Origin: Planctomycetales bacterium | Lineage (GTDB): Bacteria; 4484-113; JAFGCY01 | Assembly: GCA_022646745.1 (NCBI GenBank) | Contig: CP060262.1 | Location: 1,290,001 to 1,322,000, forward strand | Length of the DNA: 32,000 nucleotides | Direction of reading: 5' to 3' | Shown: piece by piece, positions 1 to 32,000 of the stretch | How the letters are laid out: each line of letters begins with the position of its first letter | Position numbering within the stretch: position 1 is the first letter of the stretch | Notes under the pieces: generated by a model | What the model was told of the DNA's origin: nothing | What the model saw: the letters and a program-made list of their open reading frames with translations, nothing else | Database searches by the model: none | Translations under genes and position numbers: made by a program

Positions 1-2
1 CC

Positions 3-524
3 ACGCATGGCACCCTCAAGCGCCCCGGCGATGCCGACTGGAAGGAGGAGGAGCAGGTCGTCTTCAACTGGTTCGGTGACAAGTCCGACCCGATTGTGCT
101 GATCCAGTGCCGCGTTGACAGCTTCGAGGATGACCTCGAGCAGAGCGCCTACGACATCTTCTGCGACACCCTGCTTTCCAACTGGCTCAACTCAGATGAC
201 AACTACACCGTGCTTGATCCGCCGCTGCCGCGCAGTGAGGGAGAACCGCGCCGCACGCGCAGCATGCTCGGCTCGCATACCTGGAACCTGATCCAGATTG
301 ACGACCACTCCGATGCCAACGGCGGCAAGATCTACTACTCGATCTTCTGCACCTACAGCGGCAGGGACATCTACACCATCAGCTTCTACTACCTCAATCC
401 GATGACCAAGGAAGACACCCGCGTCAAGGATTTCGGCAAGCCGCTGCTGGAGAGCTTCCGCATCGCCGGTGAGGGCAGTGCCGTGGAGGAGGATGAGATG
501 GCGGCTGAGGACGGCGCTGCCTAG
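3..524 (+). CDS. hypothetical protein, N-terminus outside the window
   Basis: The frame is open from base 3 with no stop before the listed ORF at 96. It ends at TAG 522-524. There is no in-frame ATG near the left edge. No motif recognised. Confidence 0.55.
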   Translation, partial: THGTLKRPGDADWKEEEQVVFNWFGDKSDPIVLIQCRVDSFEDDLEQSAYDIFCDTLLSNWLNSDDNYTVLDPPLPRSEGEPRRTRSMLGSHTWNLIQIDDHSDANGGKIYYSIFCTYSGRDIYTISFYYLNPMTKEDTRVKDFGKPLLESFRIAGEGSAVEEDEMAAEDGAA

Positions 525-1153
525 CGCAGGATCGTTGCCAGCCTCATTTCAAAGTCCTCACGGGTCATCTCCGTCGTGACGTAGCCGACAACCTTGCCGT
601 CACGGTCAAGGAAGAAGGTGGATGGGAATGCGCTCAGGCCGAGCTTTTCCTTGACATCCACGCTGTGGTACATCGGGATCTCAAACCCCTTCTCCTTCCA
701 GAAGTCCTCGGCGGCCTTGCTGTCAACGGAGACCGCGATCATGTCGAACTCGGCCTTGCGCTCCTTGTAGACCTCATTCAGAGCGGGCAGTTCGTCCACG
801 CAGGGCGGGCACCAGTCACCCCAGAAGTTGACAACCAGCGGCCTGCCGTAGAAGGAGCTGATACCAAGCACCTCGCCGTCCGCACGGCGCACGCTGAATT
901 CCGGCATCGAACGCGCTGAGGAAGCACCGTCTGATTCCGATCCACCGCCGGGATTGGCCTGCTCGCCTGCTGCATTCTCTTTGGATGCGGCTGCATCCTG
1001 CTCGAGCTTGTTTTCTGTGACGTAAGCCTGGCCTTCCTGATCTTGAGCGAGGGTTTTTGCATTGCCGGCCTGTTCTTCGGCGGTCTTGTTGCAGGAAACG
1101 GCCAGCAGCAGTATCGCTGCCAGGGAAAGGATAATCAGCTGGATGGCTTTCAT
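521..1153 (-). CDS. TlpA/ResA-like thioredoxin-fold thiol:disulfide oxidoreductase lipoprotein, Cys form (WCPPC)
   Basis: Part of ORF 521..1234. Start moved to ATG 1151-1153, which gives the signal peptide and lipobox MKAIQLIILSLAAILLLAVSC-NK. Active site is NFWGDWCPPC and the cis-Pro loop is AFPSTFFL. Confidence 0.85.
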   Translation of the reverse strand: MKAIQLIILSLAAILLLAVSCNKTAEEQAGNAKTLAQDQEGQAYVTENKLEQDAAASKENAAGEQANPGGGSESDGASSARSMPEFSVRRADGEVLGISSFYGRPLVVNFWGDWCPPCVDELPALNEVYKERKAEFDMIAVSVDSKAAEDFWKEKGFEIPMYHSVDVKEKLGLSAFPSTFFLDRDGKVVGYVTTEMTREDFEMRLATILR

Positions 1154-1257
1154 GGTCAGTCGTCCACTCCGGGAATTACAGGTTTCAGATGATATCAGGC
1201 GCACGGTTCTGTGCCCCTGTCCTGATTGACGCAATCGAAGGCTGACTGTTCGTCGCT

Positions 1258-1854
1258 TCAGCGCGTGATTTCCGCCAGCTTGGCTTCGAACTCCTCAGCA
1301 CTGATCTCCCCGAGGTGCTCATCCACCACTTCACCCTCGCGGTTGATGAAGAAGGTATGCGGGATGCCATGCACGCCGTACATGTCACCCCAGTCGCCAT
1401 CCAGTCCCCACGGGAAGGTGTAGCCGCTCTGCTGCATCCAGGGAACCGGTTCCTTCGCGCGGTGCGAGGCCAGGGCCAGCAGCTCGAACTCGCCGCTGTG
1501 CTGCTTGTACATCTGCTCAAACACGGGAAACTCCCGCTTGCAGGGCTCTCACCACTCGCCCCAGAAGTTCAGCACCAGTGGCGTCCCGATGAAACGGGAT
1601 GCCTCCATCGGGCTGCCATCCGGGCTCGTGTATTTCGCTGTCAGCAGCGGGCTGCTCTCTGCCACTTCCGGCACCACTGGGCTGTCGCCGGGCGAGTCCT
1701 TGATAGGCTGGCCTGCAGCAGCTGCATCGTCCGCATTGCCTTGGACCGTGGAATGAACGCCATCCGCTGAGCCGGAAGAGTCCTGTGGCTGTTTATTGCA
1801 GGAAGCCAGAAGCAGCAATGCGATGCAAGGCAGCAATAGCTGGATGCGAATCAT
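1258..1854 (-). CDS. TlpA/ResA-like thioredoxin-fold lipoprotein, predicted selenoprotein (W-U-E-P-C; in-frame TGA at 1549-1551)
   Basis: ORFs 1549..1863 and 1258..1524 are in the same frame and separated only by the TGA. The read-through gives [23 protein letters not shown], which is colinear with the neighbouring WCPPC paralog. The C-terminal part carries the cis-Pro loop GIPHTFFI. Lipobox is LLLASC-NK. Start set at ATG 1852-1854, which has AGGAG 11 nt upstream. GTG at 1863 is an alternative start. Confidence 0.8.
1524..1536 (-). promoter_or_regulatory. putative bacterial SECIS hairpin (mRNA CGGGA-GUU-UCCCG)
   Basis: A 5-bp stem with a GUU loop begins 12 nt 3' of the UGA at 1549-1551. The stem may extend with G-U pairs and bulges. 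Confidence 0.6.
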
Positions 1855-1884
1855 GTAATGCACTGCTCCTGTCGCGATCCGGGC

Positions 1885-2418
1885 TTACTTGATGAGCTTG
1901 GCCAGCTTAGCCTCAAACTCATCGTGTCCCATCATGCCGACCTGCTGGTCAACCAGGTTGCCCTCAGCATCGATGAAGAAGGTATGCGGAATGCCGCTCA
2001 CACCGAACTTCGTGCCGCCATTGACATCGTGCACCATCGGGAAGCTGTAGCCGTTCTGGCTCCAGAAGCCTTCCGCATCCTGCGATGTCGGCGCGGCTAC
2101 TGCCAGCAGCTCGAACTGACCCTGGTGCGCTTCGTAACTTTTCTGGAAATCAGGTAACTCCTGAACGCAGTACCCTCACCAGTCGGCCCAGAAGTTCACG
2201 ACAAGTGGCTTGCCGAGGTACTGGGCCGTGGTCTGGGTCTGTCCACCCGTGGTCTTGAAGCTGAAATCCGTGGCCGGGTTGGGTTGCAGGGCATTGCCCC
2301 CGCTGCTGACCGTGCCACCACCACCGGAACCAGCCTGGTTGGTCTTGTTGCAGGAGAAGCCCAGCCCGGTCACCAGGACCAGGGCCAGCAGCAACATCCT
2401 TGCAGTGATCTGTTGCAT
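1885..2418 (-). CDS. TlpA/ResA-like thioredoxin-fold lipoprotein, predicted selenoprotein (W-U-G-Y-C; in-frame TGA at 2176-2178)
   Basis: ORF 2176..2418 ends in VVNFWADW followed by TGA. The same frame continues GYCVQELPDFQKSYEAHQGQFELLAVA...GIPHTFFIDAEGNLV...AKLIK to TAA at 1885-1887. Total length is 534 nt, which is in frame. Lipobox is LGFSC-NK. Confidence 0.8.
2150..2164 (-). promoter_or_regulatory. putative bacterial SECIS hairpin (mRNA UCAGG-AGUUA-CCUGA)
   Basis: A 5-bp stem with an AGUUA loop begins 11 nt 3' of the UGA at 2176-2178. Confidence 0.6.
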
Positions 2419-2527
2419 TGTTCACCTCGCGGCCACGTGCCATGCGGCCGCTTCATAGTGATATTACAGTATCGGGCTGGCGATCGCTGCCTCTGCCAGC
2501 CATTCTGTGGAGAATTCCGGGACGAGC

Positions 2528-2556
2528 TTGACTTTAAACTGACTGGTCAGTATAGT
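2528..2556 (+). promoter_or_regulatory. sigma-70-like promoter of tetR (TTGACT, 17 nt, TATAGT)
   Basis: The -35 element TTGACT is at 2528-2533 and the -10 element TATAGT is at 2551-2556, with a 17-nt spacer. The only plausible tetR start (GTG 2563) lies 7 nt after the -10 element, implying a leaderless or near-leaderless mRNA. Confidence 0.6.
2538..2551. promoter_or_regulatory. candidate TetR operator (ACTGAC-tg-GTCAGT)
   Basis: Perfect 6-bp inverted repeat located inside the promoter spacer, directly upstream of tetR. Confidence 0.55.
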
Positions 2557-2562
2557 TTTTCC

Positions 2563-3156
2563 GTGAGTGATTCACCAAAACGCGGGGCGCGCGAGAAGCT
2601 GATAGCTGCGGCGACGGAGTTGATCCGGCGTAACGGCTACAGCGCGACCAGCGTGGACAGCATCGTGGAAGCGGCCGGGGTCAGCAAGGGCAGCTTCTTC
2701 TACCACTTCGAGGGCAAGGAGGCACTGACCACCGCCTGCCTCGAGAACTGGGACCGGATGACCACCGGCATGCTGGCGGACGCGCCATTCATGCAGCTGG
2801 AGGACCCAGTGCAGCGCCTGCAGGGCTGCCTGGAATTCTTCATCATGGTGTTCTCCGATGCCCGCCAGTATCCCTCCTGCCTGGTCGGTACCACGGTGCA
2901 GGAGGTGGCGGACAGCAGCCCGACGCTGCGGGAGGCGGCCCGTACCTGCTTTTCGCATGCAGCCGGGCAGATCGGGGGACTGATCGCCGGGGCCGCGCAG
3001 GCGCGTGGCAGGGAACTGGACAGCATGGGCCTCGCGAACCTGTGGATGGCCACCCTGCAGGGTTCGCTCCTGATGGCCAAGGCCAGCGGGGATCCGGCCC
3101 GGATCCCGGCAAACCTGCGCAGCCAGCGGGACTACATCCTCGGGCTGCTTGGATAG
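2563..3156 (+). CDS. TetR/AcrR family transcriptional regulator
   Basis: N-terminal HTH region REKLIAAATELIRRNGYSATSVDSIVEAAGVSKGSFFYHFEGKEAL. Length is about 197 aa counted from GTG 2563. The longer ORF starting at 2284 overlaps the divergent gene and is rejected. Confidence 0.85.
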   Translation: MSDSPKRGAREKLIAAATELIRRNGYSATSVDSIVEAAGVSKGSFFYHFEGKEALTTACLENWDRMTTGMLADAPFMQLEDPVQRLQGCLEFFIMVFSDARQYPSCLVGTTVQEVADSSPTLREAARTCFSHAAGQIGGLIAGAAQARGRELDSMGLANLWMATLQGSLLMAKASGDPARIPANLRSQRDYILGLLG

Positions 3157-3269
3157 GCAGCAGGGAGCAGAAAGCAGGGAGCAGACTCCCTTGTTCGATA
3201 CATCAAGTCTGCCTGCTGCTTTCAGCCAGCTGCTCACTGATTAATCTGACAACACTTCGGGAGAACAGG

Positions 3270-3788
3270 ATGACGATAGCGGAAGCGATTCTGATGGAGA
3301 TCGAACAGGAGGCCATTGCCACGCGCAAGTGCCTCGAGCGCATCCCGGCCGACAGGCTGGACTGGAAGCCGGCGGAGAAGTCGATGAGCGCCGGCGAGCT
3401 GGGCATGCACATTGCCACTTCCCCGAGCGGGATCCTGTGGATGATGATGCAGGACGAAACCGGCTTCCCCGACCCGCCGGCCGAGAAGCCGGCGATCACG
3501 CATGCCGGCATCATGCAGGCCTTCGAGGACAGCCTTGCCAGGCAGCGTGAGACCTTCCCTGGCCTGACTGACGAGTTCATGACGGCGGAGTGGAAGTTCC
3601 TCAAGGATGGCAAGGTGCTGATGGCCCTGCCGCGTGTGGCCTTCGCTCGCATGGTGCTGCTCAGCCACATCTACCACCACCGTGGCCAGCTCAGCGTCTA
3701 CCTGCGCCAGCTGGATGTACCGGTGCCGAGCATCTACGGACCGAGCGCGGATGAGCTGCCGCCCTTCATGCAGGAAGCCGCAGGGTAG
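3270..3788 (+). CDS. DinB-family (DinB_2-like) four-helix-bundle protein
   Basis: Starts at ATG 3270 with GGGAGA upstream. Sequence MTIAEAILMEIEQEAIATRKCLERIP...LLSHIYHHRGQLSVYLRQL carries the typical DinB His motif. Confidence 0.75.
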   Translation: MTIAEAILMEIEQEAIATRKCLERIPADRLDWKPAEKSMSAGELGMHIATSPSGILWMMMQDETGFPDPPAEKPAITHAGIMQAFEDSLARQRETFPGLTDEFMTAEWKFLKDGKVLMALPRVAFARMVLLSHIYHHRGQLSVYLRQLDVPVPSIYGPSADELPPFMQEAAG

Positions 3789-3821
3789 GAGCTAGGACAT
3801 AGGACAAATTCAGAATTCAGG

Positions 3822-3999
3822 GTAGCGGTGGCGCCTTGCGCCAATTGAGAGAGACTGCCGAATCATTCAGATTCAGACATTCCCGGCAGGTGGTGCTTGT
3901 CATTGCATGCGCGATGAACCAATCAGGGATCGCTTATATGAAGACGGTCACAGAACTACGGGAGATGCCCTTTCAATTGGCGCGAGGCGCCACCGCTAC
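3822..3999. repeat. 26-bp inverted repeat enclosing 126 nt
   Basis: Left arm 3822-3847 (gtagcggtggcgccttgcgccaattg) matches right arm 3974-3999 (caattggcgcgaggcgccaccgctac) at 25 of 26 positions. Confidence 0.8.
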
Positions 4000-4016
4000 A
4001 AATATTCGCTCGCTGA

Positions 4017-4247
4017 TTGCGCGATGCATCTTCATGGGCAGCGATGCAACTTCAGCGCGACCCGGGTGCGCGGATGCGCAGCCGCAGCGCCAGACCGAAT
4101 TCTCTTACCCGCTCATGCAAGCATTCGCGGGTCTGCAAACCGGAGCGAAGCAAGCTTCACTCCTCTTGCCCGATGCATCTTCATGGGCAGCGATGCAACT
4201 TCAGCGCGACCCGGATGCGCGGATGCGCAGCCGCAGCGCCAGACCGA
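4017..4247 (+). repeat. two copies of an 82-bp direct repeat, period 149 bp
   Basis: Copy 1 is 4017-4098 and copy 2 is 4166-4247. They differ at 2 positions. The ORFs listed here (3836..4336, 3907..4317) merely translate the repeat. Confidence 0.85.
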
Positions 4248-4285
4248 TGAGTGCTTGCACGAAGCGGCAGCCAGAAAAGGAAGAA

Positions 4286-4315
4286 CCCCGCATTTCTGCG
4301 GGGTCTTTCTCTTTT
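4286..4315 (+). terminator. rho-independent terminator
   Basis: Hairpin ccccgca-tttc-tgcgggg followed by tctttctctttt. Confidence 0.7.
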
Positions 4316-4426
4316 AAAATCCGCTCTTCTTTTTGAGCACTGCGTTGTACAGAGATGATACAGGTTCTGACCATCCGTGTGGTTTGGCCTGCGTAAAATG
4401 ACAACCAATACAAAGTAAAAAATTAA

Positions 4427-4629
4427 GTGGTCAGTGGTCAGTGGTCAGTGGGAGTGGGCAGTGGGAGGTCAGGCCCATGGCCTGACAGGTATACGGTCCC
4501 ATGGACCGCATGAGTGCGCAGAAGGCAGAAGGCAGTGGGTAGAAGCAGAATGAGAAACAGAAGCAGAAGCAGCCGCCGGTTCATTGCTATGGATTCAGCC
4601 TGACCACTGACTACTGACTACTCACCACT
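4427..4629. repeat. tandem 9-mer (gtggtcagt x3) with an inverted degenerate partner array, enclosing two CCCATGG-centred hairpins and (gcagaag)n
   Basis: Left array starts at 4427 and extends to about 4465. The inverted partner array is at about 4599-4629 (cctgaccactgactactgactactcaccac). Hairpin 1 is at 4468-4486 and hairpin 2 at 4494-4508. Confidence 0.7.
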
Positions 4630-4662
4630 AAAAAAAATCCCCCACATTGCTGCGGGGGTTTT
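4630..4662 (-). terminator. strong rho-independent terminator (minus strand)
   Basis: The minus-strand RNA reads aaaaCCCCCgcagcaatgtGGGGGa followed by 8 U. On the plus strand only 4 U follow, so the element is weak in that direction. Confidence 0.75.
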
Positions 4663-5008
4663 GTACTTGTCAAACGCTCCGTATTCTCGGAGTTCCATAC
4701 CAGTTGCCTTTCCATCCAGGCTTCCCAATCAATCCTGCCCTGCTGTGTGGGCTTACAAGGTGAAGGCCTTTTTGGCCCCGCCGGTGTTCCCATATCCACC
4801 GGCACCTCGTTATGGCCCCGATGATACATCTTCTGCTTTGATCTGAGGTTCAGCCCCGGTGAAAAGATTGTCAACTGAGGATTAACTTCACTGCATTTCC
4901 GGGAATCCGCACATGGATATTCTGCACAGCGTGGGTTATCCACATGTTGTCAATGCTGTTAATGCCCTCTATGCTCCCTTTAAGCCAGTCTGCATTCCGA
5001 TACGTACG

Positions 5009-6490
5009 TCAGCCTGTCGCCAGGTCGGCGTCATCGTCCACCGGCCGGGCATTGCTGGATTCACTGCGCAGGAACAATCCGGTCAGCAGCCAGGGGATGC
5101 CGGCGGAGAGCAGCAGTGCGCCCATGATCATGTAGCCATCCATGCTGTAGCGGAAGGTGAGGATCTGCTCGAAGCCCGGGAAGGGCCCGAATGCAAAGGC
5201 CTGGGTGCTCAGCTCCAGCAGGTTCTGGTACTTCTGCGTAAGCACGAATGGCACGACGGAGCAGTAAAGCGCCAGGCAGGTCAGCAGCGCATACAGCACG
5301 GCGGGCAGGGGACCGCGCCGTCCCATGATGAACAGCATCGCGAACAGGCCGAGGATGCCCATGATCGGCACCGGAGCTGCGATCCAGGCGATCCCGCTGC
5401 CGGGATGCATCAGCGGGGCAGTGGCGAACAATGGCCCATAGGTTATCTCCTCGCCGATTATGACCCTTGGTTTTCCTCCAAGCGGGTAGGGACCGTATCC
5501 GTAGCTGTGCATGCTCAGGTTCCGGCGCGCGTTCAGGAATGGGCCAGGAGATTTATAGGTCCAGTGGGCGACGACAGGATTTTCAAGGGACCAGCCAGGC
5601 GGCAGTTTCCCGTTGGTTCGCACGTGGCTTGCCATCTTCTTTTCGATCAACTCCAGATCAGTAACCGCCCCGAGATAGATGCTCTCGCTGTCCTCGCGTA
5701 CGTCCTGCACCGGATAGGGTTGAGTGACGTCCACCCGGCGCATGGCAGAAGGTCCGGTCGTCCACAGGAATACAAGCACCAGTGACAGCATGGCAGGAAT
5801 GCCAGCCCTGCGCCAGCGCGGCATAAGGAATCCGGCGATGATCCCGGCAAGCATCACTCCACCAAGCATCACGGTTATCCAGGCAAAAACGCCATCCAGC
5901 CGGCCGGACACACTGCTGTAGCCATATTCAGTCAGCAGCGGCTCCAGCAGTATCAGTCCTCCGAACAGGATCAGGGTGTGGATCAGTTTGTACTGCAGCA
6001 GCCTGGCAATCAACACACCCAGGCCGAGCCGCCAGGCATCCAGCACGCCACGGGCCAGTACGTAGAAGAACATGCCCCGGCTGATTGCCAGCAGCAGCCA
6101 GCAGCTGATTGCCAGCGGGCTGAACTGGTTTGGCAATACCCCGGGATTGTACATTGTCCGGCTGTACTCCCGGGAAATCCCCTGCAGGTAACCGGACAGG
6201 GCATCGCCAAGCAGGGCCAGTGCGAACCAGAACATCAACCAGCCCAGTTCGCGCCATTCCTCGCGGTTTGGCTTGCGGTGCAGGGTGGCAACCACCTGGT
6301 CGGCGATATGCGCCGCCGACAGTTTGCGCCGCACTTTAGGTTCCGCCAGTTTCGCCTCGGCGGCCCTGGCTGCATCGCTGCCCTCGTCAGCCTGCAGGCA
6401 GTCCAGGTGGTCCGACAGTTCGCTGGCAATCTCCGAGTGCCGCTGGGGTGACAGCCCCCAGTCATCAGGATGTCCGAAGCGTGTATCCAT
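5009..6490 (-). CDS. multi-pass membrane protein with a PadR-associated N-terminal helical domain (paralog B)
   Basis: 493 aa. The first 51 residues are identical to the upstream paralog, followed by many hydrophobic segments. The ATG lies 9 nt after the stop of the preceding gene. Confidence 0.75.
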   Translation of the reverse strand: MDTRFGHPDDWGLSPQRHSEIASELSDHLDCLQADEGSDAARAAEAKLAEPKVRRKLSAAHIADQVVATLHRKPNREEWRELGWLMFWFALALLGDALSGYLQGISREYSRTMYNPGVLPNQFSPLAISCWLLLAISRGMFFYVLARGVLDAWRLGLGVLIARLLQYKLIHTLILFGGLILLEPLLTEYGYSSVSGRLDGVFAWITVMLGGVMLAGIIAGFLMPRWRRAGIPAMLSLVLVFLWTTGPSAMRRVDVTQPYPVQDVREDSESIYLGAVTDLELIEKKMASHVRTNGKLPPGWSLENPVVAHWTYKSPGPFLNARRNLSMHSYGYGPYPLGGKPRVIIGEEITYGPLFATAPLMHPGSGIAWIAAPVPIMGILGLFAMLFIMGRRGPLPAVLYALLTCLALYCSVVPFVLTQKYQNLLELSTQAFAFGPFPGFEQILTFRYSMDGYMIMGALLLSAGIPWLLTGLFLRSESSNARPVDDDADLATG

Positions 6491-6499
6491 GTCCGTCCC

Positions 6500-7954
6500 C
6501 TATGTGGTCTCCACCAGATTTGCATCTGAATCACTCTTGCCCGCATCGACCATGAAGGCTGACATCAGCATGAACAATGACAATGGCACAAGCATGAAAA
6601 CGATGATCGCGTAATTATTGTCGGAATAGCTCCCGGTGTTCAATGCGACGGTTAACTGCGGGAATGGATGGATCAGAACTGAGCTGACTGCATACTGAAA
6701 AGGGGTGCCGAATTCCGTCCAACTCGTGTTGCCGCTCCAAGGTGAAAAGGGAGCATCCGGAAACCGCAGGAAAATTACCAGGCAGGTTATCAGCGAAAAT
6801 GCTGCCCCGGTTGGTGCAAGCATCTTGTGCAAACCAGCCTTGACTGATCTGGAAGCATCTTTCGTGCCATGCAGTATCACGCTTGCAAATGTAAGCAGCA
6901 GCATGATGATCGTTGTCAGGACAGTGAAGTTACCGGTCACATCAATATATGGCTCGGTCAGCCAGGTCTTCCTGATTTCCATATCCGGACGCAGGTGGGC
7001 CTTGTCAATGCCAAAGGATTCCCGCTTTTTTGAATACGCATTGATGAGACTATGCCCAACCTGAACATCCGAAGCGATGCCATCGAGGATAGCCCAGCCC
7101 TCTTCAAGGTTGACCCGCTGGGGGTCCATCCCATTGTCAAGAATCTCCTGCAGCACCTTCTGGCTCAGCTTGGACTTGCTCTGGAAATGAACAACAGCTC
7201 CAGGCCCCGTGAAGTAAGCAGCCAGCGCAAACATTGCCAGTCCGGAGGATACCAACCAGAGGCGCGACCTATTCATCAAGAGAAGAAGTATTGCAACGAT
7301 GCCTGCCGAAATGGCAAAAAACTCGGATGTCAGTGGAAGCTGATGTGCAAGGTTTGTCCTCAGCTGACTCGTGTTCTCAGCTGTCAGGAAATTGCGGAAC
7401 ATCACTGCCTGCACAATGGAAATCCAGAGGGAAAGCTGGATGGCTCTGGCTGCCATAACTCCGATGCCAATCCTGCTGGATCTCTTAAGTATGGCAACCA
7501 GCTGGCAAATGACGCCGATTCTGCCCGCCTGGCACAAAAGCCATGCAAGGAGAATTGCCGCGAACACAATTGGACTGGACTCTTCAGAGGAGAAGTACCT
7601 GCCGAATCTTTCTCCTGGAATATACGGAAACAAAGCTGCGGTTCTTTCGAGATACTGCCATGCCGCTGTGCCTCCTGCCAGCAGCACGATCCAGAAGCCC
7701 AGCCACATCCATTCGCGCAATTCAGCTGGAGTAGGCCAGCGCAGCAGTGTCGTTGTCAGCTGGTCGGCCACATGGGCGGAAGAGATCTTCTTTCGTACCT
7801 GCGGTTCCGCCAGCTTCGCCTCGGCGGCTCTGGCAGCGTCGCTGCCCTCATCCGCCTGCAGGCAGTCCAGGTGGTCTGACAGTTCGCTGGCAATCTCGGA
7901 ATGCCGCTGCGGCGACAGCCCCCAGTCATCAGGATGTCCGAAGCGTGTATCCAC
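6500..7954 (-). CDS. multi-pass membrane protein with a PadR-associated N-terminal helical domain (paralog A)
   Basis: 484 aa. GTG start lies 3 nt after the padR stop. N-terminus reads MDTRFGHPDDWGLSPQRHSEIASELSDHLDCLQADEGSDAARAAEAKLAEP. Confidence 0.75.
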   Translation of the reverse strand: MDTRFGHPDDWGLSPQRHSEIASELSDHLDCLQADEGSDAARAAEAKLAEPQVRKKISSAHVADQLTTTLLRWPTPAELREWMWLGFWIVLLAGGTAAWQYLERTAALFPYIPGERFGRYFSSEESSPIVFAAILLAWLLCQAGRIGVICQLVAILKRSSRIGIGVMAARAIQLSLWISIVQAVMFRNFLTAENTSQLRTNLAHQLPLTSEFFAISAGIVAILLLLMNRSRLWLVSSGLAMFALAAYFTGPGAVVHFQSKSKLSQKVLQEILDNGMDPQRVNLEEGWAILDGIASDVQVGHSLINAYSKKRESFGIDKAHLRPDMEIRKTWLTEPYIDVTGNFTVLTTIIMLLLTFASVILHGTKDASRSVKAGLHKMLAPTGAAFSLITCLVIFLRFPDAPFSPWSGNTSWTEFGTPFQYAVSSVLIHPFPQLTVALNTGSYSDNNYAIIVFMLVPLSLFMLMSAFMVDAGKSDSDANLVETT

Positions 7955-7957
7955 GGC

Positions 7958-8308
7958 TCAGCTCCCGGCGCTGCCAGGTTCGAGGTCCGCGCCGATCGCC
8001 TTCAGCGCGCCCTGGGCCTGCTTCGTGAACTGCACGCGGCCCTTCTCCCAGCGGCCCTGGCCCTTCTTCGTGAGCCGGTAGACCTTGCGCGGGCGGCCGT
8101 TGTCAGCCTCGATCCACTTGCAGGACAGCAGGCCCTCCTGCTCCATGCGGTGCAGCACCGGGTAGAGCGACTCCGGCCGCACCGTCAGGTCGCCCCCGCT
8201 CCTTTCCTGGATCCCCTTGGCGATCCCGTAGCCATAGCCCTCCCCCCTGGAGAGTTCGTTGAGGATGAGCAAACGCAGCATCCCGGCCATGTACTCCTGC
8301 TGAGCCAT
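7958..8308 (-). CDS. padR: PadR family transcriptional regulator
   Basis: Sequence LLILNELSRGEGYGYGIAKGIQERSGG...SLYPVLHRMEQEGLLSCKW...GRPRKVYRLTKKG is a winged-HTH signature. Start set at ATG 8306-8308, which has AAGGAGG 5 nt upstream. Confidence 0.9.
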   Translation of the reverse strand: MAQQEYMAGMLRLLILNELSRGEGYGYGIAKGIQERSGGDLTVRPESLYPVLHRMEQEGLLSCKWIEADNGRPRKVYRLTKKGQGRWEKGRVQFTKQAQGALKAIGADLEPGSAGS

Positions 8309-8322
8309 GACAGCCTCCTTCA

Positions 8323-8343
8323 TATACTACGATATGTAGTATA
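8323..8343. promoter_or_regulatory. candidate PadR operator (TATACTAC-gatat-GTAGTATA)
   Basis: Perfect 8-bp inverted repeat located 15-35 nt upstream of the padR start. Confidence 0.55.
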
Positions 8344-8482
8344 ACAGGAAAATGGGGGAAGTGAAGAAGTCTGGGTAGTTTTAACAGTCTGGAAAATTGG
8401 GGAAGGGAAGAAGTGGTTAGTGGGAGAAGTGGAAACAGATTTGATAGAGCGAAGAGTCGGGAAGTTCTGGAAGATGAAAATG

Positions 8483-8518
8483 GATAGCAGCGATGGAAAT
8501 CAATCCACCACTGCTATC
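8483..8518 (-). terminator. possible terminator hairpin after the cohesin/dockerin gene
   Basis: An 8-bp stem (gatagcag/ctgctatc) with a 20-nt loop. The downstream tract on the minus strand is only moderately U-rich. Confidence 0.3.
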
Positions 8519-8547
8519 TATACTATTCAAACTATTCGGACTTTCCC

Positions 8548-10200
8548 TTACGGTCCCGGGAAGGCCTTGGCCACCACGTAGATGTGGTTGCTTTCCACTC
8601 CATCGCCGTTCTTGGCGTAGACATAGCCGCTTGTGAGCGTCGGGTGGAAACGTGCGGTACCCGCCGGCGTCCAGCTGTTGATGATGTAGTTCGGCGGCGG
8701 GATGTCGGCATGCCAGGTCAGGGTGTTCACGTCAACTGCCGTGCCGCTGCCGTCCGGCAGGGTGTTGGCAACGAAACTGAACTCGATGGAGCCATCCGAG
8801 TTGAAGCTCACATTGCGCACCTTGAAGGCCGTCTCCGGTGTCAGGCCGTCACCCTCCACAGTGGCCCAGTCCGTATCGGCCGGGTCCGGTATGATGTACA
8901 GCAGTTCCACCACCTCAGGCACGTAGATGAAGTGGAGGCTGTTCTGGGTGTCAACGCCGGCCGCCACTCCGTCCAGTGAAAACTGCGTGTCCGTGAACGC
9001 AGCGTTGAACTGCACCTCGCCCGTCGCCTGGTCAATGCTCTGGGTGGCCCCGGCATCACTGGCGCGGATCTCCACCCCGGCGTCTCCGGTGACGTCGATG
9101 CCGTCGTCGGTGATCCTGAACGTGAAGCTGTTGCCGATTATCGTGTCCGTCAGCACATAGGGGTCAGCCAGCGTGCCGCTGCCCTGCGAGGGCTTGTCAA
9201 GGAAGTCCAGCACGATGAAGGGCGGGTTGTCAATGACCTCAGGCACGAACACCGGCTCCGGCGAAAAGCCGAGGTTGCCACTACCGTCATCAAGCCGCGG
9301 GTAGTAGCCGTTGCCGGGCAGCGGGTTCCCCGGGGAATAGCTGAAGCTGAGGCGGTCCTTGCTCTTGTCGCCGCTTGCGCTGGAGATTGCGAGGTTGTCA
9401 ATGTCCGAATGCACGGCGCTGACGATCTCGAACACGTGGTAGCCGCCGCTGCCGGCATTGCCGAAGTTGACGCCGATCGGGGTGATGTCCGACAGGTTGA
9501 TCACACCGTTGCCATCGCCGTCCACCACGCTCTCGACCTTCCCGATCGGGAAGCCGCCGGTCTGGCTCTTGTTGAAATGCTGCGCCAGCGGGGTCAGGTC
9601 GGCGACGTTCACCTCGCCGTTCTGGTCGTAGTCCGCCGGGTTGTTGTACAGCCAGCTCAGCAGCTTGGGGTCATTGTCCCAGGTCAGCTGCAGCGGCGTT
9701 GCCTTGGCGCTGTCATTCACCTTGGAAGCGATGCGCGCCTGCGGCTCCAGCCGGAAGCGCAGCAGCGCCAGCTCGCCGGATCCACTGAAGCCGTTCTGCT
9801 CATCGGGATGCACCAGCACCTGGCCGGCCTGCAGCTGTCCCATTGCGGTGGGCTGCATCAATGACAGCGTGTCATCTTCGTTGCCAAAGGCAGTCGTGGG
9901 AGCTGCATCAAGCGGATTCAGCTGTGCACCGTCGAAGTCCAGCTCGTAGTACAGCGCGGTCAGGTGATTGGCCCGGTTGGCGCGCACACTGACAATCAGC
10001 TCATCGCCCTGCCGGCGGCTGCTGATCCCGAAGGAATCCGCGGAGGCCGCGCCGATGAAGCTTTCATCCATCACGCGCAGGCTGAGGCTGGCCGTGATGT
10101 CACGGTTCCCGTCCGTGCTGAACTGCTTCATCGTGTTGCCGCAGGCGCAGGCGAACAGCGCGAGTAGCAGGGACAGGCCGGTGGCGAAGCGAATCCACAT
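8548..10200 (-). CDS. secreted protein with a cohesin-like module and dockerin-like Ca-binding repeats
   Basis: Start set at ATG 10198-10200, giving the signal peptide MWIRFATGLSLLLALFACAC. The cohesin-like region reads LTALYYELDFDGAQLNPLD...GELALLRFRLE. The dockerin-like repeats are DYDQNGEVNVADLTPL and DGDGNGVINLSDITPI. Confidence 0.7.
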   Translation of the reverse strand: MWIRFATGLSLLLALFACACGNTMKQFSTDGNRDITASLSLRVMDESFIGAASADSFGISSRRQGDELIVSVRANRANHLTALYYELDFDGAQLNPLDAAPTTAFGNEDDTLSLMQPTAMGQLQAGQVLVHPDEQNGFSGSGELALLRFRLEPQARIASKVNDSAKATPLQLTWDNDPKLLSWLYNNPADYDQNGEVNVADLTPLAQHFNKSQTGGFPIGKVESVVDGDGNGVINLSDITPIGVNFGNAGSGGYHVFEIVSAVHSDIDNLAISSASGDKSKDRLSFSYSPGNPLPGNGYYPRLDDGSGNLGFSPEPVFVPEVIDNPPFIVLDFLDKPSQGSGTLADPYVLTDTIIGNSFTFRITDDGIDVTGDAGVEIRASDAGATQSIDQATGEVQFNAAFTDTQFSLDGVAAGVDTQNSLHFIYVPEVVELLYIIPDPADTDWATVEGDGLTPETAFKVRNVSFNSDGSIEFSFVANTLPDGSGTAVDVNTLTWHADIPPPNYIINSWTPAGTARFHPTLTSGYVYAKNGDGVESNHIYVVAKAFPGP

Positions 10201-10374
10201 GTGGACCCCCATTGGCGATATGCCGTACATATAGATGTTATGGCAGCCGGGGTGAAAGGTCAATGCACAGTGGGCGGAGGAAGCAGAGAGCTGCAAGCAG
10301 ACACGGCCTGCGAATATCATGGTCTGCTTTCAGCTATCTGATTTCTGCATGCCCTGCATGGCATAATCACTGCC

Positions 10375-11808
10375 GTGGGCGCAAAGCTTAGCCAGGAACA
10401 GCAACTGGAGGAACTCACGGCGCAGGAAGCCAAACTGCGCGCTTCCGGCAGTCCGCCGGATCCAGAGAAGCGCATGATGCGCGCTGGCATCCTGGTCAGG
10501 CTCGGCCGCTACGATGAGGCACACAACGCGCTCGATTCGGCCGCTGCCGCCTGTACGGAGCTGGGCATCCCTGAGCTGGCCCGCATCATGAACATCCGCG
10601 CTGATGTGCTGCGCCTGCAGGGGCTGTACTCGGAAGCCCTGGCAAGCATCCAGGCTGCGGAACAGCGCTCGCTGGCAGATGAGCACTTCTTCCCCGGTAT
10701 CTACAACACCTGGGCGAACATCCTTGCTGACCTGGGCCGTCCCGGACAGGCCCTGAAGCTGATCCAGCGCGCCGGGGACTATTTTGCGGGCGAGGGCATT
10801 GCCTTCCCGCCACCGTTGGCCACGAATCGTGGCAACATGCTCAAGTCCCTGGGCCGCTACCATGAAGCGCTTGAGGCATATGACCATGCCCGCCGCCTGT
10901 ACGAGGAACAGGACAAGCCTGTGTTCCCAGGCATCTATTCCATGATCGGCCTGACCCTGATCCTGCAGGAGAAGTACGCAGAGGCCCTGTTGCCGCTGGA
11001 TGAATCGGAACGCTTCTGCCATGAGCAGGGCTGGGCACCGTGGTTCGGCATCGACATGTACCGTGGTGTGTGTTTCGGCAAGCTGAAGCGGTACGGGGAT
11101 GCCATGGCGGCTTATTCCCGTGCCCAGGCGATCCTTGATGAACAGCGGGTGATCGGGGAGTGGGAACTTAATTTCAGCCGGGCAATCACGATGTACGAGG
11201 CCGGACATGCAAGCGAGGCCATAGCGGAGGTTTACGAGGCCATCGCCCTCTGCGCCAAACTGGGCGTGGACCAGCCGGCGTTCATGATGGAGACCCTGCA
11301 GGACTGGTTGTCACCGCAGCCGGAGAAGCTGGCAGCGCAGCAGCAGGCCAGCCAGCCCGCTCCAATAGAGCCGGTGCCCGACAGCGAGAAGCGCTACGAT
11401 GCATTCCTGAGCTACCGCCGCGATCCCGGCCTGCCCTATTCAATGCTGATCAAGACGCACCTGGACATGAATGGGCGCAGCATCTTCCGCGACCAGGAGG
11501 ACCTGCATAAGGGCCAGTTCCACGAGGACATCATCGATGCCATCCGCCACAGCCGGCACATGATCGTGCTGATGACGCCGGGTTTCTTCGAGCGCTGCAG
11601 CAATCCCGAAGACGTGCTTCGCAATGAGATCTCCACCGCGCTGCGCTGCGGCACGCACATCATCCCGCTGATGATGGAGGGGTTCAGCTGGCCGCAGCCA
11701 GCTGATTTGCCGGCGGATATCCGCGACATCTGCAAGGTGAATGCGATGTCCTATTCCAGCGAGTTCTTCAGCGCCTTCATTGACAAACTGCTGCGCTGGA
11801 TGGGCTGA
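10375..11808 (+). CDS. TPR-repeat protein with a C-terminal TIR domain
   Basis: About 300 aa of TPR-like repeats (e.g. LGRYDEAHNALDSA, LGRYHEALEAYDHA, LKRYGDAMAAYSRA), then a Q/P-rich linker. The TIR region reads YDAFLSYRRDPG...HMIVLMTPGFFERCSNPEDVLRNEISTAL. The GTG start at 10375 is uncertain. Confidence 0.8.
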   Translation: MGAKLSQEQQLEELTAQEAKLRASGSPPDPEKRMMRAGILVRLGRYDEAHNALDSAAAACTELGIPELARIMNIRADVLRLQGLYSEALASIQAAEQRSLADEHFFPGIYNTWANILADLGRPGQALKLIQRAGDYFAGEGIAFPPPLATNRGNMLKSLGRYHEALEAYDHARRLYEEQDKPVFPGIYSMIGLTLILQEKYAEALLPLDESERFCHEQGWAPWFGIDMYRGVCFGKLKRYGDAMAAYSRAQAILDEQRVIGEWELNFSRAITMYEAGHASEAIAEVYEAIALCAKLGVDQPAFMMETLQDWLSPQPEKLAAQQQASQPAPIEPVPDSEKRYDAFLSYRRDPGLPYSMLIKTHLDMNGRSIFRDQEDLHKGQFHEDIIDAIRHSRHMIVLMTPGFFERCSNPEDVLRNEISTALRCGTHIIPLMMEGFSWPQPADLPADIRDICKVNAMSYSSEFFSAFIDKLLRWMG

Positions 11809-11858
11809 CTGCCCGGATTGCCAATCCCAGCTGCAGCCTATCGACCACGGACTACTGA

Positions 11859-13124
11859 CTACTTATTCCCGACCGTTCCGTAACCCACCGTCTGCCAGAC
11901 GCCGTCAGCAAACTTCATGATTACGCGCTGGCCGTTCAGGGTGGTGAACTTCAGCCAGGGCTCGCCGTTCATGGTGCTGATGCTGACCTCGAAGTCGAAG
12001 TCCACATCCGCGCTGAGCGCTTCGCTCCACCAGCTGCTGCCATCCTGGTAGGCGCCCATGATGGTGTCGCCCTCGCGGAATACCAGCGTCAGGCCGTGCT
12101 GACTGTGGAAGGTGGCGAAGCAGCCGAAGTCACGCTCGGCGGCGGCGCTGACCGTCTGGCCCGGGCCATTCTCCGGGCCGACACTCAGGCGGCCCTCCTC
12201 ATTCAGCGCGATATGCGTCACGCTGCCATCGCTCAGCTCAAGCCGGGTCTCGGTGCGGAAGCGGGTGGCATAGCTTTCCACCGGTGCGGCCGGTGCGGCC
12301 TGCTCCTGTGGCGGGGCCGGCTGCTGCTGGGCCTCACGCGGTGGCTGGGGCAGTGAGGCGCCACTGGCCCCGCTGTTGCCATAGTAGTAATAGTTGTTCG
12401 TCACACTGTTGTCATTCACCACCGTGTCCGGCGTGTCGTCATAGCGGCGGTCATTCTGCCGGTCACGGAAGTAGCCCAGCTCGGGGTAGTCCGGTGCGGT
12501 GTAAAGCTGGCCGGTCACCTGCTGCTGGTAAGGGTTCTGGTAACCGAGCCCCATCACCGGATAGCCGTACTGGATCACCAGCGGGTAGCCGCCGGAGTAG
12601 TAGCGGTTGTTGTAGTACGGCGAGGAATAGCCGCAGCCGCAGCCGTCGTAGCAGCCGCCGCGATGCCCGCCGTAGCTGACCTGCGGCAGGCCGAGGTACT
12701 GGCTGTCCGGCAGCACGCGCTCGCTGCCACTTTCCAGCCCGCGCGGGATGAACACGCGGTAGCCACCGCGGTCATTCGGGTGGTCTGATGTCTCGCCGTA
12801 GCCGTAGCTGAAGTCGTTGTAGTAGTCGTTGTGGCGGTTGCGGTGCCGGCCGTTGTACAGCCTGTTGCCATAGTCGGCTCGCAGGTCGCCGTCGCGATAG
12901 CTCAGGGACAGGCCGGGCTGGTAACCGTAGTTGTAGCCATAGTTGTAGTAGTAGGGCGTGCCATACAGGCCGTAGCTGTAGACCTGGCCATTGACGTAGC
13001 CGCGCTCTCCGGAGTCGAAGCGCAGGCGCAGGGAGAAGTCGTCATCCGCATGCGCCGCCGTCGCCAGCAGCGAGCCTGCCAGCAGCGCGCCTGAGCACAT
13101 CATCAGTAAGTTCCTTCCAACCAT
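11859..13124 (-). CDS. secreted Tyr/Gly/Asn-rich low-complexity protein with a globular C-terminal domain
   Basis: Start set at ATG 13122-13124, giving the signal peptide MVGRNLLMMCSGALLAGSLLATAAHA. Repeat-like stretches include YYYNYGYNYGYQPG and NNYYYYGN. A PQ-rich linker precedes an ordinary-composition C-terminus. Confidence 0.65.
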   Translation of the reverse strand: MVGRNLLMMCSGALLAGSLLATAAHADDDFSLRLRFDSGERGYVNGQVYSYGLYGTPYYYNYGYNYGYQPGLSLSYRDGDLRADYGNRLYNGRHRNRHNDYYNDFSYGYGETSDHPNDRGGYRVFIPRGLESGSERVLPDSQYLGLPQVSYGGHRGGCYDGCGCGYSSPYYNNRYYSGGYPLVIQYGYPVMGLGYQNPYQQQVTGQLYTAPDYPELGYFRDRQNDRRYDDTPDTVVNDNSVTNNYYYYGNSGASGASLPQPPREAQQQPAPPQEQAAPAAPVESYATRFRTETRLELSDGSVTHIALNEEGRLSVGPENGPGQTVSAAAERDFGCFATFHSQHGLTLVFREGDTIMGAYQDGSSWWSEALSADVDFDFEVSISTMNGEPWLKFTTLNGQRVIMKFADGVWQTVGYGTVGNK

Positions 13125-13145
13125 GTCCTGCCTCCGGGCACAGCC

Positions 13146-15356
13146 ATGCTGCGCCATCGCACATACATATATAGACTACCAGAATGGACACCCGGTTCAG
13201 CTGCCGATGTAACGGGGCCAGCTCTGGTATCATCCCCCCCTGTGGAGCGAAGCTTCGACATCATCGTGGTGGGCGGCGGCCATGCGGGCTGCGAGGCCGT
13301 GCATGCGGCGGCCCGGCTGGGCCTGAACTGCTGCCTGGTCACGATGCGCCTCGACGGCATCGGGCATATGCCCTGCAATCCCAGCATCGGCGGGCCGGCC
13401 AAGGGGCATTTGACCCGCGAGATTGATGCGCTCGGTGGCCTGCAGGGCAGCGTGACGGATGCGACATATGTGAATGTGCGCATGCTGAACACCGGCAAGG
13501 GTGCTTCGGTGCAGGCCCTGCGCGCCCAGAGCGACCGCATCGGCTACAGCATGGAAATGCGCCGCCGTCTCGAGCTGACCCCAAACATCACGCTGGTGGA
13601 AGGTGAGGTCACGCAGATCCTCACGCAGCCCGATCCAGCTGGCGGCATTCCGGCTGCCCGCGGCGTAATGCTCGCTGACGGGCGTGAACTGGCTGCCACT
13701 CGGGTCGTGATCTGCCCCGGCACATTCTCCCGGGCGGTCTGCTTCGTCGGTGACCGCAGGCATGAAGCCGGGCGTTGGGGCGAGAATTCCGCGATGGCAC
13801 TCGGGCATGACCTGGAGCAGCATGGCATACGCACGCAAAGGCTCAAGACCGGCACCAGCCCGCGCATCGACAAGCACACGATTGACTACACCGCGCTTAC
13901 GCCGCAGCTCAGCGAATGGCGCACGAATGCCTTCTCGAACTACGAGCCGAGCATGCTGCCGAGCTGGTTCCTGCCCTGCTGGCTGACGCGCACGACGGAC
14001 GAGACCTGCCGCCTGATCCTCGAGAAGCAGCACACTTCCGCGCTGTACAGCGGGGCCGTGACCGGCACCGGGCCGCGCTACTGCCCGAGCATCGAGGACA
14101 AGGTGGTGCGCTTCCCGGACGTGATGCGGCACCCGATCTTCATCGAGCCGGACGGCCTGAACGTGGACATCCTCTACCTGCAGGGTCTGAGCACATCTTT
14201 ACCGCTGGAGGTGCAGCGCGAGTTCCTCGCCACCATCCCGGGCCTTGAGCATGCGAGGATCCGCCGGCCGGGATATGCGGTGGAATATGACGCGGTCAAC
14301 CCGCTGGACCTGACGCAGCACCTGGAGAGCCGCCAGATCAGCGGGCTGTACTGCGCCGGGCAGTTCAATGGCACGAGTGGCTATGAGGAGGCCGCCGCAC
14401 AGGGCCTGGGTGCCGGTGCGAATGCTGCGCTGTCACTGCTGGGCCGCGATCCGCTGCCGCTCACCCGCGAGAACAGCTACATCGGTGTGCTGCTTGACGA
14501 CCTGACCACCCGTGGCACGGATGAGCCCTACCGCATGCTGACCGCACGCTGTGAGCATCGCCTGCTGCTGCGGCATGACAATGCCTTCATGCGGCTCGGG
14601 CCGATTGCACGGGACGCGGGGTTGCTGAGCGAGACACAGGTCCGCGAGCTGGAGGCGATGCGCACGAAGGTGTATGCGCTGGATGCCCGGCTGGCGGAGG
14701 GTCGCATCCCGGCTGCCGACCAGGCGGCGCTCGGGCTGGAGTTCAGTCGCGAAGAGACCCGCCGGGCCCGCGAGCTGATGCGGATGGGCAGGAGCATCGA
14801 CTCATTGCTGGACATCCTCGAAGCGCAGGATGCTGGCAACGATGCTTCGGGGTTGCGTCCGGAAACGCCATCCGGGCCTGAGCGCTGGCCGACGGCCTTT
14901 GACCGTCCGCTCGGCAGTTCACTGGATGCGCCAGCGGTCGGGGTGTCAGGCTACATGGACAGTGACATCGAGCTTGGCAGCGTGATTGACAACCCGCATT
15001 CCGGCAAGCTCGGCCGTTCTGACGATCCACCACCGGCGGAACTAATGGAGCTGCACCGCTGGCTGATGGCGCGGGAGCATGTGGCTGTCGAGATTGTCTA
15101 CGAGGGCTACCTCGAGCGGGCTCGGGCCGAGATCGAGCGTGTGCGCGGGCACAGCGAGCTGCCCATTCCGGCCGGGTTCGAATTCCACTCCGTCGAGGGC
15201 CTGATGATCAGCACGCGCCAGTTGCTCACACGGGCACGTCCGGCCACACTGGGACAGGCGGGACGGGTGAGCGGGGTCACGCCGGCTGACATGGCGAATC
15301 TGCTGGTTGCCCTGCGGCGATACCTGGCAGCTAGTGAACTGATAAGGCAGGGATAA
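13146..15356 (+). CDS. mnmG: tRNA uridine 5-carboxymethylaminomethyl modification enzyme MnmG (GidA)
   Basis: FDIIVVGGGHAGCEAVHAAARLG...PCNPSIGGPAKGHLTREIDALGG...GPRYCPSIEDKV...IVYEGYLER. The true start is probably GTG 13242, since ATG 13146 overlaps the divergent gene. Confidence 0.9.
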   Translation: MLRHRTYIYRLPEWTPGSAADVTGPALVSSPPVERSFDIIVVGGGHAGCEAVHAAARLGLNCCLVTMRLDGIGHMPCNPSIGGPAKGHLTREIDALGGLQGSVTDATYVNVRMLNTGKGASVQALRAQSDRIGYSMEMRRRLELTPNITLVEGEVTQILTQPDPAGGIPAARGVMLADGRELAATRVVICPGTFSRAVCFVGDRRHEAGRWGENSAMALGHDLEQHGIRTQRLKTGTSPRIDKHTIDYTALTPQLSEWRTNAFSNYEPSMLPSWFLPCWLTRTTDETCRLILEKQHTSALYSGAVTGTGPRYCPSIEDKVVRFPDVMRHPIFIEPDGLNVDILYLQGLSTSLPLEVQREFLATIPGLEHARIRRPGYAVEYDAVNPLDLTQHLESRQISGLYCAGQFNGTSGYEEAAAQGLGAGANAALSLLGRDPLPLTRENSYIGVLLDDLTTRGTDEPYRMLTARCEHRLLLRHDNAFMRLGPIARDAGLLSETQVRELEAMRTKVYALDARLAEGRIPAADQAALGLEFSREETRRARELMRMGRSIDSLLDILEAQDAGNDASGLRPETPSGPERWPTAFDRPLGSSLDAPAVGVSGYMDSDIELGSVIDNPHSGKLGRSDDPPPAELMELHRWLMAREHVAVEIVYEGYLERARAEIERVRGHSELPIPAGFEFHSVEGLMISTRQLLTRARPATLGQAGRVSGVTPADMANLLVALRRYLAASELIRQG

Positions 15357-15421
15357 GGGCCGCCCCTGTCAAATCAGACCTGCCTGTTTTTCCTTATCAG
15401 TTGATGGATTGCGCGATTGAA

Positions 15422-15451
15422 CTGACAGGTCTTGTTATTTGATGATATAAT
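15422..15451 (+). promoter_or_regulatory. candidate extended -10 promoter (CTGACA, 18 nt, TGaTATAAT)
   Basis: The -35-like element is at 15422-15427. TG is at 15443-15444 and TATAAT at 15446-15451. This predicts a leader of about 115 nt before the next gene. Confidence 0.45.
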
Positions 15452-15577
15452 CCTCGCATTCCACCGGATTTAACCTCAATTTGATTTTCTCAGATTGCGG
15501 TGAATTTGCTTGCGGCAGCTGACTTCCGGTGATATATTCCCTGCCATGTCCGGCAAGCCGGGCAGGAGGAAGTGCAG

Positions 15578-16444
15578 ATGAGTCATGGGCTTATCAGGCG
15601 GTTCTTCGGGTGGTGTACTCTCGGGTTGGTGATGGGAAGCCTCGTTCCTGCGTTCGCACAGGGCGAGGATAAGCAGATCCAGGTACACCTTGCCAACGAG
15701 GTCATCCCGCTGAACAGCCACGCGACCACGGTCGCGGGATTCCTGGACGAATTGTCAATCAACCTGCCGCAGGACGCCTTCGTTGACCCGCCGGTCAACG
15801 CGGCCCTGAACGATGGGATGAGCGTATTCCTGGAAGGGCTGAGCGTCACGCGCGGCGTAAGCACGCGCACTGTCGCGCCCACAATCGAGATGGTTGATGC
15901 CTGGCACCACGGCGGCGAGTCGCTCGTTGTGGAGAGCCCGGGCCGTGACGGCATCGTTGAAAGCACCTGCACCGTGTTCTTCCTCAAGGGCCGCGAAGTC
16001 GGCCGTCGCCAGCACGACCGCGTCGTGCGTGAGATGCAGCCCACCCGCGTGGTGCATTACCACCAGCTGACCGCCGAGGATGGCCCGAGCATCGAGGAGA
16101 TCCTCGAGCACCGCATGCCGCCCTCCGACCGCATGGCCGCGCCGCTGCGCTGGCGCAACAGGATCGTGATGGAAAGCACGGCCTACGAGCCGGGCCCGAC
16201 CAGCTGCGGCAAGTGGGCCAGCGGCTATACCGCCAACGGCACCAAGGCCGGCTACGGCGTGGTGGCGGTTGACACCGCCGTGATCCCGCTTGGCACCCGC
16301 CTCTACATTGAGGGCTATGGCTACGCCGTGGCCGCCGACACCGGCGGCGCGATCGACGGGCATGACATCGACCTCGGCTTCATGACCGTGGATGAGTGCA
16401 TCCAGTGGGGCCGCCGCGACGTGACCGTTTACGTCCTGTATTAG
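15578..16444 (+). CDS. DUF348/G5/3D-domain cell-wall-associated protein (YabE/Rpf-like architecture)
   Basis: ATG 15578 lies 7 nt after AGGAGGA. The signal peptide ends AFAQG. The C-terminal 3D domain reads MESTAYEPG...GYGVVAVDTAVIPLGTRLYIEGYGYAVAADTGGAIDGHDIDL. Confidence 0.8.
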   Translation: MSHGLIRRFFGWCTLGLVMGSLVPAFAQGEDKQIQVHLANEVIPLNSHATTVAGFLDELSINLPQDAFVDPPVNAALNDGMSVFLEGLSVTRGVSTRTVAPTIEMVDAWHHGGESLVVESPGRDGIVESTCTVFFLKGREVGRRQHDRVVREMQPTRVVHYHQLTAEDGPSIEEILEHRMPPSDRMAAPLRWRNRIVMESTAYEPGPTSCGKWASGYTANGTKAGYGVVAVDTAVIPLGTRLYIEGYGYAVAADTGGAIDGHDIDLGFMTVDECIQWGRRDVTVYVLY

Positions 16445-16477
16445 GGCGTAGGATCTCGGTTGTAGGGCGTAGCGGAG

Positions 16478-16496
16478 GCCAGACCGTTGGTCTGGC
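16478..16496. terminator. hairpin between convergent genes (gccagacc-gtt-ggtctggc)
   Basis: An 8-bp GC-rich stem, followed on the plus strand by agcaggtttt. Confidence 0.45.
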
Positions 16497-16591
16497 AGCA
16501 GGTTTTCGGACAGGTTTGATCTCTGCTTCCCACCACAACCTATGTCCAATATCCTCGGACTGCTACCCCCTACACGCCAGTTCCCAAGTCC

Positions 16592-16861
16592 TCAGTGCGA
16601 ACGCACCATGCTGACAACGGCTACCACGATCGCTGCGCCGACGATGCTCCAGATGAGTGAGAAGGGTGCGCCGCCAATCAGCACCGGCACCGGTTCCGGC
16701 AGGTGGAAGAAGTTGGCGATCCAGGGCCCGACGATGGTGCCGAGGAAACCCAGCAGCACGACGGCGACGATGTGCACGCGCCGCGTCCCCATCAGCGCAC
16801 TGGCGGCATAGCCGATTACACCGGCAATCACGAGCTGCAGCAGGAAGTTCAGAAGGCCCAT
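16592..16861 (-). CDS. GlsB/YeaQ/YmgE family small membrane protein
   Basis: 89 aa. Sequence MGLLNFLLQLVIAGVIGYAASALMG...GFLGTIVGPWIANFF...SLIWSIVGAAIVVAVV matches the family pattern. Confidence 0.8.
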   Translation of the reverse strand: MGLLNFLLQLVIAGVIGYAASALMGTRRVHIVAVVLLGFLGTIVGPWIANFFHLPEPVPVLIGGAPFSLIWSIVGAAIVVAVVSMVRSH

Positions 16862-16884
16862 GGCTGATATTGTAGTACTGCCGC

Positions 16885-17904
16885 ATGGATTCCGAGATTC
16901 GCTACAGCCGCCTTTCCCGCTATGCCCCGCTCGGGCGGGTGCTGCCCGCCTGGCAGCAAAGCCACTGTGTGGTGATCGGGCTCGGCGGGCTGGGCAGTGG
17001 GCTCTCCATGCAGCTCACACGTTTCGGTGTGCGGCGTATCACCCTGATTGACCGCGACACAGTCGGCTTCGAGAACCTCGGGCACCAGAGCCTGTTCACG
17101 ACAGCGCATGCTGAAGCTGGCCTGCCCAAGGTGCAGGCTGCTGCCGGAATGCTGGCGGCGATCAACCCGGCGGTCGAACTGGACCCGCAGTTCGCCGACC
17201 TGAGCCGCCACAATATCCGCGAGCTGTGTGCAGGAGCGACGCTGCTGTTCGACGGGCTGGATTCCTACTTCACCCGCTACATCGTCAACGACTATGCGCT
17301 GCAGTCTTCCACCCCATGGCTGTCCGCCGGCGTGGTGCGCGGTGAACTGAGCATGCGAGCGGTGGTACCGGGCGTGACCGGCTGCCTGCGCTGCCTGCTG
17401 CCGGATCCGCCGCCGCCGGGCAGTGTGCCCACCTGCAGCGCGGAAGGCGTGTTCGGCCCGCTGCTCAGTGTTGCCAACGCGATCCAGCTGGAGCAGGCTG
17501 GCCGCTTCCTCGCAGGCGAGTTCACTGCCGACGATGATGCAATGTATTCTCTCGAGCTGCCGGACTGGCGCATCCGCCGCCTGCAGCTCAATGGTCCTGC
17601 GCAGACCTGCCGGGCCTGCAGTGGCAGCTACGATTTCCTCTCCGGCCGCTTCGACCAGCAGGCCGCCGCCGCCTGCAGTGACGGCCGCTTTGAGCTGGAG
17701 CTGGGCAGTGCGATCGACATCGAAGGCCTGGCGGCAGGCCTGTCCGCCGAGACTGGCTGGGAAGTCCGGCCCAACCGCTGGTGCCTCGTCGCCGACCATG
17801 GCGCCGAGCGCTACACAGTCTTCCCGAACGGCCGGCTTGTGCTCAGTGGAACACAGGATGGATCACGCCTGAATCATTTTGCCGCCCACTGGCTCGGCCT
17901 CTGA
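16885..17904 (+). CDS. ThiF/MoeB/HesA-family E1-like adenylyltransferase with a C-terminal extension of about 95 aa
   Basis: RYSRLSRY...VVIGLGGLGSGLSMQLTRFGVRRITLIDRDTV..NL.HQ. Two Cys pairs are present, CLRC and CRAC. The tail after the second pair is not recognisable. Confidence 0.8.
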   Translation: MDSEIRYSRLSRYAPLGRVLPAWQQSHCVVIGLGGLGSGLSMQLTRFGVRRITLIDRDTVGFENLGHQSLFTTAHAEAGLPKVQAAAGMLAAINPAVELDPQFADLSRHNIRELCAGATLLFDGLDSYFTRYIVNDYALQSSTPWLSAGVVRGELSMRAVVPGVTGCLRCLLPDPPPPGSVPTCSAEGVFGPLLSVANAIQLEQAGRFLAGEFTADDDAMYSLELPDWRIRRLQLNGPAQTCRACSGSYDFLSGRFDQQAAAACSDGRFELELGSAIDIEGLAAGLSAETGWEVRPNRWCLVADHGAERYTVFPNGRLVLSGTQDGSRLNHFAAHWLGL

Positions 17905-17944
17905 TGCAGTGTTACCATGTAGCGGGCATTGAGAGGATATACAG

Positions 17945-18322
17945 ATGAGAATATTCAGTTGTTTCCTGCTGCTGGCCACCGCCGCACTGCTGTTCGGCTG
18001 TCCCAGCCCTGATTCACAGAAGAAGGTGCAGGAGGCCGCGAAGGTTCCCGGGCTGGAAGAGGCTGTGATTGCCAAGGACCGCTCGCTGCAGGCCGCGATC
18101 GAGATGAGCTGGAAGGCTGACGTGGAACTGCTGCAGGAGCAGCTCGCCGTGGAGGAGGTGCACGCCGGCAAGGTACGCATCACCGGCATCGTCTCGCGTG
18201 AGAAGCTCAAGGAACGCGCCGAGGCGATCGCCCGCGACCAGGAAGGCGTCGTTGACGTGATCAGCACGATCACCGTCGATGAAAGCCTGAAGGACAAGCG
18301 GATTTCCCTCGACGATATGTGA
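17945..18322 (+). CDS. BON-domain lipoprotein
   Basis: Lipobox ALLFGC. The BON-like region reads VHAGKVRITGIVSREKLKERAEAIARDQEGVVDVISTITV. Confidence 0.7.
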   Translation: MRIFSCFLLLATAALLFGCPSPDSQKKVQEAAKVPGLEEAVIAKDRSLQAAIEMSWKADVELLQEQLAVEEVHAGKVRITGIVSREKLKERAEAIARDQEGVVDVISTITVDESLKDKRISLDDM

Positions 18323-18381
18323 GCCACCCGGCTTATTAATGATATTGTCTTATCATCTAATCCAAGGATGAGGTGCGATTG

Positions 18382-18942
18382 ATGCGCAGACAGTTGATCG
18401 GAAGCTTCCTGCTGCTGGTGACGGTCCTGCTCGTGTTCTCCGCCTGCAACAAGCAGCAGGGCGAGAACGCGGACAGCGGCAATGGCCAGCAGGTGGCGGA
18501 AGCACCCGCTCCCGTGCGGGAAACCACCGGTGGCAATGTACCGAGCGGCCAGCCGGATCTTACCTATGCCACCTTTGCCGGCGGCAGCGGCAAGGTCAGC
18601 GCCCTGGCCGGCAAGCCCGCCGTGGTAAACATGTGGGCAGTCTGGTGAACTTCCTGTATTCAGGAGATTCCTGAATTCCTCGAATTGCGTGAAGAAACCG
18701 GCGACAAGTTCAACTGGCTGTTCGTGGCAACGGATGACATCGGTGACCCGAAGCAGCTTGTCACTGACAAGGGCTGGCCAGCCGAGGTGTTTGCGATGAG
18801 CGAGGGGGGCGACATCAAGGACTTCCACGACGGCGCTAACCCGACCACCTACTTCTATGATTCCAGTGGGAAGCAGGTTGACAAGATGGTTGGCTCATTG
18901 ACCCTCGCAGAACTGAGGGAGAAGGTCGCTGGCCTGAACTAG
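18382..18942 (+). CDS. TlpA/ResA-like thioredoxin-fold lipoprotein, predicted selenoprotein (W-U-T-S-C; in-frame TGA at 18646-18648)
   Basis: ORF 18373..18648 ends in VVNMWAVW followed by TGA. The same frame continues TSCIQEIPEFLELREETGDKF...NPTTYFYDSSGKQV to TAG at 18940-18942, and ORF 18685..18942 is in that frame. Lipobox is VFSAC-NK. ATG 18382 has GAGG 8 nt upstream. Confidence 0.8.
18658..18676 (+). promoter_or_regulatory. putative bacterial SECIS hairpin (AUUCAGG-AGAUU-CCUGAAU)
   Basis: A perfect 7-bp stem with a 5-nt loop begins 9 nt after the UGA. Confidence 0.65.
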
Positions 18943-19028
18943 GCCGATCCTGAGTGAACCAGACAGGGTGGGGCCACGGTCCCGCCCTTCCTGCTTTCTG
19001 GGACGGGGATTCAAGTCGCCCCGTATTG

Positions 19029-19820
19029 ATGCCGAAAATAAGGCAAATGAGTGCCTCCGGTGAACTGAACCTGTCCCTAGCAACCATGCAGAGCGAGAAC
19101 TTCGCTGCCGGCAACATCCCAGATGTGCCGCCGCAGTTCCTGGACTTCGGCAGCCAGATGCGCTTCTCCCGCCTGCTGTCGATCTACCGCCGGGGCAGCC
19201 GCATCTTCAGCTCCCATGCTTCGCTGGATGAGCTGATCACCCTGCTGGCCCCGCAGCTTGAGAACGGGCGGGTCAGGAACGACTTCGAGTGGAAGACGCT
19301 CCTGCTGCTCAGTGCCGCTGCCTTCCACAACTGCGACTCGGGCACCCGGATCCGTACCGCCCTGGCGGCCCAGCGCTGTGAGAAGGATGCACGTACGAAG
19401 TGGTCCAGGATGTGCATGTCGGCCTGCCTGGCCCAGGTGCGCCAGTCGGAAATGACAACGCTTGCGGGCTACCTTGACGACCTTGAGCATGTCGGCAGCA
19501 CGGCCGCCGTGATGCTCAGCCAGGCCGCCTATTCAGCCGGCAACCGCGGGATGCTGGCCAAGGCGGTGGCCCGTCTGACACTGTACGAGGAGGCCTACAG
19601 CTTCCCGGGCCATCCGAATGTGATGTACCACCTCGCACTGGCGATGCAGCAGGTGCTGGAGAGCGGCAGGCTGGATGATGTCCCCCTGCTGGGCATGCTC
19701 AGGCGGATGGAGTCCGATTACGAGCAGCAGGCCTTCCGGCTCGGGCTAAAGGCCCTGCGCCAGTTCTCGCCCCTGCCGCGGGAGCAGGCCGGTGGCAACG
19801 GCCAGCTGGCAACCGGCTAG
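19029..19820 (+). CDS. hypothetical protein
   Basis: Long ORF 18954..19820 with coding-like composition and no recognised motif. The start is uncertain; ATG 19029 and ATG 19047 are both candidates. Confidence 0.5.
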
Positions 19821-20650
19821 TTGCCGCGCTTGGCCCAGTCGTCCAGTTCCCGGATGCGGGTCAGGATGCGCTCCACATCGCTCAGCCACAGCTGGTTCGG
19901 CCCGTCGCACTTGGCCTCATCCGGGCAGGGGTGCACCTCCCAGAACAGGGTGCTGATCCCGAGGCTGACCGCTGCATAGCTCAGGCCCTCGACGTACTGG
20001 CGCTGGCCGGATGAGGATGTTCCGGCCCCGCCGGGCAGCTGCACGGAATGCGTGGCATCAAAGCAGACAGGCACCTGCTTCTCCCGGAAGTAGAGCAGGC
20101 TGCGAAAGTCCACCACAAGATTGTTGTAGCCGAAGCTGGCACCGCGCTCGGTGACGATCACGCGCTCGCCGCCGCCCTCGCCGAGCTTGCTGACGACGTT
20201 GTCCATGTCCCAGGGAGCCATGAACTGGCCCTTCTTCACGTTGACAACACGGCCGGTCTGCGCGGCGGCCACCAGCAGGTCCGTCTGGCGGCAGAGGAAG
20301 GCCGGCACCTGCAGGATGTCCACCACCTCACCGACCGGAGCAGCCTGGGAGGCATCGTGGAAGTCCGTCACGACCGGCACGCCGACCGTGTCCTTCACCG
20401 ACTGCAGCACCTTCAGCCCTTCCTCCATGCCGGGGCCGCGGAAGGAATGGATGCTGGAGCGGTTGGCCTTGTCGAAGCTGGCCTTGAACACGTAGCCGAT
20501 GTCCAGCGAGCTGGTCAGCTCCTTCATCTTCCCGGCCACCATCTGGCACATGTCCGCGCTTTCGATCGCGCAGGGCCCGGCCAGCAGCAGCAGGCGGGAG
20601 TCATTGCCGACGAGGCGGCCGTTGTCGAGCTTGAATGAGGCTTTTGCCAT
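19817..20650 (-). CDS. kdsA: 3-deoxy-8-phosphooctulonate (KDO8P) synthase
   Basis: [11 protein letters not shown]...[12 protein letters not shown]...VTDFHD...[14 protein letters not shown]...NVKKGQF...[13 protein letters not shown]. The Cys in GPCAIES is the residue associated with the metal-dependent class. Confidence 0.9.
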
Positions 20651-20726
20651 GCCGGAATTGTAGCGCGCATTGCAGCGGGCAGACGGATTCAGCCTCAGTC
20701 TGGAGCACTGATGGATGTGAGAATTA

Positions 20727-20742
20727 CGTGAATTTATTCACA
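20727..20742. promoter_or_regulatory. CRP/FNR-type palindrome (cGTGA-atttat-TCACa)
   Basis: Contains GTGAATttATTCAC, a perfect 6+2+6 inverted repeat. It lies in the divergent region between kdsA and the gene at 20853. Confidence 0.4.
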
Positions 20743-20852
20743 ATTCAAGCGCCGGGTGATATGCTCGGATTGACCAGCCACTGCCAGCATGGATGCGGGT
20801 GCAGCAGGCTAATCAGTTATGATTGATCTGACTTATCCGCAGGGGTAACAGC

Positions 20853-22706
20853 ATGGATATCAATGACAAGAGCATCCTGATCCTCGGGGCCTTCGGCCAG
20901 TGCGGCAGTGCCATCTCGAGGTTGATACTGCGCTCCTTCACACCGCGCCGGATGGTGCTTTGCTCGATGCTTGAGGAGGAGGCCGACAGCTGCGTGACGG
21001 ACTGCCTGCGCTGGCAGCAGCGCTGGCAGCCGAATGCCCGCATCGAGTTCGTGGCCGAGCATGGCAACATGCTGCTTACCAGTGAGCTCGAGGAGCTGCG
21101 CCAGGCGGCGCGCGGCAGCGGCGAGGACGAGAAGCGCTACGCCGACCAGTATGTGCGCTTCATCTTCCAGGACTACAACGAATTCAGCGATGAGCAGAAG
21201 GGCGAGATGTTCATCAACCGGGTCTGCCGGGCACACAGGCCGGACATCATCATCGACTGCGTGAACACCGCCACCGGGCTGGCCTACCAGGACATCTTCA
21301 GCCTGGCCAAGGGCTGGATCCACGATGCTGACAACGGGGTGGAACGCGAGGACAGCGTGCCCGCCGCACAGCGCCTGATGATGTCAACCGCACTGCCGGC
21401 GCTGATCCGCCACATCGAGATCCTGTCAGACGGCATGAAGCAGGCCGGCACCGGGCTGTACCTCAAGATCGGTACGACCGGCACCGGCGGCATGGGCCTG
21501 AACATCCCCTACACCCACAGTGAAAGCAAGCCCAGCCGCACGCTGCTCTCCAAGAGCGCGGTGGCCGGCGCCGCCAGCATGATCTACATGCTGATGAACC
21601 GCACACTTGGCAACCCCGTGATCAAGGAGATCAAGCCCGCCGCGCTGATCGGCTGGAAGAGCATCGGCAAGGGCGAGATCCGCAAGCACGGCAAGCCGAT
21701 CGCGATGTACGACTGCGCCTTCGAAAGCGGCCTGCCGCTGGATGGCCCGCAGGACAGTTTTGACAACGCCCCGGCCAGTGCGACAGGTGGCAACCTCGAG
21801 AGTGTGTTCATTGACACCGGCGAGAACGGGGTGTTCAGCGCCGGTGAGTTCGCGGCGATCACCTCCATCGAACAGATGGAGCTGGTCACCCCGGAGGACG
21901 TGGCCCGTGCAGCACTGGAGGAGATCCTCGGTGAAAGCACCGGCCTCGATGTCGTCAGCGGCCTGTCCAGTGTGGTGCAGGATTCCAGCTACCGCGGCGG
22001 CGTGATGCGCAACATGGCGCTCGAGCAGCTGGAGCGCATGGAACGCGAAAGCGGTGAGGAGAGCGTGGCCTTTGAGCTGCTCGGGCCGCCACGGCTCTCC
22101 AAGCTGCTGTGGGAAGGCAGCCTGCTGAAGACGCATGCCGGGCTGGGTGAGCTGCTGTTTCGCGTGCTCAAGCCTGGTCCGATGGGCCGCCAGGAACGAC
22201 TCGAGCTGTTTGACAATCTCTACAACGCCCCCAACCTGCTGGAGCGCGTCGTCAGCGGCGTGAAGGGTGACAAGCGGGCCCGCTCGCGCATCCTCTCGAT
22301 CGGCATCCCGATCGCCACGCCGGACCGCCGCCTGCTGTTCGGGCCGAGCGTGGCCCTGATGCGCGCCTATCCCGGGCGGAGCATGGGCGAGCTGCTGACG
22401 GAGCCGGCCAGCCGCCAGTCCTTCATTGACAACGGCTGCGTTGACCTGAGCGAGCGCAACATGCTGCTCTGGAAGAAGCGTATCGCAGGCGCACTGACGC
22501 ACCACCTCGTCGCCAGCGAACACGGCATGGGCGGGCGCGGCAGCGTCTACGACTACCGTAACCTGTTCGTGGTGCATGAACAGGCGAACAGCGTGGAGCT
22601 GCACGTCGGCGAACTGGTCGGCTGGATGTTCACCATCGAGGAGCACGGCTCTCGCCGCCGCCACATCTTCAGCCCGGAGGAGGGCCTGGACTTCAACGTG
22701 GACTGA
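20853..22706 (+). CDS. 617-aa protein with an N-terminal Rossmann-like dinucleotide-binding motif, function unknown
   Basis: KSILILGAFGQCGSAI is GxxGxxG-like. Other conserved-looking blocks are DIIIDCVNTATG and KIGTTGTGGMGLNIPYTHSE. I cannot place the family from memory. Confidence 0.6.
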   Translation: MDINDKSILILGAFGQCGSAISRLILRSFTPRRMVLCSMLEEEADSCVTDCLRWQQRWQPNARIEFVAEHGNMLLTSELEELRQAARGSGEDEKRYADQYVRFIFQDYNEFSDEQKGEMFINRVCRAHRPDIIIDCVNTATGLAYQDIFSLAKGWIHDADNGVEREDSVPAAQRLMMSTALPALIRHIEILSDGMKQAGTGLYLKIGTTGTGGMGLNIPYTHSESKPSRTLLSKSAVAGAASMIYMLMNRTLGNPVIKEIKPAALIGWKSIGKGEIRKHGKPIAMYDCAFESGLPLDGPQDSFDNAPASATGGNLESVFIDTGENGVFSAGEFAAITSIEQMELVTPEDVARAALEEILGESTGLDVVSGLSSVVQDSSYRGGVMRNMALEQLERMERESGEESVAFELLGPPRLSKLLWEGSLLKTHAGLGELLFRVLKPGPMGRQERLELFDNLYNAPNLLERVVSGVKGDKRARSRILSIGIPIATPDRRLLFGPSVALMRAYPGRSMGELLTEPASRQSFIDNGCVDLSERNMLLWKKRIAGALTHHLVASEHGMGGRGSVYDYRNLFVVHEQANSVELHVGELVGWMFTIEEHGSRRRHIFSPEEGLDFNVD

Positions 22707-22775
22707 GGACCGGCGCTTGCGCTGCCAGCGGGAAGCAGCATAGAATGGGTGATCAAGCTGATTCTGGAGTAATCC

Positions 22776-25616
22776 ATGCAGACCACTGGATTCCCCGTTC
22801 TGATTGTCGTCGCAGCCTGTCTATGGCTTAGTGCCTGTTCAGGCACGGAACTGGCTACCCCTGAAGCCACGCAGGACCTCAGTGTCGCGCAGGTCACTGT
22901 TCCCGCCACACTGCCGCAGGACGCCCTGCAGCCCTGGGAACAGGACCGGCAGCCCACCGCACTGGACGCTGCGTCTGAATTCACCGCCGGTGCCGACAGG
23001 TTCATGGAGGGCGGCACTGTCTCGGATCTCGGGCTGGCCAGCCGCATCGGTGACAACAGCGGCAGTGGCGACGGGATCAGCTATGCGCTGTACCGTATTC
23101 CGCTGGCGGGTTTCCAGCCCGGGGCGCTGGCCTTCGACGTCAACATCCAGCCGGATGGATCCGCTGCCCAAAGCGAATACTACATTGGCCTGAGCAACTA
23201 TGCAGCCGGTCGCTGGGAATGGCACGGGCCGTACTCTGAGCACCACGTGCGGCTGGTGCGCAGTGATGGCCCTGGTCCGGATGTCTTCAACGACGATGAC
23301 TACACATCAGGGTTTGACAACCTGTTCGTGAACATCCTCGTGCAGGGAGACAGCCAGGTGGACGTGGTCGGGATCAGCAGTGACAGCCTGAGTGGGGCTG
23401 ATTCCGAAGCGCCTCCGGTACCGACCGGCCTGCAGGCCAGCCCGGTGGCCGGTGGCCTGCTGCTCAGCTGGGAGACGGTTGCCGCAGCGGACCTGGCCGG
23501 CTACCGGATTCACTTTGCAGATCATTCATTCATCTCGCCGGACAGTGCAGGTGTCAGGCATGCCGGCTATGTCGAAGGCAGCACGAGCCAGCTGTTGGAG
23601 AGCCTCAACGGATTGACCTACGTGCGCATAACGGCAGTTGACAACAATGGAAACGAGAGCGCCCCGTCGGCGGAAGCCTCGGCGCTGCCCCTTGCGGGAA
23701 ACGCCCCGCAGGTGCTGGCCAGTGTGAGCAAGCCGTCAGTGCAGCGTGGTGAGCCGATGGACCTGCTCGTTGTCGGTGATACGACGGGCCTGCTGTTCGA
23801 TTATGACCTGGATGGCGATGGCCTGTTTGAGCTGGCTGGCCAGTCTGCCGCAACGCAGGCGTTGCCGACCCAGGACAGCGGCCTGCTGCGCCCCCGGGTG
23901 ATGTCAATTGACTCCCAGGGCGAGCGCACTGCACTCGGAGGGGTCAGCCTGATCGTCAGCTCCAACAGCCGCCCGGTGGCCAGTGCGGGAGTATCGGCCC
24001 AGAGCGGCCCGGCACCGCTGTCAGTGGACTTTGACGGCACCGAGAGCACGGACTTCGACGGCAGCATCGTGGGCGGCGGCTGGGACTTCGACGGTGACGG
24101 CATCTACGACGCCTTTGACGAGGAAAGCACAGCCCAGCTGACCGCCAACCACAGCTATGCCGCTCCGGGCTTCTACAATGCCCGCCTGCGTGTGATTGAC
24201 GACGAGGGAGCATGGGATGTGGACACAGTCGGCATCTTCGTTGAGGGAAGCGGCACTGGACAGGACTTCCCGCCGCTGGCCATGCTCACAAGCAGCGACT
24301 CCAGGGTCTACATGGGTGGGCTTGACCAGACCTATGAAGTGACGCTTGATGCCTCGGGCAGCACTGACCCTGAGGGCGGTGCACTTGAATATGCATTTGA
24401 TCCGGAGGGAGATGGCGAGTTCACTGCATTTGGCAGCCAGTCCAGCATTGGCCACGAGTTCGACGGAAACGGCGTGCATCAGGTCAGCGTCCAGGTGCGA
24501 GATGAAGCGGGCCAGGTCTCATCCGCCAGCCTGCTGGTCAGTGTCTACAGGGTGGATTCGCTGCTGCTGGATACGCAGTACGACCTGTCAAACCGTACGG
24601 CGATCGTGGGCCTCAAGGACAACGGCTCGCGCAGGATCGGCATCCTCTACAACGATTCCGTCAATGATGACCTGAGGTTCACCTACAGCGCGGACAGCTT
24701 CGGGGACAGCTGGATGCCATCAAAGATCCTTGACAGCAACGGAATGGAGTGGGCAAGCTTCATCCAGGACATCTCCCAGTTCGCATTCTTCTACTACCGA
24801 GACGGCGACCTGTTCTACAAGCACAGCAGCAATGATGGCACGAGCTTCGGCACCGGTACCGTTGATGATTCAGCGGATGACGCCGGCAACTACTGCTCGG
24901 GGATCTACTACAACGACGCCCGGGGCAATGGCCCGGCCGTGGCCTACTACAACGCTGATGACGGTGACCTGTACTTCAACAAGGCGGCCAGCGGAGGCGG
25001 CACCGGCGTCGGCAGCTGGGACCCGCCTGTGGCGGTGGACGGCACGGGGGACACCGGGCTCTTCTGCTCGCTGCAGTTGGTTGCCAACCGGCCGGCGATT
25101 GCCTACTACAGGGCGGACAACGGCAACCTGCTGTATACGCGCGCAGACGACAAGGAAGGCACCACCTGGTCAGCACCGGTGGTGGTTGACGGCACAGCAG
25201 ATGACATCGGACAGCATGCCAGCCTGGCCCTGATCAGGGACGAGGCTGGCAACGTCTTCCCCGCGATTGCCTGCCACAATGCGACCACGAACAGGATCGA
25301 GTACCGCCGGGCCCTGGATGTCAACGGTGACAGCTGGGGTGATGTGGTCGAAATCAGCCTGACACCGGACATCACCGCGCTGCAATTGATGCAGGTCGGT
25401 GACCGCGTGATGGTCTGTGCCAGCCGCGACGATTTCTACGGTGCATGGTTCATGGTATCCGCGGATGCCGCTGGCTCGGACTGGGTGATTCACGTCATCA
25501 ACCCCTCCGGCTCCCCGGACCTGTTGTCAGCCAGCATCACGCAGGAGGGACACCCGGTGTTCGCCTACTGGCACGTGTTTGAGGGCCTGCGGGTGGCCAG
25601 GCCGAAGCTGGACTGA
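22776..25616 (+). CDS. 946-aa surface lipoprotein: N-domain, FN3-like, two PKD-like domains, C-terminal propeller-like repeats (paralog 1)
   Basis: Lipobox WLSAC. The FN3-like region reads APPVPTGLQASP...AGYRIHF...VRITAVDNNGNES. The PKD-like region reads PLSVDFDGTESTDFDGSIVGGGWDFDGDG...YNARLRVIDDEGAWD. A repeated motif of the form YY.ADDGDLYF / YYRADNGNLLY occurs in the C-terminal part. Confidence 0.8.
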   Translation: MQTTGFPVLIVVAACLWLSACSGTELATPEATQDLSVAQVTVPATLPQDALQPWEQDRQPTALDAASEFTAGADRFMEGGTVSDLGLASRIGDNSGSGDGISYALYRIPLAGFQPGALAFDVNIQPDGSAAQSEYYIGLSNYAAGRWEWHGPYSEHHVRLVRSDGPGPDVFNDDDYTSGFDNLFVNILVQGDSQVDVVGISSDSLSGADSEAPPVPTGLQASPVAGGLLLSWETVAAADLAGYRIHFADHSFISPDSAGVRHAGYVEGSTSQLLESLNGLTYVRITAVDNNGNESAPSAEASALPLAGNAPQVLASVSKPSVQRGEPMDLLVVGDTTGLLFDYDLDGDGLFELAGQSAATQALPTQDSGLLRPRVMSIDSQGERTALGGVSLIVSSNSRPVASAGVSAQSGPAPLSVDFDGTESTDFDGSIVGGGWDFDGDGIYDAFDEESTAQLTANHSYAAPGFYNARLRVIDDEGAWDVDTVGIFVEGSGTGQDFPPLAMLTSSDSRVYMGGLDQTYEVTLDASGSTDPEGGALEYAFDPEGDGEFTAFGSQSSIGHEFDGNGVHQVSVQVRDEAGQVSSASLLVSVYRVDSLLLDTQYDLSNRTAIVGLKDNGSRRIGILYNDSVNDDLRFTYSADSFGDSWMPSKILDSNGMEWASFIQDISQFAFFYYRDGDLFYKHSSNDGTSFGTGTVDDSADDAGNYCSGIYYNDARGNGPAVAYYNADDGDLYFNKAASGGGTGVGSWDPPVAVDGTGDTGLFCSLQLVANRPAIAYYRADNGNLLYTRADDKEGTTWSAPVVVDGTADDIGQHASLALIRDEAGNVFPAIACHNATTNRIEYRRALDVNGDSWGDVVEISLTPDITALQLMQVGDRVMVCASRDDFYGAWFMVSADAAGSDWVIHVINPSGSPDLLSASITQEGHPVFAYWHVFEGLRVARPKLD

Positions 25617-25683
25617 GCCTGACAGCGGCCTGGATTTTGCCTGACGGTAGAATGGAGCATTGAATCCCCTCCCGGAGGAACAG

Positions 25684-28500
25684 ATGCGACCCATCATGCA
25701 CCCGGTGAGCGCTTGCGCCATCCTTACTGTTATCCTGCTTGCTTCATGCGGCTCCGACAGGACTGCCCGGTTGCCCGAATCAAGCCAGCCCGTCGGCCAG
25801 TTGCAGCCAGCGATGGAATTCCCCAGCGGATTGCCTGCCGACGGACTGCAGCCCTGGGAGGAAACCCGGGCTGGCAGTGCACTTGATGCCCAGTCCGAAT
25901 TCACAGCCGGCACGCAGCGCTTCCTGGAGGGGGGCTCCGTGCTGGATGCCGGAGCCGCCAGCCGGATCGGTGACAGCAGTGGTGCTGGCGATGGCATGAG
26001 CTTTGCGCTCTACCGCCTGCCGATGGCGGGACAGCAGCCTGGTGCGCTGGCATTCGATGTCAATATCCTGCCGGATGGCGACTTCGGGCCGAGCAGCTAC
26101 TACATCGGCCTGAGCAACTATGCCGCGGGCCGCTGGGAATGGCATGGACCATACAGCGAGCACCATGTGCGCCTGGTGCGCAGCAGCCAGCCCGGCCCAG
26201 ATGTGTTCGCCTCCGAGGACTACACTTCTGAGTTTGACAACCTATTCGTCAACGTGCTCGTGCATGGCTCAAGCCAGGTGGATGTGCTCGGCATCAGCAG
26301 TGACAGCCTGAGCGGCGCTGATGCTGAAGCGCCTCCCGTGCCGCAGGGACTTGCCGCCACCGGCATCAACGGTGGAGTTGCACTGACTTGGAATCCGGTG
26401 CTGGCGGCGGACCTGGCGGGATACCGTGTGAATTTTTCAAAACAAGCCTTCAGTGCCCCTGATGAAGCGGGAGTGCAGCATGCCGGATTCGTGGAGGGCA
26501 ACACGCGGCACCTGCTGGCCGGACTGAGCGGAGAAGTGCACGTGCGGATCAGTGCCGTCGACAACAACGGCAATGAAAGCACGCTGTCCGATGAGGTCAC
26601 AGCCACAGCTCTGTCAGGGGATGCCCCGCTGATCCGGCTGGAGGTCAGCAACAACAGCGTGCCGCGCAATGCAGTGGCAACGGTGGAGGTTGTCGGCGGA
26701 GATGAAAACCTGCTGTACGACTACGACCTTGATGGCGATGGGATCTACGAACTGACCGGTGAAACGGATACGCTCAAGGCCCTGCCGACGCAGGAAACCG
26801 GGCTGATCCGTCCGGCGGTGCGTGCCAGCGACCTGGATGGTGAACGTATTGCGCTAGGTGGAGTCAGCCTGCTAATTTCATCCAACAGCCGTCCGGTGGC
26901 GGACGCACTGGCCTCAGTGCAGTTCGGCACTGCCCCGCTCAGTGTGGATTTTGACGGCAGCGGCAGCACAGACTTTGACGGCACGGTCGTCGGTGGGGGC
27001 TGGGACTTCGACGGCGACGGGGTCTATGACTCCTATGATGAGGGTTCAACTGCCAACCTCAGTGCAAGCCACCAGTACAACACGCCGGGATTCTACAACG
27101 CCCGGCTGAAGGTGCTTGACGACGAGGGGGCCTGGGATGTGGATACGATAGGCATCTTCGTGGACGGCGGCGAGACCCAGAACCGGCCCCCGGTGGCAAA
27201 CCTGGTGTTCAGCCCGGATTTCATCATTTCCGGCCTATATGTCAGCCCGATTGACATGCAGTTTGACGCCAGCTCAAGCTTCGACCCCGACTTTGACACG
27301 CTTGAGTACGCCTGGGATGTGAATGGTGATGGAAGCTATGCATCCTATCAATCACTGTCCACTGCCAGCATCTCCAGCTTCACCCAGGGATTGCAGAGCG
27401 CGGGCGTGCGGGTGCGCGACGAGGCCGGCAACATCAGCCAGGCCACAGTGGTCTATGCCGTCTACCAGTTCAATTCACAGCTGGTGGACAGTGGTAGAAC
27501 CGTTGGCAATGCAACATCGATCGTGTCCGTGGACAGCATCCTCGGCAGTACCAGGACCGGCATTGCGTACTACGACTCGAGCAATGATGACCTGATGTTC
27601 ACGTACTGCACGGACCAGAACGGCTACAGCTGGCAGCCCGCTTACGTTGTGGAGGCACTCGGCGGCGAATGGATGAGCCTCGTGCCCAACGCCAGCGACT
27701 TCCAGATGGGCTATTACCGGGATGGCAACCTGTACTACAGGGAGAGCGATGACGAGGGCAAGAGCTTCGAAGCGCCGATCGACGTGGACACGGGCGCAGA
27801 CGATGCCGGGATGTACGTGGATGCGGTGCGACTCACCAACAAACCCGCCTTTGCCTACTACAATGCCACCGACGGGGACCTTTACTATGCAGTTTCCAAC
27901 AGTGTCAATGTCAGCAACTTCGGCACCCCGGTCAATGTGGACGGAACCGGTGATACAGGGCTCTATCCCGATGTGGTGTACAGCGGCGGGAACCACAGCA
28001 TTGCCTATTACAGGCAGGACAATGGCAACCTGATGTTCGTGCAGTCAACGGATACCTCAGGCCTGAACTGGGGATCGCCTGTGATGGTTGATGGCAACGA
28101 CGGTGATGTCGGCAGACATCCATCGATGCTGAGCATCAGTTTCAAGTTCTGCATAGCCTACCTGGATTCACTCAATGATGTCTGGTTCGTGAAGTCAAGC
28201 GATTCCTCCGGTAGTGCCTGGGGCACGCCACTCCATCTCGGCAATGTCAACGCAAAAACCTGCGAGATGATGGTTGTGGGAGACCGGCTGGCGATCTTCA
28301 TCGGGGATGATGTCCTCGGGCGCGGCGAGTTCATCCTGTCGGAAGACATTAGCGGCGACAGCTGGGGAAGCTGGGAGTATTACGACTACGGCGATACGAC
28401 CGGCTTCATGTCGGCAGCACCGATGTTCAACGGCATGCCGGGACTGGCATACTGGGATGAGGACCAGGAGCTGTACTTCACGACCCCGCGGCTGGACTGA
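25684..28500 (+). CDS. surface lipoprotein, tandem paralog 2 of the preceding gene
   Basis: Same domain order as paralog 1. ATG 25684 lies 5 nt after GGAGGA. The listed ORF, from TTG 25660, is also exactly 946 aa. Lipobox is LLASC. Confidence 0.8.
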   Translation: MRPIMHPVSACAILTVILLASCGSDRTARLPESSQPVGQLQPAMEFPSGLPADGLQPWEETRAGSALDAQSEFTAGTQRFLEGGSVLDAGAASRIGDSSGAGDGMSFALYRLPMAGQQPGALAFDVNILPDGDFGPSSYYIGLSNYAAGRWEWHGPYSEHHVRLVRSSQPGPDVFASEDYTSEFDNLFVNVLVHGSSQVDVLGISSDSLSGADAEAPPVPQGLAATGINGGVALTWNPVLAADLAGYRVNFSKQAFSAPDEAGVQHAGFVEGNTRHLLAGLSGEVHVRISAVDNNGNESTLSDEVTATALSGDAPLIRLEVSNNSVPRNAVATVEVVGGDENLLYDYDLDGDGIYELTGETDTLKALPTQETGLIRPAVRASDLDGERIALGGVSLLISSNSRPVADALASVQFGTAPLSVDFDGSGSTDFDGTVVGGGWDFDGDGVYDSYDEGSTANLSASHQYNTPGFYNARLKVLDDEGAWDVDTIGIFVDGGETQNRPPVANLVFSPDFIISGLYVSPIDMQFDASSSFDPDFDTLEYAWDVNGDGSYASYQSLSTASISSFTQGLQSAGVRVRDEAGNISQATVVYAVYQFNSQLVDSGRTVGNATSIVSVDSILGSTRTGIAYYDSSNDDLMFTYCTDQNGYSWQPAYVVEALGGEWMSLVPNASDFQMGYYRDGNLYYRESDDEGKSFEAPIDVDTGADDAGMYVDAVRLTNKPAFAYYNATDGDLYYAVSNSVNVSNFGTPVNVDGTGDTGLYPDVVYSGGNHSIAYYRQDNGNLMFVQSTDTSGLNWGSPVMVDGNDGDVGRHPSMLSISFKFCIAYLDSLNDVWFVKSSDSSGSAWGTPLHLGNVNAKTCEMMVVGDRLAIFIGDDVLGRGEFILSEDISGDSWGSWEYYDYGDTTGFMSAAPMFNGMPGLAYWDEDQELYFTTPRLD

Positions 28501-28513
28501 GCGGGCCATCCGC

Positions 28514-29587
28514 TCAGTCAATGTCTGCGCGCCGCCCGCTGATCGACATCCCCAGCAGGTAGCCGCCGGGCAGCCAGAGTACGTAGAGGAATGGCAGCAG
28601 TGCGGCCCCGACCCAGATCGGGATGCGGTGGGGATCCACGGGCGTGCCCAGCAGCAGGTTGCTCTTCCAGCTCGTCATCAGCCAGTTGATGTTGCTGACG
28701 AAGTCCGTGTGGCCGAAGTACCAGGCCAGTGCGAAGCGGCCATCGCCGATTGCAGCCGTTGACAGGCCAGGCATGCCGCCTGGCTGGCCGGCCCCGAACA
28801 GGGCGTGCAGGCCGAAGTAGCCGGAGGCCAGCAGCAGCACAACGACCAGGCTGGTGCGTTGCCGGGGCTTCAGCAGGCCCAGCAGGACCGGCGTTGCCAG
28901 GATCACGAGCCCGACCAGCAGGTACAGCCAGGCGGCATGGCCGCGTGTCTGGCGGTAGCACATCTCAATGTACTGGTAGCCCGGGCGGTGCACCACATAG
29001 CCTCCCGCCAGCATCAGTCCGAGCAGGCCTGCAGCGCGCAGCAGGTTGCCTTGCAGGCAGCGCTCCAGCAGCAGCGCGATCGCCAGCGGCAGCAGTCCAG
29101 CGGAGAGGATGCTCAGCGCACTTGCCAGTACCCGAGGAATCCAGGGGTTCGGGACCTCGAGCCAGCCCTCCGGGCCGTCTGTCACGATCCAGTCATCACC
29201 GAGCTGGGCGCCACTGCCGAAGGGCACACCGAAGTACAGTTGCAGGCAGCCCCAGACCACCACGGCTGACAGCGAGAGCAGCAGCGGCACGACGATTAGC
29301 GGGAACCAGTCCATCAGCTGGCGCTGCACGGGAGGGATCGGCAGGCTGTCCAGGCTTTCATCCCTGCGCTGCGGCGGACCGAGCCAGGCAGCCAGCAGCC
29401 AGACCAGTGACAGCAGTGCGGCAAGCGTTGCCAGAGAGAGCGCGCAGGCCACGAGGTCAGCAAACTCCCGGCCCAGCCCGAAGGGGGAGATGAAGATGAA
29501 GTACAGTGCCACCGCACTCTGCAGCAGCACACCTGCAATCAGCCAGCCGCGTCCTTGCCAGAGGCAGCGCATGAATTCGCTGCGCAT
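28514..29587 (-). CDS. multi-pass integral membrane protein, unknown function
   Basis: ORF 28514..29677 begins at a TTG. ATG 29585-29587 (MRSEFMRCLW...) is the first ATG and precedes the first hydrophobic segment. About 9-10 hydrophobic stretches follow. Confidence 0.55.
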   Translation of the reverse strand: MRSEFMRCLWQGRGWLIAGVLLQSAVALYFIFISPFGLGREFADLVACALSLATLAALLSLVWLLAAWLGPPQRRDESLDSLPIPPVQRQLMDWFPLIVVPLLLSLSAVVVWGCLQLYFGVPFGSGAQLGDDWIVTDGPEGWLEVPNPWIPRVLASALSILSAGLLPLAIALLLERCLQGNLLRAAGLLGLMLAGGYVVHRPGYQYIEMCYRQTRGHAAWLYLLVGLVILATPVLLGLLKPRQRTSLVVVLLLASGYFGLHALFGAGQPGGMPGLSTAAIGDGRFALAWYFGHTDFVSNINWLMTSWKSNLLLGTPVDPHRIPIWVGAALLPFLYVLWLPGGYLLGMSISGRRADID

Positions 29588-29693
29588 GATCTCCGCATTC
29601 CAGCTGGCAAAGGGCCTCGGCACTGAAGCATTGTAGCTGAGCCGCTTGTCCGGCTGCGACGGATGATTCACATGCAATGCGGGATTGCGTTAC

Positions 29694-29733
29694 AGCATCT
29701 TCCTCTGTGGACCTCTGTGGAACTCTGTGTCAA
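29694..29733 (+). repeat. 10-nt periodic array (ctctgtggaN x3) with agcatcttcct flank
   Basis: Sequence is agcatcttcctctgtggacctctgtggaactctgtgtcaa. It is a direct copy of 30314-30363. Confidence 0.8.
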
Positions 29734-29813
29734 TATCAGGCATGGAAGTTGAGATGCCCGATAACTAACTTGTATTAAGTGCGACTGTGCCGTCGCTTAT
29801 CAGTTTCTTGAAA

Positions 29814-29851
29814 CACAGAGATCCACAGAGATCCACAGAGATCCACAGAGA
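29814..29851 (-). repeat. inverted 10-nt periodic array (cacagagatc x4)
   Basis: Reverse complement of the ctctgtgg unit. It can pair with 29700-29733 or with 30321-30360. Confidence 0.8.
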
Positions 29852-29901
29852 ATATTTTTTAATTTCTTGACGGCAGACTGTGGAATGACTACTATGCGGA
29901 A

Positions 29902-30285
29902 ATGGAACAGCTGAATGAACGGGATCCATTATCAAATGAAGTAATCGGAGCCGCAATTGAAGTTCATCGAGCATTGGGCCCTGGCCTGCTGGAAAAGGCG
30001 TATGCAACCTGCCTGGCTCATGAACTCAGTCTGAGGAACATCCAGTTCAGTATGGAAGTTCCGGTCCCGATAGAGTACAAATCCTGCAAGTTGGCAACCG
30101 CTTTCAGGTTGGATCTGCTGGTTCAAGATGAGTTGGTTGTCGAACTGAAGTCCAGCAAGGGAATTGAGAAGTTGCACCAGGCGCAACTACTGACATACCT
30201 GAGACTGGCAAACCTTAGAAAAGGCCTGATAATAAACTTCAATGTCACGAGCCTCCGGCAGGGCATACAGCGAATTGTGAGATAA
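29902..30285 (+). CDS. GxxExxY family protein (PD-(D/E)XK nuclease-like fold)
   Basis: 127 aa. VIGAAIEVHRALGPGLLEKAY contains the eponymous G-LL-E-KA-Y motif. Other matching blocks are IEYKSCKLATAFRLDLLVQDELVVELKS and GLIINFN. Confidence 0.85.
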   Translation: MEQLNERDPLSNEVIGAAIEVHRALGPGLLEKAYATCLAHELSLRNIQFSMEVPVPIEYKSCKLATAFRLDLLVQDELVVELKSSKGIEKLHQAQLLTYLRLANLRKGLIINFNVTSLRQGIQRIVR

Positions 30286-30313
30286 CTCTGCTTCACAGAA
30301 GGACGCATCGTTA

Positions 30314-30363
30314 AGCATCTTCCTCCGTGGCTCTATGTGGATCTCTTTGGAACTCTGTGTTGA
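30314..30363 (+). repeat. degenerate 10-nt periodic array (x4) with agcatcttcct flank
   Basis: Sequence is agcatcttcctccgtggctctatgtggatctctttggaactctgtgttga. Confidence 0.75.
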
Positions 30364-30407
30364 CCATGTAGTTCCGTCAGGCAGGATTCAGCATTTAGAA
30401 TCGTCGC

Positions 30408-31985
30408 ATGCTGCAATCGGACAGGCGCAGGCTGCTCAAGAGGCTCGGGGTCGGATGGCTCTGCCTCGTCTGCCTGCTGGCAATCACTGCCGCCGTGCAG
30501 CGCCAGCGTGAACTGACCGGTGTTGAGCGCACGCTGATCGAGAGCCGCTACCGTCACTTCGGGGAGATCGGCCGCCATGCCCGTGAGGAATGGCCGACCT
30601 ACCGCCACTCCTACGCGCTTTATCTGATTGAGAACGGCCGCCGCAAGCCGGAGCTATTGCGCCTGATGCTGATCAGCGAGGCCTGCGTCGTCAAGCATGA
30701 CAGCTACATGAACCGCTACAGCATGAACCTCGACCTGCGCCGGATGCTGATGCGCGAGGTGTTGCCTGCCAACCGTGATGACGCGCTGGTGCACTGGGCC
30801 GCCGGGGTCTGCCTGATGAATGCCAGCCAGTTCGGCGAGGCTGCGGATGAACTGAAGCGCTCGCTGGAACTCGGGCTGGACCTGGACCGCTTCGGCATCG
30901 AGAAACGCGACATACTGCTGCGCATCATGCTGGCAGCGGCGATGGATGGTGACCCTGCCGAGACAATGCAATGGGTGCGTGAAACGCAACTTGGCGAGGA
31001 CCATGCCCTGAACATGATCTATGCGGACCTGCTGTGCCGCCTGTACCTGTATGGTGACTGCATTGACTTCCTGGCGGATGCCGCAGATCCAGCCGACCTC
31101 TCCTGGGTGATCAATGATCCGCTGGCCCCCCAGCCTGCGGGAATGGCAATAGCCAGGCAGTCCAGAGGTGGCCGGATCTACCTGCGTGCGCTCTGGTACG
31201 ACGGGCACTACGGGGAGTTCGGTGAGTTCATGGAGCAGTTTGGCAGCGCTTTGCAGTCAGGCAATCCCATGGTGGAACTGATCACGCAATCAAGTCCCGG
31301 CTGGTTCGGTGGTGTCTATGAAGACGGAGCGGCATTCATGCCGACGATCCGGGCGTCACTGCTGGATGGCAGTCCGCCGGGAAGCGTGGACCAGCTGTTC
31401 TCCGAAACGAACGAGATCAGCATCCGCCACCGCCTGATGGGACTGGCTGAGGGCTATGCCCTGCTCGGCAGGATTGATTGCCACGACCGGCTTGCTGACT
31501 TGCTGGCCAGCGGCAAGCAGCGCCTGGCGGACGGAGCCTACGGCATGCCAAACGAACTGGACTGGTCCGAGCGCAACCAGCTGCAGCAGCTCACCGGCCG
31601 GGCCTACGGACAGCTGTTGCGCGCGGAGGTGCTGCGCCATGACTGGACTGCGGTGCAGCAGCTGATGGATGACAACGAGGACCTTTACTTCTGGCCGACC
31701 CCGCTTGCAATCAGCAGCGCCGGCTTCCTGCTCGGCATCGTCAACGGTGCGGAGGTCGCCGAACTGGCCTCCACACTGGATGGCTGCATCGAGGCCGCGC
31801 CCTTCCTGCTGCATTCGCCGGAGTACTTAGCTGCCTGCGCTGAAGGCGGGCAGGACCCGGACGAGTTGCGTCGTGCACTCGTCAAGGAGCTTTCCCGACC
31901 CAATGACCCGGACGACGGCTGGTACGGTGGCAACGCAGCCTACTGGGACAGTGCCAACGGTGAACTGGACTGGGGCAGCGTCTAA
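30408..31985 (+). CDS. membrane-anchored helical-repeat (TPR-like) protein, unknown function
   Basis: 525-aa ORF. N-terminal anchor is LGVGWLCLVCLLAITAAV. The rest is helix-rich with coding-like composition. No specific motif recognised. Confidence 0.55.
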   Translation: MLQSDRRRLLKRLGVGWLCLVCLLAITAAVQRQRELTGVERTLIESRYRHFGEIGRHAREEWPTYRHSYALYLIENGRRKPELLRLMLISEACVVKHDSYMNRYSMNLDLRRMLMREVLPANRDDALVHWAAGVCLMNASQFGEAADELKRSLELGLDLDRFGIEKRDILLRIMLAAAMDGDPAETMQWVRETQLGEDHALNMIYADLLCRLYLYGDCIDFLADAADPADLSWVINDPLAPQPAGMAIARQSRGGRIYLRALWYDGHYGEFGEFMEQFGSALQSGNPMVELITQSSPGWFGGVYEDGAAFMPTIRASLLDGSPPGSVDQLFSETNEISIRHRLMGLAEGYALLGRIDCHDRLADLLASGKQRLADGAYGMPNELDWSERNQLQQLTGRAYGQLLRAEVLRHDWTAVQQLMDDNEDLYFWPTPLAISSAGFLLGIVNGAEVAELASTLDGCIEAAPFLLHSPEYLAACAEGGQDPDELRRALVKELSRPNDPDDGWYGGNAAYWDSANGELDWGSV

Positions 31986-32000
31986 GGCATCGGCAGCGGC

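Follow-up and report, generated by a model that had tools for sequence, protein, structure and literature searches.

In-frame UGA codons followed by SECIS-type hairpins in three genes for predicted TlpA/ResA-like lipoproteins, and a Cys paralogue without the hairpin

The window, by which we mean the whole 32-kb stretch of DNA that was analysed, holds a clean natural control for the link between an in-frame UGA and the RNA structure that follows it: adjacent Sec and Cys paralogues share the E-x-P motif, and the hairpin is found only in the UGA copies. The three UGA-containing genes (A, B and D) very probably encode exported TlpA/ResA-like thiol:disulfide oxidoreductase lipoproteins with selenocysteine in a UxxC motif, and the hairpin would be their bacterial SECIS. 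Because the UGA stands at the catalytic cysteine position and is followed by a conserved SECIS-type hairpin, we regard A, B and D as almost certainly genuine, though ordinary, members of a selenoprotein family that is already known.

Results

Four paralogues in one window

The genes, their UGA codons and the neighbouring regulator lie as follows (positions in the window).

521..1153, minus strand: gene C, Cys-type paralogue with W-C-P-P-C and without the hairpin, 210 aa
1258..1854, minus strand: gene B, Sec-type TlpA-like predicted lipoprotein with W-U-E-P-C, 198 codons, its own stop being UGA
1549..1551, minus strand: in-frame UGA, Sec codon 102 of gene B
1885..2418, minus strand: gene A, Sec-type TlpA/ResA-like predicted lipoprotein with W-U-G-Y-C, 177 codons (from translation, Pfam and lipobox)
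2176..2178, minus strand: in-frame UGA, Sec codon 81 of gene A
2563..3156, plus strand: TetR-family regulator, divergent from the array (Pfam TetR_N, 3.3e-16)
18382..18942, plus strand: gene D, distant Sec-type paralogue with W-U-T-S-C, 186 codons
18646..18648, plus strand: in-frame UGA, Sec codon 89 of gene D

The earlier note had described three co-oriented paralogues with a W-[C/U]-x-x-C site and an xxSC-NK lipobox, the hairpin being confined to the Sec copies, and our analysis agrees on each of these points. Indeed, translation of the minus-strand genes gives UGA in A and B and UGC in C. The fourth paralogue, D, is on the plus strand, downstream of the ThiF and BON genes. The active site reads NFWADW-UGA-GYC-VQELP in gene A, NFWGDW-UGC-PPC-VDELP in gene C and NMWAVW-UGA-TSC-IQEIP in gene D, the redox motifs of the Sec genes being UGYC (A), UEPC (B) and UTSC (D). 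In alignments with gene C and other Cys homologues, the UGA of gene A falls on the first Cys of CxxC. Past the UGA, A, B and D continue with 96-97 more open codons that still read as TlpA-like, and a scan of the window for other in-frame TGAs with long open flanks left only these three genes as credible. The product of gene C is identical to NCBI MCB1220799.1 / UNM09447.1. In four of five related loci the TetR regulator keeps its synteny with the array (synteny is seen in L001, L068, L255, L258 and L259), and it may control the array.

All four genes match the Pfam AhpC-TSA/Redoxin domains above the gathering score; for PF00578, where the cut-off is 26 bits, the scores are 74.4 for gene A (9.8e-21), 53.0 for B and 36.2 for D. 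All four also carry a lipoprotein signal peptide by pattern match, judged with a PROSITE-style lipobox ([LIVMFWSTAG]2-[LIVMFYSTAGCQ]-[AGS]-C, with the Cys at residue 15-35 and a K or R near the N-terminus). The lipobox Cys is at residue 23, 19, 21 and 22, and NK comes next in every case. An N-terminal lipobox or hydrophobic signal/anchor is the norm in the family, being found in 39 of the 43 assessable Sec-type relatives. The extracytoplasmic location that had been proposed for the selenoproteins A, B and D is plausible on these sequence grounds, and their products would presumably be exported, lipid-anchored, extracytoplasmic disulfide reductases.

Conservation of the in-frame TGA

Could the TGAs be real stops, in pseudogenes or in truly split genes whose downstream halves are decaying or separately expressed? 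Public gene callers do split the genes at the UGA, and annotate fragments of 80+50 aa (gene A) and 101+88 aa. However, at least six lineages have the TGA of gene A at an identical codon position, and three have that of gene D; the protein sequence beyond it is conserved in frame, and no further disruptions are seen. Gene A has Sec orthologues in L068, L255, L257, L258, L259 and L260, the one in L068 being 70% identical at the protein level downstream of the TGA; gene D has Sec orthologues with the TGA in L261 and L262, and a Cys positional homologue in L263. Moreover, a scan with one genome per species gave 49 Sec-type homologues with the same layout, and the C-terminal halves lack the catalytic motif, the signal peptide and sometimes a start codon. 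A metagenome scan that used alignment of the C-terminal half added one distant locus. Assemblies made independently in several studies (L001-L007 and L009) have the same TGAs too. We therefore consider it extremely unlikely that these are broken or split genes, and we treat A, B and D as intact reading frames that run through the UGA.

A hairpin in the same register after each UGA

Downstream of the UGA, genes A, B and D have a hairpin in one and the same register.

1523..1537, minus strand: SECIS-type hairpin of gene B, GCGGGA-GUU-UCCCGU, 6 bp with G-U as a terminal pair, loop beginning 17 nt past the UGA
2150..2164, minus strand: SECIS-type hairpin of gene A, UCAGG-AGUUA-CCUGA, 5 bp, loop beginning 16 nt past the UGA
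18658..18676, plus strand: SECIS-type hairpin of gene D, AUUCAGGA-GAU-UCCUGAAU, 8 bp, loop beginning 17 nt past the UGA

At the matching site, gene C (GAC GAA CUG CCC) has no hairpin, with a hairpin energy of 0. The bSECIS model (Zhang and Gladyshev 2005, as given in PMC13188914) calls for a loop of 3-9 nt, a stem of 4-16 bp, a G in the first two loop positions and 16-37 nt from the UGA to the apical loop. In A, B and D the stem-loop follows the in-frame UGA directly, inside the coding region, with loops AGUUA, GUU and GAU on stems of 5, 6 and 8 bp, at a distance of 16, 17 and 17 nt, respectively (the family range is 14-22 nt). The loop G is present in all three, and in 48 of 51 family hairpins where 53% would be expected (p=1.8e-10). 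With its 5-bp stem and 5-nt loop, the hairpin of gene A is close to the lower limit of the model. An Rfam search, run at the gathering threshold and at a permissive E-value, returned no SECIS-type match.

The hairpin follows the UGA rather than the protein motif

A hairpin at this place might be a mere by-product of coding (Q/R)-E-x-P and have no RNA function. Two of its pairs, G19-C25 and G18-C26, are indeed formed by the codons for Glu (GAG) and Pro (CCN), which are conserved throughout the family. Yet Cys-type genes with the same E-x-P motif go without it: when a local hairpin is scored if it reaches -4 kcal/mol or lower and has its centre 19-28 nt from the U of the UGA, 47 of the 55 distinct Sec-type genes, which come from many phyla, have one, as against none of the 20 Cys-type genes (Fisher p=3.9e-12). 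These controls comprise about five usable genes from a viral-contig scan together with neighbouring paralogues and genes of syntenic loci. Matches in the viral-contig scan, made with a matched Cys pattern, were for the most part due to chance.

Synonymous recoding points the same way. With the codon usage of the window and a register-specific hairpin statistic, recoded sequences equal or beat the observed hairpin in 0.4% of cases for gene A, 1.6% for B and 0.4% for D (p=0.004, 0.016 and 0.004), and in 100% for gene C (p=1). Minimum free energy of the whole segment had been tried as the null statistic and was misleading in GC-rich codons (-8.4 observed for gene D, null mean -11.9), and the register-specific statistic therefore replaced it. 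Single-sequence folding of 62-nt segments gave no significant signal (z from -1.3 to +0.8), and is uninformative for such short hairpins.

The covariation analysis that had been called for in the earlier note shows compensatory changes in six of the eight stem pairs of the family alignment, including wobble and flanking pairs, and the covariation score is 0.49 against 0.14 in shuffles (0/500 reach it) and 0.06-0.15 in slid controls; as the sequences were picked for a hairpin in that register, the percentage paired is inflated. Covariation is also seen in a second hairpin register. Where pair 15-29 of the gene A hairpin is U-A in the window, four orthologues have C-G and L257 has G-C; pair A17-U27 of gene D is replaced by G17-C27 in L262.

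Finally, a covariance model trained on 15 sequences, all from outside the window, singles out exactly the three UGA sites, with 42.3 bits for A (E=1.3e-10), 35.3 for B (E=1.3e-8) and 31.3 for D (E=1.7e-7); the next match in the window scores 13.5 bits and the Cys copy C 5.2. The Cys controls, the recoding null, the covariation and this independent model bear out the claim that the RNA structure tracks the UGA and not the protein motif. A hairpin due to coding alone thus has next to no chance of being the right explanation, and we keep the reading in which it acts as an RNA element.

Discussion

How the UGA would be decoded

As had been claimed, UGA is not globally reassigned in this DNA, since TGA terminates the TIR gene, both 946-aa genes, ThiF (at the same length as in its orthologues) and gene B itself. 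Part of the evidence offered earlier for its use as an ordinary stop, namely the TIR gene and the two 946-aa genes, stands; the padR gene listed with them was not found, and the regulator adjacent to the array is a TetR ending in TAG.

In the proposed mechanism, selenocysteine would be the attacking active-site residue of the UxxC motif in A, B and D. The hairpin, forming 11-14 nt past the UGA, would work as a bacterial SECIS in translation, with a loop of 3-5 nt that begins 16-17 nt past the codon and has G at its first or second position. It would be expected to recruit SelB-GTP-Sec-tRNA(Sec), so that the UGA would be read as Sec and not as a stop. The stem appears to be made of the conserved x-E-x-P codons (GAG...CCN), with wobble and neighbouring positions chosen to pair, and gene C would retain its E-L-P in codons that do not pair. 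The locus thereby shows how a minimal SECIS fits inside conserved codons.

The genes that such decoding calls for were not found in the DNA collected here. The tRNA search came back empty for the window, and among 57 related or family loci it picked up no tRNA-Sec; Pfam annotation of the window has no sel genes, selA, selB, selC and selD were not seen in the collected loci, and a scan of these loci for SelD and GTPase motifs gave no match. A locus with three UGA genes implies that the lineage decodes Sec, and we infer that the machinery is present in it.

This result of the searches, together with the shortness of the hairpins (5-8 bp), would suit read-through of the UGA without selenocysteine, in which the hairpin aids near-cognate decoding as Cys or Trp, or some other recoding, with no canonical Sec machinery. 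We hold this to be very unlikely, as the geometry of the hairpin and its loop G fit the SelB-type bSECIS model (PMC13188914), the same element occurs in Sec-type homologues from many phyla, and the UGA occupies precisely the position of the redox Cys, for which Sec is the known substitute (PMC1794560). The chance that the hairpin directs recoding of the UGA without canonical SelA, SelB, tRNA-Sec and SelD, or that something other than Sec is inserted, seems to us a shade smaller still. SelB-dependent insertion of Sec is thus the reading with which we proceed.

Age of the paralogues and history of Cys and Sec

The array had been thought to capture Cys-to-Sec interconversion among recent duplicates, a proposal that our results do not sustain. 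Protein identity is 42% between A and B, 38% between A and C, 33% between B and C and 24-30% between D and the others, and at 24-42% these paralogues are old. Furthermore, the TGA of gene A is kept in five further syntenic loci where all orthologues of gene C are of the Cys type, which indicates that the difference is older than the split between these lineages. The gene C clade has a bootstrap support of 100%. The neighbour-joining phylogeny, run to polarise Cys versus Sec, gives no polarity, X, an additional Cys paralogue present in relatives, being placed with a support of only 17-58%.

Gene B may have a different history. It has no homologue at E<=1e-12 and is missing from the five related syntenic loci examined, and for these two reasons it could be a recently born selenoprotein gene, with a minimal SECIS assembled from the E-x-P codons of the family.

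Public annotation is cut at the UGA, and for this reason the proteome of this uncultured lineage and of its relatives lacks three selenoproteins. The known picture of selenoprotein families and of SECIS function stays as it was.

Comparison with known systems

The closest sequence matches of the window genes are of the Cys type: NCBIfam ResA, StoA, DsbE and TlpA, and PDB 3kcm, 1st9 and 3erw. The W-C-x-x-C...E-x-P motif is common to the window genes and to TlpA, ResA, StoA and CcmG (DsbE), and the likeness extends to export as membrane-anchored proteins or lipoproteins, but three of the four window genes use Sec. All NCBIfam scores, the best being those for ResA (73-83 bits, cut-off 170) and those for TlpA reaching 43-63 bits (cut-off 230), are far under the curated cut-offs, and the window genes are therefore not orthologues of any named member; by sequence they are family-level relatives only of ResA, TlpA and DsbE.

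The SECIS elements of E. coli fdhF and fdnG have an apical-loop G, often GU, that is the expected contact of SelB. As in these elements, the stem-loop in the window lies directly 3' of the UGA inside the ORF. The window hairpins, however, have 5-8 bp and a loop of 3-5 nt and so are much shorter; they show no evident bulged U, are unrelated in sequence and are embedded in the conserved E-x-P codons.

A TlpA-family selenoprotein containing UGC has been described (PMC13188914). The ResA-like WAxxUGC selenoprotein (NF041054) resembles the window genes in combining a TlpA/ResA-like fold with Sec, but it has a U-G-C motif and about 354 residues, whereas the window genes have U-x-x-C and score 21-40 bits, below the NF041054 cut-off of 300.

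The nearest known system is that of the Prx-like thiol:disulfide oxidoreductase selenoproteins (PF00578, UxxC/UxxU; Kryukov and Gladyshev 2004, tabulated in PMC13188914 and PMC1794560), UxxC oxidoreductases of the AhpC/TSA fold having been a catalogued selenoprotein family since 2004. The type member of this family is WP_010940744.1; A, B and D are placed in the family by their domain and UxxC motif. They share with this family the AhpC/TSA-Redoxin thioredoxin fold, Sec in place of the first Cys of CxxC, a SECIS hairpin in the coding region straight after the UGA, and plentiful Cys homologues. What differs from the catalogued set is the host, an uncultured lineage under the public labels 'Planctomycetales bacterium' or 'UBP7', and the occurrence of three Sec paralogues and one Cys paralogue, all predicted lipoproteins, in a single window.

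Redox genes of the window and their neighbours

Four TlpA/ResA-like lipoprotein genes are found in the window, three of them (A, B and D) with UGA at the first position of the redox motif (Sec-type) and one (C) with UGC (Cys-type). These genes and the neighbours of the A-B-C array, the latter identified with Pfam, are:

2418..1885, minus strand: gene A, TlpA-like, single in-frame TGA
1854..1258, minus strand: gene B, TlpA-like, single in-frame TGA
1153..521, minus strand: gene C, uninterrupted frame
18382-18942, plus strand: gene D, a fourth, more distant paralogue
2563-3156, divergent from the array: TetR gene
3267-3788: DinB-family gene

A, B and C are consecutive, with gaps of 30 nt (A/B) and 104 nt (B/C). 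Translated through the TGA, A reads ...NFWADW-U-GYC-VQELP... and D reads ...NMWAVW-U-TSC-IQEIP..., and B forms one open frame once its single in-frame TGA is translated. C reads ...NFWGDW-C-PPC-VDELP..., and its protein is a 100% match to NCBI MCB1220799.1 / UNM09447.1. All four proteins start with a signal peptide and a lipobox whose Cys, at residue 19-23, precedes N-K and a low-complexity linker, and each scores above the Pfam gathering threshold for AhpC-TSA and Redoxin. Their nearest named relatives are ResA, StoA, DsbE and TlpA, at scores far under the NCBIfam curated cut-offs, and the nearest solved structures are thioredoxin-family proteins, ResA and StoA among them. The predicted function of A-D is that of extracytoplasmic thiol-disulfide reductases.

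The earlier note had named a padR gene; neither the TetR nor the DinB-family gene is one. In the 144-bp divergent region between A and TetR, a sigma-70-like promoter (TTGACT-17-TATAGT, 2528-2556) lies upstream of TetR and is overlapped by a palindrome, ACTGAC-TG-GTCAGT (about 2538-2551), which is likely the TetR operator. That the adjacent TetR regulates the array is a conjecture.

As the same note had stated, TGA also serves as an ordinary stop in the window. It closes the TPR-TIR gene, the genes of the two 946-aa PKD proteins, gene B and ThiF, the last having the same length as its orthologues. The in-frame TGAs could have been sequencing errors; this is ruled out by their recurrence, since the locus, TGAs included, is found again in contigs from several independent assembly projects.

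The hairpin downstream of the UGA

With the U of UGA as position 1, the hairpins of A, B and D all lie in one register. In A, 15-19 pair with 25-29 (UCAGG / CCUGA, loop AGUUA); in B, 15-20 with 24-29 (GCGGGA / UCCCGU, loop GUU); in D, 13-20 with 24-31 (AUUCAGGA / UCCUGAAU, loop GAU). No comparable hairpin is found in the same region of C (GUG GAC GAA CUG CCC). The Glu (GAG) and Pro (CCN) codons in the conserved family E-x-P motif supply the core pairs G19-C25 and G18-C26, and the other pairs are drawn from wobble and flanking positions. The published model of the bacterial SECIS, the hairpin expected to direct selenocysteine insertion, has a loop of 3-9 nt, a stem of 4-16 bp, a distance of 16-37 nt from the UGA and a G within the first two loop positions (PMC13188914). 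The hairpins of A, B and D agree with it in loop, stem, G position and distance, and 48 of 51 family hairpins have the G (53% expected). Folding z-scores of the individual hairpins are not significant because such hairpins are too small, and the case therefore rests on comparison with other genes.

Scanning a collection with one genome per species for AAYTTYTGG-N6-TGGTGA-N6-TGY gave at least 120 matching loci. Among the matches listed, 49 are TlpA-like frames that stay open past the TGA, from lineages including Acidobacteriota, Planctomycetota, Gemmatimonadota, Anaerolineae, Desulfobacterales, Nitrospinaceae, Poribacteria, Verrucomicrobiales, Clostridia and Bacteroidota; almost all of the 49 have a hairpin at a common position, with differing stem sequences. 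Pooling survey genes with syntenic relatives and counting distinct genes, we scored the best perfect hairpin with its loop centre 19-28 nt from the U of UGA. A hairpin of -4 kcal/mol or lower was present in 47/55 Sec-type and 0/20 Cys-type genes (Fisher p=3.9e-12, Mann-Whitney p=3e-9). When synonymous codons were redrawn by the window's own usage with the protein held fixed, the observed hairpin was equalled or beaten in 0.4% (A), 1.6% (B), 0.4% (D) and 100% (C) of recodings. An ungapped alignment of 18 sequences in the window's register, anchored by codon, shows compensatory changes at 6/8 stem pairs; its covariation score of 0.49 compares with 0.14 for shuffles (0/500 reach 0.49) and 0.06-0.15 for controls made by sliding. 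Covariation is also seen in a second register, which lies one codon further downstream and occurs in C-x-R-E-R-S proteins. Both covariation sets were picked for having a hairpin there, which inflates their percentage of pairing; neither the comparison of Sec-type with Cys-type genes nor the recoding test carries this selection bias. Finally, a covariance model was trained on 15 sequences, none of them from the window. Its only strong matches in the 32 kb are the three UGA sites, at 42.3, 35.3 and 31.3 bits; the next-best match scores 13.5 bits and C 5.2 bits. Taken together, these results uphold the claim that the hairpin tracks the UGA.

Three Sec-type TlpA-like genes of Planctomycetota (loci L013, L044 and L103) have no hairpin at the usual position. 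L013 and L103 have in common GACCU-CGUG(C/A)-AGGUC at about +28 to +42 from the UGA, with a weaker version in L044, which by its sequence looks like a third SECIS register, inside the 16-37 nt rule. In a Verrucomicrobiales MAG, two Sec-type TlpA-like genes share an 8-kb locus; having several Sec paralogues of this family is therefore not confined to the window's lineage.

Orthologous loci and the age of the paralogues

Syntenic loci were compared from five related lineages: HKST-UBA03 'UBP7' (L068, L252), GCA_041395205.1 (L255), GCA_024645305.1 (L257), a JGI metagenome contig (L258) and L259/L260. All five have a Sec-type A orthologue (U-G-Y/P-C) that carries the hairpin and a Cys-type C orthologue that lacks it. 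At pair 15-29 of A, the window has U-A, four lineages have C-G and L257 has G-C, and the encoded residue shifts between Asp, Gly and Ala in step. The D orthologue is Sec in two relatives, in one of which A17-U27 becomes G17-C27. A more distant genome, whose ThiF is 57% identical, has after ThiF-BON a positional homologue of D (L263 5488-6147) that is full-length and Cys-type (W-C-G-P-C), retaining only a 3-bp hairpin remnant in the canonical register.

A further paralogue, X (Cys, W-C-P-P-C, no hairpin), stands between TetR and the Sec gene A in three of the five lineages and is absent from the window:

L068 731-1219: paralogue X
L255 4765-5253: paralogue X
L258 3704-4282: paralogue X

Gene B is missing from the syntenic loci of all five lineages, and a search of a 5.8-billion-protein collection gave no homologue for it at E<=1e-12. 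With X only in relatives and B only in the window, the composition of the array turns over between lineages. In L257 (1-4227), prophage-like genes (Mu-type portal, terminase, S24 repressor) lie directly upstream of the A orthologue, in the place of TetR and DinB.

Domain identities are 42% (A-B), 38% (A-C), 33% (B-C), 24-30% (D against the others) and 55-64% (A-X). In a bootstrap tree the C orthologues form a clade with 100% support and the A orthologues one with 64%; X takes no settled position. The low identities and separate clades indicate paralogues that are old and whose Sec or Cys states are fixed, and not, as first proposed, recent duplicates capturing Cys-to-Sec interconversion.

Other features of the window

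The following were also observed:

3789-5008: about 1.2 kb without a credible ORF; relatives have no called gene there
3822-3851 and 3970-3999: 30-nt inverted arms
4017-4098 and 4166-4247: two 82-nt direct repeats, 98% identical
about 4285-4316 and about 4629-4662: terminator-like hairpins, the first on the plus strand with a U-tract
4426-4448 and 4600-4622: heptamer-repeat arms
5009-6490 and 6500-7954: tandem ORFs (493 and 484 aa), kept in L255 as a 492/493-aa pair; no Pfam match
10375-11808: 477-aa protein, N-terminal TPR repeats, C-terminal TIR_2 domain
22776-25616 and 25660-28500: tandem 946-aa paralogues with PKD domains, both TGA-terminated, the second with a weak BNR-like match too
8548-10320, 11859-13157, 20853-22706, 28514-29677 and 30408-31985: large ORFs, no Pfam match

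The region 3789-5008 is 72-80% identical in nucleotides to L255 and L068 across almost its whole length, and its segment 4298-4424 matches the more distant L259 at 86% identity. An Rfam search of the region gave no match; it may hold conserved small RNAs or a regulatory region. The TPR plus TIR_2 architecture is frequent in defence or signalling proteins.

Probable selenocysteine decoding and known selenoprotein families

No selA, selB, selC or selD was found in the window or in the related and family loci examined. An N-terminal lipobox or hydrophobic signal/anchor is present in 39/43 assessable Sec-type genes of the A/B/D family. We strongly infer that the UGA of A, B and D is decoded as selenocysteine, and there is good support for the core of the earlier reading, namely that these are Sec codons and that a SECIS hairpin is linked to the UGA.

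The AhpC/TSA-fold UxxC 'Prx-like thiol:disulfide oxidoreductase' and the 'thiol:disulfide interchange protein' have both been catalogued as bacterial selenoprotein families since 2004, and Cys-to-Sec replacement is a described trend among thiol oxidoreductases (PMC13188914, PMC1794560). Exported and lipoprotein selenoproteins are likewise on record (bioRxiv 10.1101/2022.07.06.499078). A, B and D would add to an already known kind of selenoprotein.

Follow-up and report, generated by a model that had tools for sequence, protein, structure and literature searches.

Gene B, on the minus strand of the window (the whole 32-kb stretch of DNA analysed here), very probably encodes a thiol-disulphide oxidoreductase of the ResA/TlpA/DsbE type, predicted to be exported and lipid-anchored, in which selenocysteine (Sec) encoded by UGA is the nucleophilic residue. 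The gene is continuous, its UGA is real and conserved, the codons downstream of the UGA are under purifying selection, and the hairpin that follows the UGA is conserved, shows covariation and is confined to the Sec forms. The features discussed below are collected in Table 1.

Table 1. Positions of the TlpA-like genes, their in-frame UGA codons and hairpins, and the divergent neighbours, numbered from the first letter of the window
Feature	Position	Strand	Description
Gene B	1258..1854	minus	198-residue ResA/TlpA-like lipoprotein precursor, UEPC active site, read through UGA
In-frame UGA of gene B	1549..1551	minus	Predicted Sec codon in place of the first CxxC Cys
SECIS-like stem-loop of gene B	1513..1543	minus	Fold -11.2 kcal/mol, canonical pairs only
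Gene A	1885..2418	minus	Second predicted Sec paralog, 177 residues, W-U-GYC
In-frame UGA of gene A	2176..2178	minus	Sole internal stop, on the catalytic codon
SECIS-like hairpin of gene A	2143..2170	minus	5-bp upper stem, AGUUA loop 16 nt after UGA
Gene C	521..1153	minus	Cys paralog (WCPPC), last of the A-B-C tandem
Gene D	18382..18942	plus	Third predicted Sec paralog, 186 residues, MWAVW-U-TSC, predicted lipoprotein
In-frame UGA of gene D	18646..18648	plus	Sole internal stop, on the catalytic codon
SECIS-like hairpin of gene D	18658..18676	plus	7-8 bp stem, GAU (or AGAUU) loop
TetR-family regulator	2560-3156	plus	Divergent from the TlpA cluster
DinB-family protein	3267-3788	plus	Divergent from the TlpA cluster

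Reading frame and fold of gene B

A preliminary description of this DNA had joined the split ORFs 1549..1863 and 1258..1524 into one gene. The two share a frame, with 291 nt, or 97 codons, from 1258 to 1548, and all the coordinates given there proved correct on recheck. One minor correction concerns the start: GTG 1863 is the edge of the ORF, and ATG 1854 (MIRIQLLL...), which has AGGAG 11 nt upstream and is also the choice of the gene callers, is the more likely initiation codon. The terminator is a TGA at 1258-1260. The UGA in W-U-E-P-C is the sole internal stop of gene B and falls exactly on the catalytic codon. Beyond it, 96 codons follow without a further stop, and the UEPC motif, the GIPHTFF loop and the C-terminal helix EFEAKLA are all intact.

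Read through the UGA, the protein includes GIPHTFFINREGEVV around the active-site region and, as had been claimed, matches NFWGDW-C-PPC-VDELP of the adjacent Cys paralog residue for residue. Paralog C, ResA and 11 Cys forms of the clade all have the first Cys of the CxxC motif where gene B has the UGA, which bears out the assignment of the UGA to that residue. A single Pfam AhpC-TSA/Redoxin match spans the UGA (residues 77-177, 53 bits, cut-off 26), and the alignment with the ResA structure 4nmu (FWGTW-C-KPC-EKEMP at this site) also crosses it, placing W-U-EPC against W-C-KPC. The downstream half completes the fold, as the preliminary description had it, with the cis-Pro loop GIPHTFF aligned with PLPTSFL of 4nmu. 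From its sequence, gene B has a signal peptide with the lipobox LLASC/NK; in genes A to D alike, the N-terminus is hydrophobic and signal-like, with a lipobox-like ...[AFV][SA]C-NK, again read from the sequence only.

Authenticity of the UGA codon

A doubt raised at the outset was that the reads might hold TGC or TGT instead of TGA. Six assemblies made independently, from different samples and read sets, all have the TGA and are 100% identical over 2.2 kb. A second, 98.7%-identical strain retains the TGAs of genes A and B in contig L014 and that of gene D in contig L002; its gene B has 13 substitutions with the TGA unchanged. TGA ends eight of the 19 confident genes in the window, gene B among them, so the genetic code is standard. 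The six assemblies, the second strain and the TGA terminators refute both a sequencing or assembly error and a host code that reads UGA as sense, and we give these readings practically no weight.

Selection on the codons after the UGA

The Sec form of gene A is kept in seven other assemblies and in the KDL29 strain, and the UGA of gene D is kept in L002 and L139. For genes A and D, dN/dS of the codons after the UGA between orthologs is 0.15-0.39, equal to the upstream values: for gene A and six orthologs (dS ≥ 1) it is 0.15-0.24 downstream and likewise upstream, and for gene D and L139, compared by codon alignment, it is 0.39 downstream and 0.385 upstream. Between strains, all seven differences in gene A are synonymous and lie downstream of the UGA. 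Indels make ungapped dN/dS values unusable for gene D versus L139 and for gene B versus gene C; the values quoted for gene D, and those below for gene B versus the A-type genes, come from codon alignments.

These data bear on the possibility that the ORFs are remnants of an ordinary TlpA gene that suffered a TGC-to-TGA nonsense mutation. A single C-to-A change would suffice for this, and to GenBank and all gene callers the pieces are separate hypothetical ORFs; as had been predicted, gene B is deposited as two entries named 'hypothetical protein' (UNM09448 and UNM09449). However, the three paralogs in the window and the orthologs in seven assemblies have their only internal stop exactly at this codon, purifying selection is the same after the stop as before it, and the hairpin described below is specific to the Sec forms. 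Selection, stop position and hairpin effectively refute a pseudogene origin, whose probability we put close to nil.

Of the three Sec genes, gene B shows the weakest constraint. It differs between strains by seven nonsynonymous and six synonymous changes (three and four, respectively, after the UGA), compared with none and seven in gene A. It sits on a long branch, with 40-50% identity to the A-type genes, and has no ortholog outside its own species among the related genomes, which carry only A-type and C-type genes. A scan of a genome collection with gene B returned a single match, an unrelated Microbacterium TlpA with 29% identity, so there is no close relative of gene B among the GTDB representatives. 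A word-indexed protein search gave five matches, all with at most 33% identity, and also missed gene B's own fragments. Gene B alone might thus be a decaying, non-functional duplicate that still resembles a selenoprotein gene, with genes A and D working. Set against such decay are the open frame after the UGA with its intact fold landmarks, and a hairpin that is the strongest and best-scoring of the three genes. Moreover, four of the seven nonsynonymous changes are in the signal peptide or a low-complexity linker, and dN/dS after the UGA versus the A-type genes is 0.34-0.61, i.e. below 1, by codon alignment. We therefore consider it improbable that gene B has decayed.

A stem-loop downstream of the UGA

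The sequence CGGGA-GUU-UCCCG, proposed earlier to form a hairpin after the UGA of gene B, does occupy 1536..1524, and 12 nt separate the UGA from its first strong pair (C16, C-G). The upper stem has 6 bp (1537..1523) and the GUU loop (1531..1529) lies 17 nt after the UGA, its G and U being at 17-19 nt; a weaker G15-U29 pair can lengthen the stem by one nt. Published criteria for bacterial SECIS elements are a loop of 3-9 nt, an upper stem of ≥ 4 bp, a G in the first two loop positions, a spacing of 16-37 nt and a dG ≤ -7.5 (PMC13188914, Fig. 2). The gene B hairpin is within all of these limits (GUU loop, 6 bp, 17 nt spacing, -11.2 kcal/mol), and so is that of gene D (GAU loop, 8 bp, -8.4 in a range of -7.9 to -8.4 kcal/mol). 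The gene A hairpin, which is weaker than those of its orthologs, falls short on energy alone (-6.7 kcal/mol vs -7.5).

Hairpin energy by itself is weak evidence, and the Q-E-[LFI]-P-x-F motif itself supplies part of the complementarity. The native energy was reached by 15/1000 synonymous-codon resamples for gene B, 113/1000 for gene A and 402/1000 for gene D, in a test that permitted forced terminal pairs, possibly non-canonical, whereas the other energies quoted are for canonical pairs only. Only gene B stands out in these tests.

A covariance model, the check that the preliminary description had recommended, was trained only on 42 unrelated metagenomic UxxC sequences (see below) and used to search 64 kb. 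The gene B hairpin (1518-1542) ranked first in the window, with 23.4 bits and E = 8e-5, followed by gene D in second place (18655-18679, 13.1 bits) and gene A in sixth (2145-2169, 12.6 bits). Gene C, the internal negative control, had no match in this search, and its TGC codon is not followed by a hairpin. Rfam gave no match at gathering score in the whole window; at E ≤ 10 on 1200-2500 it returned chance matches only and no SECIS family.

The hairpins resemble the fdhF-type and consensus bacterial SECIS element (PMC13188914) in forming an in-coding stem-loop directly 3' of the UGA, with G then U in a small apical loop and a UGA-loop distance of 16-17 nt. They differ from the E. coli fdhF element in being much shorter (upper stem 5-8 bp), and from the general type in that the loop is fixed within a conserved E-L/F/I-P protein motif.

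Sec and Cys forms compared

The preliminary description had made its case depend on conservation of the hairpin in orthologs that carry the UGA. Within the clade, 10/10 Sec forms have the hairpin and 0/11 Cys forms do. The 5-bp core (nt 15-19/25-29) has energies of -5.6 to -7.9 kcal/mol in all ten Sec genes and of +1.3 to +6.9 kcal/mol in all 11 Cys paralogs, even though both encode the E-L/F/I-P motif. The Sec forms spell this motif GAG-UUA/UUG/UUU/AUU and all Cys forms use CUG; among the Leu codons of the window, UUA accounts for 0.4% and CUG for 66%. Base pair U15-A29 of gene A is C15-G29 in its L122 ortholog, a compensatory change. In a related genome (L143), Sec and Cys paralogs that are about 61% identical lie side by side.

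We scanned metagenomes for the pattern F-W-[GA]-[DE]-W-TGA-xx-TGY. This returned at least 120 loci, and among the matches listed 114/125 are intact UxxC TlpA/Trx-like ORFs. More than 110 such genes from one DNA pattern indicate that the type is far commoner than the handful in early surveys. The 43 distinct E-L/F/I-P hairpin sequences among the matches listed share a common hairpin with an AGUUG loop (nt 20-24); removing the clade ortholog L122 leaves the 42 external sequences used for the covariance model. Compensatory changes occur in five of seven pairs, and the observed score was reached by 0/500 shuffles. An AGUU-loop hairpin within E-L-P is also present in a very different, high-GC metagenomic group (VFWAEW-U-xxC-RRELPV).

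Decoding of the UGA

No selA, selB or selD gene and no tRNA-Sec was found within the 32-kb window or about 130 kb of related loci (ten loci), and ARAGORN found no tRNA in the window or these ten loci. An Rfam tRNA-Sec match at 2302-2392 is a chance match, since its 17 bits fall well short of the gathering score (47) and it lies inside the gene A coding sequence.

UGA is the leakiest stop codon. This leakiness, together with the lack of Sec machinery in the window and the ten related loci, would allow a near-cognate or suppressor tRNA to insert Trp or Cys independently of SelB and Sec. Leaky read-through needs no hairpin, however, and here a G/U-loop hairpin with canonical spacing and compensatory changes occurs in the UGA forms only. 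To our knowledge, no hairpin-dependent recoding of UGA other than Sec insertion exists in bacteria. The UGA also falls exactly at the redox Cys, as in the described UxxC families (PMC1794560, PMC13188914). Read-through with insertion of another amino acid is thus very unlikely, and Sec insertion is the reading we prefer.

With Sec insertion, a ribosome arriving at UGA 1549-1551 would not terminate, as the downstream stem-loop would recruit SelB-GTP-Sec-tRNA(Sec). The gene B product would then leave the cytoplasm via the Sec translocon, and its lipobox Cys would be acylated. In the cell envelope its selenolate would attack substrate disulphides, the second Cys would resolve the selenenylsulphide, and a CcdA/DsbD-type membrane electron shuttle may re-reduce the oxidised U-C pair. 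Genes A and D would work in the same way, with gene C as their Cys counterpart.

Paralogs and genomic neighbourhood

Genes A and D are absent from the preliminary description; both have a hairpin at the same offset as gene B. Their active-site stretches read PLVVNFWADW-U-GYCVQELPDFQK in gene A and PAVVNMWAVW-U-TSCIQEIPEFLELR in gene D, which gene callers split into two ORFs of about 88 and 85 residues. PF00578 scores are 53 bits for gene B, 74 for gene A and 65 for gene C, PF08534 scores are 48-73 bits (cut-off about 26 bits), and PF13098 scores are 33-42 bits. Gene D reaches 32-43 bits with the NCBIfam TlpA, StoA and ResA models, below threshold.

The neighbours of the cluster are the TetR and DinB genes, a 227-residue uncharacterised protein and ornithine carbamoyltransferase. 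A promoter-like site is present at 2528-2556. The TetR and DinB genes are kept beside the TlpA cluster in L140, L143, L144 and L145; a functional link between them and the cluster is something we only infer. More tentatively still, the locus may be a lineage-specific envelope redox module of an uncultured wastewater lineage, with up to three lipid-anchored Sec ResA/TlpA-like proteins and Cys paralogs beside TetR-DinB, and gene B as a species-specific duplicate of a Sec-decoding gene together with its SECIS; we hold this to be possible but rather less than an even chance. Were it true, the AGUU hairpin shared with the high-GC group would reflect either an ancient Sec form of the TlpA subfamily or horizontal spread of the gene with its SECIS, and protein motif and RNA signal would constrain each other.

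Relation to known oxidoreductases

ResA (Bacillus subtilis/B. anthracis; PDB 1st9, 4nmu) and TlpA/CcmG/DsbE are Cys-type extracytoplasmic thiol-disulphide oxidoreductases. By sequence, 4nmu is the best structural relative (E = 8e-18); the active site of gene B is close to the ResA signature, the cis-Pro loop is kept, and the membrane- or lipid-anchored extracytoplasmic topology is predicted for gene B as well. The difference is Sec in place of the nucleophilic Cys. Assignment to ResA proper was rejected: the NCBIfam models for ResA, TlpA and DsbE give scores well short of their cut-offs (for ResA, NF002854, 76.8 vs 170 bits), the neighbours are not ccdA/resBC, and none of the cytochrome c maturation genes ccdA, resBC and ccm lies near the TlpA cluster. 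The NCBIfam family NF041054 ('ResA-like WAxxUGC motif-containing protein') is likewise a family of ResA/TlpA-like selenoproteins, but genes A, B and D do not belong to it, with 21-40 bits against a cut-off of 300 and the motif W-U-x-x-C rather than UGC.

Selenoproteins of the UxxC thiol:disulphide oxidoreductase type form a predicted family that is well established (Zhang et al. 2006, PMC1794560, Table 1; a 2026 review, PMC13188914, table). The types listed there include the 'Thiol:disulfide interchange protein' (PF13098) and the 'Prx-like thiol:disulfide oxidoreductase' (PF00578). They share with the genes described here the thioredoxin fold, the UGA at the first CxxC Cys, a SECIS hairpin directly downstream, Cys-form homologs in the same organisms and the Pfam families PF00578 and PF13098; for both, the evidence is computational prediction. 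The published representatives WP_011366075.1 and WP_010940744.1 are from Deltaproteobacteria and are likened to our genes by description. Our genes differ in coming from an activated-sludge-type lineage, for which GenBank has the labels '[bacterium]' or 'Planctomycetales bacterium', and in their arrangement as three Sec paralogs and one Cys paralog within 18 kb, all with predicted lipoprotein signal peptides. As UxxC oxidoreductase selenoproteins have been described since 2004-2006, the genes extend a known type, and the concept of the UxxC selenoprotein is unchanged by them.

The three genes, in a closed public genome of 4.11 Mb, and their orthologs in related metagenome assemblies are deposited as at least six 'hypothetical protein' fragments. 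Joining these fragments would put the proteome right and suggest that the organism uses selenium, and the selenoproteome of an environmental lineage gains predicted exported, lipid-anchored UxxC oxidoreductases. The only systematic difference between the Sec/Cys pairs at the nucleotide level is the SECIS hairpin and the choice of rare codons in the E-L-P motif. The pairs are thus a natural experiment for the interconversion of Cys and Sec and for a minimal bacterial SECIS.

Predicted selenocysteine and cysteine forms of a TlpA-like lipoprotein

The preliminary description had recorded one TGA-interrupted thioredoxin-type gene (gene B), but the window carries three such TlpA-like lipoprotein genes, and genes A and D were absent from that account; gene D was detected by a systematic search for TGA-interrupted frames. 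Genes A, B and D are predicted selenocysteine (Sec, UxxC) genes of the ResA/TlpA type, and gene C is a CxxC paralogue. In the A-B-C tandem, gene A immediately precedes gene B and gene C comes last.

Coordinates of the genes, hairpins and other features of the window
Feature	Position	Strand	Motif	In-frame TGA
Gene A	1885..2418	minus	NFWADW-U-GYC-VQELP	2176-2178
Gene B	1258..1854	minus	UxxC motif	1549-1551
Gene C (Cys form)	521..1153	minus	NFWGDW-C-PPC-VDELP	none
Gene D	18382..18942	plus	MWAVW-U-TSC-IQEIP	18646-18648
Gene B hairpin	1536..1524		CGGGA-GUU-UCCCG
Gene B extended stem-loop	1543..1513
Gene B covariance-model match	1518-1542
30-nt inverted repeat	3822-3851 / 3970-3999
82-nt direct repeat	4017-4098 / 4166-4247
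23-nt inverted repeat	4426-4448 / 4600-4622
Heptamer array	4426-4464		AGTGGTC
Membrane protein paralogues	5009-6490, 6500-7954	minus
TPR/TIR_2 protein	10375-11808	plus
Lipoprotein paralogues	22776-25616, 25660-28500	plus

The two ORFs previously proposed to be halves of gene B are indeed one gene: 1258..1524 is in frame with the ORF terminated by the TGA, and one-piece translation of 1863..1258 (minus strand) gives a single internal stop. Around and after this stop the read-through product contains GVHGIPHTFFINREGEVVDEHLGEISAEEFEAKLAEITR. A Pfam AhpC-TSA/Redoxin domain spans the stop (53 and 48.5 bits with Cys substituted there; cut-offs ~26), and the closest solved structure is ResA (4nmu, E = 8e-18). 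The 4nmu segment FWGTW-C-KPC-EKEMP aligns with the UxxC segment, so that the UGA falls on the first cysteine of CxxC, and GIPHTFF in the downstream part aligns with the cis-Pro loop of 4nmu. ATG 1854 is a likelier start than GTG 1863, and the N-terminus that follows looks like a lipoprotein signal peptide (…LLLLASC/NK).

A sequencing or assembly error is ruled out, as six contigs, assembled independently and from different samples, share the 2.2-kb A-B-C region at 100% identity. The TGAs of genes A and B are both kept in L014, a contig of a strain ~98.7% identical to the window. Gene A differs from its L014 counterpart at seven positions, all synonymous and all downstream of the UGA; gene B shows six synonymous and seven nonsynonymous differences, four of the latter in the signal peptide or linker. 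UGA is a normal stop here, since TGA terminates eight of the 19 confident window genes, gene B included. The predicted mis-annotation has occurred: the pieces stand in GenBank as hypothetical proteins UNM09448, UNM09449 and UNM09450. According to a 2026 review, such splitting and mis-annotation of selenoprotein genes is typical (PMC13188914).

With the intact Cys paralogue C as a handle for relatives (orthologues 49-63% identical), we compared clusters L140 to L145, L122 from a metagenome scan and, for gene D, L139. The UGA is retained by A-type genes in seven other assemblies and by gene D in L139. Past the UGA, dN/dS is 0.15-0.24 for gene A (six orthologues, dS ≥ 1), equal to the value before it, and 0.39 for gene D (0.385 before). 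Because these values match those of the upstream parts, we conclude that the sequence past the UGA is translated. Each Sec gene is one continuous gene under selection, and its UGA, which is real and conserved, takes the nucleophilic position of the CxxC motif.

A hairpin specific to the Sec form

The hairpin previously described downstream of the gene B UGA is present, with an upper stem of 6 bp and the GUU loop 17 nt past the UGA; the extended stem-loop has an energy of -11.2 kcal/mol (canonical pairs only). Genes A, B and D all have a hairpin at this offset: numbered from the U of UGA, the upper stem falls within nt 13-31 and the loop at nt 20-24. Gene C lacks a stable hairpin, as it scores +2.9 kcal/mol (5-bp core) or -0.2 kcal/mol (7-bp version) at that offset. 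Genes B and D lie within all four bacterial SECIS constraints of PMC13188914 Fig. 2, and gene A within all except energy (-6.7 vs a threshold of -7.5 kcal/mol). Comparison of hairpin energy with synonymous resampling is only suggestive.

Among UGA-carrying orthologues the hairpin is kept throughout, in 10/10 Sec genes of the clade. The 5-bp core (nt 15-19/25-29) scores -5.6 to -7.9 kcal/mol in all ten and +1.3 to +6.9 kcal/mol in 11/11 Cys-form genes. Every Sec and Cys gene compared encodes E-L/F/I-P at the hairpin site, the L/F/I codon being UUA, UUG, UUU or AUU (after GAG) in the Sec form and CUG in the Cys form; UUA makes up 0.4% and CUG 66% of Leu codons in the window. The rare codons of the Sec forms are explained by RNA-level constraint. 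A compensatory change replaces U15-A29 of gene A with C15-G29 in the L122 orthologue.

The metagenome scan (pattern TTY TGG GSN GAN TGG TGA N6 TGY) matched at least 120 stretches. Among the matches listed, 114 of 125 are intact UxxC TlpA-/thioredoxin-like ORFs, open for ~75-130 codons past the UGA. The hairpin is common to the 43 different sequences in which E-L/F/I-P follows the UxxC, and in most of them AGUUG forms the loop at nt 20-24. In a 45-sequence hairpin alignment 87.6% of cells are paired and five of seven pairs vary on both sides (27 cells); the covariation score was reached by none of 500 shuffles, and slid registers all scored far lower. The protein motif used for selection fixes G19, C25 and C26, which leaves pairs 13-17 with 27-31 as the informative ones.

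The covariance-model search called for in the preliminary description was run unfiltered on both window strands, with a model built from 42 external sequences only, window sequences and clade orthologue being left out. The gene B hairpin was the top match (23.4 bits, E = 8e-5); those of genes D and A ranked second (13.1 bits, E = 0.11) and sixth (12.6 bits, E = 0.15). The gene C site was absent from the window matches (E above 10), which controls for coding similarity, as gene C has the same C-x-x-E-L-P context. The hairpin of the Sec genes is conserved, covarying, Sec-form-specific and canonically spaced. Gene B is species-specific and the least constrained of the three Sec genes, and there is a small probability that it alone is a decaying duplicate; against this, its hairpin is the best of the three.

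Other loop arrangements occur in the metagenomic family. About half of the 114 intact ORFs among the matches listed belong to an 'LDFWGDW-U-GPC-RAMYPHERSLV' subfamily, whose UxxC TlpA-like genes stand in tandem, two to four at a time, in L124, L073 and L089; the predicted loop of this subfamily lies near AUGUA of the M-Y codons, a SECIS solution unlike the AGUUG type. In five loci of the E-L-P group (L020, L049, L099, L104 and L136) the first hairpin lacks the GUU loop, GAACU or GAGCU replacing GAGUU, and a second hairpin, (C)GAUGC-AGUU-GCAUC(G), lies ~13 nt further on, at nt 33-47 past the UGA. The SECIS loop motif appears to have been relocated.

Gene neighbourhood and other features

The cluster has two conserved neighbours, a divergent TetR regulator and a DinB-family protein; no cytochrome c maturation genes were found near it. 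That these neighbours hint at a stress-regulated envelope redox module is only speculation. Upstream of the Sec-TlpA gene in L142 (505-5227) and L122 (1254-1994), TetR-DinB gives way to the end of a Mu-like prophage (portal, terminase, HTH/S24 repressor), so the cluster borders an integration site.

A non-coding stretch holds an 82-nt direct repeat (98% identical, 149 nt start-to-start), flanked by 30-nt and 23-nt inverted repeats and a heptamer array. The alignment with contig L008 is interrupted precisely at 4098/4166, suggesting that copy number varies between strains. The tandem multi-pass membrane paralogues (493 and 484 residues) have no Pfam match; they are almost the same over their first ~50 residues (MDTRFGHPDDWGLSPQRHSEIASELSDHLDCLQADEGSDAARAAEAKLAEP) and diverge thereafter, and a PadR-family regulator precedes them in L014. 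The tandem 946-residue lipoprotein paralogues have PKD domains and faint BNR-like repeats; contig L002 of the L014 strain apparently has only one copy in this interval, window 22707-25640 being without counterpart. A possible signalling or defence protein of 477 residues carries TPR repeats at its N-terminus and a TIR_2 domain (PF13676) at its C-terminus.

Discussion

The observation on gene B is confirmed and its interpretation as a selenoprotein gene is supported; there are three such unannotated, predicted genes in the window. They match described UxxC families in their PF00578/PF13098 fold, UxxC motif and bacterial SECIS. The 25 families of bacterial selenoproteins covered by a 2006 analysis (PMC1794560 Table 1) include the UxxC 'Thiol:disulfide interchange protein' and 'Prx-like thiol:disulfide oxidoreductase', and both are still 'predicted with high confidence' in the 2026 review (PMC13188914). 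Membership of NF041054 (WAxxUGC family) was rejected (21-40 bits vs a cut-off of 300), as was assignment as ResA, TlpA or DsbE equivalogs by NCBIfam models.

Neither the window nor the related loci examined yielded selA, selB, selC or selD. A tRNA-Sec candidate at 2302-2392 (minus strand; Rfam 17.1 bits vs gathering 47, E = 3.1) was judged a chance match; it sits in the signal-peptide/linker coding part of gene A, where ARAGORN finds no tRNA.

By analogy with established bacterial Sec decoding, SelB-GTP-Sec-tRNA(Sec) would bind the hairpin and bring Sec to the UGA. Family membership and sequence suggest that the protein would be exported and lipid-anchored, that its selenolate would attack substrate disulphides and the second Cys resolve the selenenylsulphide, and that a CcdA/DsbD-type transporter would re-reduce the U-C pair. 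This mechanism is not new; the value of the finding lies in the annotation and in a clean contrast between Sec and Cys paralogues.

Follow-up and report, generated by a model that had tools for sequence, protein, structure and literature searches.

Selenoproteins that carry a UxxC active site in a thioredoxin fold have been known since 2004-2006. Two predicted families of this kind are the 'Prx-like thiol:disulfide oxidoreductase' (PF00578) and the 'Thiol:disulfide interchange protein' (PF13098) of Kryukov, Zhang and Gladyshev (PMC1794560 Table 1; PMC13188914). Both have selenocysteine (Sec) in place of the first Cys of CxxC, have common Cys homologues, and carry a SECIS hairpin within the ORF directly after the UGA. 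Their definition draws mainly on Deltaproteobacteria (Geobacter, Syntrophus) and marine metagenomes. The consensus for bacterial SECIS (bSECIS) elements calls for a loop of 3-9 nt with a G in its first two positions (mostly G[G/U]), an upper stem of 4-16 bp, a UGA-to-loop distance of 16-37 nt, and an MFE of <= -7.5 kcal/mol (PMC13188914). In the minimal SECIS of Escherichia coli fdhF, only the upper stem-loop is essential, at an offset of 11 nt from the UGA (PMC8659212).

The window analyzed here, a stretch of 32,000 nucleotides, includes a gene, termed g1, that appears to share each of these family traits: the fold, Sec for the first Cys of CxxC, common Cys homologues, and a hairpin in the ORF directly after the UGA (Table 1). 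The preliminary description of this DNA had noted an ORF that ends in VVNFWADW before TGA 2178-2176, and had proposed that its frame continues for 96 open codons (GYCVQELPDFQ...AKLIK) to TAA 1887-1885. Both observations are exact in the sequence, where the ORF (2418..2179, minus strand) begins at ATG 2418, and the peptide spanning the site would read VVNFWADW-U-GYCVQELPDFQK. We conclude that g1 is very probably a single selenoprotein gene, encoding a TlpA/ResA-like UxxC lipoprotein with UGA 81 decoded as Sec, rather than an 80-codon ORF followed by junk. At the level of sequence, the basis of this reading is frame continuity, homology to the thioredoxin fold before and after the UGA, purifying selection downstream of it, a UGA in orthologues, Sec/Cys pairing, and covariation.

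Table 1. Features of the g1 locus and related genes, in window coordinates
Feature	Coordinates	Strand	Basis or detail
g1, selenoprotein CDS (proposed)	1885..2418	-	ATG 2418, Sec codon 81, TAA 1887-1885; 177 residues (translation)
g1, proposed Sec codon (residue 81), in-frame TGA	2176..2178	-	N-terminal nucleophilic position of WCxxC
g1, Cys84 codon TGC, resolving Cys of UxxC, 3' of UGA	2167..2169	-	Present in every homologue
g1, Pro144 codon CCG in G-I-P-H-T-F, cis-proline loop of thioredoxin fold	1987..1989	-	Homology
g1, predicted signal peptide and lipobox, MQQITARMLLLALVLVTGLGFS then C23-NK	2350..2418	-	Direct reading of sequence
SECIS-like upper stem-loop UCAGG-AGUUA-CCUGA	2150..2164	-	Sequence, covariation, contrast with Cys paralogues
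Extended element: lower 3-bp stem CUG (2170-2168)/CAG (2145-2143), internal loop, upper hairpin	2143..2170	-	RNAalifold consensus
g2, second candidate selenoprotein paralogue, adjoining g1	1258..1863	-	Probable start ATG 1854
g3, Cys paralogue (FWGDW-C-PPC), third gene of tandem cluster	521..1153	-	ORF, Pfam
Fourth thioredoxin-fold lipoprotein gene, third UxxC candidate of the window	18383..18942	+	Pfam AhpC-TSA 6.8e-9 across UGA
TetR-family regulator, divergent from cluster	2572..3156	+	Pfam TetR_N 3.2e-16
Palindrome ACTGAC-NN-GTCAGT in the g1/tetR intergenic region	2538..2551	.	Overlaps sigma70-like promoter 2528-2556 (+)

When U is replaced by C, full-length g1 matches the Pfam families AhpC-TSA (PF00578; 9.8e-21, 74.4 bits versus a gathering threshold of 26) and Redoxin (PF08534; 5.8e-20, 72.0 bits versus 26.6) over residues 47-165, which span the UGA. 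PF00578 is the best Pfam match, and PF13098 matches as well. The frame downstream of the UGA (1885-2175), previously taken to be the remainder of a thioredoxin-fold protein, is similar to AhpC-TSA (7.5e-9) and Redoxin (1.6e-8) even when searched alone. Matches in the PDB range from 5.5e-19, for 3kcm, to 3e-9, and include ResA, StoA, and CycY. The solved TlpA/ResA-type structures used for comparison include 3kcm, 1st9, 3erw, 1kng, 2yp6, and 4hqs, the last two of which we take to be the pneumococcal Etrx lipoproteins. In alignments with such structures, U81 takes the place of the first Cys of WCxxC, and the cis-Pro loop follows the UGA. Pro144, which is 63 codons past the UGA, is conserved in homologues, and the corresponding segments are GVPETF in 3kcm and LPDTF in 3hdc. 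Thus, by comparison with 3kcm and 3hdc, g1 has both the active site (FWADW-U-GY-C) and the Pro loop (GIPHTF) of a TlpA/ResA-like protein.

With the Cys-type proteins TlpA, ResA, StoA, CcmG (DsbE), and CycY, and with pneumococcal Etrx, g1 shares the fold and the pattern F-W-A-x-W-[C]-x-x-C ... G-[IV]-P-x-T-F. The lipobox motif also predicts that the g1 product is lipid-anchored and extracytoplasmic, which resembles the membrane or lipid anchoring of these proteins outside the cytoplasm; their nucleophile is Cys, whereas that of g1 would be Sec. The scores of g1 lie below the NCBIfam cut-offs for ResA (NF002854, 72.8 versus 170), TlpA (NF047696, 50.1 versus 230), and DsbE (TIGR00385, 50.2 versus 123), and by these scores g1 is related to all three subfamilies and a member of none. 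The ResA-like WAxxUGC selenoproteins of NF041054 are likewise TlpA/ResA-like, and g1 matches them weakly (2.8e-10). However, they carry U-G-C (UxC) in ~354 aa, whereas g1 carries U-G-Y-C (UxxC) in 177 aa. Assignment of g1 to NF041054 was rejected at 40 bits versus a cut-off of 300.

The likeness of g1 to the two UxxC families (types WP_010940744.1 and WP_011366075.1) is drawn from the shared Pfam domain and UxxC motif. In contrast to these families, with their mainly deltaproteobacterial and marine metagenomic origin, the g1 clade consists of uncultured MAGs labelled UBP7 or Planctomycetales, and its members differ from both families in being apparent lipoproteins and in forming a tandem Sec/Cys cluster beside TetR and DinB genes. 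From its sequence, g1 is almost certainly a hitherto unannotated gene that adds a new member to a bacterial selenoprotein type known before.

The homologue search produced 14 pattern matches in genomes, three of which (L007, L010, and L012) were rejected as chance matches that lack an ORF; a pattern scan of metagenomes added three loci only. Five orthologues of g1, from other genomes and metagenomes, were compared: L001B, L003 (MAG UBP7 HKST-UBA03, JAGRNT01), L005 (Planctomycetales MAG Ww346, JAHEFU01), L008 (MAG AC1.30, JAWLAZ01), and L020. They are 68-70% identical to g1 and have the same architecture. All five have TGA at the Sec codon, an ungapped 96-codon tail, and the same stop position, with no indels. 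The frame after the UGA had been suggested to be under coding constraint, and dN/dS values of 0.17-0.24 against the five orthologues (pS 0.56-0.59, pN 0.17-0.23) indicate purifying selection there. When the same region is read in the +1 frame as a control, pS <= pN. Before the UGA, dN/dS is 0.08-0.37.

These data bear on the possibility that g1 is a pseudogene, in which a recent nonsense mutation or an assembly error placed a TGA that truncates a former TlpA-like gene, the remainder being left to decay or untranslated. Such an origin would fit the gene calls in the public assemblies examined, where the locus is split into two ORFs of 80 aa and 50 aa, and it would fit the unremarkable folding energy of the g1 hairpin taken alone. 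However, a decaying gene would not be expected to share its TGA with orthologues this divergent, nor to retain 96 codons free of indels and extra stops at such dN/dS values. In addition, independent assemblies of several metagenomes and samples contain the identical locus, which argues against sequencing error; samples with the locus include ERZ28655783, ERZ27309117, and SRR12358676. The preliminary description reasoned that a UGA at the same active-site position in a paralogue speaks against a random nonsense mutation, and TGA is indeed found at the same catalytic position in two paralogues of the same genome. On this sequence evidence the pseudogene reading is extremely improbable and effectively refuted.

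The split gene calls could also be taken at face value, with the locus yielding an 80-residue lipopeptide and a C-terminal fragment initiated separately, for example at ATG 2037 (50 aa). The 50-aa ORF (1885-2037) does start with ATG and is annotated as a gene in public assemblies. However, conservation and purifying selection extend over the 46 codons that separate the UGA from ATG 2037, Cys84 among them, and neither fragment can form a thioredoxin fold, because the split runs through the active-site helix. We consider two separate products scarcely conceivable.

The reading of g1 as a Sec-for-Cys variant finds support in its paralogues. Its TGA aligns with the first Cys codon (TGC) of WCxxC in nine Cys paralogues, namely g3 and eight from related loci, forming a Sec/Cys pair. 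The Cys paralogues are up to 63.6% identical to g1 (L001A), with WCPPC at the Sec position. In g2, TGA 1549-1551 (FWGEW-U-EPC) is followed, also after 11 nt, by the hairpin GCGGG-AGUUU-CCCGU (1537-1523), and the gene terminates at TGA 1258-1260. The same register in g3 gives only 2/5 pairs around a loop of AACUG and so no hairpin. The plus-strand gene lies far from the g1-g3 cluster; its TGA 18646-18648 (VVNMWAVW-U-TSC) precedes the hairpin UCAGG-AGAUU-CCUGA (18660-18674), which can be extended to 8 bp. The window therefore contains three UxxC thioredoxin-fold lipoprotein genes in total. A motif of the form SCNK or ACNK is common to g2, g3, the plus-strand gene, and the orthologues.

We propose that g1 is the conserved 'B' member of a tandem Sec/Cys paralogue cluster that resides beside a TetR regulator and a DinB-family gene. 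The tetR gene is syntenic with the cluster in related genomes: its product is 75% identical to that of the neighbour in L008, and a tetR gene also lies beside the cluster in L001. In L003 and L008, the intergenic palindrome is again found 5' of the gene that opens the cluster. Judged from its sequence and position, this palindrome, ACTGACTGGTCAGT, is a probable TetR operator for the cluster, tetR, or both, and g1 may accordingly be under TetR control. No cytochrome-c maturation or Sco genes were found near g1.

A further proposal of the preliminary description was that g1 has its own hairpin, UCAGG-AGUUA-CCUGA, eleven nucleotides after the UGA. The three segments map to 2164-2160, 2159-2155, and 2154-2150, behind an 11-nt spacer (2175-2165) of GGGUACUGCGU. 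The placement of G and U at positions 21-23 from the UGA is also correct: with the U of UGA taken as nt 1, the G of the loop falls at nt 21 and its Us at nt 22-23. The apical loop is 16 nt from the UGA and has G at its second position, followed by UU. Like the minimal fdhF SECIS, this element lies within the ORF at an 11-nt offset and has G then U in a small apical loop. It differs from fdhF in its length (15 versus 17 nt), in the position of the G-U (nt 21-22 versus 23-24), and in having 5 bp only, without a bulged U.

Comparison with the bSECIS consensus gives a loop of 5 nt, a stem of 5 bp, a spacing of 16 nt, and -7.8 kcal/mol with the 3-bp lower stem included. All of these values agree with the consensus and are at or near its lower bounds, the spacing and stem length being minimal. 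Conserved codons for Cys and Gln make up the lower stem, which therefore adds no independent support. Without it, the hairpin has an energy of -5.6 kcal/mol (5 bp). Single-sequence folding of 59-nt and 91-nt segments is unremarkable (z = +0.68 and +0.64), and the g1 hairpin is the weakest among 12 Sec forms, and the 40-nt segment that contains it has a different MFE fold. Because the hairpin is weak alone, the case for it rests on sequence comparison rather than on folding energy.

In a fixed register, all 12 Sec forms have 4-5/5 pairs and an AGUUN loop. In contrast, the nine Cys paralogues, which encode x-E-[L/F/M]-P as well, all have 1-2/5 pairs, with loops of AGCUG, AACUG, AGUUC, or AAAUG. 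In the alignment of Sec forms (A1), 96.7% of cells are paired versus 69.1% in shuffled alignments, and 15 cells show double changes versus 5.2 expected, neither value being reached in any of 500 shuffles, although these statistics overstate independence, since the 12 sequences are kin. Registers slid along A1 as controls are 33-63% paired, and the alignment of Cys paralogues (A2) is 35.6% paired. Compensatory changes occur in three of the five pairs (21-35, 22-34, and 23-33, with two to four pair types each); the two inner G-C pairs carry no information, because they are fixed by Glu and Pro codons. The Cys84 codon occupies invariant columns 16-18 of A1. That conservation and compensatory changes are confined to UGA forms supports the proposed role of the hairpin as a Sec signal.

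Rare codons are used in the g1 loop and stem exactly where they are needed: UUA accounts for 1 of 414 Leu codons, and CCU for 7.9% of Pro codons. The window has 1120 TGA triplets; 5/5 pairs in the exact register are found at 12 of them (1.1%), and five (0.45%) also have G at the second loop position. Three of these five, at 2176, 1549, and 18646, are the three TGAs that interrupt thioredoxin-fold genes in frame. This count, together with the comparative data, places the g1 feature far beyond chance as judged from sequence. Scanned against Rfam at the gathering threshold, the whole window gave no match, and no Rfam family corresponds to the hairpin. When positions 1200-2500 were searched at E up to 10, a 'tRNA-Sec' match inside the g1 CDS was dismissed as chance (17 bits versus a gathering score of 47), and the other matches were at chance level only.

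An alternative is read-through or recoding without Sec, in which a suppressor or near-cognate tRNA would insert, for example, Trp, Cys, or Gly, with the hairpin acting as a generic read-through stimulator or pause site. In its favor, the hairpin is of minimal size and has no bulged U, the base contacted by SelB in E. coli (PMC8659212), and Sec machinery was not found nearby. Specifically, none of selA, selB, selC (tRNA-Sec), and selD was found in the window, in its flanks of ~5 kb (left) and ~7 kb (right), reached through identical proteins in other assemblies (L016 on the left, L023-L025 on the right), or in related loci. Pfam detected no SelA, SelB, or SelD among the 24 large ORFs of the window, and tRNA scans found no tRNA-Sec in the window or in 17 loci. 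Full sel sets have been reported for some Planctomycetes, in genomes other than that of g1 (PMC4807772).

However, the UGA is exactly at the nucleophilic Cys of CxxC, which is the classic site of Cys/Sec exchange in known UxxC selenoprotein families (PMC1794560; PMC13188914), and Trp or Gly at residue 81 would abolish the redox center. The conserved G-U, small apical loop, and 16-nt spacing conform to the bSECIS consensus. Moreover, UGA is the ordinary terminator of 4/9 Pfam-confirmed genes in the window; thus, it is not a general sense codon here, and global UGA reassignment is ruled out. Recoding without Sec is therefore very improbable.

With UGA 81 decoded as Sec, the 15-nt hairpin (5-bp stem, AGUUA loop) would function as a bacterial SECIS of compact form, bringing SelB-GTP-Sec-tRNA(Sec) to a ribosome that has paused on the g1 UGA, and we infer that Sec is inserted in this way. 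The product would be a 177-residue prolipoprotein that is exported and lipidated on Cys23, presumably yielding an anchored protein that faces the periplasm. Its TlpA/ResA-type domain, with a U81-G-Y-C84 center, is expected to alternate between selenenylsulfide and selenol/thiol states. The protein would thus be a thiol-disulfide oxidoreductase, most likely a reductase, which may be recharged by a membrane electron carrier of the CcdA/DsbD type.

Because UxxC thioredoxin-fold selenoproteins have long been known, g1 leaves the concept unchanged. However, its split annotation hides a probable catalytic selenoprotein from downstream analyses. Together with the two further UxxC genes in 32 kb, g1 would mark a poorly known uncultured lineage as selenium-dependent. 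A compact SECIS variant with covariation, for which Cys paralogues provide a negative control, is also training material for selenoprotein finders.

We tentatively raise the idea, which is rather unlikely to hold as a whole, that the lineage near the UBP7, AC1.30, and Planctomycetales MAGs has an expanded set of exported, lipid-anchored UxxC selenoproteins and an unusually minimal SECIS class, with an easy switch from Cys to Sec and a redox backup pair. If true, this class would consist of a hairpin of 15 nt, set at the minimal spacing that is permitted and made wholly from x-E-[L/F]-P codons. Because the Cys paralogues also encode x-E-[L/F]-P, conversion of Cys to Sec would need only TGY to TGA and a few mostly synonymous changes, and such an easy switch would explain the repeated tandem Sec/Cys paralogue pairs. 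In that case, the cluster, under TetR control, could provide periplasmic redox defence with a backup pair, one partner requiring selenium and the other not. The tandem Sec/Cys paralogues offer a natural system in which to ask what Sec gives to an extracytoplasmic thiol-disulfide oxidoreductase.

The gene g1 is a thioredoxin-like gene interrupted in frame by a TGA at codon 81, within a U-G-Y-C motif. Its ATG is preceded by a Shine-Dalgarno-like sequence, GAGGUGA. The frame reads MQQITARMLLLALVLVTGLGFSCNK...KPLVVNFWADW before the TGA and continues after it for exactly 96 sense codons, GYCVQELPDFQ...GIPHTFFIDAEGNLV...AKLIK. On re-reading the sequence, the coordinates given in the preliminary description for the ORF, the TGA, the 96-codon extension and the hairpin were all found correct.

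The 96 post-UGA residues by themselves match the Pfam families AhpC-TSA (7.5e-9) and Redoxin (1.6e-8). When U is replaced by C, the full-length protein matches them at 9.8e-21 and 5.8e-20, in a single stretch crossing the UGA. Among solved structures, the best match is the Geobacter thioredoxin-family protein 3kcm (5.5e-19), followed by ResA, StoA, CycY and DsbE-like proteins. Formal alignment of the post-UGA frame thus reveals similarity to thioredoxin-fold proteins. The structure alignments place the UGA at the first Cys of WCxxC and put C84, the resolving Cys, downstream of it, together with the cis-proline loop (G-I-P144-H-T-F). Thus, termination at the UGA would leave an 80-residue product with neither redox centre nor fold. 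All paralogues of the cluster carry a hydrophobic N-terminal signal ending in a lipobox-like ...S/A-C-N-K; therefore, they are predicted, g1 included, to be lipid-anchored periplasmic proteins.

A protein search led to P0001, a Cys-containing relative (63% identical) on a 134-kb metagenome contig, L001, where DinB, a TetR regulator and an unrelated gene precede three thioredoxin-like genes. The middle one of the three, which gene callers split, reads ...FWADW-TGA-GGG-TAC-TGC-GTC-CAG-GAG-TTA-CCT-GG..., or W-U-G-Y-C again. The pattern N-F-W-[AG]-[DE]-W-TGA-x-x-C, searched in 185,579 species genomes, produced 14 matches, of which 11 are thioredoxin-fold ORFs open through the TGA and 3 are chance matches (about one expected, as estimated from pattern degeneracy). 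A narrower metagenome pattern scan added three loci. Five g1 orthologues (L001B, the middle gene of L001; L003, MAG 'UBP7 HKST-UBA03'; L005, MAG 'Planctomycetales Ww346'; L008, MAG 'AC1.30'; and L020) are 68-70% identical over the domain, and in all five the TGA stays at the same codon and the 96-codon tail aligns without gaps.

Nei-Gojobori comparison of g1 with each orthologue gave pS of 0.56-0.59, pN of 0.17-0.23 and dN/dS of 0.17-0.24 after the UGA. Constraint there is no weaker than in the upstream 32 codons (dN/dS 0.08-0.37), and the synonymous excess disappears in the +1 frame used as control. The close pair L003/L008 differs after the UGA by 12 synonymous and 5 non-synonymous changes. 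Together with the Pfam matches of the tail alone, these values bear out coding constraint on the continuation proposed in the preliminary description, and by these sequence comparisons the downstream frame reads as coding. Read or assembly error is excluded, because the identical sequence was assembled independently in several metagenomes (L016-L019).

Coordinates of features in the window and of matching palindromes in related loci
Feature	Position	Strand	Sequence or remark
g1	1885..2418	-	ATG at 2418; TGA 2178-2176; TAA 1887-1885
g1 post-TGA frame	1885-2175	-
g1 UGA-to-hairpin spacer	2175-2165	-	11 nt
g1 hairpin, 5' arm	2164-2160	-	UCAGG
g1 hairpin, loop	2159-2155	-	AGUUA
g1 hairpin, 3' arm	2154-2150	-	CCUGA
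g1 lower stem (3 bp)	2170-2168 / 2145-2143	-	CUG / CAG
g2, TGA-containing paralogue	1863/1854..1258	-	FWGEW-TGA-EPC; TGA 1549-1551
g3, Cys paralogue	1153..521	-	FWGDW-TGC-CCG-CCC-TGC
Palindrome	2538-2551		ACTGAC-NN-GTCAGT
Sigma70-like promoter	2528-2556	+	TTGACT-17-TATAGT
Palindrome in L003	1360-1373
Palindrome in L008	4721-4734
Repeat region	3836-4340	both	~130-bp direct repeat
TPR-TIR_2 gene	10375-11808	+	TIR_2 3.7e-8
Mechanical ORF	10330..11208		antisense to TPR-TIR_2 gene
Further UxxC candidate	18383-18942	+	TGA 18646-18648; KPAVVNMWAVW-U-TSC-IQEIPEF
Its hairpin	18660-18674	+	UCAGG-AGAUU-CCUGA, 11 nt past UGA
Mechanical ORF	17863..18828	-	no Pfam match

Taken singly, the g1 hairpin is weak: folding z-scores are positive, and the five pairs yield -5.6 kcal/mol, or -7.8 with the lower stem. 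In the fixed register scored (11 nt, then 5-nt arm, 5-nt loop and 5-nt arm), 1.1% of the 1120 TGA triplets of the window also reach five of five pairs. Comparative evidence is stronger. All 12 UGA forms of the g1 clade have 4-5 of 5 pairs and a loop AGUUN, whereas all nine Cys paralogues from the same loci have 1-2 pairs and loops AGCUG, AACUG, AGUUC or AAAUG. Since those nine encode the same peptide, x-E-[L/F/M]-P, at the hairpin codons, they serve as an internal negative control.

In the alignment of the 12 UGA forms, 96.7% of cells are paired versus 69.1% in column shuffles (0/500 as high), figures that are not probabilities because the sequences are related; slid controls gave 33-63%. Compensatory changes occur in three of the five pairs: 21-35 (C-G, U-A, G-C, G-U), 22-34 (C-G, G-C) and 23-33 (A-U, C-G, G-C). 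The invariant inner two G-C pairs follow from the Glu and Pro codons, which makes them uninformative either way. The Cys alignment has 35.6% pairing and no covariation. RNAalifold, unaided, recovers the hairpin and the lower stem. Neither the Sec/Cys (selenocysteine/cysteine) contrast nor the existence of six different stem variants depends on the shuffle figures, and the comparison of the two sets is decisive for the predicted hairpin. Codon usage in nine Pfam-confirmed window genes adds an independent argument: UUA accounts for 1 of 414 Leu codons and CCU for 7.9% of Pro codons, and g1 places both exactly where the loop requires GUU and the stem requires U opposite A.

The bSECIS consensus calls for an apical loop of 3-9 nt, an upper stem of 4-16 bp, a UGA-loop distance of 16-37 nt, an energy of -7.5 kcal/mol or lower, and a G as the first or second loop nucleotide, in most cases with G or U after it (PMC13188914). 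The g1 element (5 nt, 5 bp, 16 nt, -7.8 kcal/mol, A-G-U-U-A) lies within each limit, at or near the lower end. The minimal upper stem-loop of E. coli fdhF is 17 nt, and SelB contacts its U17, G23 and U24 (PMC8659212). The 11-nt offset is common to both; unlike fdhF, g1 has G-U at nucleotides 21-22 and lacks the bulged U. No Rfam family matches the g1 hairpin.

Cluster composition varies among relatives. L008 has the order OTCase, 227-aa gene, C-type (Cys), B (Sec, the g1 orthologue), A-type (Cys), palindrome, TetR (75% identical to its window counterpart) and DinB (73%). L001 has the same A(Cys)-B(Sec)-C(Cys) composition. The cluster of L005 is B(Sec)-C(Cys), and that of the window, which lacks A, is B(Sec)-g2(Sec)-C(Cys). 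The g2 protein (U-E-P-C) shares no more than 46.5% identity with any of the other members and looks like a divergent, lineage-specific extra Sec paralogue. The palindrome between tetR and g1 overlaps a promoter-like sequence and is found again ahead of the cluster in two related MAGs; it is probably a TetR operator for the Sec/Cys cluster. In an apparently non-coding stretch between DinB and a 493-aa membrane protein gene lies a direct repeat, with ...CGCTGAAGTTGCATCGCTGCCCATGAAGATGCATCG... near 4030-4060 and again near 4165-4200 of the raw sequence.

Scanning the window for TGAs with at least 60 open codons on either side and high GC3 produced a further UxxC thioredoxin-fold lipoprotein candidate, remote from the cluster and antisense within a mechanical ORF. 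It matches AhpC-TSA across the UGA (6.8e-9), has a signal ...LLVFSAC, and its hairpin is extendable to 8 bp.

A general reading of UGA as a sense codon is rejected, since TGA terminates four of the nine Pfam-confirmed genes (TPR-TIR, ThiF and both PKD proteins) as well as g2. The TPR-repeat gene, with its C-terminal TIR_2 domain, may be defence-related. Searches of the window, its flanks (~5 kb left, ~7 kb right) and the related loci found no selA, selB, selD or tRNA-Sec. Complete sets are reported in some Planctomycetes (PMC4807772), which makes the machinery plausible and is not evidence for this genome. An active Sec-decoding system is hard to avoid as the explanation for at least three thioredoxin-fold genes in this genome, each with a UGA interruption and a hairpin at a common offset. 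The g1 UGA is very probably decoded as Sec. The proposal that g1 is a selenoprotein gene gains support from orthologues keeping the TGA, purifying selection and hairpin covariation confined to Sec forms; the evidence supports g1 as a genuine TlpA/ResA-like lipoprotein gene that encodes selenocysteine and has a compact SECIS with covariation.

Other scan matches have different architectures. L002 (Verrucomicrobiales MAG, two such genes in tandem), L011 (Gemmatimonadaceae MAG) and L014 (Pirellulaceae MAG) encode larger thioredoxin-fold proteins of a separate clade, with W-U-G-P-C-R-x-M-[YL]-P-x-E-R-S-L. Their conserved hairpin lies at a greater distance past the UGA (at ~27 nt in the case of CGAGC-GGUC-GCUCG), which suggests a second SECIS type in a family related to g1. 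L006 (Planctomycetia MAG, 2278) and L009 (Planctomycetota MAG, 1265) have Thioredoxin_7-like N-terminal domains, NFWAEW-U-[GH]-[WF]-C-KKLEADS, fused to long TPR-like C-terminal regions (273-316 residues past the UGA), and are another predicted UxxC selenoprotein architecture in Planctomycetota. L015 (Terriglobia MAG, 2422) encodes a ~720-residue, only distantly related protein with a C-terminal thioredoxin domain, FLNFWAEW-U-SFC-REELP; its hairpin, CGAGG-AGUUG-CCUCG, has the offset and type found in g1.

UxxC thioredoxin-fold selenoproteins are established predicted bacterial families with frequent Cys-to-Sec conversions, including 'Prx-like thiol:disulfide oxidoreductase' (PF00578) and 'thiol:disulfide interchange protein' (PF13098) (PMC1794560; PMC13188914). 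The g1 protein resembles these in domain, motif and SECIS placement. It falls below the NCBIfam cut-offs of ResA, TlpA and DsbE and outside the WAxxUGC ResA-like selenoprotein family (40 bits versus 300; UGYC, not UGC). Because no curated model captures the g1 clade, it is split in public annotations. Conceptually, g1 is not new, its kind being already known; it has moderate value as a natural system of Sec/Cys paralogues and for annotation and SECIS models.

Follow-up and report, generated by a model that had tools for sequence, protein, structure and literature searches.

Bacterial UxxC selenoproteins with a thioredoxin fold include the 'Prx-like thiol:disulfide oxidoreductase' (PF00578) and the 'thiol:disulfide interchange protein' (PF13098), and such families have been predicted in Geobacter, Syntrophus, Desulfotalea, and others (PMC1794560; PMC13188914). 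UGC-containing proteins of the TlpA family are also an established predicted selenoprotein family; such selenoproteins come mostly from anaerobic Deltaproteobacteria and Clostridia, and conversions from cysteine (Cys) to selenocysteine (Sec) are frequent (PMC1794560; PMC13188914).

Here, we describe a gene of a 'Planctomycetales bacterium', neither a deltaproteobacterium nor a clostridium, that very probably encodes a selenoprotein of this class. Like the UxxC families, its predicted product has an AhpC-TSA/Redoxin-type fold and would carry Sec as the first residue of the CxxC motif, with a SECIS-like element within the coding region after the UGA codon; for both, Cys homologues are widespread. 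The comparison is by domain and motif only, and the clade to which our gene belongs differs from those families in being divergent, with a lipobox and a long linker. The genome differs as well, in that it combines three predicted Sec paralogues with one Cys paralogue.

Cys-type extracytoplasmic reductases with known structures (1jfu, 4txo, 4nmu, 1st9, 3kh7, and 2yp6) are TlpA of Bradyrhizobium, ResA and StoA of Bacillus, CcmG/DsbE, and Etrx of Streptococcus. TlpA, ResA, CcmG, and Etrx share with our protein the W-x-x-W-C-x-x-C motif, the cis-Pro loop, the domain size, and membrane or lipid anchoring (in our case predicted), whereas their nucleophilic Cys would be replaced by Sec in our protein. 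NF041054, the 'ResA-like WAxxUGC motif-containing protein', also joins a ResA/TlpA-like fold to Sec in the active site. Its model has 354 positions compared to 186 aa here, and its motif is UGC as opposed to UTSC (in W-A-V-W-U-T-S-C); with a score of 21.3 bits against a cutoff of 300, we rejected membership in this family.

The closest described RNA elements are the SECIS of Escherichia coli fdhF and the bSECIS consensus. As in these, the hairpin described here lies within the ORF with its loop about 17 nt past the UGA, and a G (followed by U or A) opens a small apical loop. Compared to the fdhF-type SECIS, the stem is shorter and perfect, without the bulged U; the sequences are unrelated, and the E-x-P codons in helix alpha-1 determine part of our hairpin.

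Reading frame and annotation of the gene

The window referred to below is the whole stretch of DNA that was analyzed, 32,000 nucleotides in length; its proteins are, in gene order, UNM09447 to UNM09469 in GenBank. At the locus of interest, GenBank and the gene callers report two hypothetical proteins of 88 aa (UNM09465.1) and 85 aa (UNM09466.1), and the gene callers begin the 85-aa ORF at TTG 18685. A preliminary description of this DNA had joined the two ORFs into one gene interrupted by UGA. Base for base, a TGA at 18646 to 18648 follows ...KPAVVNMWAVW, and the frame remains open beyond it, via TSCIQEIPEFLEL, to a TAG at 18940 to 18942; the residues around position 89 are PAVVNMWAVW-U-TSCIQEIPEFLELR. 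The frame and stop given in that description therefore stand, but its GTG start at 18373 does not, the gene callers choosing ATG 18382. The two short "hypothetical" genes at 18382 to 18942 are almost certainly one gene, with the following features (positions in the window).

18382..18942, + strand: recoded TlpA/ResA-like lipoprotein gene, 186 codons with proposed Sec at codon 89, plus TAG (from translation)
18365..18374, + strand: Shine-Dalgarno-like AAGGATGAGG, 8 to 17 nt before the ATG, read from the sequence
18382..18447, + strand: putative signal peptide and lipobox (MRRQ, hydrophobic stretch, F-S-A-C22-N-K), by inspection
18646..18648, + strand: in-frame UGA, proposed Sec codon (U89), at the nucleophilic position of W-A-V-W-U-T-S-C
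18655..18657, + strand: codon of the resolving Cys92 (TGT), an invariant column in the paralogue alignment
18841..18843, + strand: codon of the predicted cis-Pro154 in an N-P-T-T loop on the active-site face, aligned with the P of VPET/IPTE in 3kcm and 2yp6

Fold, active site, and family membership of the product

We replaced U by C in the read-through product before profile matching. The Pfam families AhpC-TSA (PF00578; 36.2 bits, cutoff 26; residues 58 to 164) and Redoxin (PF08534; 27.0 bits, cutoff 26.6; residues 61 to 131) both matched across the TGA, and Thioredoxin scored 24.2 bits (cutoff 23.5). All 34 PDB relatives are TlpA/ResA/DsbE/thioredoxin-like and align with residues 57 to 174 in a single stretch; the best are TlpA, ResA, DsbE/CcmG, Etrx, and other extracytoplasmic thioredoxin-fold reductases. 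A single domain spans the UGA codon, and the UGA lies at the catalytic Cys. The W-x-x-W-C-x-x-C active site, which opens helix alpha-1, is present with the UGA codon standing for its first Cys. Position 89 corresponds to the first Cys of WCPPC/WCGPC/WCVPC in three sets of homologues: a Cys paralogue within the window, the equivalently placed genes of relatives, and PDB chains. The codon of Cys92 is a synonymous TGC in a strain variant. The NPTTYFYD segment proposed earlier as the cis-Pro loop is present, with Pro154 falling on the cis-Pro of solved TlpA/ResA-like structures, and this predicted cis-Pro is an invariant column in the paralogue alignment.

At the N terminus, an n-region and an h-region are visible on inspection, and Cys22 is the predicted lipidation site. 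The pattern [A/S]-[A/S/G]-C followed by N-K is common to all four paralogues in the window, and relatives likewise have a Cys after a hydrophobic stretch. The earlier view of the gene as a UGA-interrupted thioredoxin-fold lipoprotein with a U-x-x-C site is thus supported, the fold by Pfam and PDB alignments that span the UGA, with a putative lipobox visible on inspection.

Scores against NCBIfam equivalog models were far below their cutoffs: 43.3 bits against 230 for TlpA (NF047696), 32.1 against 170 for ResA (NF002854), 29.1 against 123 for DsbE/CcmG (TIGR00385), and 38.2 against 210 for StoA (NF041202), which indicates a family member that is not an orthologue of any characterized member. 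PF00578 combined with UxxC does place the product among the 'Prx-like thiol:disulfide oxidoreductases', by the definition of that family and not by its exemplar, WP_010940744.1. A word-indexed protein search with the read-through query returned just two weak Cys homologues; the gene's own fragments were missing as well, probably because such short ORFs are not indexed.

Paralogues and conserved gene order

The preliminary description placed two similar genes in a tandem array about 16 kb away. We confirmed this array, which occupies 521 to 2418 on the minus strand and consists of two UGA genes and one Cys paralogue. Both UGA genes are interrupted at the same codon as the gene described here; UGA recoding is thus recurrent in this genome, as had been suggested.

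1885..2418, - strand: paralogue A, UGA-interrupted TlpA-like lipoprotein, W-U-G-Y-C, TGA at 2176-2178, hairpin core at 2150-2164
1258..1854, - strand: paralogue B, UGA-interrupted TlpA-like lipoprotein, W-U-E-P-C, TGA at 1549-1551, hairpin at 1523-1537
521..1153, - strand: Cys paralogue, WCPPC, TGC at 809-811, no hairpin, serving as internal control

In GenBank, the Cys paralogue is named 'TlpA family protein disulfide reductase', while our gene and both Sec paralogues are each entered as a pair of hypothetical proteins. If each pair were merged, three predicted envelope redox enzymes would result, and the genome would count as Sec-decoding. We scanned the window for further TGA-split ORF pairs and, besides many spurious open frames of high GC content, found only these three with a redox motif. 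The tandem array lies at one end of the window. Its neighbors are a TetR regulator (about 2560..3156), transcribed divergently, and a DinB-family gene (about 3267..3788).

Immediately upstream of the recoded gene are two conserved neighbors, through which we reached its relatives.

16885..17904, + strand: ThiF-family adenylyltransferase
17945..18322, + strand: BON-domain lipoprotein

The order ThiF, BON, TlpA-like is kept in loci L023 (GCA_041395205.1), L032 (JGI 3300061720), L033, L034, L035, and one JGI contig, with ThiF identity falling from 80% to 51%. A Transgly_assoc gene (GlsB/YeaQ-like, on the opposite strand) precedes the ThiF and BON genes in the window (16542-18322) and in L023 and L032 to L036, and one or two TlpA-like genes end the conserved order. 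This arrangement may point to a role connected with the cell envelope or stress response. The JGI contig, from JGI 3300075153, has a split gene of 61 and 95 aa at its ThiF-BON locus.

In L023 and L032, the TlpA-like gene is 53 to 59% identical to ours and reads VVN[ML]WAVW-TGA-[AG]SC. In L033 and L035, the gene at the corresponding position is a 219-aa Cys form with WCGPC, whereas L034 has a UGA form, FFGVT-TGA-GPC, followed by a Cys paralogue. The genes of these three loci are only 25 to 33% identical to ours, so their orthology is a matter of gene order alone. A check for alternation between TGA and TGY among orthologues, recommended earlier, therefore gives TGA in all three members of the gene's own clade and, among the distant genes at the same position, TGC (L033, L035) or TGA (L034).

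A hairpin downstream of the UGA codon

Nine nucleotides past the TGA, as first described, ATTCAGG (18658-18664) and CCTGAAT (18670-18676) flank AGATT (18665-18669).

18658..18676, + strand: SECIS-like hairpin, stem of 7 to 8 bp, loop AGAUU (or GAU)

With a 7-bp stem, the loop AGAUU begins 16 nt from the UGA; a loop-closing A-U pair extends the stem to 8 bp, leaving the loop GAU at 17 nt and giving -7.9 kcal/mol. It had been called the best of the three hairpins, which is right for stem length, the longest, but not for stability, paralogue B being equal (-7.5 to -8.0 kcal/mol). Published bSECIS criteria comprise a loop of 3 to 9 nt, a stem of 4 to 16 bp, a G in the first two loop positions, a distance of 16 to 37 nt between UGA and loop, and a minimum free energy of -7.5 kcal/mol or better (PMC13188914). 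The proposal of a SECIS-like hairpin after the UGA agrees with this set in every point.

We estimated how often such a hairpin would occur by chance. Among the 1118 TGA triplets in the window, 8% precede some hairpin of at least this stability (-7.5 kcal/mol) that fits simple SECIS-like rules, and for 1.4% the spacing is 16 to 18 nt; the hairpin alone is therefore weak evidence. Together with the comparative data that follow, we regard the hairpin evidence as strong.

Six Sec genes (our gene, L023, L032, L034, and paralogues A and B) were aligned by codons over 39 nt beginning with the UGA. Columns 15 to 19 and 25 to 29 form a 5-bp core, which is paired in 29 of 30 cells in the same register across all six. 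Compensatory changes occur at three pairs: the first is split evenly between A-U and G-C, with three genes each; the second is C-G in all but one gene, which has G-C; and the third is U-A four times and G-U once. Pairing across the 7-pair helix reaches 85.7% of cells, compared to 24 to 60% when the 3' strand is slid by one to three columns, and the observed covariation score was reached in 2 of 500 shuffles, in an analysis of six sequences only. All six genes share the loop AG(A/U)U(N).

The Cys homologues lack this structure. In all five, just two of the five core pairs are present, the G-C pairs set by the Glu and Pro codons, and the energy of the core helix is positive; two of the five have the AGUU(U/C) loop along with the two G-C pairs. 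Part of the predicted hairpin is thus forced by the conserved E-x-P protein motif. A covariance model run over 455 kb found only the Sec genes and their copies, at 44 to 55 bits, with 17.5 bits for the L033 Cys gene; because it was built from the same six sequences, which match by construction, this tests specificity only. Overall, the hairpin is conserved, covarying, and specific to Sec genes. Rfam was searched across the entire window at gathering thresholds and, near the site, at E<=10; neither search found anything relevant for the hairpin. To our knowledge, no general bacterial SECIS model exists, so this null result is expected.

A competing hairpin pairs CUUCCUG (18650-56) with CAGGAG (18661-66), and RNAfold slightly prefers it in windows of 45 to 48 nt. 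Its loop is too near the UGA to suit a SECIS, and it would be covered by any ribosome pausing on that codon. The arrangement CCUG...CAGG...CCUG, which permits two mutually exclusive hairpins, occurs at 18650-18666 in the window and also in L023 and L032.

Selenocysteine as the probable residue inserted at UGA

We propose that this is a genuine recoded gene and very probably a selenoprotein gene (a probability of roughly 0.85), encoding a TlpA/ResA-class lipoprotein in which the attacking Cys has become Sec (U89-T-S-C92). The redox-active position of the codon, the SECIS-like element, and the long-term upkeep of UGA all point to Sec as the inserted residue. When the ribosome reaches the UGA at 18646-48, the hairpin at 18658-18676 would recruit SelB-GTP-Sec-tRNA(Sec) through its loop AGAUU, which has G in second place and starts 16 to 17 nt past the UGA, and Sec would be inserted without termination. 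We infer the export, lipidation, redox partner, and substrate of the protein: it would be exported and then lipid-anchored via Cys22, with a Gly/Gln/Pro-rich linker keeping the domain in the periplasm. There, the selenolate would attack a substrate disulfide (or an oxidant), Cys92 would resolve the selenenylsulfide, and a membrane transporter of the CcdA/DsbD type would re-reduce the active site.

The evidence above demonstrates translation of the downstream frame, not the identity of the inserted residue, and an alternative is that the UGA is recoded without Sec, by a near-cognate tRNA (Trp or Cys) stimulated by the hairpin or by another Cys route. The search for Sec machinery is in keeping with this: neither the window, nor the roughly 10 kb flanking it on each side, nor any of 13 related loci contained selA, selB, selD, or tRNA-Sec; the two flanks hold no selenium-related genes, and ARAGORN detected no tRNA in the window or the 13 related loci. 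We nevertheless consider this alternative unlikely. The UGA falls exactly at the redox-active Cys, which is the Sec site of known UxxC selenoproteins (PMC13188914, PMC1794560), and the hairpin fits SelB-type SECIS geometry, including the loop G. Trp at this site would inactivate the enzyme, and for Cys a TGY codon suffices, as in the homologues.

Conservation of the TGA codon and the downstream frame

Four other metagenome assemblies contain the 573-bp locus without any difference, and a strain with 98.7% identity departs from it by just two synonymous changes and one Leu-to-Met change. The UGA codon and the downstream frame are conserved, with the TGA kept in L001, L023, and L032. For the codons 3' of the TGA, three pairwise comparisons gave dN/dS of 0.33 to 0.39 at dS of 0.73 to 0.95, and within the clade the downstream frame shows one in-frame indel of two codons, no stops, and no frameshifts. 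These ratios and the intact frame indicate that the downstream frame is translated and under selection.

Bacterial Sec insertion is often inefficient, so a truncated product probably occurs, and UGA-A is a reasonably efficient stop context. Since both ORFs are callable, translation might mainly terminate at the UGA, the functional product being the 88-residue lipoprotein fragment, possibly along with an 85-residue protein from TTG 18685. We think this decidedly improbable. The split falls between strand beta-1 and helix alpha-1, so that each fragment would have only half of a thioredoxin fold, and the 12 codons from the TGA to TTG 18685 hold the invariant resolving Cys and a conserved E-x-P-x-F. 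Moreover, the internal start is not common to the relatives, where the fragments range from 75 to 89 aa.

A change from TGC or TGT to TGA needs a single base, and the listing of two hypothetical ORFs by annotators would also suit a pseudogene whose downstream part is in decay, or a mistake made in sequencing or assembly. The preliminary description had named an error at this codon as a possible flaw, and this is excluded, since at least five independent assemblies have the same TGA, as do three diverged relatives. The downstream dN/dS, the restriction of indels to an in-frame one, and the TGA at the same codon in paralogues A and B and the L034 gene tell equally against decay. Judged from these comparative data, both forms of this explanation are effectively refuted.

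Finally, in-frame TGAs in three genes could mean that the organism reads UGA as sense (genetic codes 4 or 25), a reading to which we give next to no credibility. Of 23 genes called with confidence in the window, 9 end in TGA, among them paralogue B and the neighboring BON gene, which indicates the standard code without reassignment. In addition, conserved genes such as MnmG, KdsA, and ThiF are uninterrupted, and G+C is about 61%.

Distribution and significance of the predicted Sec form

We searched for further relatives with the C-terminal half of the protein. An exhaustive HMMER search found only 25 in 1.84 billion representative proteins. Outside the query's own fragment cluster, the closest match was 46% identical over 80 aa, an ORF of the C-terminal half only, and none of the full-length matches exceeded 36% identity (over the C-terminal half); no Cys form of the gene's own clade was thus seen among these matches. 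Peptide-pattern scans of GTDB genomes and JGI metagenomes returned distant Cys homologues only (Gordonia, Bacteroidaceae, and three metagenome contigs), indicating that the species is absent from those collections. The public sets also contain TlpA-like ORFs of the C-terminal half only in P0153 and P0157, the latter beginning with MQELPAF right after xxC. Unannotated Sec forms of this TlpA-like family therefore appear to be common.

We regard the gene as a divergent addition to the known UxxC thioredoxin-fold selenoproteins, real but unsurprising. With it, a known class gains predicted selenoproteins of an uncultured lineage that would be exported lipoproteins, and the current understanding of selenoprotein biology is left unchanged. 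Its value lies mainly in annotation and as an example of Sec and Cys genes at one genomic position, with a SECIS laid over a conserved protein motif. More speculatively, and with considerable doubt, this little-studied lineage may maintain a family of Sec-TlpA paralogues, exported and anchored by lipid, in which Sec and Cys have replaced each other again and again, the SECIS being built on the E-x-P-x-F codons. Given the two G-C pairs and AGUU loop in some Cys forms, two or three nucleotide changes would suffice to make or destroy the SECIS. If such flipping occurs, these genes would provide a natural model for the origin and decay of a SECIS inside a coding sequence.

Other features of the window

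Between 3790 and 4910 lies a non-coding stretch of about 1.1 kb for which Rfam gave no convincing match. Two 82-nt copies of a direct repeat are 98% identical (4017-4098 and 4166-4247); a 30-nt repeat is inverted (3822-3851 and 3970-3999), and GTGGTCA heptamers form inverted arrays (4426-4448 and 4600-4622). On the minus strand, 5009-6490 and 6500-7954 encode tandem multi-pass membrane proteins of 493 and 484 aa. Their N termini of about 50 residues (MDTRFGHPDDWGLSPQRHSEIASELSDHLDCLQADEGSDAARAAEAKLAEP) are identical and the proteins diverge beyond, which suggests a recent duplication or gene conversion.

On the plus strand, 22776-25616 and 25660-28500 encode tandem paralogous PKD-domain proteins of 946 aa whose N termini are signal-peptide or lipobox-like; the L001 strain has a single copy of this gene at the corresponding position. 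A 477-aa protein encoded at 10375-11808, also on the plus strand, combines TPR repeats with a C-terminal TIR_2 domain (Pfam) and may have a role in defense or signaling.
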